DNA of 64,000 bases, from contig NIVC01000905.1 in the NCBI GenBank assembly GCA_002269645.1, positions 186,001 through 250,000 on the forward strand. Reading direction: 5' to 3'. Source of the DNA: Macrostomum lignano. Lineage: Eukaryota. The notes under the pieces were generated by a model. That model was given only the letters and a program-made list of their open reading frames with translations. It searched no databases and had not been told where the DNA came from. A program made the translations under genes and the position numbers. Of this stretch, positions 1 to 64,000 are shown in pieces (the stretch's first letter is position 1; each line of letters begins with the position of its first letter).

Positions 1-3000
1 GCAGCGCCTCGAAGCCCGACTTGCTGAGGGAGGCTGCGTTCAACTCGACGCGGCTGCTGCTGAGCCTGGCGGAGGCGGAGCTGCTCTCGCTGAAGCTGAC
101 GGTGGCGGTGACTGCCGTGGCGAACAAATCCGGGCTGAGGCAGGAGGGCTCGGAGATCGTCATCGCTGAGCAGCTGCAGATGCGTGAGTTCAGCTCAGTC
201 TTTGTTGTGAGTGGGTCTTGGTTCTGAGTGAGTGTTGGTTCTGAGTGAGTGTTGGTTCTGAGTGAGTCTTGGCTCTGAGTGAGTGTTGGTTCTGAGTGAG
301 TGTTGGTTCTGAGTGAGTGTTGGTTCTGAGTGAGTCTTGGTTCTGAGTGAGTCTTGGTTCTGAGGAAGTGGTGGTTCTGAGTGAGTGTTGGTTCTGAGTG
401 AGTGTTGGTTCTGAGTGAGTCTTGGTTCTGAGTGAGTCTTGGTTCTGAGTGAGTGTTGGTTCTGAGTGAGTCTTGGTTCTGAGTGAGTGTTGGTTCTGAG
501 GGAGTGGTGGTTCTGAGTGAGTGTTGGTTCTGAGTGAGTCTTGGTTCTGTGCCCCGTTTCCCCGCCGCCGTCCCGCAGCGCCCGGCCGCCCTTCGGTGTC
601 GCTGCTGCCGGACAGGCGCGCCGTCGAGGTGTCGCTGACTGCCAGCTCCGGCTCCGAACTGCTGACGGCGGCCGCCCACGCAGACAGCGGGAGCTTCGCT
701 GCTGCTACCAACAGCTGCCGCCCGGACTCCGGGAGGTGCACCGTGGCTCTGCAGCCGCTGAGGCCGTTCACCAACTACTCGGTGGAGGCGGTCGCCGAGC
801 TGTCGGGCCTGGCCTCGCTGCCCCAGAGGTCGGAGGTTCGAACGCTGGAGGACGCGCCGTCGCAGCCGCAGTCGGTGAGGCTGGACGATGCGTCATCGCA
901 GTTGCTATGCGACTGGCGGGCTCCCAGCGAGCCGAACGGCGTCATCCGCAACTACTCGGTGGCCTGGGGCTCGCTGAGCTTCCCGGACGGCGCTGAGATT
1001 CGCGTCGGAGCCAAGGAGGCGGCGGCCGACACGACCCGCCTGCCGCTTGAGCCGCCGCCGCTGCCGGGCCACGTCGGCTTCTGCCGCGTCGGCGCCTGCA
1101 CGGGCGGCGGCTGCAGCCGCGGCAGCGACAGGGCAGAGCGGCGGCTGCCCGACGGCGAGGCGCCCGCGGTGTCCGGCGGCCTGCAGCCGCTGGCGGTCCC
1201 TGGCGGTCCCGTCCGCCTCAGCTGGAAGCCGCTCAGCCCCGAGCTCGGCCGGGGCGTCGTGTTCGAGTTCGAGCTGCGACTGGACGGTCCGGGCGGTTGC
1301 GCGGCGGCCCGGCGGCTGAACTGCTCCGACTGCGGCCGCCACCGCCTCCAGCTGCAGTCTGAGGAGGCCCGGCAGCGGCTAGAAGCCCTGACGGCCGACT
1401 GCTCAGCGCCGGTGCTCGTGCGGACCTTCAAGTTTGGCGACGCCTCGCTGTCCGCGGAGATCGCCGTCAGCTCCGAGGGCGCCTCGCCGAGCTCGCTGCT
1501 GCCCTGGACCGAGTACGGCGCCTCGCTGTGGCCGGTGAACCTCGCGGGGCCCGGCGCCGCCGCCTCCGCCTCCTTCCGCAGCCCGGAGACTCGCAGCGGC
1601 GCCGTCGGCGGTCTGCGGGCGACGCCATCGGAGGCGGAGGCGCTGGTGGAGTTCGAGGAGCCGCGGCTGCCAAACGGCCTGCTGCAGGCGTTCGCTGTGC
1701 AGGTGAGGCCGCCTGCGACTGGGAGCTCCATTGCGAGGCATGAGAGGCACTGAAGGGGCAGCGGAGGGACTGAAGGGGCAGCGGAGGGACTGAAGGGGCA
1801 GCAGAGGGACTGAAGGGACAGCGGAGGCACTGAAGGGGCAGCGGAGGGACTGAAGGGACAGCGGAGGGACTGAAAGGACAGCGGAGGGACTGAAGGGGCA
1901 GCGGAGGGACTGAAAGGACAGCGGAGGGACTGAAGGGACAGCGGAGGGACTGAAAGGACAGCGGAGGGACTGAAGGGGCAGCGGAGGGACTGAAGGGGCA
2001 GCGGAGGGACTGAAGGGACAGCGGAGGGACTGAAAGGACAGCGGAGGGACTGAAGGGGCAGCGGAGGGACTGAAGGGGCAGCGGAGGGACTGAAGGGACA
2101 GCGGAGGGACTGAAGGGACAGCGGAGGGACTGAAGGGGCAGCGGAGGGACTGAAGGGACAGCGGAGGCACTGAAGGGGCAGTGGAGGGACTGAAGGGACA
2201 GCGGAGGGACTGAAAGGACAGCGGAGGGACTGAAGGGGCAGCGGAGGGACTGAAGGGGCAGCGGAGGGACTGAAGGGACAGCGGAGGGACTGAAGGGACA
2301 GCGGAGGGACTGAAGGGACAGCGGAGGGACTGAAGGGACGGCGGAGGGACTGAAGGGACGGCGGAGGGACTGAAGGGACGGCGGAGGGACTGAAGGGACA
2401 GCGGAGGGACTGAAGGGACAGCGGAGGGACTGAAGGGACTGAAGGGACAGCGGAGGGACTGAAGGGATAGCGGAGGGACTGAAGGGACAGCGGAGGGACT
2501 GAAGGGACAGCGGAGGGACTGAAGGGACAGCGCAGGAACCCATGGACAGGAAGTGACTGATGACTCAATGCAGTGACCTAAGTGGCATTGTCAAGCACAT
2601 TATACTGATGCTAAAAGTTACCCAGTGGCAAATATTAGTGAATATTTTCATAGACCCTTTGCTCACTCAGAGTTTCAGTCCTGACTCGCCTTCTGTTGAG
2701 ATTCTCACACAGTCGGCACGATGCTCTGGGTTGGCCAGATTTTGTTTGTGTGGAGTTGGCGAATCGATAAGAAAGCTGCAGTGCGCATGCATTGATATCT
2801 GAGCTGGATGCCAGTATCCGGGTTATTTTTATTCCTTATGCAGCAACCGCTATAATTGAGTGTACATATTCAGTGCTATGCTAATGGTTGATAACAGGGT
2901 AGATTATGATAGCTTTGGAGGACTTGACTGACTGTACATTGCCTCTCTCGCTGTGCCTCTCATTATCTGGCTCCTAACCGAAAAAGTCGTTGCTGAAAAC

Positions 3001-6000
3001 CAATCAGATTTTGCCTAAAAAGTTTGCATGTTGAAGAGGCTTACATATTTTTCCACTGCCTCGTCTTATGAATCTTCGCTTCTTTCGCTGCAAGGTGGAA
3101 CCTTCAGTTGAGCTCATCCTCAACCATGTCGGCTACCGCCAAATGGTTCCTTTTGGTAGCGAGTTATTTATGCACTTTATGAGATGTTGCAAAAAATGAA
3201 ATCCGCGGTGCCATTATAGCTTTAGTCGATCAGCCTAAAGAAAATGAATGCGTCTTGTTGGCTCTGTGAAAAGCTCTCAAATCTTGCCTTCTATTCTCGC
3301 TCATCGTTCCATTTAGGATGACAAACTGAATTGTCAATGGCTTGCTTTGTCAATTTTTTTCTTGGCCAAGGGATAGATAGTGAGATTCATAATTAAAAGA
3401 GTTGTTAGGGAGGGAGTGTGATTGGGAGTTTTAGGGTGAGTGATGGGGATTGTGATCTAAGAGTGATAGGGACGGTGATTGAAGAGTGATGGAGAGGGTA
3501 ATAGTGAAAGTGATGGGGAGAATGATGGGAAAGTGGTGGGGAGAGTGATGGGAGACTGATAGAAGACTGGTGGGGAGATTGATGAGGAGACGTACATGTA
3601 TGTGGAGGGTGATGGCGAGAGTGATGGAGAGTGATAGGGAGAGTGATGGGGAGAATGATGGGGAGACCGATTGGGAGAGTGATGGGGAGAGTGGTGGGGA
3701 GAGTGATGGGGAGAGTGATGCGGAGTGATGGAGAGTGATGCGGAGTGAGGGAGAGTGAGGGAGAGTGATGGGGAAAGTGATGCGGAGAGTGATGGGGTGA
3801 GTGGTGGGGAGAGTGATGGGGTGAGTGGTGGGGAGAGTGATGGAGAGTGAGGGAGAGTGATGGGGAGAATGATGGGGAGACCGATTGGGAGAGTGATGGG
3901 GAGAGTGATGGGTGAGTGATGCGGAGAGTGATGGGGTGAGTGGTGGGGAAAGTGATGGGGAGAGTGATGGGGTGAGTGGTGGGGAGAGTCATGGGGAGAG
4001 TCATGGGGAGAGTGATGGGAAGAGTGATGGGGAGAGTGATGGGGGAGTGATGCGGAGTGATGGAGAGTGATGGGAGAGAATGAGAAAAAGATGGAGAGCA
4101 CAGAGAAGTGCACTCGTAACTTGAGAACTCAAACTGCAGCTAAAAGCTCCATAGAGGTGTTCCAGCAGTCGCTAGGCAACCAAATCTCCATCCCCCAACT
4201 CCCCAGGTGCTGAACTCATCCTCAGGCTGCTCCCAGATGCTGGTGCTGAACTCAAGCTCAGCTCCTGGCTGCCAGCTGCTCAACTGCAGCACCGATGAGC
4301 TGTTGAAGGGACTCGCTGCCGAGTGCGGCTTTGCTCTTGTCAATCCACTGGTTGCTATGCAGACTGGCGGCCCTAGCAACGGCTCCACCCGACACACAGT
4401 GAGGCTGGAACACCTGCAGCCAGGCTCAGAGTACTCAGTGAAAGTGATTCCCGTGAGCCAGACTCTCAGAGGAACTCCAGCTCAGGTCAAATTCGCCACA
4501 ACTGGAGGCGGCGGCGGCGGCGGCGGCGGCTCGATGACCATCGTGGTGGCGGTTGCGGTGTCGGTGCTGGTTGCCATGGCGATTGCGGCTGGCCTGTTGG
4601 GCTTGTTGTGGTACCGCAGGCGCAGCAGGTACGGCTTGTCGTGATTTCTGATTAGCTGGTGGTTGTTTGGGCAAAAATTTCCCATTTGTTGAGGTGGTGG
4701 GCTGAGTCCGTAAGATGACTCAGTTGTGTGCATCAGCCATCGCCCAAGGTGGCCGTTAAAGGCAATAAAATCTGCATCAATCGAGCTATACCCTCGATGA
4801 GATCGTAGTCTTTTTCCGTTATTTTTCATGTTTTTAATTTTAGTAGTATAAGTTAGTAGCGCGGTCAGGGCAGGAAAATGCAGATATATTTTTAGCTTGA
4901 TTCGAATTTAATTTAATTTAGTTTATCGACTTTTATTGGAATTTCGCTGAACTGGATTGTAATGACTGGGATTTCCCTGCCTGGGATTCTACTGACTGGG
5001 ATTTCCCTGCCTGGGATTCTACTGACTGGGATTTCCCTGCCTGGGATTCTACTGACTGGGATTTCCCTGGCTGGGATTCTACTGACTGGGATTTCCCTGC
5101 CTGGGATTCTACTGACTGGATTTCCCTGGCTGGGATTCTACTGACTGGGATTTCCCTGCAGCTGGGATTCTACTGACTGGATTTCCCTGGCTGGGATTCC
5201 CCTAATTGGGATTCCCATGACTAGAATTCCTCTGTTTGGGGTTCCGATGACTGGGATTTCCTCGTTTGGAATTTCCATGACTTGGATTCACCTGTTTCAG
5301 ATTCCCGTGACTGGGATTCCCTGTTTGAGATTCCCGTCACTGGGATTCCCCTGTTTGGTATTCCCATGACTGGGATTATCGTGTTTGGGATTCCCATGAC
5401 TGGGATTCCCATGACTGGGATTTCCATGACTGGGATTCCCATGACTGGGATTTCCGTTTTTGGGATTCTTCTGTTTGGGATTCCCATAACTGGGATTCCC
5501 CTGTTTAGGATTCCCATTACTGGGATTTCCCTGATTGAGAATCCACTAACTGGCATTTCACTGGCTGGGATTCTACTGACTGGAATCCCCCGACTGATGT
5601 GGGGAATTTAATCAGGATACAGAATATTGGGAGTACATGTAATAGAATTGGAGATATCAATTTTAAATTTTTATAAAGTTAGTACATAAGAATTATCGAT
5701 TTTTTACTTTTAAAACAAGTTAGCGTTTATTAACAATTCACTGCATTAGTATTAGCTAAACCAATATTAATTCTTTTGTTTAATTGTCGAACAATATAGG
5801 AAGGACTCCATACTCATTGATGAAAATGATAAGCGATATAAGTACGTTTCGTGTGTAGATAATGTGCTTTTTCAATAAAGATTTTTCAATAAATTATAAA
5901 ACATTCTAGAATATAAATTTGGGTCAAAAATGGTGTTTTATTACAATACAACTTTCATATAAACAATCTACAATATATATCGAAGCTTTTAGACCATCAA

Positions 6001-9000
6001 TATGCTGTATTCCTATTCATATTGTTCAATTATAATGCAGCTTTACATGGATCTTGATCTTGAATAAACAAATTTCCAGTCAACCAGACAGCCAAGAGCC
6101 AACGACATCCATGAGGGAAATTTCTAATGGCATTGCAAATCCCAGAACAGAGCAGAGGCTGCACACGTCTGTACCGAAGACTTCCTCTCAGAATGGGTAA
6201 TTCTTCATTTTGCATGCATTTTGTGTGTATAATGACAGACCTGCTGACCCCTGCTGTAAGGTGAGACAGACATGCTGACCCCCTGCTGTAAGGTGAGACA
6301 GACCTGCTGACCCCTGCTGTAAGGTGAGACAGACATGCTGACCCCCTGCTGTAAGGTGAGACAGACATGCTGACCCCCTGCTGTAAGGTGAGACAGACCT
6401 GCTGACCCCTGCTGTAAGGTGAGACAGACCTGCTGACCCCTGCTGTAAGGTGAGACAGACATGCTGACCCCCCTGCTGTAAGGTGAGACAGACATGCTGA
6501 CCCCCCTGCTGTAAGGTGAGACAGACCTGCTGACCCCTGCTGTAAGGTGAGACAGACATGCTGACCCCCCTGCTGTAAGGTGAGACAGACATGCTGACCC
6601 CCCTGCTGTAAGGTGAGACAGACCTGCTGACCCCCCTGCTGTAAGGTGAGACAGACATGCTGACCCCCTGCTGTAAGGTGAGACAGACCTGCTGACCCCT
6701 GCTGTAAGGTGAGACAGACATGCTGACCCCTGCTGTAAGGTGAGACAGACCTGCTGACCCCTGCTGTAAGGTGAGACAGACATGCTGACCCCTGCTGTAA
6801 GGTGAGACAGACCTGCTGACCCCTGCTGTAAGGTGAGACAGACCTGCTGACCCCCTACTGTAAGGTGAGACAGACCTGCTGACCCCTGCTGTAAGGTGAG
6901 ACAGACCTGCTGACCCCCTACTGTAAGGTGAGACAGACCTGCTGACCCCCTACTGTAAGGTGAGACAGACCTGCTGACCCCCTACTGTAAGGTGAGACAG
7001 ACCTGCTGACCCCCCCCTACTGTAAGGTGAGACAGACCTGCTGACCCCCTACTGTAAGGTGAGACAGACCTGCTGACCCCCTACTGTAAGGTGAGACAGA
7101 CCTGCTGACCCCCTACTGTAAGGTGAGACAGACCTGCTGACCCCTACTGTAAGGTGAGACAGACCTGCTGACCCCCTACTGTAAGGTGAGACAGACCTGC
7201 TGACCCCCTACTGTAAGGTGAGACAGACCTGCTGACCCCCTACTGTAAGGTGAGACAGACCTGCTGACCCCCTACTGTAAGGTGAGACAGACCTGCTGAC
7301 CCCTGCTGTAAGGTGAGACAGACCTGCTGACCCCCTACTGTAAGGTGAGACAGACCTGCTGACCCCCTACTGTAAGGTAAGACAGACCTGCTGACCCCCT
7401 ACTGTAAGGTGAGACAGACCTGCTGACCCCTGCTGTAAGGTGAGACAGACCTGCTGACCCCTACTGTAAGGTGAGACAGACCTGCTGACCCCTACTGTAA
7501 GGTGAGACAGACCTGCTGACCCCCTACTGTAAGGTGAGACAGACCTGCTGACCCCCTACTGTAAGGTAAGACAGACCTGCTGACCCCCTACTGTAAGGTG
7601 AGACAGACCTGCTGACCCCTGCTGTAAGGTGAGACAGACCTGCTGACCCCCTACTGTAAGGTGAGACAGACCTGCTGACCCCCTACTGTAAGGTGAGACA
7701 GACCTGCTGACCCCCTACTGTAAGGTGAGACAGACCTGCTGACCCCCCCCTACTGTAAGGTGAGACAGACCTGCTGACCCCTGCTGTAAGGTGAGACAGA
7801 CCTGCTGACCCCCTACTGTAAGGTGAGACAGACCTGCTGACCCCCTACTGTAAGGTGAGACAGACCTGCTGACCCCCTACTGTAAGGTGAGACAGACCTG
7901 CTGACCCCCTACTGTAAGGTGAGACAGACCTGCTGACCCCCTACTGTAAGGTGAGACAGACCTGCTGACCCCTGCTGTAAGGTGAGACAGACCTGCTGAC
8001 CCCCTACTGTAAGGTGAGACAGACCTGCTGACCCCTACTGTAAGGTGAGACAGACCTGCTGACCCCCTACTGTAAGGTGAGACAGACCTGCTGACCCCCT
8101 ACTGTAAGGTGAGACAGACCTGCTGACCCCTGCTGTAAGGTGAGACAGACCTGCTGACCCCCTACTGTAAGGTGAGACAGACCTGCTGACCCCTACTGTA
8201 AGGTAAGACAGACCTGCTGACCCCCTACTGTAAGGTGAGACAGACCTGCTGACCCCTGCTGTAAGGTGAGACAGACCTGCTGACCCCTACTGTAAGGTGA
8301 GACAGACCTGCTGACCCCCTACTGTAAGGTGAGACAGACCTGCTGACCCCCTACTGTAAGGTGAGACAGACCTGCTGACCCCCTACTGTAAGGTAAGACA
8401 GACCTGCTGACCCCCTACTGTAAGGTGAGACAGACCTGCTGACCCCTGCTGTAAGGTGAGACAGACCTGCTGACCCCCTACTGTAAGGTGAGACAGACCT
8501 GCTGACCCCCTACTGTAAGGTGAGACAGACCTGCTGACCCCCTACTGTAAGGTGAGACAGACCTGCTGACCCCCCCCCCTACTGTAAGGTGAGACAGACC
8601 TGCTGACCCCTGCTGTAAGGTGAGACAGACCTGCTGACCCCCTACTGTAAGGTGAGACAGACCTGCTGACCCCCTACTGTAAGGTGAGACAGACCTGCTG
8701 ACCCCCTACTGTAAGGTGAGACAGACCTGCTGACCCCCTACTGTAAGGTGAGACAGACCTGCTGACCCCCTACTGTAAGGTGAGACAGACCTGCTGACCC
8801 CCCCCCTACTGTAAGGTGAGACAGACCTGCTGACCCCTGCTGTAAGGTGAGACAGACCTGCTGACCCCCTACTGTAAGGTGAGACAGACCTGCTGACCCC
8901 CTACTGTAAGGTGAGACAGACCTGCTGACCCCCTACTGTAAGGTGAGACAGACCTGCTGACCCCCCCCCTACTGTAAGGTGAGACAGACCTGCTGACCCC

Positions 9001-12000
9001 CCTGCTGTAAGGTGAGACAGACCTGCTGACCCCTGCTGTAAGGTGAGACAGACATGCTGACCCCCCTGCTGTAAGGTGAGACAGACATGCTGACCCCCCT
9101 GCTGTAAGGTGAGACAGACCTGCTGACCCCCCTGCTGTAAGGTGAGACAGACATGCTGACCCCCCTGCTGTAAGGTGAGACAGACATGCTGACCCCCCTG
9201 CTGTAAGGTGAGACAGACCTGCTGACCCCTGCTGTAAGGTGAGACAGACCTGCTGACCCCTGCTGTAAGGTGAGACAGACCTGCTGACCCTCCTGCTGTA
9301 AGGTGAGACAGACCTGCTGACCCCCCTGCTGTAAGGTGAGACAGACCTGCTGACCCCTGCTGTAAGGTGAGACAGACCTGCTGACCCCTGCTGTAAGGTG
9401 AGACAGACCTGCTGACCCCTGCTGTAAGGTGAGACAGACCTGCTGACCCCTGCTGTAAGGTGAGACAGACCTGCTGACCCCTGCTGTAAGGTGAGACAGA
9501 CATGCTGACCCCTGCTGTAAGGTGAGACAGACCTGCTGACCCCCTGCTGTAAGGTGAGACAGACCTGCTGACCCCTGCTGTAAGGTGAGACAGACATGCT
9601 GACCCCCTGCTGTAAGGTGAGACAGACCTGCTGACCCCTGCTGTAAGGTGAGACAGACCTGCTGACCCCTGCTGTAAGGTGAGACAGACCTGCTGACCCC
9701 TGCTGTAAGGTGAGACAGACCTGCTGACCCCAGCCCCCCTGCTGTAAGGTGAGACAGACCTGCTGACCCCAGCCCCCCTGCTGTAAGGTGAGACAGACCT
9801 GCTGACCCCTGCTGTAAGGTGAGACAGACCTGCTGACCCCTGCTGTAAGGTGAGACAGACCTGCTGACCCCTGCTGTAAGGTGAGACAGACCTGCTGACC
9901 CTCCTGCTGTAAGGTGAGACAGACCTGCTGACCCCTGCTGTAAGGTGAGACAGACCTGCTGACCCCTGCTGTAAGGTGAGACAGACCTGCTGACCCCTGC
10001 TGTAAGGTGAGACAGACCTGCTGACCCCAGCCCCCCTGCTGTAAGGTGAGACAGACCTGCTGACCCCAGCCCCCTGCTGTAAGGTGAGACAGACCTGCTG
10101 ACCCCTGCTGTAAGGTGAGACAGACCTGCTGACCCCTGCTGTAAGGTGAGACAGACCTGCTGACCCCTGCTGTAAGGTGAGACAGACCTGCTGACCCCAG
10201 CCCCCCTGCTGTAAGGTGAGACAGACCTGCTGACCCCTGCTGTAAGGTGAGACAGACCTGCTGACCCCTGCTGTAAGGTGAGACAGACCTGCTGACCCCA
10301 GCCCCCCTGCTGTAAGGTGAGACAGACGTGCTGACCCCTGCTGTAAGGTGAGACAGACCTGCTGACCCCCCCCCCTACTGTAAGGTGAGACAGACCTGCT
10401 GACCCCAGCCCCACTGCTGTAAGGTGAGACGGACCTGCTGACCCCCTACTGTAAGGTGAGACAGACCTGCTTACCCCCCCCCCCTACTGTAAGGTGAGAC
10501 AGACCTGCTGACCCCTGCTGTAAGGTGAGACAGACCTGCTGACCCCCCCCCTGCTGTAAGGTGAGACACCTGCTGACCCCCTGCTGTAAGGTGAGACAAA
10601 CCCATTGACCCCCCTGCTGTAGAAACAGACAGGCTGTAGTTTTCATTTCAAGCTCGTTATGCACAATAATAATGCATTTCTCACACTGCATTTCTCTTTT
10701 AATGGCAGCCATAAGCCGCCTCAGCCTCCGCGGATGTCGCCAACTCAGCCTCAGCCGCCGCCGCTGTCGCCGCCCCAGCATCCGCAGTCTCCATCACCAC
10801 CGCTCTCGGTGCCAGCCGCAGAATTTGCCGCCTACGCAAAGAAGCTCCTGGCGGACGCGGCCTGCCTCAGTGATCAGCAGTACAGCCTGATGAAGCAGGC
10901 GGCCATTGAGCAGACTAAATCATTCTCCACCGAAGACGGTCTGGCTAGCGGCAATCGAGAAAAGAATCGCTACATCAATATTTTACCGTTCGATAATAAC
11001 CGAGTGAAATTGAGCGGATATAATGACTATATTAATGCTAGCTATGTGAGCGAAGATGCTACTGCTAGTAGTGCACCATTTATCGCTTGCCAAGGTCCCA
11101 AGCCGGCTACCGTGTCAGATCATTGGCGCATGATCTGGGAACAGATGGTGCCAGTCACTGTCATGCTGACCACCTGCGTTGAGAAAGGAAGGGTGAGCGA
11201 TAGCTGCCTTTTTTCCTTGCTCTGGCGATTCTGTTTTGATGTCGGGATTGATTGTGTGCTGATGTGAACTTTTAAGGTTGGTTGATCACTCTCCAACTCC
11301 TTTTTTCTCGTGTCTCTCCCTCTCCTGTCCCTCTCTCTCTTCCTCTTTCCTCTCCATCTCTACCCTCTCTTCTCTCTCTCTTTCAACTCCCTTTCTTATC
11401 TCCGTCTCTCTCCTCTCCTCCCCCTCTCTCCTCTCCCTCTCCTCTCCCTCTCCTTTTCCCCTCTCTCCTCTCCCTCTCCTCTCCCTCTCCTTTTCCTCGC
11501 TCCCTCTCATTTCCCCCTCTTTCCGCTGTCTCTCCCCTCTCTTATCTCCCTTTCTCATCTCCCTCTCTTATCCTCGTCTCTCCCTCTTTTATCTCCCTCT
11601 CTCCTCTCCGTATCTGCCCTCTCCGTCTCTCCCTCTCTCCTCTCCGTCTCTTCCTCTCTTCTCTCTTTCTCTCCTATCCCCTCTCCTCTCCCTCTCTCGC
11701 TATCTGCAGCTTGAGAATCTACGGCATTTGACTGCCGACAAACTGAGAGGCTCCTAACCCAAACATTTATCTTAACCTAAATTCTAATCTCTAAACTTTC
11801 ACTCTATAACCATAATCCAAAGCTAATCTATCCTAAACTTGAACTTGAACCTAAATTCTCTCTCCTCTCTTCCCTCCATCGTCTTCCTCTGTTGTGCCAG
11901 ACAATTGTGCTCCCGCTGGTCAACTTTTCTGTTGACTAGCGGCCAGTCCCCTAAAGCTCTCTTCCCTGTTGCTAGGCAACTAAAACTGACCCCCAATCGG

Positions 12001-13295
12001 TCTGCAGACCAAATGCGAGCAGTATTGGCCGGATAGCGAAGGCGAAAGCCTCGAACTGGACTGCGGACTCACTGTGACCCTGCTCAGCGCTGAGAACTGC
12101 GGCTCTTATATTGTTCGGAAACTGCGCCTGATGCCGAATACTGATGATAAAACAGATGCCCCAGCGTCCGGCATGGACACCGAGCTGCTGCAGTACATGG
12201 AATGGGAGGATCACGCTGTGCCCAATCTGGACAATCTGGCCGAGTTTCTCGGCCGGGTGCACCGCTCGCAGCGCAACGGCGGCGGCGGCCGAATCGTGTT
12301 GCACTGCAGCGCAGGTGTCGGCCGCACCGGCACCTTCATCGCGCTGGACCTGCTGGCCCGCCGGCTGCAGGACTGTCAGGAGCGTCAGGAGGTCAGCGTC
12401 TACGAGACCGTGTTGCAGCTGCGGCGCTGTCGGGTGGACATGGTGCAGACCAAGGTATGTGCGGGCGGTTTGGAATGTCTGCGGGTGCTTTGGGCCAGCC
12501 TGGTTGCAAGATCCTCAGTTGCTGGTTGTAAGATCCTCAGTTGCTGGTTGTAAGATCCTCAGTTGCTGGTTGCTGGATCCTCAGTTTCTGGGCCAGCCTC
12601 ATAGATCCTCAGTTGCTGTGCCAGCCTCCCAGATCCTCAGTTGCTGAGCCAGCCTCCCAGATCCTCAGTTGCTGGGCCAGCCTCTCAGATCCTCAGTTGC
12701 TGGGCCAGCCTCCCAGATCCCCAGTTGCTATGCCAGCCTCACAGATCCCCTTTTGCTATGCCAGCCTCACAGATCCCCTTTTGCTATGCCAGCCTCACAG
12801 ATCCCCAGTTGCTATGCCAGCCTCACAAATCCCCAGTTGCTATGCCAGCCTCACAGATCCCCAGTTGCTATGCCAGCCTCACAGATCCCCAGTTGCTATG
12901 CCAGCCTCACAGATCCCCAGTTGCTATGCCAGCCTCACAGATCCTGGGCTACAAGCCGCTAGCATTCCCAGAGCAGTGCAATCTCATTTAAATCCCTCAC
13001 CTGGCCGCATTTCAGCACCAGTACGCCTTCATCTATAAATTTCTGCTCAATTTTGTGCAGAAAAAGCCACGAATCAGCGCATTCAATGGTGAGTTTTACA
13101 ATTTGAATGTTTAAACTGCCAATATTTTTATAACCAAAATCCGACGTGATTACTAGCAGTAGTTAACCGCCAACAATTGGCGCAGATTCGCTTACTGATG
13201 AGTCATCGAACGATCCAGTTTATGTGAGGGCCACCTCCGCCACCGCTGCGGCTGGTCGCGATAACGAAGCATTCGATGCTACTAATGAAGCTTAA
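1..13295 (+). CDS. Receptor-type protein tyrosine phosphatase (FN3 repeats, one TM helix, single PTP domain; R3/PTP10D-like architecture), 5' end outside the window
   Basis: Exons <1-183, 579-1702, 4207-4628, probable 6080-6196, 10709-11192, 12008-12454, 13016-13088, 13186-13295 (TAA); all GT-AG with matching phases. FN3 motifs (LRPFTNYSVEAVA, PNGVIRNYSV, LQPGSEYSVKV), TM segment IVVAVAVSVLVAMAIAAGLLGLLW followed by YRRRS, PTP motifs KNRYINILPFD, DYINAS, FIACQGP, KCEQYWP, WEDH, HCSAGVGRTG, QTKHQY. Confidence 0.93.
200..550. repeat. 17-bp minisatellite (GAGTGAGTGTTGGTTCT)n in PTP intron
   Basis: Direct tandem units filling intron 184-578; each unit contains GTGAGT. Confidence 0.95.
1745..2535. 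repeat. 20-bp minisatellite (GCGGAGGGACTGAAGGGACA)n
   Basis: About 40 tandem units starting ~40 nt after the donor at 1703. Confidence 0.95.
3405..4085. repeat. Degenerate ~12-bp purine-rich repeat (GGAGAGTGATGG)n
   Basis: Visible tandem degenerate units in PTP intron. Confidence 0.85.
4962..5600. repeat. Composite 24-bp / 15-bp CTGGGATTCCC minisatellite
   Basis: 24-bp units (ACTGACTGGGATTTCCCTGCCTGGGATTCT-type core) grading into 15-bp units (ATGACTGGGATTCCC). Confidence 0.85.
6234..10620. repeat. ~4.4-kb minisatellite, 31-33-bp unit GCTGTAAGGTGAGACAGACCTGCTGACCCC(C)T
   Basis: Roughly 140 tandem units; GCTG variant at both ends, ACTG variant in the centre, variable poly-C tract. Confidence 0.97.
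11290..11705. repeat. CT-rich low-complexity tract
   Basis: Almost pure pyrimidine tract in intron 11193-12007. Confidence 0.85.
12490..12950. repeat. 28-bp minisatellite (AGATCCTCAGTTGCTGGGCCAGCCTCCC)n
   Basis: Tandem units filling intron 12455-13015; same family as 48866-49230. Confidence 0.92.
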
Positions 13296-13749
13296 TGAAT
13301 ATCTGGGTGTGATATAATTTACCTTTAAAGTGATGTGACCAATTCAAGCTCAAATAGTTATTCTAGATAATTGTGCAGATTTTTATCTGGCGCTTAAAGC
13401 GATCGAGACAGTTTCTTTCTTGGAAATTATGTATTTTTATATATATTCATTGCGTCTCTAACTGTTTTGGTGCTTATTCTGTGCAATATTTGATATTTTT
13501 GCTATTTATATCGTTTCTTATAGATTAGCGTTAGTGTCCGTTTTTGTCGCTATTTTATGTTATTAAATTATCCACTTTTTACTTACGACTATATTTTTCG
13601 CTATGTACACTACTTATTGATATTCTCGTGAGTAGGCCTGGAAGTAAATATTGTTTTGTATTTTTCTACGATTTCCTAGATAGAGATTATTTGTAAACTT
13701 TACGATTTGTATTTTTCATAAAAAACTTTTTCACAGAACAAGCTGAACA

Positions 13750-14570
13750 TTCTATGGAGGGAGAGGAGATTCTATGGAGGGAGAGGAGATTCTATGGAGG
13801 GAGAGGAGAATCTATGGAGGGAGAGGAGATTCTATGGAGGGAGAGGAGATTCTATGGAGAGAGAGGAGATTCTATGGAGGGAGAGGAGATTCTATGGAGG
13901 GAGAGGAGAATCTATGGAGGGAGAGGAGATTCTATGGAGGGAGAGGAGATTCTATGGAGAGAGAGGAGATTCTATGGAGGGAGAGGAGATTCTATGGAGG
14001 GAGATGAGATTCTATGGAGGGAGAGGAGATTCTATGGAGGGAGAGGAGATTCTATGGAGGGAGAGGAGAATCTATGGAGGGAGAGGAGATTCTATGGAGG
14101 GAGAGGAGATTCTATGGAGAGAGAGGAGATTATATGGAGGGAGAGGAGATTCTATGGAGAGAGAGGAGATTCTATGGAGGGAGAGGAGATTCTATGGAGA
14201 GAGAGGAGATTCTATGGAGGGAGAGGAGATTCTATGGAGGGAGAGGAGAATCTATGGAGGGAGAGGAGATTCTATGGAGGGAGAGGAGATTCTATGGAGA
14301 GAGAGGAGATTCTATGGAGGGAGAGGAGATTCTATGGGGATTCTATGGAGGGAGGGAGAAGGAAATGCTATGGAGGGTGAGAAGGAGATTCTATGGTCAT
14401 GGAGGGTAAGAAGGAGATTATATGGTCATGGAGGGTGAGAAGGAGATTCTATGGTCATGGAGGGTGAGAAGGAGATTCTGTAGAGGGTGAGACAGAGATT
14501 CTATGGAGGGTGAGACGGAGATTCTATAGAGGGTGAGAAGGAGATTCTACTGGGTGAGGAGATTCTATCA
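13750..14570. repeat. 20-bp intergenic minisatellite (TCTATGGAGGGAGAGGAGAT)n
   Basis: Tandem units, degenerate towards the right end. Confidence 0.95.
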
Positions 14571-15034
14571 AGATGAGAAGTAGACTTCGACTTCGCCTAG
14601 AAAAATTTAGTCTTTTAAAATCAGCAACCTTTACACGGTAGATTTCCTACTCTAAGTAGTATAAAGTACCTAAAAAAGAAGTGTATATAACATAGTAAGC
14701 TCGAGTGAATTAAGCGAGGTCCGTTCACCACCCCACTGTAACCCTGTATACCCGCACTAGCCAGCTAGTGTATTAAAGAATTTGAGCATTTTAGAGAGAG
14801 AGAAGGGTGGGGAGGGAGAGAGAGACAGGCAGACTGTCAGTAGCTATAGCACAATGGACAGTGGATACGTTCGCTGCAGATAGAGTAGCTAACAGAGTAG
14901 TGTGGGTGGGGTATATTGGGTGCGACCGGACCCACCCAGTTCCTAACAATATTTCTGTCAATTTTTCAGAGCTCCTATATTCCAAAAAGAGCCGCCTGTC
15001 TACTATTAAATTATTCAACTATTGTTATTCTATC

Positions 15035-18000
15035 ATGTCGACAACAATGAATAGTCGAACTGTTGTCGATAAGACTACGGAGTCTTACTATATTAGTTAT
15101 CGGCGAAATCTGCTAGCTGTTGGAGTGATGTGGGCCATCTTTGTGGTCTGTTTAGCCATTATCAATGTTGTGGTGGTGGCTCAGCCGCAGTGGATCGGCG
15201 ACACGAGTTCGAGTCCCGGCGTTGGCTTCTTCGGCCTGATCCGCTACTGCCAGCTGTACCAGACTGGCACCAATCTGGTTTGCGACGGTCGGCTGGACGA
15301 TTTTAGCACCATTTTAAATGACGCATTTAGGGCGGCAACTGTGATGTCCGGTCTGGCCGCCCTGCTGGCTCTGACCACCATTGTGCTCATGATTCTGTTC
15401 TTCTTTGTCCGGACTCCGGAATGGGTGTTTCGGATCTGCGGCACTGTGCTGGCTGTTACCTGTGAGTTGGCTGGGTGAGGGTGAGAGTAGTGTAGGAAGA
15501 GGGTGAGATTGGTGTAGGAAGAGGGTAAGAGTAGTGTAGGAAGAGGGTGAGATTGGTGTCGGAAGAGGGTGAGATTGGTGTAGAAAGAGGGTGAGAGCAG
15601 TGTGTAGGAAGAGGGTGGGAGTAGTGTAGAAAGAGGGTGAGAGCAGTGTGTAGGAAGAGGGTGGGAGTAGTGTAGGAAGAGGGTGAGATTGGCGTAGGAA
15701 GAGGGTGAGATTGATGTAAAAAAAGTGGGATTGGTGTAGAAAGAGGGTGAGAGTAGTGTAAGAAGAGGGTGAGATTGATGTAAAAAAGTGGGATTGGTGT
15801 AGAAAGAGGGTGAGAGAGTGTAAGAATAGGGTGAGATTGATGTAAAAAAGTGAGATTGGTGTAGAAAGAGGGTGAGAGTAGTGTAAGAAGAGGGTGAGAT
15901 TGATGTAAAAAGGTGAGATTAATGTAAGAAGAGGGTGAGATTGATGCAAGAGGGCGAGATTGATATTTGAAGAGGGTGAGATTGGTCTAGGAAGAGGGTA
16001 AGATTGATCTGAAAATAAGTGAGATTGATAAAAGAGGGCGAGATTGATAAAAGAAGAGGGCGAGATTAATAAAAGAAGAGGGCGAGATTAATAAAAGAAG
16101 AGGGCGAGATTGATATAAGAAGAGGGTGAGATTAATAAAAGAAGAGGGCGAGATTAATAAAAGAAGAGGGCGAGATTGATATAAGAAGAGGGCGAGATTA
16201 ATAAAAGAAGAGGGCGAGATTAATAAAAGAAGAGGGCGAGATTAATAAAAGAAGAGGGCGAGATTATAAAAAGAAGAGGGCGAGATTAATAAAAGAAGAG
16301 GGCGAGATTGATATAAGAAGAGGGCGAGATTAATAAAAGAAGAGGGCGAGATTAATAAAAGAAGAGGGCGAGATTAATATAAGAAGAGGTTGAGATTAAT
16401 ATAAGAAGAGGGTGAGATTGATATAAGAAAAGGGTGAGATTGATTTAAGAAGAGGGTGAGATTGATATAAGAAGAGGGTAAGATTGATATAAGAAGAGGG
16501 TGAGATTGATATAAGAAGAGGATGAGATTGATATAAGAAGAGGATCTGATACGAATACAGTCAGATCTGAGACAGCAACAGCTAAAACGTGTTAATAATT
16601 ATCTATGCAAAAACCTTCCCAAAAAATCCCTTTTTCGCAGGCCTGTTCTCCCTACTCGGCTGCGTCATTTATCCCAGCGGCTGGGATCACGCCAAAGTTC
16701 GCTCCGTGTGCGGCTCCAACGCCGACAAATTCAATCCAGGCTCCTGCGGCATTCGTTGGGCCTTCATCTTGGCCATTCTGTCCATATTCGACTCGCTAGT
16801 GCTGGCTATTCTGGCATTCGTGCTGGGCTCCCGGTTTGCTAAGCTGCGCCCATTGGCCACCGGCACTCCCGGCGCCGGCCCGATGAATGGCGACAAGCAC
16901 AGCAGGCCGCAGTGTGAGTGCCGCTATTGAGTAAAGTACTAATTAGGTGGCGAGGCCAGGTGTAATTACTCATTCTGTTTACCCTTAATGCTAATAAGAT
17001 GACGAAGCATTTACAACTACATATTCAGTGATAGTTACTCACGCTGTTTACCCAATAAAATCACGATTGATTATTTGCTAATTTTTAACAACAAGCATTA
17101 CTTTAATGCATCAGACAATTACTTAAGAGAAAATCCAAAGATTCTAGGTAGGGGGATATGGAATCTCCGAGTTAAGTGAGACGCAGATTCTAGGTAGGGT
17201 GAGAATGAGACATGTAGATTCAGGTTAGCGTGAGATTGAGATTCCGGGCAGGGTCAGGATGAGATATGGAGATGCAGGGCAGGGTGAGATATGGAGATGC
17301 AGGGTAGGGTGAGATATGGAGATGCAGGGTAGGGTGAGATATGGAGATGCAGGGTAGGGTGAGATATGGAGATTCAGGGTAGGGTGAGATATGGATATCT
17401 AGGGTAGGGTGAGATATGGATGTCTAGGGTAGGGTGAGATATGGATATCTAGGGTAGGGTGAGATATGGATGTCTAGGGTAGGGTGAGATATGGATGTCT
17501 AGGGTAGGGTGAGATATGGATGTCTAGGGTAGGGTGAGATATGGAGATTCAGGGTAGGGTGAGATATGGATATCTAGGGTAGGGTGAGATATGGATATCT
17601 AGGGTAGGGTGAGATACGGATGTCTAGGGTAGGGTGAGATATGGATATCTAGGGTAGGGTGAGATACGGATATCTAGGGTAGGGTGAGATACGCAGATGC
17701 AGGTTAGGGTGAGATTGAGATTCAAGTTAAGGCAAACTGTATGATAACATAAACTTATTAAAACATTGCCAATCTACAATCTTCAATACGGCTCTGTCCT
17801 ACCTAAACTCGTACATTTTAGCTCGACTGGCAAAGTTCTTTCACGTCTCCGGCAATTATAAATTTAAACGATATGTTTAAAATGTTTTTGTAAATATTCA
17901 TTTATGCATAACATTATTTTGTTATAATTCATACTTGGAATATTTTCCTCTTGTGGGTGTTATAGATTTTGTTTAAATTTTCTTTCTCGAATAACACGTG

Positions 18001-18211
18001 GTAGCGTTATTAATTAATATTTCTATAAATGACATTGTGTACTTTTCTTTCAGCCGAAGTGAACTCCGCCTACGCGGACGATCTGTACCACAACCCGGCA
18101 ACCACGCCGCGGGTGGCCACTCTGGAGCCCGCCAATTTTGGCGACGATTTCACCGACATCAGCTTCAACACTGCGGCCAAGTCTACTAGAAGCAAAAACT
18201 TCCAACTCTAA
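15035..18211 (+). CDS. LHFPL: LHFPL / TMHS tetraspan membrane protein (LHFPL3/4/5 group)
   Basis: Exons 15035-15461, 16641-16913, 18054-18211 (TAA), both introns phase 1. Family-typical segments YRRNLLAVGVMWAIF, QPQWIGD, GFFGLIRYC, LGCVIYPSGWD, CGIRWAFILAI, LAFVLG. Confidence 0.92.
15475..16545. repeat. ~22-bp purine-rich minisatellite (GAAGAGGGTGAGATTGATATAA)n
   Basis: Begins ~15 nt after donor 15462; fills LHFPL intron 1. Confidence 0.9.
17190..17730. repeat. 25-bp minisatellite (AGGGTAGGGTGAGATATGGATATCT)n
   Basis: Tandem units in LHFPL intron 2. Confidence 0.92.
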
Positions 18212-18745
18212 AATGAGTTAGAATTGCTTTATTTTAAATTCGCGGGTTTTTTGTTTTTAACTTTTCTTTTTAATAAAATGTGGTTTCTTGGAAATTCAAA
18301 AATTATTTTAGCGCGAATATTTCAGATATTAAAATAACAAAAAATAGAAGCAAACATAGAAACAATGACTAATTTCTATGTAAATTCGAGTGATCGAGTG
18401 TCTAACTATTATAAGTCGAAATCAATTCTAAGAGAAAGTACTATATTTGTTATTTTAATTTCAAATTTGAATTGCCGCCAATTTTCTGTTCAGTTGAATT
18501 TATTTTTAAAATTTAAACCATCGTAAATAATTTGTATTGTTATATAATGTTTACGTAAAGTAATTTTTGAAAATCGAAAATTAAAAATTTACGCAGTTTT
18601 TGCGTTTTTTACATTTTTACCTTTTTTAAATGTGCCTACTTCGAATCTCAACGTTAATTACGGACTTATAAAGCTGTGTTTTTTCACATTTCCCTTTATA
18701 TTATTTGACCATTATTGAGTATTTTGATCTTCCATTGTTATATCT

Positions 18746-18759
18746 GTTGCCATAGTAAC
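18746..18759. promoter_or_regulatory. RFX X-box motif GTTGCCATAGTAAC
   Basis: Matches X-box consensus GTNRCC-N(0-3)-RGYAAC; lies between the LHFPL 3' end and MIC19. Confidence 0.4.
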
Positions 18760-19164
18760 CGTCTTCCTGTTAAGCATTCCGTCGCTAACGTTTGCTTTTT
18801 GTTTCGTGATCAATTTTTGAATTATTAAAAATTAATTAATATAGTTTTTTTTCTTAATTTCAAACCAATAAGTACGTTTAAACTACTGGCTGAATCTGTG
18901 TTAGTAGTGCATGCTGAATATTATTTTGACAATGAATGTTGAATAAATCGTGGTCTACTACTGCAGGAATATTTCTATTTACCTGGACTCGTGTCTTGGT
19001 TCGGCTTATTTGCAGTGTATGCTTGGATACTGTTTCAGATAATAAATTCATGGATTAGGCTAAGAATCACGAGATAATTACTAACAGTCTAATGCCCCCC
19101 CCCTCTTTCGGAGGGCCAATAATCAAGGGACTAAAATGTTACTAGGGACTAATGTGAATCCTAT

Positions 19165-19615
19165 TTGCCTTGACATCTCAGCAATTCCCCAGTAAGCCTC
19201 GACATCTCAGCGGTTCCCCAATAAGCTTGGACATCTCAGCAATTCCCCCTCCCATGTGTTGACATCTCAGCAATTCCCCCAGTAAGCCGTGACATCTCAG
19301 AAATTCCCCCAGTAAGCCTAGACATCTCAGCAATTCCCCCAGTAAGCCTAGACATCTCAGCAATCCCAGCCGCCCCCACCCACCCCCCCCTAAGCCTTGA
19401 CATCTCAGCAATTCCCCCAGTAAGCCTAGACATCTCAGCAATTCCCCCAGTAAGCCTAGACATCTCAGCAATTCCCCCAGTAAGCCTAGACATCTCAGCA
19501 ATCCCAGCCGCCCCCCACCCACCCCCCTAAGCCTTGACATCTCAGCAATTCCCCCAGTAAGCCTAGACATCTCAGAAATTCCCCCAGTAAGCTTGACATC
19601 TCAGCAATCCCCGCC
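19165..19615. repeat. 30-bp minisatellite (GACATCTCAGCAATTCCCCCAGTAAGCCTA)n
   Basis: Tandem units upstream of MIC19. Confidence 0.92.
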
Positions 19616-19937
19616 CCCCCCCAAAGTCTTGAAATCTGGCAAAGAATTGGCCAAGGGGGTGTCATGCGATTCACAGCCATAAGGGCCAACCCCCAAGGCA
19701 CAGAGAGTGTACATGTCTGACGATTAGAAAGTCAAAGGGCTGCTGTACACCCTGTGTGAGCGCGTGTATGACTGCGTGTCTGCGTACGATGTTTGGTGAC
19801 GATGTCGCTGAACGCGTTGCGCCAGGCTGCCCCCACAGCCCTCCTGCCATAAATATTTCACCACAACGGTTTTCAGCCAAATTTTGATCCTTTTTTGCCT
19901 CTAACAAAGCCTGCAGAGCACTAAAGTACAGCCGGCC

Positions 19938-20115
19938 ATGGGCAATGCGAACTCAAACGAGCGAACTACAACACTTAGCCGTGATACGTATTTTTTTATT
20001 ACCGAGGATGTGCAGGTGAGAGCCGGCTGCCTGCTTACTACTATCGGTAGTATGGTTTGTTGCAGTTTATAGAGTTCCAGTGATCTAGATAGTTGTCTGA
20101 CTCTGTGTCTGTCTG

Positions 20116-20176
<61 letters not shown>

Positions 20177-20205
20177 CTGTATCACTCTGTCTGTCTGTCT
20201 GTCTG

Positions 20206-20298
<93 letters not shown>

Positions 20299-21778
20299 GT
20301 GTCTGTCTGTCTGTCTGTCTGTGTGTCTGTCTGTCTGTCTGTCTGTGTGTCTGTCTGTCTGTCTATCTCTGTATCACTCTGTCTGTCTGTCTGTCTGTCA
20401 TTCACAGCCCACCCTACCATTCCAGGACCGGCTCCGCCTAGCCGAGAAGCGCCAGGTGAACCTGAGCAGCGAGGGCGAGGACTCTGCGCCATCGGCGGGC
20501 CGGCCCCAGTCGCACAGCCTGGCCGACAGCGTGGCTGACAGCATCCGACAGACCCAGCAGCTGGACCAGCTGCAGCGAGACTACGAGTCCCGCCTGGCCA
20601 AACTAGAAGAGCGGTCCCAGGCTCGATTCCAGTCGGCAGCCGGTCAGTTCTCGGCGGCAGTCAATCGGGTGGAATCGAAATTCATTGACCGGGAGGCGCC
20701 GCCGCCCTGCTGCCAGGCCGAGAAGGAGGCGGTGCGCCAGTGCTACGCCGCCAATGTGCGCTACCCGCTGCGCTGCTCCCAGATGGTCGCCGCGTTTGAG
20801 CAGTGCGTCACCGAACAGCGCAGGGTGAGTCCTGGCTTGGGGTGCACGGAACTTGGCTGGGGGTTGCAGTGCATGGTTCATGCCTCTGAGGCCTGCTGGC
20901 GCCTATCTGTAGCTGGCGCCTCCCTCTGTAGCTGGCGCCTCCCTCTGTAGCTGGCGCCTCCCTCTGTAGCTGGCGCCTCCCTCTGTAGCTGGCGCCTCCC
21001 TCTGTAGCTGGCGCCTCCCTCTGTAGCTGGCGCCCCCTTTCTGTAGCTGGTGCCCCTTCTGTAGCTGGCCGCCCCCTCTGTAGCTGACGCCCCCCTCTGT
21101 AGCTGGCGCTCCCTTCTGTAGCTGGCGCCTCCCTCTGTAGCTGGCGCCCCCCATCTGTAGCTGGCGCCCCCCCTTCTGTAGCTGGCGCCCCCCTTCTGTA
21201 GCTGGCGCCTCCCTCTGTAGCTGGCGCCCCCCTTCTGTAGCTGGCGCCCCCCTTCTGTAGCTGGCGCCTCCCTCTGTAGCTGGCGCCCCCCTTCTGTAGC
21301 TGGCGCCCCCTCTGTAGCTGGCGCCTCCCTCTGTAGCTGGCGCCTCCCTCTGTAGCTGGCGCCTCCTCTGTAGCTGGCGCCTCCCTCTGTAGCTCCTCTC
21401 TGTAGCTGGCGCCCCCTCTGTAGCAGGCGCCCCCTCTGTAGCTGGCGCCCCCCTCTGTAGCTGGCGCCTCCCTCTGTAGCTGGCCGCCCCCCTTCTGTAG
21501 CTGGGACTATCTTCACCATCTAGATTCTCCCATCATCAGCAATATCTTCATCATCCAGTATCTCGCTTAATCTTCTGAATCCCCATCAACCAGAACCGCC
21601 CTTCATCCACAGAATCCACATCATCCAGAATTGACCTTCATTTACAGAATCCTCATCATCCAGAATCACCCATAAATTGATTTGAGTAGATAGTTTATAC
21701 GTTCCGTTTTTACAATTTCAGGCATTCGTAATTCGCCAACGCAAATCGGAAACAGCCAAGGAGGCTGGCTACATGTGA
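19938..21778 (+). CDS. CHCHD3: MICOS complex subunit MIC19/MIC25-like (CHCH domain), 177 aa
   Basis: Exons 19938-20015, 20426-20824, 21722-21778 (TGA), phase 0. N-terminal MGNANS myristoylation-type motif, coiled-coil middle, C-terminal twin CX9C ([22 protein letters not shown]). Confidence 0.85.
20095..20400. repeat. (CTGT)n microsatellite
   Basis: Fills MIC19 intron 1. Confidence 0.95.
20900..21500. repeat. 19-bp minisatellite (CTGGCGCCTCCCTCTGTAG)n
   Basis: Tandem units in MIC19 intron 2. Confidence 0.93.
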
Positions 21779-22329
21779 TGCCGAGTCCGCGGCTGCCCAC
21801 TGGAGGAAATTTATCGCCTAAATTTTTGCGTCATCAATGCTGGGGGAGTCTGGGGGGAGTCTAGTTTCTTTTTTTAGTTTGTGCTCTATTCTGAAATACT
21901 ACTATAAGTAGACCTAATTATACACACTATCATTCGTGTATGCTAGGTAATTATAACAATTTAAATTAGTTTGTTTATTAATTTTGATGACTAAAATAGT
22001 GAATACTATAGTGAAACGGCTCATGCACTTTAGAATAGAAATACAAAAGTACTTTTTGGACTCATTTTGCCTATTTGCTTTTTCCAGGCATCTTAAAGTT
22101 AATAATATCGATATAGTTATGCTATTGTAATAAATACACTCTCGTGTGCGGGAATTCGTTTTTTAACATTGTTCAAGAATGCCGATCACTGCTCAGTGGA
22201 GTGTGCTCAACCAAAGCTTTTTTTATTTCCAGCCGGTCTTTTGGTTTCATTTTGTTGACCTTTCAAGTACATTCGACAAGGCTATTTACTTGTTTTTTTA
22301 TTTATATAGTTAGTAAGTCTGTTGGTTAG

Positions 22330-23240
22330 TTAGCTAGTTAGTCAGTCAGTCAATCAGTCAGTCAGTGAGTCAGTCATTCAGTCAGTCAGTCAGTCAGTCA
22401 GTCAGTCAGTCAGTCAGTCAGTCAGTCAATCAGTCAGTCAGTCAGTCAGTCAGTCAGTGAGTCAGTCATTCAGTCAGTCAGTCAGTCAGTCAATCAGTCA
22501 GTCAGTCAGTCAGTCAGTCAATCAGTCAGTCAGTCAGTCAGTCAGTCAGTGAGTCAGTCATTCAGTCAGTCAGTCAGTCAGTCAGTCAGTCAGTCAGTCA
22601 GTCAGTCAGTCAATCAGTCAGTCAGTCAGTCAGTCAGTCAGTGAGTCAGTCATTCAGTCAGTCAGTCAGACAGTCAGTCAGTCTGACAGTCAGGCAGTCA
22701 GTCAGTCAGTCAGACAGTCAGGCAGTCAGTCAGGCAGGCAGTCAGTCAGTCAGGCAGTCAGTCAGGCAGTCAGTCAGGCAGTCAGTCAGTCAGTCAGTCA
22801 GTCAGATAGTCAGGCAGTCAGTCAGACAGTCAGGCAGGCAGTCAGTCAGTCAGGCAGTCAGTCAGGCAGTCAGTCAGTCAGACAGTCAGGCAGTCAGTCA
22901 GTCAGGCAGTCAGTCAGGCAGGCAGTCAGTCAGTCAGACAGTCAGTCAGGCAGTCAGTCAGTCAGTCAGTCAGTCAGTCAGACAGTCAGGCAGTCAGTCA
23001 GTCAGGCAGTCAGTCAGACAGTCAGTCAGGCAGTCAGTCAGACAGTCAGTCAGACAGTCAGTCAGGCAGTCAGTCAGTCAGTCAGTCAGTCAGTCAGACA
23101 GTCAGGCAGTCAGTCAGTCAGGCAGTCAGTCAGACAGTCAGTCAGGCAGTCAGTCAGACAGTCAGGCAGTCAGGCAGTCAGTCAGGCAGGCAGTCAGTCA
23201 GTCAGACAGTCAGTCAGGCAGTCAGACAGTCAGGCAGTCA
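22330..23240. repeat. (CAGT)n / (CAGG)n compound microsatellite
   Basis: ~900 bp of tetranucleotide repeat. Confidence 0.95.
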
Positions 23241-23984
23241 GGGTGTACGCACACAGGGTATACACAGCTGCCCTGACTCTCTCATCGTCAGGCATGAGTG
23301 AGAGTCGCACATGGCAATCCCAGCTACGGGCAATATCTCCCAAGATGTAAAGTAGCAGAATCGAGCCTGGTGGGTGTATAATTAATATCTGAAATAATCT
23401 ATATAATAGTCTTTAAAGTATGCTTAAATATCTACTGAACCTTCACGAGCTCATCACACTTGAGACTGGGCTGGAACACTGAGCAGATACGAGCTGTAAT
23501 TACAGTTGCTAAGCTCAAGTAGTCTCTGTCTACAGTTTATGCTAAGCATCGTAAACTGTGCATCGTAAACTGTGCAGCGCATGGCATCATAAAACTGCGC
23601 CCCCCCCCCCCAGCTCCTAACTGCAGACGGTCACGGCATCACCGCGTGGGTGTCCCACGCTGCACCGCTACCTCAGCTTAACCTGTTAGCTTAATTGTGT
23701 GCTCAAGTGGTACACGCTGTATATAAAACTGCTCGCACAATAGACTCAATGCTATTATAATTTTGCTCACCTGTAGCGGCTTGAGTTTCGAATCCAGTCG
23801 CACCATTTTATGTACTTTTATTCGGTTGATTCCTAGCTGCACCGATAAGGTAAGCGATTAATTAATTTAATCTGTGTTTGTTAAAGCTCATTTTGAGTTT
23901 AATCTGTTTTTGTGGTATTGTGCGCCATTTCAAAATTGATGGCTTCAACTGGAACACAGACCAGCGCGATCTCACTGACTGACT

Positions 23985-24445
23985 GTTCCAGTCACTCTCC
24001 CAATCACTCACCCAGTCACTCTCCTAGTCACCCTTGCACTTACCCAGTCACCCACCCAGTCAATCATCCTATCACTCTCCCAATCACTCACCCAGTCACT
24101 CCTAGTCACTCACCCAGTCATTCGCCCAGTCACTAAACTAGTCACTCAATCAGTCACCCAGTCTCTAAACTAGTCACTTACCCAGTCACTCATCCAGTCA
24201 CTCACCCAGTCAATCATCCAGTTACTCACCCAGTCACTCACCCGGTCACTCACCCCGATCACTCGCTCAGTCACTCATCCAGTCACTCACCCAGTCGGCA
24301 GTCACTCACCCAGTCACTCACCCGGTCACTCACCCCGGTCACTCGCTCAGTCACTCATCCAATTACTCACCCGGTCACCCCGATCACTCGCTCAGTCACT
24401 CATCCAGTCACTCATCCAGTCACTCACCCAATCACTCACCCCAGT
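23985..24445. repeat. Degenerate ~12-bp repeat (CAGTCACTCACC)n
   Basis: Tandem degenerate units upstream of the Tctex1 CDS. Confidence 0.85.
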
Positions 24446-24731
24446 TTTAATGCACGCAACTTTGCATGAATCAGAATTTTAGCATCTAGATAGTTTGAGC
24501 ACCATCTGCCTAACAAACTGAGGCTGTGTACTTTTCATTGAGTTCTGCCCCTACCAGCATTTTCATAGCCACAAAAGCGTGATTCATTCTGCTGTACACA
24601 GAGCCATGCATGCATTGTGCTAGGCTTTAAGTCTAAAGCATTTTTACTTCTTCAAAGCAACTCCCTTCCTCTCTTGTGGCTTCATCCTACTCCCATCCAC
24701 TTCCTTGAATTCTTCCTCCTCACCTCGCTCT

Positions 24732-24745
24732 GTCTCCATGGCAAC
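24732..24745. promoter_or_regulatory. RFX X-box motif GTCTCCATGGCAAC upstream of the Tctex1-domain gene
   Basis: X-box-like 14-mer ~1 kb 5' of ATG 25739 and ~370 nt 5' of a candidate UTR-exon donor (GTAAGT at 25117). Confidence 0.55.
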
Positions 24746-25171
24746 TAAAAAAGTGGTGTTTGAATAGAATACAGTCATTATAATTAGTTGCCTTTCAATG
24801 CACTCGCAGCGGCCTGTAGAGCCCCAAAGCAGATGCAGCCAATGGTGAGAAACTCTGTGCACAATGCGTTCGTTCATTAAGAGGCTCAGGAAGTTGGGAA
24901 AGAACTGCGTGTGGGTCTGCATAGCCGTGCGGTTGCTAGCTGGGTTTCCCAGCCTCACCCGCGCCTCATCCAAAACCCCAGCGCTCCCTTTTATTCTCAT
25001 CCCCATCTCTGTCTCTAATTTTCTTGCTCAAACCATAACTGGGCGAGTCAGTCAAATAAACTGTGAAATTCTCAAAAAACAGTGTTTATGTAAACTCTGA
25101 AGCTTCCAGTGTCTCGGTAAGTTTGTGCATTTAATGCACATATTTGGGGGGTGTCATGCGATTCACCGCCG

Positions 25172-25580
25172 TGCTGGCGCCCCTTGGTGCTGGCGCCCTT
25201 TGATGCTGGCGCCCCTTGATGCTGGCGCCCCTTGATGCTGGCGCCCCTTGATGCTGGCGCACCTTGGTGCTGGCGCCCCTTGATGCTGGCGCCCCTTGAT
25301 GCTGGCGCCCCTTGGTGCTGGCGCCCCTTGGTGCTGGCGCCCTTTGATGCTGGCGCCCTTTGATGCTGGCGCCCCTTGATGCTGGCGCCCCTTGATGCTG
25401 GCGCCCCTTGATGCTGGCGCACCTTGGTGCTGGCGCCCCTTGATGCTGGCGCCCCTTGGTGCTGGCGCCCCTTGGTGCTGGCGCCCCTTGGTGCTGGCGC
25501 CCCTTGGTGCTGGCGCCCCTTGGTGCTGGCGCCCCTTGGTGCTGGCGCCCCTTGGTGCTGGCGCCCCTTGGTGCTGGCGC
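25172..25580. repeat. 16-bp minisatellite (GCTGGCGCCCCTTGGT)n
   Basis: ~25 tandem units. Confidence 0.93.
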
Positions 25581-25738
25581 CCCTTGGTCAGCAGGGGGAG
25601 GGGGTATGCCCCCCTGACCCTTTCTTTCACTTGTATCGACGCCCAAATGACTTCTTGACATTGTCCATTCTCAATCAAGAACCAACTGTAAGCCGCAGTC
25701 ACAGACAGAACCACCTACTAAACTGCTCAACACAGGAA

Positions 25739-27170
25739 ATGACAGCAGAAGTTGAATTAGCGGCCGCAGCCTCCGCTGCTCAGCAGCATCATCAGCATCA
25801 TCAACAACAGCGCAAGGCTTCAAACGCCGGCTCTGACGACCTGCTCGCTCCGTTGCCCAGCAACGTTGGCGCTGGCGCTTCTCATGGACGTCGAATGTCG
25901 CGCGTTCTCGGCGGCGGCGGCGGGGGCGGGCGCCAGGGCCGCGGCAGGCTGGGCACCCTGGCGGGCCCGAGCCTCATGCTGGGCGGCGGAGATCACGGAG
26001 CTCGCAGCGGGCAGCCACCGCCGCTGGAGAACACCTACCGGCTGAAGCCTGACGAGTCGCAGCGGTTCAACTGCCGGCTGGCCACGGAGATTCTGACGGC
26101 GGCGCTGGAGACTGCGGTGGCCGGAGTTGGGCAGAAATATGATGCGGAGAGGTGGGAAAGAACAGGCAGATCTATAGTGTAGACTCACCCCTCATTCACT
26201 CCCCGATTCACTGATTCATTCCAGTTTCACCTCTGATTCACGCCCTGAATCACTCCCTGATTCACTCTGATTCACCCCCTGATTCATCCATGATTCACCA
26301 CCGGATTCACCCATGATTCACCCCCTGATTCATCCCCTGATTCATCCATGATTCGCCACCTGATTCACCCATGATTCACCCCCTGATTCATCCATGATTC
26401 ACCACCGGATTCACCCATGATTCACCCCCTGATTCATCCCCTGATTCATCCATGATTCGCCACCTGATTCACCCATGATTCACCCCCTGATTCATCCATG
26501 ATTCACCGCCGGATTCACCCAGGATTCACCCCCTGATTCATCCATGATTCACCACCTGATTCACCCATGATTCACCCCCTGATTCACCCATGATTCACCC
26601 CCTGATTCATCCATGATTCACCACCTGATTTACCACCTGATTCACCCTCTGATTCATCACCCGATTCACAACTGATTCACCCTCTGATTCACCCCCTGAT
26701 TCACCCCCTGATTCACCACCTGATTCACCCCCTGATTCACCCTCTGATTCATCACCCGATTCACCACCTGATTCACCACCTGATTCACCACCTGATTCAC
26801 CCTCTGATTCATCATCCGATTTACAACTGATTCACCCTCTGATTCACCCCCTGATTCACCACCTGATTCACCCCCCGATTCACCACCTGATTCACCCCCT
26901 GATTCACCCCTGATTCATCCCCTCCCCAATCGCAGATGCCGCTCCGCATGCCAGTCTGCGGCTGAACAAGCCAGACGGGAGCTGCGCGAGCTGGACAGCC
27001 GCCGCTACAAGCTGGTGGTGAACGTCTCCATCGTGCAGCTGCTGGGTCAGTCAGCCGCGGTTGCTAGCCGCAGTGTCGGCAACCCGGAGACTGACAATTA
27101 CGCCACTGCTCAGGTCTCTGCCGGAGAGTTTGCCTGCGTTGCTACTGTCCACGCGCTCTACTATGAGTAG
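25739..27170 (+). CDS. Tctex1-domain dynein light chain (TCTEX1D/DYNLT family) with low-complexity N-terminal extension
   Basis: Exons 25739-26151 and 26936-27170 (TAG), phase 2. ENTYRLKP motif, RYKLVVNVSIVQLLGQ, ASRSVGNPETDNYA, C-terminal VATVHALYYE. Acceptor CACAG ends at 25735; candidate non-coding exons end at donors 23850 and 25117; TATATAAAA near 23720. Confidence 0.9.
26200..26925. repeat. 11-12-bp minisatellite (GATTCACCCCCT)n
   Basis: Fills Tctex1 intron 26152-26935. Confidence 0.9.
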
Positions 27171-27499
27171 TATGCTAACTGTGTGTTATGCAAGCCAAAA
27201 ATAGAAAGAAAGACAAAAAATGCTTTAACTTGTTTTCAAATATCATATAAACTTTGGCGTCGAGTTCAGGCTATTTTATTAAGTTCAATAATTTGATCTG
27301 GTCTATTGATCAATATCTTCAAACGATATGCTGACTTGATTACCAACAATACGTATGAAGTATACGTATGCTTTGTGGTTTTGATTTTTTATTCTAACTC
27401 GTTATTCAACGAACATTCATAATTTCTTCGAGAAAAGCTTTGAAAAAGCACTATATTGGGAGAGCAGAAACTCCCAGATTACAGAATTTGTACTTTTTT

Positions 27500-27738
27500 G
27501 CACAGCGCTCAAGGGGTTTCAGGGGCGTCACCGCTGAAGGCTGCGTACGGCTGTTCAGTCCAAGGACTGGGGGTTCGCCACACACCCTCAATTACCTCAG
27601 CTAATGCTAGCCCCCATTTTACACCTGGGTGAACTGAAGCAATGCAGAGTTAAGTGTCTCTTGCTCAAGGACACATATTGTTCCATTAAAGTCGGGAATC
27701 GAGCCTCCGACCTTCAAGTCGTGAGTCGGACGCTCTAA
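27500..27738 (-). mobile_element. tRNA-derived SINE (5'-clipped head, V/Meta-like central domain)
   Basis: Minus strand reads TTAGAGCGTCCGACTCACGACTTGAAGGTCGGAGGCTCGATTCCC (tRNA-like, B-box), then GTGTCCTTGAGCAAGAGACACTTAAC and TTCAGTTCACCCAGGTGTAAAATGGG, which resemble conserved central domains of metazoan SINE superfamilies. Confidence 0.7.
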
Positions 27739-28970
27739 AAGTTATTTAGTTTTTTATACTCATATTTTTTGTTTCAATCCGCATGCACATGTAACAATAC
27801 CTGCACGAATCTTTAGAACATTTTTCCCGAACCTAGGCATACACGCAATCCAGCTGGGATGACAGGATAAATCGTTATTTGGTGAGTGCTAATTTATTCT
27901 GTACTGTTTTTCAGCAACCCGGATCTGCAACAGGTAAAACTGACTAAATTTTGTCGAATGCCTGATGGGAAACATGGTCTGGAATGGATTCGCGGATTTT
28001 TTCCCTATTTGCGATCAGAAAATCCCGGATGCTGGCTTCTCGGAGTCATTCCGCATTGACAGCGTCTGAATTCCTGTGCAATGATTATTCGGCAGCGCTC
28101 CATTTTCAGCACTCAATTCCATTTAGCACTCCATTTCGCACTTTAGATACACGATTCCCAAGGACCCCATTCCCAGGGACAACATTCCCAGGGACACCAT
28201 TCCCAGGGACCCCATTCCCAGGGACCCCATTCCCAGGGGAGTGCGTACACGAACAAAAGTACAGAATCCCGCGCCTAAAATGAAGTCATTATAGCAATGC
28301 TACAGGAGGGCATCTCCCAGTAGAATGGCAATATTCAGCTATCTGCTAAAAGAAATCCATTCTCTGCTGATCATCTGCGTTGCCATGGCGACTGACAAAG
28401 CCGCAGATTCCGGCAGGGAGCGACCTCGCCGAGTACCGGGTGCTGGTAGCGAAGCCAGCCATCGGCAACTACGAGACCTGCGTGAGTCTCTGGATCTGCT
28501 CGCCTCAGCTCAGATCAGCAATCAAGCGGCAGATGGAGGCAGCGTTGCATTGAATGAAATGGGGCCATGCGTTTTAAATTTCTACTGACTACTTTCGCAT
28601 GTCCGCATGGCAACAACTAGGGTCCGAGATCAGGTTACAACTGTGGCCGTCTGAACATGAGAGAGAGAGAGAGAGAGAGAGAGTGAGAGAGCACTCACAT
28701 TACATTTACATCCAACTGTCAATCAGGAGCGACCTGGCCCCTCAGGTGCGATGCCTTGGTTGAGAGGGTGAAAGGGACAAGTGTTTGAATGCCACATTCT
28801 GATAAGTGATCCAGAATGCGAGGGGATACAATGAAAAAGTCGACGGGTCTTGCCACTCGAGTAATGATTGTCATTTAGTAATGATGTTGGCCTGAGTCAC
28901 GTCAACTTATTGGGCGATTATTCGGCTTCTCCCACCTCCGTAGCCGCCCGCGGAATCGCTCAAAAGCGCT

Positions 28971-28984
28971 GTTTCCATGGCAAC
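28971..28984. promoter_or_regulatory. RFX X-box motif GTTTCCATGGCAAC upstream of PAN-TSR gene A (second site GTTGCCATGGCGAC at 28379-28392)
   Basis: 135 nt 5' of ATG 29119, followed by TATA-like CATAAAA near 29016; duplicated at 35707-35720 and 35111-35124. Confidence 0.55.
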
Positions 28985-29118
28985 CAACAAAACAAAGAGA
29001 CGCATCAAGCCGGTGCATAAAACACCTGAGCCCGAGGTGGGAGACGGGCCAGAAGCAGGAGAGAAAAGTTTTGTCTTTTAGCAACACAGCAATCGGCAAC
29101 TTCAGCAAGCACAGCCTG

Positions 29119-30810
29119 ATGGGCCTCTCGGTGGCGACCTTAGTACTCCTGACTGCGGCACGGCTGACCGACGCTTCCACAGTCAGGGAGTTCAACTTCA
29201 ACGCGTCTGACCGTCTGCCGTCGGGAATCGGCGACCCCAACGAGTCCGCGGTCTCAGCCGTGGCGCTGAGTCCGGGCTCCATCAAGCTGGTGGGTCCCGT
29301 GGGGATGAACGCCAGCTGGCTGGGGAGTCTCCAGTGCGCGACCAAGTGCAGGGCGTGGGCTTTCTGCCACGCGTACTACTTCAATACCAGTGCGGGCCTG
29401 TGCCACCTGGCTGACCAGGGACAGTTCGAGACCTACTGGACTGGCAACGGCACGGCTGGGAAAGCCGCCTTCGTCAAGCTGTACCACGGTGAGTGGGTCT
29501 TCTGTCACTCTGTACCACGGTGAGTGGGTCTTCTGTCACTCTGTACCACGGTGAGTGGGTCTTCTGTCACTCTGTACCACGGTGAGTGGGTCTTCTGTCA
29601 CTCTGTACCACGGTGAGTGGGTCTTCTGTCACTCTGTACCGCGGTGAGTGGGTCTTCTGTCACTCTGTACCACGGTGAGTGAGTCTTCTGTCACTCTGTA
29701 CCACGGTGAGTGGGTCTTCTGTCACTCTGTACCACGGTGAGTGGGTCTTTAATCGAGCAGTTTCCTGTATACTTTGATTTATGAAAGCACACCGACTTCT
29801 CCTGCTCAGACATCTGCACCTGGCAGTCCTGGACCAACTGGGCCACCGCCTCTGGTGCGACCGGAGATTCCGACATCTGCAACGCGCTTGTGAATCGAAC
29901 CCGCGTCCGCCAGTGCACCTGCCCAACCGACGAAGGGGCCTCCGTGAGCGGCTGGTGTCAGGGCGCGAAGGACAAAAGCCAGACGCAGGGCAGCTTCATC
30001 AGCTGGTGCCAGTGGTCCGAGTGGGCCACCGACTCGTCCGAAGGCAGCCTGGTCTGCGGGAACTGGAACAGCAGGCACCGGTCCAGGAGCTGCCGCTGCC
30101 CGATTGACAGGCCGCCTGCGACCATCGAGACGGCCGCAGTTGATAGCATCACCCAGGTGAGCTTGAAGATGTTGTTGGATTTAGCTTTTGATTTTGGTTT
30201 TTACGTTGATCGCCAGATTTTAAATTCTAGTAAAATGCAACTGGGATACTTTCAGTAGTATAGCCAATATTGTTATTACCCTTATTCTCCGAAGACTTGG
30301 AACTGGTGCAACTGGGAAGGCTGGAACGAGTGGACGAGTGACAAAGGCTATAAGAAGTCTTGGCACTACGCGAACAACTATCTTGGATGCAACTGGCGGT
30401 TCACTCGCAAGAGAGTCCGCAAGTGCGGCTGCTCGACTGCGATCAGCGCGTCGGCTGGCCCGGAGGTGAGCAGCGAGTTGGACACTGCCTTCACTGCCTG
30501 GTGCGCCTGGGGCAACTGGGGCAACTGGTACCTGTATAAGGACGGCAAAAATAGCCATAATATTATTCGAAAAAAGAGTCGTACTTACGACTGCACCAGG
30601 AACTCGTCAAACAGCTGTTCAGGAGGCCGGTGGGAAAGGCAGACGGGTCATTCATGCCGCTGCTTTGACTGGAGCAGGTGGAGATATTGGCGGCGTTGTC
30701 GTTCCAAGAGAGCCAAATTCAAGACATGTAGATGCAAATATGATGGAGATTTCAATACGGCCAATGTCACCGACTACAGGTGTCGCAAGCGCACCAAGCG
30801 TATGTTTTAG
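29119..30810 (+). CDS. Secreted PAN/apple-domain + thrombospondin type-1 repeat protein, copy A (410 aa)
   Basis: Exons 29119-29488, 29810-30156, 30295-30810 (TAG). Signal peptide MGLSVATLVLLTAARLTDA; PAN cysteine pattern CATKCRAWAFCHAYYFNTSAGLCHL; five TSR-like units with WxxWxxW and RxRxC (WQSWTNW..RVRQC, WCQWSEW..RSRSC, WEGWNEW..RVRKC, WGNWGNW, WSRWRYW). Confidence 0.85.
29479..29746. repeat. 31-bp minisatellite spanning the exon1/intron1 junction (CTGTACCACG|GTGAGTGGGTCTTCTGTCACT)
   Basis: 9 donor-containing units at 31-bp spacing, GT at 29489 to 29737. Confidence 0.95.
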
Positions 30811-31074
30811 CGAACACACAATCCAGTCTGCTAAATATAAACACTGTGTTTCCTTTCTAAATAAGGAAGTCTCTTTTCAAATTGGCATCAATTGCCCGCG
30901 TTTCGTACGGCGACTGTGTATTCAATTACGAGTATACTGATTTTTTTGTCAAAAAGATGTTTTATGATGTCTAAAGGCTCTTTCAATTGAGCCATGCAAT
31001 CACTTGATTGATGGACAAACTCACAATCAGGCCGTCATAACACAAAATCAGCTTCATTTGAATGCGGCTCGTGA

Positions 31075-31520
31075 CATTTGACTGTCAGTGATATTTGACT
31101 GCCAGTGACATTTGACTGCCAGTGACATTTGACTGCCAGTGACATTTGACTGCCAGTGACATTTGACTATCAGTGACATTTGACTATCAGTGACATTTGA
31201 CTGTCAGTGACATTTGACTATCAGTGACATTTGACTGTTAGTGACATTTGACTATCAGTGACATTTGACTGTCAGTGACATTTGACTGTCAGTGACATTT
31301 GACTGTCGGTGACATTTGACTGCCAGTGACATTTGACTATCAGTGACATTTGACTGTCAGTGACATTTGACTATCAGTGACATTTGACTGTCAGTGACAT
31401 TTGACTATCAGTGACATTTGACTGTTAGTGACATTTGACTATCAGTGACATTTGACTGTCAGTGACATTTGACTGTCAGTGACATTTGACTGTCGGTGAC
31501 ATTTGACTGCCAGTGATATT
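31075..31520. repeat. 17-bp minisatellite (GACATTTGACTGTCAGT)n
   Basis: Tandem units downstream of PAN-TSR gene A. Confidence 0.93.
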
Positions 31521-31559
31521 TGATGGCTCATGACAGTCAACAGTCAGCAATAATATGCT

Positions 31560-32430
31560 CTTATTCCCAGCACTCCATTCCCAGCTCTCCATTCCCAGCT
31601 CTCCATTCCCAGCTCTCCATTCCCAGCTCTCCATTCCCAGCACTCCATTCCCAGCTCTCCATTCCCAGCTCTCCATTCCCAGCTCTCCATTCCCAGCTCT
31701 CCATTCCCAGCTCTCCATTCCCAGCTCTCCATTCCCACCCCTCCATTCCCAGCTCTCCATTCCCAGCACTCCATTCCCAGCTCTCCATTCCCACCCCTCC
31801 ATTCCCAGCTCTCCATTCCCAGCTCTCCATTCCCACCCTCCATTCCCAGCTCTCCATTCCCAGCACTCCATTCCCAGGTCTCCATTCCCAGCTCTCCATT
31901 CCCAGCACTCCATTCCCAGCTCTCCATTCCCAGCTCTCCATTCCCAGCTCTCCATTCCCAGCTCTCCATTCCCACCCCTCCATTCCCAGCTCTCCATTCC
32001 CAGCTCTCCATTCCCAGCTCTCCATTCCCACCCCTCCATTCCCAGCTCTCCATTCCCAGCTCTCCATTCCCAGCTCTCCATTCCCAGCTCTCCATTCCCA
32101 GCACTCCATTCCCAGCACTCCATTCCCAGCTCTCCATTCCCAGCTCTCCATTCCCAGCACTCCATTCCCAGCACTCCATTCCCAGCTCTCCATTCCCAGC
32201 TCTCCATTCCCAGCTCTCCATTCCCACCCCTCCATTCCCAGGTCTCCATTCCCAGCTCTCCATTCCCACCCTCCATTCCCAGCACTCCATTCCCAGCTCT
32301 CCATTCCCAGCTCTCCATTCCCAGCACTCCATTCCCAGCTCTCCATTCCCAGCACTCCATTCCCAGCTCTCCATTCCCAGCTCTCCATTCCCAGCTCTCC
32401 CTTCCCAGCTCTCCATTCCCAGCCCTCCAT
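31560..32430. repeat. 14-bp minisatellite (CAGCTCTCCATTCC)n
   Basis: ~60 tandem units. Confidence 0.95.
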
Positions 32431-32509
32431 TCAACATTAACAAAGTGCATTGCCAGCCATTCATGCGTGGGACAATGTCACTGGGAGCGTTTCGATGCCT
32501 GTGTGCAAA

Positions 32510-34800
32510 CGTAGGCCGCACTGCCGACAGTTTCCGAGCCGGCGTCAGCCAGCAGGCAGTCGACGAAACGCCGAGTGCGCGCCTGCCCCCGCCGGGAGGG
32601 TGCCTGCAGCGTCAGCAGCAGCACCTCCTGCACAGGCTGTGGGCAGTACGACTCGGCTCGGATGAAATGGCCTGCCAGCTGGAGTCGCCAGCAGGGTGTC
32701 CGCAACCTGGAAAAACCTGGAAAAACCTGGAAATGCAAAAAAAACCTGGAAAAACCTAAAAATGCAAAAAAACCTGGAAAAACCTGGAAAAACATGGAAA
32801 TGCAAAAAAAACCTGGAAAACCTGGAAATGCAAAAAACCTGAAAACGCCCCAAAACTGAAGAAAAACCTGGAAATAGACCAATCTGGGAGGGGAAACCTG
32901 GAATTATCATTCTTCCCATGATCTGTGTAATGTAAAACTGGAAGAAGACAAAGACAAAGAAGCCAATGTTTGTCTTTCTCTATGAGAAGCTGAGCGTCAT
33001 CGTTCTTACTGTTGGTCGCTGAAGTTCCATTATTTTACGCAACAGATTGTCACCAAGGCTTCCGTGTCGGATCTGGCGAATTTGGAACTGGACAAGGCTA
33101 CTTTGCCAGCAAAGTTAATTGACATTGGATTCGCCGCACGAAAAGAATTGGGTGTCGCTCTTGCTGAGAAGACGATTTCAGAGCAGGACAAGCTGAAATT
33201 CCTTTCGGAATGCAAGCAGTTCTACTGCAAATTGATTGAAAAACTTCTAGAGAAGTCGCCTCTTCGATATTCAATTGTTCGCGGAGCTAGCTCTCTCTCG
33301 CCAACACTCATTTGCAGCTCTCCAGAAGTCAGCCAACAGCGCTTTCGGATGCTACTTACGGACCTCATGGAGTGTCATCGACTACCTGCAGATGAGTGCG
33401 ACCTTGCTTAACGCAGTTTTGGGACTTTTGTGGAGAGTCCAGAGGTTCAGAGAACAATGGCCGCATTTAATGCCGCGAGTGAACGAGTAGACACGCTCTA
33501 CTGGAACCTGCTTCCTGGTGCAGAAGCCACTGCAAGTGCGCTTCATGGCTTGCAGCTAGCAGCCAGGGATGCGCTCTGGAAGCCGATAAGCATGGTGTTG
33601 ATCATGTCACATGGCAATGCCACTGTTGAAAGTGGATTTTCCGTGAACAAGGACATGCTGGTGCCTAACCTCCTGCAGGATTCTTTGGTGTCCCTGCGCC
33701 AAGTCCAGGATACTATAACAACTATAACAGTAGCTTCTATCCAAGAATCTTCTATCCAGTGTAAGAATGGCCAGGCAGCGTTACCGTGATGCCTTGGAGG
33801 AAAAACGAGACGAGGAGAAATCGAAGACAGCGGTCACCGTATCCCAGAAGAGAAAAGCGACTGACGAGATTTTCCGAATCGAACAGGAGCTCGAGCTCGT
33901 GTCGAGGAGTTGCGCAAAAGGCTCGCCTAAGTACATTTGGCAACTGACGACAGTTAGTTACAAGTACTTAAAAAGACCATAATTATTTGCTGAACATTGG
34001 CGAAGCGTTTACTGTCATGCATATTTTGCTTTATTTTCACTTCCATAAATGTCACATTTTATGTCCTATTTTACGAGTTTCAGTTTCGTTCAATGTTAGT
34101 CTTGTAGTTTCAATTGACGGCTCATTGACAATAGCCTGTATATTTTACCTATTTTTTTACTTTCCAATTTTCCACTTATTTGCGCCCTGCAGTGCTGATA
34201 CGAGCTGCTACAGTACGTGGCAACTTTGCTAAACGTTTACTGAATTTTGCATATCTTTTCCGATCATGTCCTCTTTTTCTTTTCGTTGATTGCTCATTGA
34301 CAGTGGCCCATTTTTACTATGAAATATATAATATACAGTTCGTAGTAGGAAACACTAAATCAAGAAAAATCGCTGCGTACATACGTTTCAAAGCTACACC
34401 AAGTAGCAACCTGGAGCTTACTTATTTGAACCTGGAAAAACCTGGAAATTGATATTGAATTTCGCGCGGACACCCTGCGCCAGGCCGGTGCGGCGATAGA
34501 GTGCCGCATTGGTGACTCGCTCGTAGCCGATCTTGAAGGCGGCGCGCAGCAGGCCAGCGTGCGCCTCATCTACCTGCTGTTCGAGTGAATCTGTCAGGAT
34601 CCAGGTCTCGGCGTTGTACAACAGGACGGTCTCGATCACCGCGTGGAACAACGCTGGCCTCTCGTAATCAGGCAGGGCCTAGGACTGCAGGACGGCCCTC
34701 ACGGAACGGAAAACAGCCCAGACAAGTCAACGGCGACATCGCAGGTCCTCGCAAACGTCAGGCACGAGACCGCCGAGGTAGACAAACTGCTGACGGCGCA
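32510..34800 (-). mobile_element. Decayed RTE-like LINE 3' fragment, interrupted by a hAT-like element
   Basis: 32510-32691 and 34478-34800 align with the LINE at 40420-40910 (e.g. GCGTCAGCCAGCAGGCAGTCGACGAAACGCCGAG, CACTCGCTCGTAGCCGATCTTGAA); minus-strand peptides LQLAGHFIRAESYCPQPVQEVLLLTL and AVIETVLLYNAETW. Confidence 0.8.
32692..34477 (+). mobile_element. Non-autonomous hAT-like DNA transposon (1786 bp) with C-terminal transposase remnant
   Basis: Perfect 12-bp TIR CAGGGTGTCCGC (32692-32703) / GCGGACACCCTG (34466-34477); subterminal AACCTGGAAA repeats at both ends; flanked by CGCCAG on both sides; internal frame 33064-33789 with one in-frame TAA (33409) and motif SHGNATVESGFSVNK, resembling the hAT C-terminal dimerisation region. 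Confidence 0.85.
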
Positions 34801-34824
34801 CTCCAAACTGACGGCGAAAATGGA

Positions 34825-35388
34825 CAGCGCTCCATTTTCAGCACTCAATTCCATTTAGCACTCCATTTCGCACTTTAGATACACGATTCCCAAGGACCCC
34901 ATTCCCAGGGACAACATTCCCAGGGACACCATTCCCAGGGACCCCATTCCCAGGGACCCCATTCCCAGGGGAGTGCGTACACGAACAAAAGTACAGAATC
35001 CCGCGCCTAAAATGAAGTCATTATAGCAATGCTACAGGAGGGCATCTCCCAGTAGAATGGCAATATTCAGCTATCTGCTAAAAGAAATCCATTCTCTGCT
35101 GATCATCTGCGTTGCCATGGCGACTGACAAAGCCGCAGATTCCGGCAGGGAGCGACCTCGCCGAGTACCGGGTGCTGGTAGCGAAGCCAGCCATCGGCAA
35201 CTACGAGACCTGCGTGAGTCTCTGGATCTGCTCGCCTCAGCTCAGATCAGCAATCAAGCGGCAGATGGAGGCAGCGTTGCATTGAATGAAATGGGGCCAT
35301 GCGTTTTAAATTTCTACTGACTACTTTCGCATGTCCGCATGGCAACAACTAGGGTCCGAGATCAGGTTACAACTGTGGCCGTCTGAAC

Positions 35389-35422
<34 letters not shown>

Positions 35423-36958
35423 GAGAGCACTCACATTACATTTACATCCAACTGTCAATCAGGAGCGACCTGGCCCCTCAGGTGCGATGCCTTGGTTGAG
35501 AGGGTGAAAGGGACAAGTGTTTGAATGCCACATTCTGATAAGTGATCCAGAATGCGAGGGGATACAATGAAAAAGTCGACGGGTCTTGCCACTCGAGTAA
35601 TGATTGTCATTTAGTAATGATGTTGGCCTGAGTCACGTCAACTTATTGGGCGATTATTCGGCTTCTCCCACCTCCGTAGCCGCCCGCGGAATCGCTCAAA
35701 AGCGCTGTTTCCATGGCAACCAACAAAACAAAGAGACGCATCAAGCCGGTGCATAAAACACCTGAGCCCGAGGTGGGAGACGGGCCAGAAGCAGGAGAGA
35801 AAAGTTTTGTCTTTTAGCAACACAGCAATCGGCAACTTCAGCAAGCACAGCCTGATGGGCCTCTCGGTGGCGACCTTAGTACTCCTGACTGCGGCACGGC
35901 TGACCGACGCTTCCACAGTCAGGGAGTTCAACTTCAACGCGTCTGACCGTCTGCCGTCGGGAATCGGCGACCCAACGAGTCCGCGGTCTCAGCCGTGGCG
36001 CTGAGTCCGGGCTCCATCAAGCTGGTGGGTCCCGTGGGGATGAACGCCAGCTGGCTGGGGAGTCTCCAGTGCGCGACCAAGTGCAGGGCGTGGGCTTTCT
36101 GCCACGCGTACTACTTCAATACCAGTGCGGGCCTGTGCCACCTGGCTGACCAGGGACAGTTCGAGACCTACTGGACTGGCAACGGCACGGCTGGGAAAGC
36201 CGCCTTCGTCAAGCTGTACCACGGTGAGTGGGTCTTCTGTCACTCTGTACCACGGTGAGTGGGTCTTCTGTCACTCTGTACCACGGTGAGTGGGTCTTCT
36301 GTCACTCTGTAACACAGTGAGTGGGTCTTCTGTCACTCTGTACCACGGTGAGTGGGTCTTCTGTCACTCTGTACCGCGGTGAGTGGGTCTTCTGTCACTC
36401 TGTACCACGGTGAGTGGGTCTTCTGTCACTCTGTACCACGGTGAGTGGGTCTTCTGTCACTCTGTACCACGGTGAGTGGGTCTTCTGTCACTCTGTACCA
36501 CGGTGAGTGGGTCTTCTGTCACTCTGTACCACGGTGAGTGGGTCTTTAATCGAGCAGTTTCCTGTATACTTTGATTTATGAAAGCACACCGACTTCTCCT
36601 GCTCAGACATCTGCACCTGGCAGTCCTGGACCAACTGGGCCACCGCCTCTGGTGCGACCGGAGATTCCGACATCTGCAACGCGCTTGTGAATCGAACCCG
36701 CGTCCGCCAGTGCACCTGCCCCACTGACGAAGGGGTCTTCGTGAGCGGCTGGTGTCAGGGCGCGAAGGACAAAAGCCAGACGCAGGGCAGCTTCATCAGC
36801 TGGTGCCAGTGGTCCGAGTGGGCCACCGACTCGTCCGAAGGCAGCCTGGTCTGTGGGAACTGGAACAGCAAGCACCGGTCCAGGAGCTGCCGCTGCCCGA
36901 TTGACAGGCCGCCTGAGACCATCGAGACGGCCGCAGTTGAGAACATCACCCAGGTGAG
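34825..36958. repeat. Segmental duplication, copy B (near-identical to 28093-30161)
   Basis: See copy A; includes an 11-unit version of the 31-bp junction array (GT at 36224 to 36534). Confidence 0.95.
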
Positions 36959-37547
36959 TTGACAGTGCCGTGATTTGTTAAAACCAATCACAGCAGTCCT
37001 AATGCTTTCAAGTACAAGTGCAATTTTTTTACGATCTGTAAAGGCATGGCACTGGTGCAACTGGAAAAGCTGGAGCGTTTGGACAGACGATCGCGGGTAC
37101 TCTAAGTGGTGGTTGTACCACCGCAGCTACTTCTATACGCCCAGGTGTGACACGCGATTTACGAGAAGGCGCAGCAGGCAATGCGGCTGCTCAGGTAAAG
37201 AGGCTGCTGCTCAGGCTGGTTCGAATGTTAGCCAGGAGGTGAGCACCATCTACTCAGCCTGGTGCCCTTGGCTGAGCTGGGATAGCTGGTACCGCGACTG
37301 CTCGGTAGGTCGAATAATGTGCAAGAGGACCCGCACAGTGATTGACTGCTTTGTGAATACATCGACCAGCGCCTTGCCGGCAGGCAGCGCACAGGACTAT
37401 CAATACGACACTGCTAAGTGTGGCTGGGGCAAGTGGAAGAACTACTGGCTCAGCGGCTGTCGGTGGTGGCGTGGCAAGAGGCGGTTTTGCTTGTGCTCCA
37501 ATGAAAATTACCGGACAAAGTCAGTCTTCGAGTACAAATGCCGCTAA
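35855..37547 (+). pseudogene. PAN/apple + TSR protein, copy B: frameshifted in exon 1 as sequenced (pseudogene or homopolymer error), intact and divergent last exon
   Basis: Exons 35855-36223, 36607-36953, 37044-37547 (TAA). CCC at 35971-35973 versus CCCC at 29235-29238 shifts the frame to a TGA at 36002. Exon 3 is open for 167 codons with WKSWSVW..RSRQC, WLSWDSW, WGKWKNYW. Confidence 0.7.
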
Positions 37548-40266
37548 TTGATAGAAATCACAGCTTATAGCGTGCATATAACAGTGTTAAGCTTCTTGAA
37601 CTGATTAATGACTAATAAATATACCTCCATTGAGATTTATGGATTCGGCCTTCTTCAGACCTTGATTGGAGGCTGCTTGGGCCTCAGAGCATATCTTATA
37701 GAAATCAATCACTTGCATGTCCATGTAGGAATCATCATAATTGAATTAAATGATGGGTTTCGACCTTTCGGCCCCCTTGTGGGGAAGCCTTCGGGCCTCA
37801 GGTCTCAGAAATAAATCAATTAGAGTCCTGGCCCCCCACTCCTGTCAGATGGTCAGCCCCATGGTAGCTTGATCGTGTGGCGAGCAGTCTAGGTCCTATA
37901 GCTAAGAGAGGGACAGCGAGAGACAAGCAGGGAGAATTTTGAAGGTAGAAATTAGTTAACCCGCAGACTAAGCTAACTCGCTGCCACCAGCCCGTACGTC
38001 CTGGCTCACCACACCGGGACTCTCGAAATCGGGCTTCCACTTACCTGCCAACTAGTGTCTTTTTGCTGTCAATCTCGAAGTCATAGCCGATGTTAAGGGA
38101 CACTGCTGGGACTAGATCGCATTGGCCATGCAGGTACAGAGGGGACTTGTGCAGGGGATTCTTGCAGTGGCGAGACTATGGGGTAGCTACATGTACTATT
38201 ACATTGCTAAATACGAAGAATTGTACTTTTTGCCTTCAACGCGCCAACTAGCCTCTCATGGCGCTGATGATAGACTAACTCGAGCTTCAGAGACCGCATG
38301 ATTCATTACCCGAGCCGCTTGGCGAACCTAGAGTGCACAGAGTACATCTCTAGCGCCGATTTTGCACTATTGGCGATTTTGCTCACTGAATTGATAGAAT
38401 GATCGACTGAGAACTGGCTTGCCATTGGTCCACTGTGACCGGCGCCTACTAGCTTAGCCACTCATCTGAGCCATCGGCGAACAAAGAAATAAAACCGATA
38501 AAAATAACTGTCAGATTTAACCTTCTCCTTATCACTTCACACTTCAGATTGAATTTGGAGTTTCAGACTACTAGCAGTATTATTGAATGATTTCTGCCTC
38601 AGCAACAGCACTGCTGAACAAAATGAGCAAAAGTGTGCGCCTAATCCAGCTACTGAAACCGGGGACAGATAAGGATCATCCAATCAAGCAAGTCTAGGTA
38701 GCCTCTCACCCAACCAATCAGAAACTCAACAGCCGGAGACCAGGTAATCCACAGTGATCGAATCGGCTTAGTGCTTCGCAGCTGTAGACCCGGGATGATG
38801 CTGATGTCACAACCTTTGCAGGTAGCTAGCAGGTGATGCTCTTAACTTTGATGTTAACTACTGATGACCGGGGGAATTGTCCTTGATGATGATGGGGGGA
38901 AGTCGCAATCCGGGGATCAAGAAACGACGATCAATTCCTGGCCGGTGCAGCCGTGTCAGCCCGACGCAAGAAAGGTTGCAGTCCGAGCGGGCCAAAAAAC
39001 ACCGGTTTAAATAGCCGCCAACTGGACCACAGTTTGTTATAATGGAACACGTCGATTCTGATTGGCTGAGCCGATTTGTTAAAATGAGCGTCGAATTTTC
39101 TGATTGGCTAAGCTTGTTGCTACCCAGAATCACGTGACCGGGAGATTCTATCAGTTCCCTCGGGGTCGTAAAAACATGACAGGTGCGGCCATAAATCAAT
39201 CAAAATCGCAACAAAATAATTTATAACTTTCCGCGTAGGATTGACAAAAATTAATGAAAAAATATACATTAGAAAGCTCTTATTAAGTAGAAAGTGAAGA
39301 TAATGAAGAGAAATCGCTAATCGCTAATCCCAAAGTACTTTTAGGGGTAAAACGCATAGCTGTCAAAGCTGTCACACGCTTGAGTGAACCCGAACAATAG
39401 GCTCTGACCTCATAAATCTTGATGGCCTGTCAAAAATGATGAGAAAAAAGCTACCGCTCGCATCCTCTCAGACCATCTGGCGCCCGCCTCAACACTGAGT
39501 GAGGCGCAGGTGGCTGTCAGACCAGCTTCGAAAGCGATGATTTATGACCCAAAAAGCTGCGCCTATGTTATTATGACTACTGTATGACCAAACATTATAT
39601 CTAGTATAGATTCTATGACAATTCGCAGAAAAAGGATAAAAAATGCCCATTGTCCATTGTTAGTAGGCTAGTAAGTTTAGAGCCCATGTGCTAGCGCGGG
39701 ATTTGGAAAAAAGTGCGTCCTCATCATAAATATATTAAAATGTTATACTTTAAGTTTATCTAATTTAAGCCAGTTTTCTACGTTTTCAAATCATCAATTT
39801 TCCATGCTCCAATGGAGTAAATTTATCATCCCTTTTGAGGGAACGTTCGTTTAACGGTAAGGTGGGTATGAGATGTTCCACATAATTTGGCAGACAGAAA
39901 TTGAGTGAGAAGTCATTGAGTGAATAGTCAAGCTCTATCTTAACATTTAACATGTCTACTGCTAGTGTCGTGTCGCGTTTTGCATTGGCCTTACAATTTT
40001 AAATTAGGCTTAAGAAGCCCCTATTCCTTGATCTTAACCTCAACTTTAAACTTAAAATCTGACAATTAAGAAATAGCCTTGGTAAATCTAAATAGCTCGT
40101 AATAGTTTACAGTTATTTGCTATTTGTATTCGGTATTGTGTGTACTCTCAGATTTTATTCATCTTATAACTTATTAGGTATATGTTAGCCAGTTTAATAT
40201 TTTTACTTAGTGGTGGATGCAGTGGCAGCCGCCCCCCTTTGTCATGGCTGGACTTGCATATAAGGG

Positions 40267-40267
<1 letters not shown>

Positions 40268-40327
<60 letters not shown>

Positions 40328-41680
40328 AACAACAACAACAATAGAATGCGCATTTAGCGTCACAGGGCGCGCTTCAAGGCCAGGTCGCGGATGAACGCCA
40401 CGCCGCCGGCCGAATCCGGGGCGCCCGCGTCAGCCAGCAGGCAGTCGACGAAACGCCGAGTGCGCGCCTGCCCCCCGCCGGTAGGGTGCCTGCAGCGTTA
40501 GCAGCAGCACCTCCTGCACCGGCTCTGGGCAGTACGACTCGGCTCGAACGATGTGGCCTGCCAGCTGGAGTCGCCGACGGCGCAGCGGGTCGCTTGGACG
40601 GAGCAGGCCGGCGCAGCGATACAAAGCCGCGTTGGTCACTCGCTCGTAGCCGATCTTGAAAGCGGCGCGCAGCAGGCCAGCGTGCGCCGCGTCAACTTGC
40701 TGTCAGCGTCCAGGTCTCGGCGTTGTACAGCAGGACGGTCTAGATCACCGCCTGGAACAACGCCGCCCTCTGGCGGTCAGGTAGGGCCTCGGACTGCAGG
40801 ACCGCCCTCAAAGAACGAAAGGCAGCCCAGGCAAGCCCACGGCGACGCCGAAAATCCTCGCTGACGCCGGGAACCAGACCGCCGAGGTAGACGAACTGCT
40901 GACAACGTGGAAGCTGTCGCCTGTCCATCAGCGCCTCGGCACAAAATCGCAGCTTCGATGGCGTCCGGCACGCAGAGCACGACGGTCTTCGTTGACCACA
41001 AGGTCGACACTCGTCGCAACAACAACTAGCTTGTCCAGTTGTCGCTGGGCGCCCTCGACCGTTGAGGACAGCAGGGCGAGATTGTCGGCGTAGCCAAGCA
41101 CGCTGGGCCGCCTCTCCGGTTGACGTCGACCCAAGCGTCGCCCCAACAGAAAGCCGTCGACGTTGGTAGTAAGAGCGGTCCGCAGCACCCAGTCAAGCAC
41201 CAGAACGAACAGGCGAACAGGAACGGCGCAAGTGTATCTCTCTGAAGCACCCCGGAGGATGTCTCAAAGAAGTCCGATAGGTTGTCCGGTGTTGAAACAG
41301 CAGTTTCGTATCACGGTAAATCACCATGATAGCGGAAATCAGCTGCTCTGGCACGTTGTACGCACGGAGCACTTTTGGGAGCACAGACCGGACGACCGAG
41401 TCGAATGCCTTCTTGAAATCTATACGCTCGTAGTTAAAGATAACAATCAGGATCGACTGGCGTATCCGCGCTTCCTCGATGACTCGCCGAAAGCCAGGAT
41501 CTGCGTCACTGTGCCACGATGGGACCGGAAGTCATTCTGCTCAGGACGCAGGTACGGATCCAGCACGGGCTGCAACCGCGATAACAGCATCCGGTTGAAC
41601 AGCTTCGCAGCGCAGCTAGGACTGAAGGCAGTGGTGCCCAACTTCTTAAGAACTGCGACGATGTGCGCCGTGGTCCATTC
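40268..41680 (-). mobile_element. 5'-truncated RTE-like LINE (reverse transcriptase C-terminal half) with (TTG)n tail
   Basis: Frameshifted minus-strand peptides: AAKLFNRMLLSRLQPVLDPYLRPEQNDFR, LQRDTLAPFLF (QGDTL motif), LGYADNLALLS (YADD motif), CQQFVYLGG, RRRRLQLAGHIVR; (CAA)n at 40268-40340 is the 3' tail. Confidence 0.88.
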
Positions 41681-43160
41681 GTTGGAGAAGAGTGAGAGTA
41701 AATACGAGATAGATTTGAATTCGTTTTATATACTGCTAACTATTTCTAACAAATAACAAAAAGTATAACAAAAATACATCAACGCTAATAAATTAAATAA
41801 GAAGGTTAAATTTAAGTGCAATGTACATGTAGAAGGAGATGATATATGCTTTACACGTACGACGCAAAATAGGAAAGAAGTATGAAAGAAAATGACATCG
41901 TCCAAAAGTAAAGGGAATGGGGGTTATGCGGCGTCACATAGGACTGAAAATTCGTTCTTAGCGTGCAATTGGATTAAATTACAATTAAGAAATGCGTATC
42001 TATTTTTGAGCAGCTGAGAGACAATCGTAAGTTTCGATAGTTTGTGTAGGATTACATCGTTGAGAAAAGAGTTTCAGAGGCTGTGTACCTCTAAAGATAG
42101 AAATTTTTGATACTTTTATCAGGCTTGTTTATCGGTCACTGGTTTGCGTGGGAATTTATTTACTAATATAAGGAAAACATATCATCGACGAGGCTTCAGT
42201 CTATAGTCTAAAAGTCATAAACATGGGTAGATGTACCGGTACATGTATATTCTGTAAATTTGATTGTAAGGTAAGGTACAATTAAAATCAAACCTTCCGG
42301 TAGCACTGACAAAATCGTTGCTAATTCGCAATCAAGCATTTCCTTTTCGCAATCAATCAAATCAATTCTTTAGTTTGGCCGGAACACAGTTGCGTAAGTA
42401 CTCGTATTAAAGTACTTCAGCAATCAAGTAGTCCCATAGACTTTTTATGGTGACAATTAGATGCATGCAATCAATACGAATAAATAGCACTGAATTCTGA
42501 ATTGATTCCATCGACAAAAAAACACAAGAAGTATTTTCGAGTGTTTTTAACGGTGCTACTTTGAAAGTAAAAGTTTCAACAAAATTTTATTGTTAGAAAC
42601 AAATGACAGGTTCGTAACAAAACACAAATGAACATTTAAATAATTGTTAATTTAAAGTTTTAATAAATTGCAGTTGTTTAAAGTTAGACATCATATTGTA
42701 AAGCAAGTATTCTGATTTCAACTTAGGCGGAAATAAATTTTCGAGCGAAATTCTTTCTTTATTCTTGACCGTCCGTCCAGATCGTTAGTTATAGCCTTTG
42801 CTGTGCCATTTTTTGTGTGCGAAACAACCAAATGTTGTTTTTTTGTTGACTGCTTACTGTTTTGCCAGACTTTATATTGGCTACTATACTTGTAGTCCTA
42901 TGTAGGCTTGACGTGTGACGACATGTTAAATTTTAGATTTTCATTTAGCTACATTTCGAAGTAAAGTAGCTGTTCTTTTAAATTTTTTTCTGCAGAATTT
43001 TGTTTATGAAAAAACTAAAATCCATATACTAAATCGAATTAATTGAGGAATAGTGTGAAAAAAGATTGAAAGGTACTGTGCCACACCATGCATGCAAACA
43101 GCACAGCACACACACATCACATGGGCGGGCCTACTGCCCTACTTCCTATACACATGCAAT

Positions 43161-43737
43161 CAGTCGCGGATCTAGAGTTTCATTTTGGGGGGCGGTCCAA
43201 GTTTGGGGCGCCAACACGAGTATAAGGGGCGCCAATTTTTAAGCTAGCGGCGCAAAAATGGCAATGGCTAGAGTTCCGGCACTGGAACCCATTTCTAACA
43301 GCTATGGATCTGGCAGTGGTATTCCAGTAGTGCAATTTATGGGTATAATATAGCAGAAACATTTTACTTTTTAATGGGTGGTTGATATTGGGATTTGTTC
43401 AAGATAAGATCAAAACGAAATGATGAGATTCAAAACAAGATACTTCTAATTTTCAAAGACTTCATTAGTAGGCCTACATAACTGCCTGCAGAAGACTGCC
43501 CGACCCATAGCCATTAGAAAACAGGTTCCGGTGCCGGAACTCTAGCCATTACCCACAAAAATTCATTAATGCATGCAGGGGGCAAAAAATCAAGCTTAGG
43601 CCAGGGGCAAGAAAAGGCATCCAGGGGCGAAAAATGAAGTTTAGGGCCTAAGGAGCAAAATTTAAGTTTTTTTGGGGGGCACAATATGTTTTGTCAAGCT
43701 AGTTTTGTCAAGTCCTCTCCCCCAAAATCTGCCCCTG
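43161..43737. mobile_element. hAT-type MITE with 8-bp TSD
   Basis: TSD CATGCAAT at 43153-43160 and 43738-43745; imperfect TIR CAGTCGCGGATCT / AAATCTGCCCCTG (9/13); GGGGC-rich subterminal motifs. Confidence 0.75.
43259..43555. mobile_element. Second MITE nested within the hAT MITE (~50-bp TIRs)
   Basis: Inverted repeats AATGGCTAGAGTTCCGGCACTGGAACC...CTATGG and CCATAG...GGTTCCGGTGCCGGAACTCTAGCCATT; flanked by CAAAAA on both sides (43253-43258, 43556-43561). Confidence 0.7.
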
Positions 43738-44493
43738 CATGCAATGTCATATTCATATTTAATTGAATATTAAAATTTTATTCAAAGTTTTATTAAAAGT
43801 ATTCATTTTATTCAATTTATATTCAAAGTTATAACATTATTGTTGTGATCTAACATCTATTCATATTTTTAGCTATTACATTTTTAGTATATAGGATTGA
43901 CATGATATGCTATATTATATAAAAATCATAATAATCATATAGCAATTATAGCCATAGATCTCTATCATATGATGTATTGTTATTTAATAATAGTAGGCCT
44001 AATCATGCTGGCCTAATACTATCAAGTAATAAAGCATAATTTTTAGAACTAGGCCCTAGCTATTTAATAGCTTTTATAATATATGTTGACCTGATTTAAT
44101 GGATATAGTCATTTTGTTTAATTTCATATAATGTGCTTGATTCATATTTTTCCAATATCAAATATTTTTTTACAAAAGTATATTTATTATCTATTAAATA
44201 GTAATAATAGAGCAGTTCACTTAATAAATAGGAACAGATAGTCTGATAGAATGAGAGAACAAACAATAATTTGTTTTGATTTTCTTTTATTTAATGTTTA
44301 ATGCATTTTGACCCTTGTAGGTCATCGTCAAGGCAGTAATGAAATAGAAAGTTGAATAAACAGTGAATAAATATACCTATAATTAGTTGAATAAACAATA
44401 TAAATTAAATATTCATAGTTTTTAATAAAAAATCTAACAAACAGTGCAATCAATAGCATATACTCTAAGCTAAAACATGCTGAGTTCATACAT

Positions 44494-44649
44494 GCGCAAC
44501 TTTGGGATTCACTTGGCCGTTTCTATTGGCAACACACGCATGTAAGTCGCTATTGGACAGAACAATAGTCACGTGACTGCTCTCAGCCAATAGCGACTTA
44601 CATGCGTGTGTTGCCAATAGAAACGGCCGGGTGAATCCCAATGTTGCGC
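44494..44649. other. 156-bp foldback (63-bp inverted arms, 60/63 matching)
   Basis: Arms 44494-44556 and 44587-44649; central palindrome AGTCACGTGACT at 44567-44578. Confidence 0.9.
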
Positions 44650-45029
44650 CCAAGCATGGCTGAGTTGGTAGCTGGCACCTCCCATAGCTATCTAGCAGTT
44701 TAGACTCAAGTTCTCATCTTTGATGTACATAGCCTTTAAGATGTTCAAAGTGTGCTCATGGCAGCAGGAATTGATAATCTTAAATAAATCAATAGGTTTG
44801 TTGTTACAGCATGAGTTGCATGTGAGAAGGTGCTTTTATATAGCAGATCTTTTGGTTTAGTGCTCCTTGACTCTAGTGTATAAGTGTTGCTTAGTTTTTC
44901 TGATATACAAAATACTCTATTTGCCAGAGCAATGAAATTTATAAATATCACCTGCATTAAAAGGCTAAGGCACATGGGACTTCAAGTTTATCCAATATTT
45001 TTTCTGATATTTTTATTTTCTAAAATGTT

Positions 45030-45540
45030 TGTTCTCATAAATAGTTATAGTTCTCATAAATAGTTATAGTTCTCATAAATAGTTATAGTTCTCATAAATA
45101 GTTATAGTTCTCATAAATAGTTATAGTTTTCATAAATAGTTATAGTTCTCATAAATAGTTATAGTTTTCATAAATAGTTATAGTTCTCATAAATAAATAG
45201 TTATAGTTCTCATAAATAGTTATAGTTTTCATAAATAGTTATAGTTTTCATAAATAGTTATAGTTCTCATAAATAGTTATAGTTTTCATAAATAGTTATA
45301 GTTCTCATAAATAAAAAGTTATAGTTTTCATAAATAGTTATAGTTCTCATAAATAGTTATAGTTTTCATAAATAGTTATAGTTTTCATAAATAGTTATAG
45401 TTTTCATAAATAGTTATAGTTCTCATAAATAAATAGTTATAGTTCTCATAAATAGTTATAGTTCTCATAAATAGTTATAGTTTTCATAAATAGTTATAGT
45501 TCTCATAAATAGTTATAGTTCTTATAAATAGTTATAGTTC
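45030..45540. repeat. 19-bp AT-rich minisatellite (TAGTTATAGTTCTCATAAA)n
   Basis: Tandem units. Confidence 0.95.
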
Positions 45541-46242
45541 TATTTAAAGCAGAATTAATTTCCTTTAAAAATTAATATGGTCTTCATTGAGGGTCCTATG
45601 ATTTGCCAACATGTATATAAAAGGTAAAGTTGAATGAAAATGGGTTTTTTTGCAAAAAAAATAACTTTGCTAAATAAATAGTTAAGTAAAAATGTTATTC
45701 TCTATATTTTAGAGTATGTGCTATTTTTTTGCTATTCAGCTAGGAAATTAATAAGCTTTTAATTCATCAATTTAGTGCCAAATGTGACCCATTTGTAGTG
45801 GGCCTTAGAATATCTAGATAGATCCAATATTTCAACAGTGCAATGTCATTGTCAATCACATGTCAATGAATTTATTCTTTAGTACAAAGTCAAAGTTTGT
45901 GTTCAACCTACAAATATTTCAAAACCTTTCACATAGGACCTGTGGACTAAAAGCATTCTTGGATGCAGTTCTGACTTTGGACAACCTTACTAACTAATGC
46001 TAGTGGGATATAGTTGTATACCCAAGATTCTTTGCTAACCACATGAAAACAAAAAGGAAAAGATAACTTCAAAGTTCAAATCAAAGTCAAAATGTTGCAA
46101 ACAGACTTTTGGACATATTTTCTATCAATAAATTGTTTTTACAGAATGTAAATCTATAGGAATTACTCTTGTTTATAATAGTATAATAAATAAGAAATTA
46201 AAACGCTTAACCTGCCTACTTACTGCATGCAGTAGTATCAAA

Positions 46243-49200
46243 ATGGGCCGCGGCAGTTTGGCCATCGCAGTGTCGGCAGCCTGCCTGCTAATTGGCTATT
46301 CAATCGCTATTGGTCCCTACGATTGGATGCACAGGGACAATTTCGATTTGATCATGGAGAAAATGATCAGCGTGGATGAAAAGAATTGCAAAGAGATGAG
46401 CATTGACTCGCTGCGGCTGCCAGTGAACACTCTGGGTCAGGTGCCCAAGTTTAACGTTCTGCCTCAGATTGTGGTATTCCCCAATCGAACTAAGCTGATC
46501 CATCTGCACAACATGGCGCTGAACCGAGGCTACTTCTTCTCCTATATCCTGCAGCGATTGAACGAGTCTGAATTTGATTTTCCTTTGTTGCCAGGATTCA
46601 TGTACTATTACCTGAGCTCAGCTGCTACCGTGACCTCAGCGCCTGGCCTGCTCAATGGTTCATCCATTCTGTTTGACACTCACTGCCAGTACGCCAACTG
46701 GTTTCCTACTATACTCAATTTTAACCAGACTCTGCCGCTGTTTGGACCGAAGGCCTGGCGGCTGGACGACTATCAGGATAATGTTAACTGGCTGCGCGAG
46801 CCCACCAATAACACTATTATAGTGGAGGACCTGGGCGCCGGGCCGAATCACAACTACACGGCTAGATGGCACCGGCTTAATCCGCTGTTCTTGTACGATC
46901 CCGATCCTAGGATTAAGATTGACTTCATACCAGATCTCAGGTAGAACTGCCCCTTTTTCTAACGCAGATTTTTTAATGAATCTGTTAGAGTACATTTGGT
47001 AGCTTAGATAGAGGGTTGAAGAGCTTTAGGATAAAGGATTGAGCAGCTTCAAGATAAAGGATTGAGCAGCTTCAGGATAGAGAATTGAGCAGCTTCAGGA
47101 TAAAGGATTGAGCAGCTTCAAGATAAAGGATTGAGCAGCTTCTGGATAAAGGATTGAGCAGCTTCTGGATAAAGGATTGAGCAGCTTCAGGATAAATGAT
47201 TGAGCAGCTTCAGGATAAAGGATTGAGCAGCTTCTGGATAAAGGATTGAGCAGCTTCTGGATAAATGATTGAGCAACTTCTGGATAAAGGATTGAGCAGA
47301 TTTTATATTTGAGAATGACAATTAATCCGATTTACTAGACTACTTTACTAGTTTGTAAAGTAAGTAGATAAAGTAGTAGGTAGATGCGAGAATGTACTGA
47401 CAAATTTGTATCGCAGTGTATATCATTCTGTCACCTTGCTGTCACCCCGCCCGCGCAGAACGGACAACCAAGCCAAGCACCAGTACGACTACAACATCTA
47501 CAACTCTAGCTCCCCCGGCGTGATGGGCAAAACTCCCAACGTGACTCGAAGGTTCTTCGGCCCGCCATCGCCTGGCATTCAAGAGAATTATCATCCTGTG
47601 TACTTTAGTAGGCCCTACTTCGACTGCGGCAGGACCAACATGTGGCTAGTCAGCAGTGTTGGCCCCGTTATCGACTTTATGAGGCGCTACAGTATCGAGA
47701 CTAACCTGCGCAGTCCCAAGTGAGTGCCTGTCTTGCTGGCTGTTTATTGGATAGAGATGGGAAAGATGAGAGATGGAGATGAGAGAGAGGGAGACAGGAG
47801 AGAGGCAGATAGGAGAGAGGGAGAGAGGCAGATAAGAGAGAGGGAGAAAGGAGAGAGGCAGATAGGAGAGAGGGAGAGAGGCAGATAAGAGAGAGGGAGA
47901 AAGGAGAGAGGCAGATAGGAGAGAGGGAGAGAGGCAGATAAGAGAGAGGGAGACAGGAGAGAGGCAGATAAGAGAGAGGGAGACAGGAGAGAGGCAGATA
48001 AGAGAGAGGGAGACAGGAGAGAGGCAGATAGGAGAGAGGGAGATAAGAGAGAGGGAGACAGGAGAGAGGCAGATAGGAGAGAGGCAGATAAGAGAGAGGG
48101 AGACAGGAGAGAGGCAGATAGGAGAGAGGAGACATGAGAGAGGGAGACAGGAGAGAGGCAGATAAGAGAGAGGGAGACAGGAGAGAGGCAGATAAGAGAG
48201 GGAGACAGGAGAGAGGCAGATAAGAGAGAGGGAGATAAGAGAGAGGCAGATAGGAGAGAGGGAGACATGAGAGAGGGAGACAGGAGAGAGGCAGATAAGA
48301 GAGAGGGAGACAGGAGAGAGGCAGATAAGAGAGGGAGACAGGAGAGAGGGAGATAAGAGAGAGGCAGATAGGAGAGAGGGAGACATGAGAGAGGGAGACA
48401 GGAGAGAGGGAAGATAAGAGAGAGGGAGATAAAGATATATAAAAATGAAGCCGACAAAAATGACTCTCCGCCGATATGTATCGTCAATAACTTTCTAGCA
48501 CTATGCATGGCAAGTGAAAATTGAACTAAGCTTTGAAAAGGGTAGCTGTACGGCCTGTGTGAGCGTGTGCGCTTGCTTTCTCAAGTGTCTGCGGAATGGG
48601 CTTGACTGCTTGCTTGCCTCCTCGGTGCTCAATTTAGTTTGCTAATTGCCATCGTGGTCTGCAGCTGCCTAATTCAATAAATTAGGCCAATCAAACATCC
48701 ATTGATGTTTGAAAGGCTAGCTCCAACCACCTTTTGTCGGGCTTGTTTGCAGTTAAGTCTGCTTGAATGGGTAAATGGCTGTGCGCGTATCTGGCGGCAC
48801 TGACTCATAGGACTTATATAGCTTGTCTGATGTAGCTTCCTGCTTCTCTTTTGGCTATTTTCTCCCAAATCCTAAGTTACTGAGCCAGCGTCCTAGATCC
48901 TCAGTTGCTGGGCCAGCCCCCCAGATCCTCAGTTGCTGGGCCAGCCCCCCAGATCCTCAGTTGCTGGGCCAGCCCCCCAGATCCTCAGTTGCTGGGCCAG
49001 CCCCCCAGATCCTCAGTTGCTGGGCCAGTCCCCAGATCCTCAGTTGCTGGGCCAGCCCCCCAGATCCTCAGTTGCTGGGCCAGTCCCCAGATCCTCAGTT
49101 GCTGGGCCAGCCCCCCAGATCCTCAGTTGCTGGGCCAGTCCCCAGATCCTCAGTTGTTGGGCCAGCAAGCACTCCAAATCCTCAGTTTCTGGGCTAGCCT

Positions 49201-52200
49201 TCCAGAGTGTCAGTTGCTGGTTCAGCCTCCAACCTCATCGATTCCAAACACGTGCCTGCCCCCCTCAGGTACGTAGCGGTGTCCACGTCGGACATTGACT
49301 TCCGCCGCATCGACTTTGACCCCTGCAAGAGAGGGGTGGAGTCGCCGGATCACACTTACCTGAGCGGCGTGGCCAGGTGTGGTTCAACCACTACGGTAAG
49401 TGCTATTGAGGATTAAGGATTAATGATAATCTATTGAGGATCAAGTATTAACGATATTCCCGATTCCAGTGCGAGCCCCTGCCCGGCTACGGTTTCCAAC
49501 GTGGCGGCTACATGTGCCACTGCCTGCCGGGCTTCCGCTACCCCTACTGGCAGAACGGCCCCTTCCTCGGCCGCAACATTGAGCAGGCCTCGGACGAGGA
49601 GGCCAAACGATTCGAGTGCATCCCGGTTAGATGGCGAATTCACCGGCTCACCCAGTCGGGCATTTCCAATTCCGGAACTGGCAAGCGGCGCCGGAAACGA
49701 TCAGCTGACGATGTGAAGCTGCTAGTACAGCTGATGCGGCTGTACAACGCCAGCAGCATGACGGAGCTCCGGGTTCGAGCTGAAGAGCACGACCGTCAGG
49801 ATCAGCAGGCGGCCGCTCAGGCTAAACTGCAACAAACTGGGGTCAGGCGATTTGTCCAACTGGCCAAGTCTGCCGTGTCCGCCGCAGTGAGCTATCTGAA
49901 GAATGCCACCGGCGGCTCATCCGCTGCCCGGAACTTCACGGCCAGTCCCAGCATTGTCAGCACTAAGCTGCTGCCGCGCCATCCGCTGCCCGAGGCCACT
50001 CAGCGCCTGTTAGACGAGCGCAAATCTCGAGTGAAGCGAAACATCGAAACTATTGCCGACTATGGCGAGCAGAATATCTATTACCTGGGCCGGCTGTCCA
50101 GCTTCTCCTCTGATCGGTACAACGCTGTGAAAGCTTTGATGAGGCAGTACGTATCTATCACGCCCGAGAACTGCGGCGCCCAGCCTCCGGATCGACTGGT
50201 GCTGCCCGGAGAAGTCGGCTTCGGTGCTGATAAACAGTTCGAGGTGCAGGCAAGAACTGCTCTGAGGTGAGTCTGGGTGTGCTGACTTAGAGGTTCTCGG
50301 CTGTTTAAGAACCATTCTTCCCAAGCCCTCCGATTCTTAAGGACCATTTTCCTAGGTCCTCGGATCGTTAAGGACCATTTTTCCTAGGTCCTCGGATCGT
50401 TAAGGACCATTTTTCCTAGGTCCTCGGATCGTTAAGGACCATTTTTCCTAGGTCCTCGGATCGTTAAGGACCATTTTTCCTAGGTCCTCAGATCGTTAAG
50501 GACCATTTTTCCTAGGTCCTCGGATCGTTAAGGACCATTTTTCCTAGGTCCTCGGATCGTTAAGGACCATTCTTCCTAGGTCCTCGGATCGTTAAGGACC
50601 ATTCTTCCTAGGTCCTCGGATCGTTAAGGACCATTCTTCCTAGGTCCTCGGATCGTTAAGGACCATTCTTCCTAGGTCCTCGGATCGTTAAGGACCATTC
50701 TTCCTAGGTCCTCGGATCGTTAAGGACCATTCTTCCTAGGTCCTCGGATCGTTAAGGACCATTCTTCCTAGGTCCTCGGATCGTTAAGGACCATTCTTCC
50801 TAGGTCCTTGGATCGTTAAGGACCATTCTTCCTAGGTCCTCGGATCGTTAAGGACCATTCTTCCTAGGTCCTCGGATCGTTAAGGACCATTCTTCCTAGG
50901 TCCTCGGATCGTTAAGGACCTTTCTCCCTAGGTTCTTAAGGGCCTTAGTTTTAAGAAATATTCTTCCCAGGTCCTCGGGTTCTTCAAGGACTATTCTTCT
51001 TAAGTCCTTAGACTCTAAAGACCATTCTTTTTGGTCTTTACCAAAGGGGTCTTGACTTTCTTCTATAATTGTATTTTTTTATTGATTTACCCCTTAATTG
51101 TCAGGTGATAAATCGCAGTTCCCCACCCTCCGCCATCACCGATCAGGTTGGCGCATTTCTTGAGCGCCTTCCAACAGAACGTGAATCCGGACGAAATCTA
51201 CGGCGGTGTCCATGGTGACAAATATCTGAACGAGCACCAGATCTATGGCGAGGTGTTCTCAAACATCATGGCGGATCACTGGATCTTGTCGTCTGGTGTC
51301 TATTACGATCGGGACGCATTTTTTAATCCGAAATTGCGCAACAAAGTTGAGTATTTTGGTCCCACGGCCTACAAGCTGGGTTCGGAGCAGCGGACGGATC
51401 AGAAACAGCGCGAGCTAAGCTTTGTTGCCGAGGACGCTGCAGGCTGGGAGGCAGCTCGGGCCTACTATGAGCGCGACTGGTTCAAGGTTAGTCTTAGAAT
51501 CCGTATTCCCAGATCCCATAATCCCTATTCCCAAATCTCATAATCCATATGCCCAGATTTCATAATTCCTATTCCCAGATCCCATAATCCGTATTCCCAG
51601 ATCACATAATCCCATTCCCAATTCCGATAATCCGTATTCCCAGATCCCATAATCCCTATTCCCAGATAGCATAATCCCTATTCCCAGATAGCATAATCCC
51701 TATTCCCAGATGCCATAATCCCTATGCCTAAATTTCACAATCCCTATTCCCAGATCCCAGTGTTCCAAATCCCATATTCCCAGATCCCATAATCCCGAAT
51801 CCCATGTTCCCAGATCCAAAAGTCCTAAATCCCATATTCCAAGATCTCATTATCTAGAATCCCATATTCCCAAATGTTATCCCAGATCCCATATGGCCAT
51901 ATTCCTAGGTATCATATTTACAGATCCCATAATACCAGATCCCATATTCCCAGATCCCATAATCCCAGATCCCATATTCCCAGATCCCATATTCCCAGAT
52001 CCCATATCTACATTCAAAGGCTTCACTATTCGCCTTTTGTCGTAATCCTTCATTCTTCATAATCTTCAATGGCTACTTCTTATATCCCATCGCCCTCCAG
52101 CTACTCAAAGAGCGCTGGGCCTCCAACACCTACGGTCTTGAGAAGTTTGTCACCAAGCCGTTCGTTCGCTTCGACCTGAACGGCACTTCGTCTAAGCCTT

Positions 52201-55104
52201 TCCAGCGATTCCCGATCTATTATCGAGCGCCCAGATACGAGGACATCTACTGGTCCAAGCCCTACTTTGACTGTAACAAGGACAAGGACCCCAACAAGCG
52301 TCACCTTAACGCCTGGGTCATAACCGTTGCCGTCCCATTTTTCGGCATATCGCCCTACAAATCCTTGGAATTCAGCGGTGTGGTGACCGTCACTGTTCCC
52401 CTGTCCAAGATGGACATCAACATGTGCCCGTCCAACTTCTACGAGGCTAATTACTTTAAGAACACTGCCCCGTGCCACTATGAAACTACTTATGTGAGTC
52501 TGGGGGCTGGGCTGGGGCTGGTTTCGAGATATATGGCTGCTAGACACTGTCATTGTTGGTGTTAGACACAGTGTGTAGCTGTTAGATACAATGAGTAATT
52601 GTTAGACACAAATTCAGTAGCTGTTAGACACGAGATCAGTGACTGTTAGACACGAGGTCAGTAGCTGTTAGACACGAGGTCAGTGACTGTTAGACACAGA
52701 GTCAGTAGCTGTTAGACACGAGGTCAGTGACTGTTAGACACGGAGTCAGTAGCTGTTAGACACGAGGTCAGTGACTGTTAGACACGAGGTCAGTAGCTGT
52801 TAGACACGAGGTCAGTGACTTTTAGACACAGAGTGACAGTTAGACACGGAGTCAGTAGCTGTTAGACACGAGGTCAGTGACTGTTAGACACGAGGTCAGT
52901 AGCTGTTAGACACGAGGTCAGTGACTGTTAGACACGAGGTCAGTGACTGTTAGACACGAGGTCTGTAGCTGTTAGACACGAGATCAGTGACTGTTAGACA
53001 CGAGGTCTGTAGCTGTTAGACACGAGATCAGTGACTGTTAGACACGAGGTCTGTAGCTGTTAGACACGAGATCAGTGACTGTTAGACACAGAGTGACTGT
53101 TAGACACGAGGTCAGTGACTGTTAGACACGAGGTCAGTGACTTTTAGACACAGAGTGACAGTTAGACACGAGGTCAGTAGCTGTTAGACACGAGGTCAGT
53201 GACTGTTAGACACGAGGTCTGTAGCTGTTAGACACGAGATCAGTGACTGTTAGACACAGAGTGACTGTTAGACACGAGGTCAGTGACTGTTAGACACAGA
53301 GTCAGTAGCTGTTAGACACAGAGTCAGTGGCTGTTAGACACGAGGTCAGTGACTGTTAGACACAGAGTCAGTAGCTGTTAGACACAGAGTCAGTAGCTGT
53401 TAGACACGAGGTCAGTGACTGTTAGACACAGAGTCAGTAGCTGTTAGACACGAGGTCAGTGGCTGTTAGACACGAGGTCAGTGACTGTTAGACACAGAGT
53501 CAGTAGCTGTTAGACACGAGGTCAGTGGCTGTTAGACACGAGGTCAGTGACTGTTAGACACAGAGTCAGTAGCTGTTAGACACGAGGTCAGTGGCTGTTA
53601 GACACGAGGTCAGTGACTGTTAGACACAGAGTCAGTAGCTGTTAGACACGAGGTCAGTGGCTGTTAGATACGAGGTCAGTGACTGTTAGACACAGAGTCA
53701 GTAGCTGTTAGACACGAGGTCAGTAGCTGTTAGACACGAGGTCAGTGACTGTTAGACACAGAGTCAGTAGCTGTTAGACACGAGGTCAGTGGCTGTTAGA
53801 TACGAGGTCAGTGACTGTTAGACACAGAGTCAGTAGCTGTTAGACACGAGGTCAGTAGCTGTTAGACACGAGGTCAGTGACTGTTAGACACAGAGTCAGT
53901 AGCTGTTAGACCCACTCAGTAACAGTTAAGTATGTTATATTTTACCTACAGTAAATGCTCAAACTAATACATAAATGCATGTACAACGCTACTTCTACCA
54001 AACTGACTCGAGTCCGCCCTTGGCACTGATGGAATCGTCACGGAAGCCAGTGCTGTGTGCTTCTTTTCTCTTTCTCAGGTAGAAGACGAACTTTGACGAT
54101 TTAATTGGTGCCAAAGGTGACCAGTTAGTAAGCATCGTTCCCGTTAGTCCCGTGTTCACCTTATCCTTAATTGACCTCGATTATATGTTTTCGCCTGACA
54201 CTCAAATCGGGGTTTAGCGTTTATCTTTCACACCCGCTAATTGGTTGCAATTTTTCAGTGCGTGCCGATTATTAATAATCGCTTTGCGTTGGACAGCTAC
54301 AAGTGCGAGTGCCGGCAGGGCTACGAATATCCGTTTAACGACGTGTCGATTTGGTTCCACGCCGGCGGTATGGTGTCGCAGAACTACGAGAAGATGGTTA
54401 ACAATGAGCAGAATTAGTGAGTTGGGTTTTCTGTCTGGCATTTTTGTCTAGATCGGTCGTGTAAATAGTCACGTGATTAGATCAGTGATTTAATAGCCAC
54501 GTGATTAGATCAGTGATTTCATAGTCTCGTGATTAGATCAGTGATTTAATAGTCACGTGATTAGATCAGTGATTTAATAGTCACGTGATTAGATCAGTGA
54601 TTTCATAGTCACGTGATTAGATCAGTGATGCATTAGTCACGTGATTAGATCAGTGATGCATTAGTCATGTGATTAGATCAGTGATGCATTAGTCACGTGA
54701 TTAGATCAGTGATGCATTAGTCACCTGATTAGATCAGTGATACAATAGTCACGTAATTAGATCAGTGATACAATAGTCACCTGATTAGATCAGTGATACA
54801 ATAGTCACGTAATTAGATCAGTGATACAATAGTCACCTGATTAGATCAGTGATACAATAGTCACGTAATTAGATCAGTGATACAATAGTCACCTGATTAG
54901 ATAATTGATATAATGATAGTCACATGATCAGTTTGTTGACAATAAACCACCCCACACCAGTATCAACCAGCACCTCAACTCTACCATTGCAGCTACCGGA
55001 TGCTGACCTGCCGTGAAGGCTCCGCTTCCAGCCTGCTGCCCACTCTGGCAGCCGTGGCCCTCGCCCTCGTCTCACCCTGGCTTACCGGTCAACTGACTTT
55101 TTAA
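46243..55104 (+). CDS. Secreted/GPI-type protein with two GPR158/179-like extracellular (Cache + EGF-like) modules and no 7TM domain, 961 aa
   Basis: Exons 46243-46940, 47459-47719, 49269-49395, 49470-50266, 51147-51486, 52101-52493, 54259-54416, 54993-55104 (TAA); phases consistent, 2886 nt. Signal peptide; module 1 SRPYFDCGRTNMW..IDFDPC..CEPLPGYGFQRGGYMCHCLPGF; module 2 ARTALRLAHFLSAF..WSKPYFDC..MDINMC..SYKCECRQGY; hydrophobic C-terminus GSASSLLPTLAAVALALVSPWLTGQLTF. Confidence 0.85.
47030..47300. repeat. 23-bp minisatellite (GGATTGAGCAGCTTCAGGATAAA)n
   Basis: Intron 46941-47458. Confidence 0.9.
47755..48425. repeat. GA-rich minisatellite
   Basis: GAGAGAGGCAGATAAGAGAGAGGGAGACAG-type units in intron 47720-49268. 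Confidence 0.9.
48866..49230. repeat. 28-bp minisatellite (AGATCCTCAGTTGCTGGGCCAGCCCCCC)n
   Basis: Same family as 12490-12950. Confidence 0.92.
50335..50925. repeat. 32-bp minisatellite (AAGGACCATTCTTCCTAGGTCCTCGGATCGTT)n
   Basis: ~18 head-to-tail units with internal AGGACC/GGTCCT inverted repeat; no spacers. Confidence 0.95.
51495..52010. repeat. Degenerate repeat (ATTCCCAGATCCCATAATCC)n
   Basis: Begins ~10 nt after donor 51487. Confidence 0.8.
52545..53910. repeat. 22-bp minisatellite (GTTAGACACGAGGTCAGTGACT)n
   Basis: ~60 units with alternating variants. Confidence 0.95.
54465..54915. repeat. 28-bp minisatellite (GTCACGTGATTAGATCAGTGATTTAATA)n
   Basis: Intron 54417-54992. Confidence 0.92.
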
Positions 55105-56464
55105 CATCTTTTTTTATCATTAAAGAAATTATTTATATAGTCTGCTTTTCGCGAACATTCGATCACCAATATATATCAAATACTACTGTTTAACTAGTAA
55201 GTAGCTCTACTTATAATTTTTGGACAATTTGTCAGCCGAATTGGTACTACTGAATATATTTAAGTAGAGTTCAAAACAAAATCATAGCTTTTTTAATTTC
55301 AAAAAAATGCGAGACGATATGTATCGAAAAGAACTTAACAAAGCGCAAATTGTCCAACGAAATTCAATACAACTTATCCAATTATAACTATATTGTACTT
55401 TGCTTTACTGAGTTTTAGCAGCTGCAAATCAACGGTTTTTATACGAAACAATTTTGCTGTCATGTAAAAGTACATTCCTTTTAAAAGTACGCCGGATTCT
55501 CTTCTTCACAGCTGACACTTGTACTCCACTATTATTTATTCTAAACACATTCCTATATTTGTCAGTTGTGTATACGTTTTTCAATTTGTAAACTTTTTTC
55601 TTTATTAACCTGTGTTTTTCCTATTTTGTCAACTACTTGGTACTTGTTGCCAATTTCTTCTATCTACAAAATCTTCATCAGTTTTACTGATCAATCATCT
55701 CCATGCAGCAGAAGTGCCTGCAGTAGTATCAAGCGCATGTATCGATTGTTTTTACGCAAGTCATTCCAAAAAAAATTTTGAATATCAAATATCAATATAC
55801 AGCTAAAATCTCAATTTGCATGTATTGAACAACATATCGGCACTGTGTGTGTTTTTCTGCTTAAATTTTTCAATCAATTTTGTCGTACTTTCCTCTCTGC
55901 GAGGGATTGGAGGAGATGTTCTTTTATCGATATTGGGTCCAGTAACTTGTAAATAGAAACTTCTGCTCTGCCTTGCTGATTGACACTTTTATTGCTTGCA
56001 CATTCCTAACTCATGTTTTGCCCCTACCCGTATCGCACTACTGCTATGAGTAGAAAAACTCTATAAGTAGTGCATATCGACTATTGAACGATTTTTATTA
56101 CTTGTCGTGTCTTTTTTAAAATGTTATCTTCGACTTCTAATACTGATACTACTAATAGTGGCACCATAACCCTAATTACATCTGTTTGTGTATCTTAAAG
56201 TTGTGAACAAAATGTTATGGCGGTATAAAAAATATACTCGTATATAAAATTGGAATTGTATTTCAGCAAGTGAATTTATGGTAAATTTGATAATAAAACT
56301 GGGAAAAGTGATTTAATTACAGCTGAATGTTATTCGTTTACTTACAAGTTGTTTTGTTATCTAAAAATTATTACATCATTCATATTTATATTAATCTTTC
56401 AAGTATCTCTTTTTTGTCCCTTTCAGTCCTTAGACGGTCTTTTCATGGAAATCTAGACTTTTCA

Positions 56465-56850
56465 CAGGTCTCTACAGGTTATGTTGACAGTCTCTACAGG
56501 TCTCTACAGGTTATGTTGACAGTCTCTACAGGTCTCTACAGGTTATGTTGACAGTCTCTAGAGGTCTCTACAAGTTCCAGTACAGCCTACAGGCTCCATT
56601 AGAGCCTCCATTATAGCCTCTATAGGCTCCATTACAGCCTTTACAGTCCCCATTACAGTCTCCATTGCAGCCTTTACAGTCTCCATTGCAGCCTTTACAG
56701 TCTCCATTGCAGCCTTTACAGTCTCCATTACAGGCTCCATTGCAGCCTTTACAGTCTCCATTACAGGCTCCATTGCAGCATTTAGTCTCCCTTACAGTCT
56801 CCATTACAGCATTTACAGTCTCCTTTACAGGCTCCATTACAGCCTCTATG
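56465..56850. repeat. Short 31-bp array followed by degenerate 21-bp array (TTACAGTCTCCATTGCAGCCT)
   Basis: Visible tandem units. Confidence 0.8.
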
Positions 56851-57349
56851 CTCAAGCTTCCTTTAAATCCGATCTTTCATGCTCCTTTATGTTCAGAAAA
56901 GAACAAAGATTATTTTGTGATTCATTTTACGTTTAAATAGCAATATATTACCCTTATTTATTTTCTTGGTGAATAACAACATGCGATAAGAATTATTAAC
57001 TGTGCGCTGTGGGTTAAACTTTTCGCGATTCAAAATAAATGAAGACACGTCTCTTTGAAGAAAGAGCCTCTCGTCTGATCTGTTGAACATAAAAGCGCAC
57101 ACAGATTTAGGCTAAAAATTTGAATGCTTCAAAATTTTTAAATTACATTTAAAGATAACAAAGCTGTTTTGATAAATAAATAACTTTTATACTGTACTGG
57201 GCAACATGTCTGAAAAATTTTTCATTAAATTTTGATAACTCACTATGACGAAATAGGATGGTAATTAATAATTTATCTTTTAAAATATGACGATGATCGT
57301 AGCTTAATATATATGGCCAAAGTTGACTGACATCTGGCGTGTCATCTGC

Positions 57350-59240
57350 TAGAGACAGGGGCACCTACCAAGAGACAGGGGCACCCACCAAGAGACAGAG
57401 GCACCCACCAAGAGACAGAGGCACCCACCAAGAGACAGGGGCGCCCACCAAGAGACAGGGGCGCCAACCAAGAGACAGGGGCGCCAATCAAGAGACAGGG
57501 GCGCCAATCAAGAGACAGGGGCGCCAACCAAGAGACAGGGGCACCCACCAAGAGACAGGGGCGCCCACCAAGAGACAAGGGCGCCCACCAAGAGACAGGG
57601 GCGCCCACCAAGAGACAAGGGCGCCCACCAAGAGACCGGGGCACCCACCAAGAGACAGGGGCGCCAATCAAGAGACAGGGGCGCCAACCAAGAGACAAGG
57701 GCGCCCACCAAGAGACAGGGGCACCCACCAAGAGACAGGGGCGCCAACCAAGAGACAGGGGCACCCACCAAGAGACAGGGGCACCCACCAAGAGACAGGG
57801 GCACCCACCAAGAGACAGGGGCGCCAACCAAGAGACAGGGGCGCCAATCAAGAGACAGGGGCGCCAATCAAGAGACAGGGGCGCCAACCAAGAGACAGGG
57901 CACCCACCAAGAGACAGGGGCGCCAACCAAGAGACAGGGGCACCCACCAAGAGACAGGGGCGCCCACCAAGAGACAAGGGCGCCCACCAAGAGACAGGGG
58001 CGCCCACCAAGAGACAAGGGCGCCCACCAAGAGACGGGGCACCCACCAAGAGACAGGGGCGCCAATCAAGAGACAGGGGCGCCAACCAAGAGACAGGGGC
58101 GCCCACCAAGAGACAAGGGCGCCCACCAAGAGACAGGGGCACCCACCAAGAGACAGGGGCGCCAACCAAGAGACAGGGGCACCCACCAAGAGACAGGGGC
58201 ACCCACCAAGAGACAGGGGCACCCACCAAGAGACAGGGGCGCCTACCAAGAGATAGGGGCGCCAATCAAGAGACAGGGGCGCCAATCAAGAGACAGGGGC
58301 GCCAACCAAGAGACAGGGCACCCACCAAGAGACAGGGGCGCCAACCAAGAGACAGGGGCACCCACCAAGAGACAGGGGCACCCACCAAGAGACAGGGGCA
58401 CCCACCAAGAGACAGGGGCGCCAACCAAGAGACAGGGGCGCCAATCAAGAGACAGGGGCGCCAATCAAGAGACAGGGGCGCCAACCAAGAGACAGGGCAC
58501 CCACCAAGAGACAGGGGCGCCCACCAAGAGACAAGGGCGCCCACCAAGAGACAGGGGCACCCAGCAAGAGACAGGGGCGCCAACCAAGAGACAGGGGCAC
58601 CCACCAAGAGACGGGGGCACCTACGAAGAGACAGGGGCACCCACCAAGAGACAGGGGCGCCAACCAAGAGACAGGGGCGCCCACCAAGAGACAAGGGCGC
58701 CCACCAAGAGACAGGGGCACCCACCAAGAGACAGGGGCACCCACCAAGAGACAGGGGCACCTACGAAGAGACAGGGGCACCCACCAAGAGACAGGGGCAC
58801 CCACCAAGAGACAGGGGCACCCACCAAGAGACAGGGGCACCCACCAAGAGACAGGGGCACCCACCAAGAGACAGGGGCACCCACCAAGAGACAGGGGCAC
58901 CCACCAAGAGACAGGGGCACCTACGAAGAGACAGGGGCACCCACCAAGAGACAGGGGCACCCACCAAGAGACGGGCGCCAACCAAGAGACAGGGGCACCA
59001 CCAAGAGACAGGAGCACCCACCAAGAGACAGGAGCACCTACCAAGAGACGGGCGCCAACCAAGAGACAGGGGCGCCAACCAAGAGACAGGGGCACCCACC
59101 AAGAGACAGGGGCACCTACCAAGAGACAGGGTCGCCAACCAAGAGACAGGGGCACCCACCAAGAGACAGGGGCACCTACCAAGAGACAGGGGCGCCAACC
59201 AAGAGACAGGGGTGCCCCCCAAGAGACACAGGCGCCCATT
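57350..59240. repeat. 20-bp minisatellite (GGGGCACCCACCAAGAGACA)n, ~1.9 kb
   Basis: ~95 tandem units, intergenic. Confidence 0.96.
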
Positions 59241-59482
59241 TTAGGGTTGCTTCATCCAATTAAAATCCCTAGCTGTCTTCGCCATGCACTGCTTCTATTC
59301 TGGTAAACGAATTGGCCTTGGCTCTTTCTTAACTCGTGCTTCAATCTCTTTGGAGTTGAACATGACAAGAACAGCTGACCTACTTGGCAAACTCGCGCTT
59401 GTCATCACCCAATGTTACTTGTGAGGAGTTAACAGATTGTAAAAATTCGACATAAAACCAAAAATGTTCTACACGCAGCTGG

Positions 59483-62456
59483 TCACACAGCTGTGCCCTC
59501 CTTGCTTCTGCAAGGTCCGCCGCTGCCGGTGGCCGCTCCGGGTTCGCCTTGATCTTCGTCGGTGCCACCGCCGCCGCCACTGCCACCACCGCCGCCTCCA
59601 ACGCAGACGCCCATGATCTTGGCAAACTCCACGTAGCTCACCTGGCCGTCGCGGTCGGTGTCAGCCTCCTCGATCATCGCCTCGACCTCCTCGGCTGTGA
59701 GCCTCTCGCCGAGGTTCTGCATCACCTGGCGCAGCTCGGTGGCACTCAGGAAGCCGTCTCCGTCAGCGTCGAACAGGCGGAAGGCGCGTCGGACCTCCTC
59801 CTCGGAGTCGGAGCTGTTCATTTGCTTCTTCATCATGTCGAGAAATTCGTCGAATTCGATGCTGCCGGAGCCGTCCTGATCAACCTCGCGGATCATCTCC
59901 TGGGGATTGTTGGGTTTGCGGAGTGCTGACAGGTCACTGGTTTTTTAGGTCCTGCACCACTGAGTGCAGCTGCCTTCCTTATACAGCCTCATCTACTTTT
60001 ACAGCCACAAGGCAGCATCTACAGTCTCATTTACAGCATCTGCAGTCTCATCTACAGCATCTGCAGTCTCCCTCTACAGCATCTACAGTGATCACCTACA
60101 TGTATAGCATCTACATTCTCATCTACAGGACTTCTCATCTACAGCATCTACACTCTTATTTACAGCATCTACAGTGATCACCTATAGCATCTACAGTCTC
60201 ATCTACAGACTCATCTGCAGCATCTACAGTGATCACCTATAGCATCTACAGTCTCATCTACAGACTCATCTGCAGCATCTACAGTGATCACCTATAGCAT
60301 CTACAGTCTCATCTACAGACTCATCTGCAGCATCTACAGTGATCACCTATAGCATCTACAGTCTCATCTACAGACTCATCTGCAGCATCTACAGTCTCAT
60401 CTACAGCATCTACTGTCTCATCTACAGCATCTACAGTCTCATCTACAGCATCTACAGTCTCATCTACAGCAATCGCAGTTTCATCCACAGTATCTACACT
60501 CTCATCTACAGCATCTGCAGTCTCATCTACAGCATCTGCAGTCTCATCTGCAGCATCTACAGTCTCATCTACAGCATCTACAGTCTCATCTACAGCATCT
60601 ACAGTCTCATCTACAGCAATCGCAGTTTCATCCACAGTATCTACACTCTCATCTACAGCATCTACAGTCTCATCTACAGCATCTACAGTCTCATCTGCAG
60701 CATCTACAGTCTCATCTACAGCATCTACAGTCTCATCTACAGCAATCGCAGTTTCATCCACAGTATCTACACTCTCATCTACAGCATCTACAGTCTCATC
60801 TACAGCATCTACAGTCTCATCTGCAGCATCTACAGTCTCATCTACAGCATCTACAGTCTCATCTACAGCATCTACAGTCTCATCCACAGTATCTACACTC
60901 TCATCTGCAGCATCTACAGTCTCATCTACAGCATCTACAGTCTCATCTACAGCATCTACAGTCTCATCTACAGCATCTATAGTCTCATCTAAAGCATCTA
61001 CAGTGATCACCTATAGCATCTACAGTCTCATTTACAGCATCTGCAGTCTCATCTACAGCATCTGCAGTCTCATCTACAGCATCTACCATCTCAGTTACAG
61101 CATCTACAGTATCCCTCTACAGCATCTACCGTCTCATTTACAGCATCTACAGTCTCCTCTGCATCATCAGCCTTCCATCGCTGAATGGTTGAGAACCAAG
61201 GTTAATGCAGATGGCAACGCAGTTTTTCTCAGACTCAAAGCAATTATCAGACTGCGATCCCTATTTGCACCCCACCCCAACCCGCCCAGCCCCAGCGGCA
61301 GCCCTCCCTCATCCCCACGCCAGGTCAAACCCCATTAAACGCAGGTCTATTCCCCTCATACCACTGGAGCATTAATAGTTTTACAAACTGGCGGCATAAA
61401 CGCCGTATCCTCAAGCCGAAATGATGGGGCATCACTAATTAAGAATTAATATAAATTTGGCGTTCACCAACCACTCATGTGGCTCTGGGACGCAGTGCTC
61501 ACGTGAGTAGGAGCTGCTGCTATGATGCAAAATAAAATTGCTAGCAAGAGCTCTCAATGCATTGAGTACAGCCTCCTCTCGTAGCGATTGCACGGAACAG
61601 ATCCCATCAAGTTCCTATATGGAACCCACAGTCGCTAGCTATGATGAGTAATATGCGGGAGCACTAGCATGCAGTTTGGTAATGCATTTCCATCTGCTTC
61701 TCTGTCTCTCTCTCTCTGCGACACAAAAATTCTTAGATGCATGCAGCTTTTTTCCACGATATAAAAAAGCATACATGTATAGAGTCACTCCTAGGTATTG
61801 GTTCATTAGCAAATGTATTCTGTAATCTCTGAGAATGTCGCTGTGTCATAACTATGCGTACAGGTGAACTGCTTTGTCCACTGGGGGAGTGAGAGATGGC
61901 CATGCAATCTTTGAAAGTAGACGGTGATTTCAGTCATAAACTAGACTGCCAGTTCACTCAGTCATAATCTAGAGTGCCAGTTAACTCAGTCATAATCTAG
62001 ACTGCTAGTTCACTCAGTCATAATCTAGACTGCTAGTTCACTCAGTCATAATCTAGACTGCTAGTTCACTCAGTCATAATCTAGACTGCTAGTTCACTCA
62101 GTCATAAACTAGACTGCCAGTTCACTCAGTCATAATCTAGACTGCCAGTTCACTCAGTCATAATCTAGACTGCTAGCTCACTCAGTCATAATCTAGAGTG
62201 CGAGTTCACTCAGTCATAATCTAGACTGCTAGCTCACTCAGTCATAATCTAGACTGCTAGCTCACTCAGTCATAAACTAGATTTGGCTCACCTTAAGCTC
62301 CTCAGGTGTGGGATTTTGTCCCAGAGCTTGCATGACAACTGCCAACTCCTTGTTCGTGATGGTGCCGTCTCCATCCTTGTCGAATAGTGAGAAGGCCTCA
62401 CGGAACTCCTCGATCTGCTCCTCTGTGAGACCGTCCTCCGCCTTGGATGAAGACAT
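59483..62456 (-). CDS. Calmodulin-like EF-hand protein with Gly-rich C-terminal extension (193 aa)
   Basis: Exons 62456-62292 ([46 protein letters not shown]) and 59899-59483 ([19 protein letters not shown]..), phase 0; four canonical EF loops [51 protein letters not shown] acceptor near 62476. Confidence 0.92.
59990..61160. repeat. 21-bp minisatellite (ATCTACAGCATCTACAGTCTC)n
   Basis: In the calmodulin-like intron. Confidence 0.92.
61940..62291. repeat. 28-bp minisatellite (CAGTCATAATCTAGACTGCTAGTTCACT)n abutting the donor of the calmodulin-like intron
   Basis: ~12 units; the terminal unit merges with the minus-strand donor GTGAGC at 62291. Confidence 0.92.
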
Positions 62457-62499
62457 GCTGCATGTGCGAGTGAAGCTGGCGGTTATCGATTTATCTATC

Positions 62500-62951
<452 letters not shown>

Positions 62952-63444
62952 CGAGCAAGTGTTTTAAAACATAATTTTATTTACTGAGATTTGCTACAAC
63001 GGACAAAAAAGATTTTATTTCATTGCCACCTGCGGGACAGCAGAGCTAATAAATAACGAATAGATTTAATTAGGCAAGAATCAAGCAAAACCTGCAGTAT
63101 CCTAGCAGACAAGATCAAAGAGAATCCACTGGGAAAAGAGGATGAGCACACCTGAGACTCCCGCTGATTTGCGTCGCGCGACGAGGCGGGTTCTTGGAAA
63201 AAAAGCTGGCTATTCAAAGATTCACAATGCGTGTATGAATACACTCGGAAATTCTGGTGGATAAACCGAGCGGCAGGTATTATTTGACATCCCGGGTTGC
63301 TTTCGCGATGCTAAATATCGTACTTTTTCAGCAAAAATATTTTTAACAGTCTGGCTGCATCTTTCGGTATTTCGAGGCCTGCTCGGAAAAGGATATGTAT
63401 TATTGTTGCTGTATTATTTGGCTGCTAATTAGAAAGGTGTATAA

Positions 63445-64000
63445 GGTGGCTGTTCTAATTGATTACTAATTGACCAGGTGTATTGGTGTGGCTGTTCTAA
63501 TTGATTACTAATTGACCAGGTGTATTGGGGTGGCTGTTCTAATTGATTACTAATTGACCAGGTGTATTGGTGTGGCTGTTCTAATTGATTTCTAATTGAC
63601 CAGGTGCATTGGTGTGGCTGTTCTAATTGATTACTAATTGACCAGGTGTATTGGTGTGGCTGTTCTAATTGATTACTAATTGACCAGGTGTATTGGTGTG
63701 GCTGTTCTAATTGATTACTAATTGACCAGGTGTATTGGTGTGGCTGTTCTAATTGATTACTAATTGACCAGGTGCATTGGTGTGGCTGTTCTAATTGATT
63801 ACTAATTGACCAGGTGTATTGGTGTGGCTGTTCTAATTGATTACTAATTGACCAGGTGCATTGGTGTGGCTGTTCTAATTGATTACTAATTGACCAGGTG
63901 TATTGGTGTGGCTGTTCTAATTGATTACTAATTGACCAGGTGTATTGGTGTGGCTGTTCTAATTGATTACTAATTGACCAGGTGCATTGGTGTGGCTGTT
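63445..64000. repeat. 42-bp minisatellite (GGTGTGGCTGTTCTAATTGATTACTAATTGACCAGGTGTATT)n, runs off window end
   Basis: ~13 tandem units. Confidence 0.95.

What the first reader, a model, noticed from the sequence alone, without database searches (positions are those of the whole stretch)
28093..37547. Tandem PAN-TSR gene pair with a shared constant front half and a highly divergent cationic last exon
Seen: ~1 kb of upstream DNA, exon 1, intron 1 and the 5' part of exon 2 match by eye apart from repeat-number changes, a few repeat-unit variants and one 1-bp indel. The 3' ~235 bp of exon 2 carry 9 substitutions (6 non-synonymous: A>V, S>F, R>K, A>E, D>E, S>N; 3 synonymous). Similarity stops at the exon-2 donor. 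Intron 2 is unalignable and exon 3 is only roughly 35-40% identical in protein, yet both copies keep three WxxWxxW TSR scaffolds and are K/R/W/C-rich. Inference: an old paralog pair whose promoter, signal peptide, PAN domain and first TSRs were recently homogenised (gene conversion or partial re-duplication) while the terminal exon escapes. This is a constant/variable layout expected of recognition, adhesion, antimicrobial or reproductive proteins.
Basis: partly seen in the sequence, partly recalled or inferred. Interest (0 to 1): 0.78.

Follow-up and report, generated by a model that had tools for sequence, protein, structure and literature searches.

The report
Tandem gene pair, half homogenised
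Two neighbouring, anciently duplicated genes for a secreted tryptophan/cysteine-rich protein have had their promoter and first two exons recently overwritten to near identity while the last exon stayed very different. This is an ordinary case of partial gene conversion, and the second copy carries a frameshift as assembled.

Summary
A 28093-30156 and B 34825-36953 form a 2.07-kb direct repeat covering 1.03 kb of upstream DNA, exon 1, intron 1 and exon 2. The first 1.83 kb has no substitutions outside a 31-bp minisatellite. Similarity ends within 5 bp of the exon-2 donor. The two third exons are collinear homologues (36% identity, E = 1e-28) with saturated synonymous sites.

It shifts the frame after codon 40 and gives a TGA at codon 50. 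As assembled, B is a pseudogene, or the assembly has a homopolymer error.

The PAN label is weak in Pfam but supported through real PAN modules of other proteins. The TSR label rests only on motifs; Pfam finds no TSP_1 and the structure models failed. No relatives of the TSR-like half were found in very large protein libraries, and the window has no third copy.

Best explanation: old tandem paralogues of an orphan secreted protein in a spiralian-like animal genome, homogenised at the 5' end by interlocus gene conversion in at least two steps. The "constant/variable recognition" reading has no support. Interest is low to moderate.

The parts
28093..30156 (+). Copy A of the homogenised block: 1026 bp upstream DNA, exon 1, intron 1, exon 2
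34825..36953 (+). Copy B of the homogenised block
28093..29924 (+). Young tract (pairs with B 34825-36721): zero substitutions outside the minisatellite
29925..30156 (+). Older tract (pairs with B 36722-36953): 9 substitutions in 232 bp (3.9%), ending at the exon-2 donor
29119..29488 (+). Gene A exon 1: ATG, signal-peptide-like N-terminus, N-glycosylation sequons, PAN/apple-like module with 4 Cys; ends in phase 1
29810..30156 (+). Gene A exon 2: two TSR-like Trp/Arg-ladder modules; acidic (pI 5.2)
30295..30810 (+). Gene A exon 3 with stop codon: three further Trp/Arg-ladder modules, net charge +23, pI 9.9
35855..36223 (+). Gene B exon 1, 369 nt; frameshifted as assembled
35971..35973 (+). CCC run in B where A has CCCC (29235-29238): 1-bp deletion, frameshift after codon 40
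36002..36004 (+). Premature TGA (codon 50) produced by the frameshift in B
36607..36953 (+). Gene B exon 2
37044..37547 (+). Gene B exon 3 with stop codon: net charge +16, pI 9.5, 36% identical to exon 3 of A
29479..29749 (+). 31-bp minisatellite, 8.7 units. Each unit is the last 10 nt of exon 1 plus the first 21 nt of intron 1, so the 5' splice site is repeated
36214..36546 (+). The same minisatellite in B, 10.7 units
30157..30294 (+). Intron 2 of A (138 bp, 34% GC), not alignable to intron 2 of B (36954-37043, 90 bp)
34481..34802 (-). LINE-like retroelement fragment ending about 23 bp left of the B block. It marks the left homology break
   Evidence: 81.5% identical to 40604-40903; weak RVT_1 hit on the longer copy

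Best explanation
Two same-strand tandem paralogues lie 6.7 kb apart. Each has three exons and encodes a secreted protein of about 400 aa. Exon 1 carries a signal peptide and a PAN/apple-like module. Exon 2 carries two TSR-like Trp/Arg-ladder modules. The strongly basic last exon carries three more. The duplication is old: the third exons are collinear homologues with saturated synonymous sites, and mainly the Trp and Cys scaffold is conserved.

The 2.07-kb interval from about 1 kb upstream of the ATG to the exon-2 donor has since been overwritten by interlocus (non-allelic) gene conversion, in at least two steps. An older event left 3.9% divergence in the last 232 bp of exon 2. A very recent event left 0 substitutions over 28093-29924. 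Both ends of the block sit where homology was already broken. On the left there is a retroelement fragment in B. On the right there is the unalignable intron 2. Tracts that need homology to extend would be expected to stop at such points.

Copy B has a 1-bp deletion in exon 1 inside the youngest tract. It is therefore either a newly made pseudogene or a homopolymer error in the assembly; I rate these about equally likely.

The function is inferred, not shown. I propose an extracellular adhesive or matrix-type protein. The PAN module would bind carbohydrate or protein. The cationic Trp/Arg ladders would bind polyanionic ligands such as sulfated glycans.
For: Block limits and two-tier divergence: (Fisher p = 8.9e-9). 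Old paralogy of exon 3: BLASTP E = 1e-28 at 36% identity; pS 0.83, dN 0.57, nucleotide identity 52%; 13 of 15 Trp and 11 of 13 Cys conserved against about 27% of the other residues. No relic of older 5' exons and no third copy in the window. Left edge about 23 bp from a retroelement fragment. Right edge within 5 bp of the exon-2 donor. GC3 is 0.84 in exons 1-2 and 0.67-0.70 in exon 3, the direction expected from GC-biased conversion. Intact GT-AG splice sites and compatible phases in both copies. PAN: sub-threshold PAN_1 hit, apple domains of T. gondii MIC4 as best PDB sequence match, and alignment to real PAN_1 modules of a Macrostomum lignano protein. TSR-like: a profile of the 8 modules retrieves only TSR domains from 177,635 PDB sequences. 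Charge split between exons. Mosaic divergence of tandem paralogues through gene conversion is well documented (PMC3966223; bioRxiv 10.1101/2025.10.29.685298).
Against: No orthologous locus or second genome could be examined, so conversion cannot be separated phylogenetically from a recent partial duplication; PMC3966223 gives this same caution. There are no reads, so assembly error cannot be excluded. The GC3 difference rests on few codons and could reflect amino-acid composition. The TSR assignment fails Pfam and both structure models are unusable (pLDDT 29.6 and 47.1). The function has no direct evidence, and there are no expression data.
Confidence: 0.62

Rival explanations
1. There was a recent partial segmental duplication. 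About 2.07 kb of gene A's 5' half was copied and landed in front of a pre-existing exon 3B, creating a chimeric gene. No conversion between two full paralogues was involved.
For: Sharp left edge next to a retroelement fragment. Partial duplications with unique terminal exons are common and mimic conversion (PMC3966223, fog-2/ftr-1). No relic of an older B 5' half was found.
Against: The right edge would have to fall by chance within 5 bp of the exon-2 donor, in phase, about 90 bp upstream of a homologous exon 3. Exon 3B is an ancient homologue of exon 3A, so an older duplication is needed anyway. The two divergence tiers (0% and 3.9%) need two events.
Confidence: 0.17
2. This is an assembly artefact. 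The B 5' block is a false duplication or chimeric join in a very repeat-rich region, and the 1-bp, (GA)n and minisatellite length differences are consensus errors.
For: All differences in the 1.83-kb tract are length changes in a homopolymer, a microsatellite and a minisatellite, with no substitutions. 40% of the window is tandem repeat.
Against: The last 232 bp carry 9 true substitutions, so the copies are distinct sequences. Arrays such as the 4.4-kb 32-bp minisatellite imply a long-read assembly, in which a 2-kb repeat 6.7 kb apart would lie within single reads (inference). There are no N gaps. Both copies are followed by their own spliceable intron 2 and exon 3.
Confidence: 0.08
3. The locus belongs to a constant/variable system in which a homogenised N-terminal half is combined with diversifying cationic last exons, for recognition, antimicrobial or reproductive roles.
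For: The layout shows an identical front and a 36%-identical back with a conserved Trp/Cys scaffold and high positive charge.
Against: There are only two copies and one is frameshifted. No family members were found in 5.8 billion or 1.84 billion protein libraries, nor in metagenome contigs. Exon 3 divergence is simply old (saturated dS) with no measurable excess of dN.
Confidence: 0.07

Closest known systems
fog-2 / ftr-1 tandem paralogues of Caenorhabditis elegans (PMC3966223)
   Same: They are same-orientation neighbours. Homology starts a short way upstream of the ATG and covers the first exons and introns, while the terminal exon differs. Gene conversion continues in the shared part and can repair or spread premature stops.
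   Different: In fog-2 the terminal exon is unrelated sequence recruited after a partial duplication, and the shared part is 28% diverged at synonymous sites. Here the terminal exons are ancient homologues and the shared part is 0-3.9% diverged.
Human fetal globin genes HBG1/HBG2
   Same: A tandem pair whose 5' roughly 1.5 kb is nearly identical while the 3' part is more diverged. A simple-sequence repeat in an intron lies near the tract end.
   Different: The globin 3' parts are still closely similar. Here the 3' exon is only 36% identical in protein.
Thrombospondin type-1 repeat (TSR; Pfam TSP_1 PF00090), e.g. BAI1, properdin, thrombospondin-1
   Same: A WxxWxxW strand is followed by a Cys and an RxRxRxC strand, which are the elements of the Trp/Arg ladder. 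TSR domains are the only PDB sequences retrieved by the module profile.
   Different: There is no Pfam hit. The Cys spacing differs (C-x-W...C...RxRxRxCxC, about 4 Cys per module). There is no CxxS/TCxxG O-fucosylation motif. The fold is not confirmed.
PAN/apple domain (Pfam PAN_1 PF00024), e.g. T. gondii MIC4 and Macrostomum lignano WSC-PAN proteins
   Same: The four-Cys core C-x3-C-x5-C-x11-C is present. The module is 38% identical over 42 aa to real PAN_1 modules.
   Different: It scores 17.8 and 20.2 bits, below the 21.4-bit gathering score, and only profile positions 26-58 of 76 are matched.

Membership tests
PAN/apple domain (PF00024) | Pfam PAN_1 score at or above the gathering threshold (21.4 bits) | tested here: not met
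   17.8 bits (A) and 20.2 bits (B, frame repaired), residues 72-104, profile positions 26-58 of 76
PAN/apple domain (PF00024) | Sequence homology to proven PAN modules | tested here: met
   Exhaustive HMMER hits P0001-P0003 at query residues 44-107. Pairwise E = 5e-8 to modules of P0003, which Pfam calls PAN_1 at 99.5 bits. MIC4 apple domains are the best PDB sequence match, E 0.06-0.09
PAN/apple domain (PF00024) | Conserved disulfide core (four Cys) | tested here: met
   C73, C77, C83 and C95 align with the Cys of MIC4 and P0003 modules
Thrombospondin type-1 repeat (PF00090 and clan) | Pfam match to TSP_1 or related models | tested here: not met
   No hit at E <= 10 for either protein or for any of 9 single modules
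Thrombospondin type-1 repeat (PF00090 and clan) | WxxWxxW strand plus RxRxR strand (Trp/Arg ladder) | tested here: met
   Five modules per protein. The module profile retrieves only TSR chains from PDB sequences: 7r84 E = 0.057, 1w0r, 9u62, 7yyk. These E-values are not individually significant
Thrombospondin type-1 repeat (PF00090 and clan) | Canonical six-Cys pattern with CSxTCG / CxxS/TCxxG motif | tested here: not met
   No C..[ST]C motif in either protein. Modules have about 4 Cys, with one Cys before the Trp strand and a CxC after the Arg strand
Thrombospondin type-1 repeat (PF00090 and clan) | Three-stranded TSR fold | tested here: inconclusive
   AlphaFold2 models have pLDDT 29.6 (whole protein) and 47.1 (single module with a 9-row alignment). 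They are too poor for a fold search
Interlocus gene conversion between tandem paralogues | Tract of identity significantly longer than expected from the flanking divergence | tested here: met
   0 of 1561 vs 9 of 232 substitutions, p = 8.9e-9. Beyond the donor the sequence is unalignable
Interlocus gene conversion between tandem paralogues | Paralogues demonstrably older than the identical tract | tested here: met
   Exon 3 is homologous (E = 1e-28) with pS 0.83, i.e. saturated
Interlocus gene conversion between tandem paralogues | Species-wise rather than locus-wise grouping of the converted part in orthologous loci | not testable with these tools
   No related eukaryotic genome or orthologue could be retrieved
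Constant/variable diversified effector or receptor families | Multiple variable exons or copies, and an excess of non-synonymous change in the variable part | tested here: not met
   Only two copies in the window and none elsewhere. dN/dS cannot be measured in exon 3 because of saturation, and is 0.51 in the exon-2 tail

The most novel reading that the evidence does not exclude
The pair could be the visible part of a lineage-specific family of secreted proteins built from a new 4-Cys 'mini-TSR' module (C-x-W-x-x-W-x-x-W ... C ... RxRxRxCxC). In this family the front half (PAN plus two modules) would be kept identical by conversion, while cationic terminal exons diversify. More variable exons would lie elsewhere in the genome, serving in adhesion, immunity or reproduction.
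Probability: 0.08. Interest if true: 0.6.

Novelty: new member of a known kind. Interest (0 to 1): 0.27.

Why it matters
The locus is a clean, well-delimited example of mosaic divergence in a tandem pair. It shows 0%, 3.9% and saturated divergence in three adjacent segments, and the tract ends lie at pre-existing homology breaks. It is useful mainly as an annotation warning. Gene trees built from the 5' and 3' halves would give opposite ages, and copy B must not be annotated as intact without checking the C-run. The protein itself is an orphan with an unusual TSR-like module, which could interest people working on invertebrate secreted adhesive or matrix proteins. Nothing here opens a long-standing question.

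Tried and rejected
1. Homologue searches:
- Protein A against 5.8 billion proteins gave nothing.
- Exhaustive HMMER against 1.84 billion representatives gave only PAN-repeat proteins plus two spurious repeat proteins.
- Exon 3B alone gave nothing.
- A metagenome contig scan with the A+B alignment gave nothing.

2. Structure: AlphaFold2 on the whole protein and on one module with the internal-repeat alignment both gave low confidence. I did not run a fold search because the matches would be meaningless.

4. Rfam found no RNA family in the window.

5. Rejected readings:
- The 93% match between 32538-32689 and 40423-40575 is not an extension of the duplication. It is a shared retroelement tail.
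- B's frameshift cannot be rescued by a downstream donor of the minisatellite. The TGA at codon 50 lies inside exon 1.
- Template switching by the adjacent LINE is unlikely to have made the block. The orientation is wrong and the block includes promoter DNA (inference).
- Exon 3B is not unrelated recruited sequence. It is a collinear homologue of exon 3A.

6. The organism could not be named. The neighbour gene at 46243-46944 has its best named relatives in molluscs at 45-46%. The closest PAN modules are from a flatworm and an annelid. I therefore say only 'spiralian-like animal'.
Full report
**Context**

The window is animal nuclear DNA. It encodes:
- a receptor-type tyrosine phosphatase (fn3 and Y_phosphatase exons, 521-12553, + strand)
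- an LHFPL tetraspan protein (14807-15478, + strand)
- a MIC19-like exon (20093-20950, + strand)
- an EF-hand protein (59483-59896, - strand)

40.4% of the window is tandem repeat. There are no N gaps and no Rfam families. Another gene in the window, at 46243-46944, has its best named relatives in molluscs at 45-46% identity. The closest PAN modules come from a flatworm and an annelid. The source is therefore probably a spiralian invertebrate, but I could not name it.

**The observation**

Repeat finding, BLAST and a global alignment agree. A 28093-30156 and B 34825-36953 form a direct repeat. Identity rises from about 33% to 97-100% at 28093/34825. It collapses just after the exon-2 donor; only the splice consensus 'gtgag' is shared beyond it.

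Within 28093-29924 the copies differ only by length changes:
- +4 bp in a (GA)n run in B
- a 1-bp deletion in B
- +62 bp in B, which is two units of a 31-bp minisatellite
- three variant minisatellite units

There is no substitution in 1561 non-minisatellite bases.

The next 232 bp (29925-30156) hold nine substitutions. Clustering gives Fisher p = 8.9e-9.

The third exons are 35-36% identical in protein. No third copy of any exon exists in the window.

**Gene models**

| Copy | Exon 1 | Exon 2 | Exon 3 (with stop) |
|---|---|---|---|
| A | 29119-29488 | 29810-30156 | 30295-30810 |
| B | 35855-36223 | 36607-36953 | 37044-37547 |

All introns are GT-AG and the phases are compatible. Gene A encodes 410 aa.

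**The frameshift in copy B**

This is the main new finding. The '1-bp indel' lies in the coding part of exon 1 of B. A has CCCC at 29235-29238 and B has CCC at 35971-35973. The frame shifts after codon 40 and a TGA follows at 36002-36004.

No downstream donor of the minisatellite can rescue this, because the stop lies inside exon 1. The first in-frame ATG after the lesion would give a protein without a signal peptide. As assembled, B cannot make the protein.

The lesion sits in the tract that has no substitutions at all. It is therefore either very young or a homopolymer consensus error. I rate these about equally likely; only reads can decide.

**The protein**

- The N-terminus (MGLSVATLVLLTAARLTDA) looks like a signal peptide. 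This is by inspection only, as no predictor was available.
- **PAN module.** Exon 1 carries five N-x-S/T sequons and a four-Cys module. Pfam scores this module as PAN_1 just below threshold, at 17.8 and 20.2 bits against 21.4. Its best PDB sequence matches are the apple domains of T. gondii MIC4, at E = 0.06-0.09. It aligns at 38% over 42 residues (pairwise E = 5e-8) with modules of a Macrostomum lignano protein that Pfam calls PAN_1 at 99.5 bits. I accept it as a divergent PAN/apple domain.
- **Trp/Arg-ladder modules.** Exons 2 and 3 hold five modules of the form C-x-W-x-x-W-x-x-W ... C ... R-x-R-x-R-x-C-x-C.
  - A profile of the modules retrieves only four of 177,635 distinct PDB sequences. 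All four are TSR domains: BAI1, properdin (two entries) and thrombospondin-1. Their E-values are 0.057-5.8.
  - Pfam finds no TSP_1 in the proteins or in any single module.
  - The canonical CxxS/TCxxG motif is absent.
  - Both AlphaFold models are unusable, with pLDDT 29.6 and 47.1.
  - 'TSR-like' is therefore a motif-level statement, not a demonstrated membership.
- **Composition.** Each mature protein has 26 Cys, an even number. Exons 1-2 are neutral to acidic (pI 7.6 and 5.2). Exon 3 is strongly basic, with pI 9.9 and net charge +23 in A, and pI 9.5 and +16 in B.
- **Relatives.** No relative of the TSR-like half exists in the 5.8-billion or 1.84-billion protein libraries, nor in metagenome contigs.

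**History**

The third exons are collinear homologues (E = 1e-28). Their proportion of synonymous differences is 0.83, which is saturated. dN is 0.57 and nucleotide identity is 52%. 13 of 15 Trp and 11 of 13 Cys are conserved, against about 27% of the other residues. The paralogues are therefore old, and both were under structural constraint for most of that time.

The 5' block is young and has two tiers, 0% and then 3.9% divergence. The dN/dS of 0.51 in the second tier rests on nine changes and says nothing.

The block is bounded on both sides by breaks in homology:
- On the left, a LINE-like fragment (34481-34802, - strand, 81.5% identical to 40604-40903) ends about 23 bp from the B edge. 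Nothing upstream of A recurs anywhere in the window.
- On the right, intron 2 is unalignable (138 bp in A, 90 bp in B).

No relic of an older B 5' half is present. GC3 is 0.84 in exons 1-2 and 0.67-0.70 in exon 3, the direction expected under GC-biased conversion; this is weak evidence.

The simplest account is repeated interlocus gene conversion over the only interval where the two genes still had continuous homology. The 31-bp minisatellite lies 175 bp from the end of the youngest tract and might be where breaks start; this is inference only.

The pattern is well known. The review PMC3966223 describes C. elegans col-12/col-13 and fog-2/ftr-1. It notes that conversion is commoner between close, same-orientation paralogues and can include introns. 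A recent model treats 'mosaic divergence in tandem paralogues' explicitly (bioRxiv 10.1101/2025.10.29.685298). The same review warns that partial duplication can mimic conversion. I keep that as the main rival. It is weakened by the in-phase coincidence of the right edge with the exon-2 donor, by the ancient homology of exon 3B, and by the two tiers.

**Function (inferred)**

The protein is probably a secreted adhesive or matrix-type protein. PAN/apple modules bind carbohydrates or proteins, and basic Trp/Arg-ladder modules in TSR proteins bind heparin-like polyanions (established knowledge of those families). Cationic K/R-rich regions and TSRs occur in flatworm adhesive proteins (PMC6410801). 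That is an analogy only, because no homology was found.

The idea of a constant/variable recognition system has no support from copy number, relatives or substitution pattern.

**Verdict**

This is a real but ordinary feature. It is a new instance of partial gene conversion in a tandem pair of orphan genes, and one copy is frameshifted as assembled.

Noticed in passing
window 29479-29749 and 36214-36546: The 31-bp minisatellite starts 10 nt before the end of exon 1, so each unit carries a copy of the 5' splice site (CACG|GTGAGT). There are 8.7 units in A and 10.7 in B. Only the first donor gives an open frame, because read-through meets a TGA in the second unit.
   Followed up: partly
window 1-64000: 40.4% of the window is tandem repeat (TRF score >= 100), with 63 arrays of period >= 10. 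One is a 4.4-kb array of a 32-bp unit at 6234-10621, which lies between the fn3 (4207-4644) and phosphatase (10659-11267) coding ORFs of the tyrosine phosphatase gene.
   Followed up: partly
window 28154-28238, 31563-32432, 51498-52006: Several unrelated-looking minisatellites share the core ATTCCCAG: consensus units ATTCCCAGGGACCCC, ATTCCCAGCTCTCC and AATCCCTATTCCCAGATCCCAT. They may have a common origin.
   Followed up: no
window 521-12553 (+), 14807-15478 (+), 20093-20950 (+), 59483-59896 (-): Neighbouring genes are a receptor-type tyrosine phosphatase (fn3 plus Y_phosphatase), an LHFPL tetraspan protein, a MIC19/CHCHD3-like exon and a calmodulin-like EF-hand protein with a Gly-rich tail.
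   Followed up: partly
window 46243-46944 and nearby + strand ORFs (49512-50270, 51148-51543): The 233-aa ORF at 46243-46944 starts with a hydrophobic N-terminus. It has no Pfam domain. Its relatives are 45-55% identical, and the named ones are molluscs. The 49512-50270 ORF also has no Pfam domain. Whether the nearby + strand ORFs belong to the same gene was not tested.
   Followed up: partly
window 32478-32882 (-), 34418-34802 (-), 40430-41641 (-), 33064-33789 (+): Degraded transposable-element fragments lie in the spacer and downstream of copy B. Three are pieces of one LINE-like family, with a weak RVT_1 hit at 41447-41641. There are also two ORFs resembling the C-terminal part of a hAT-type transposase; this is by eye only, and Pfam found nothing.
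   Followed up: partly
window 30811-31210 and 37548-37947: A canonical AATAAA lies 67 nt after the stop codon of copy B (37614). None lies within 400 nt after the stop codon of copy A.
   Followed up: no
window 29119-30156 vs 30295-30810 and 37044-37547: Third-position GC is 0.84 in exons 1-2 but 0.67-0.70 in both third exons. Intron 2 is only 34-38% GC.
   Followed up: partly
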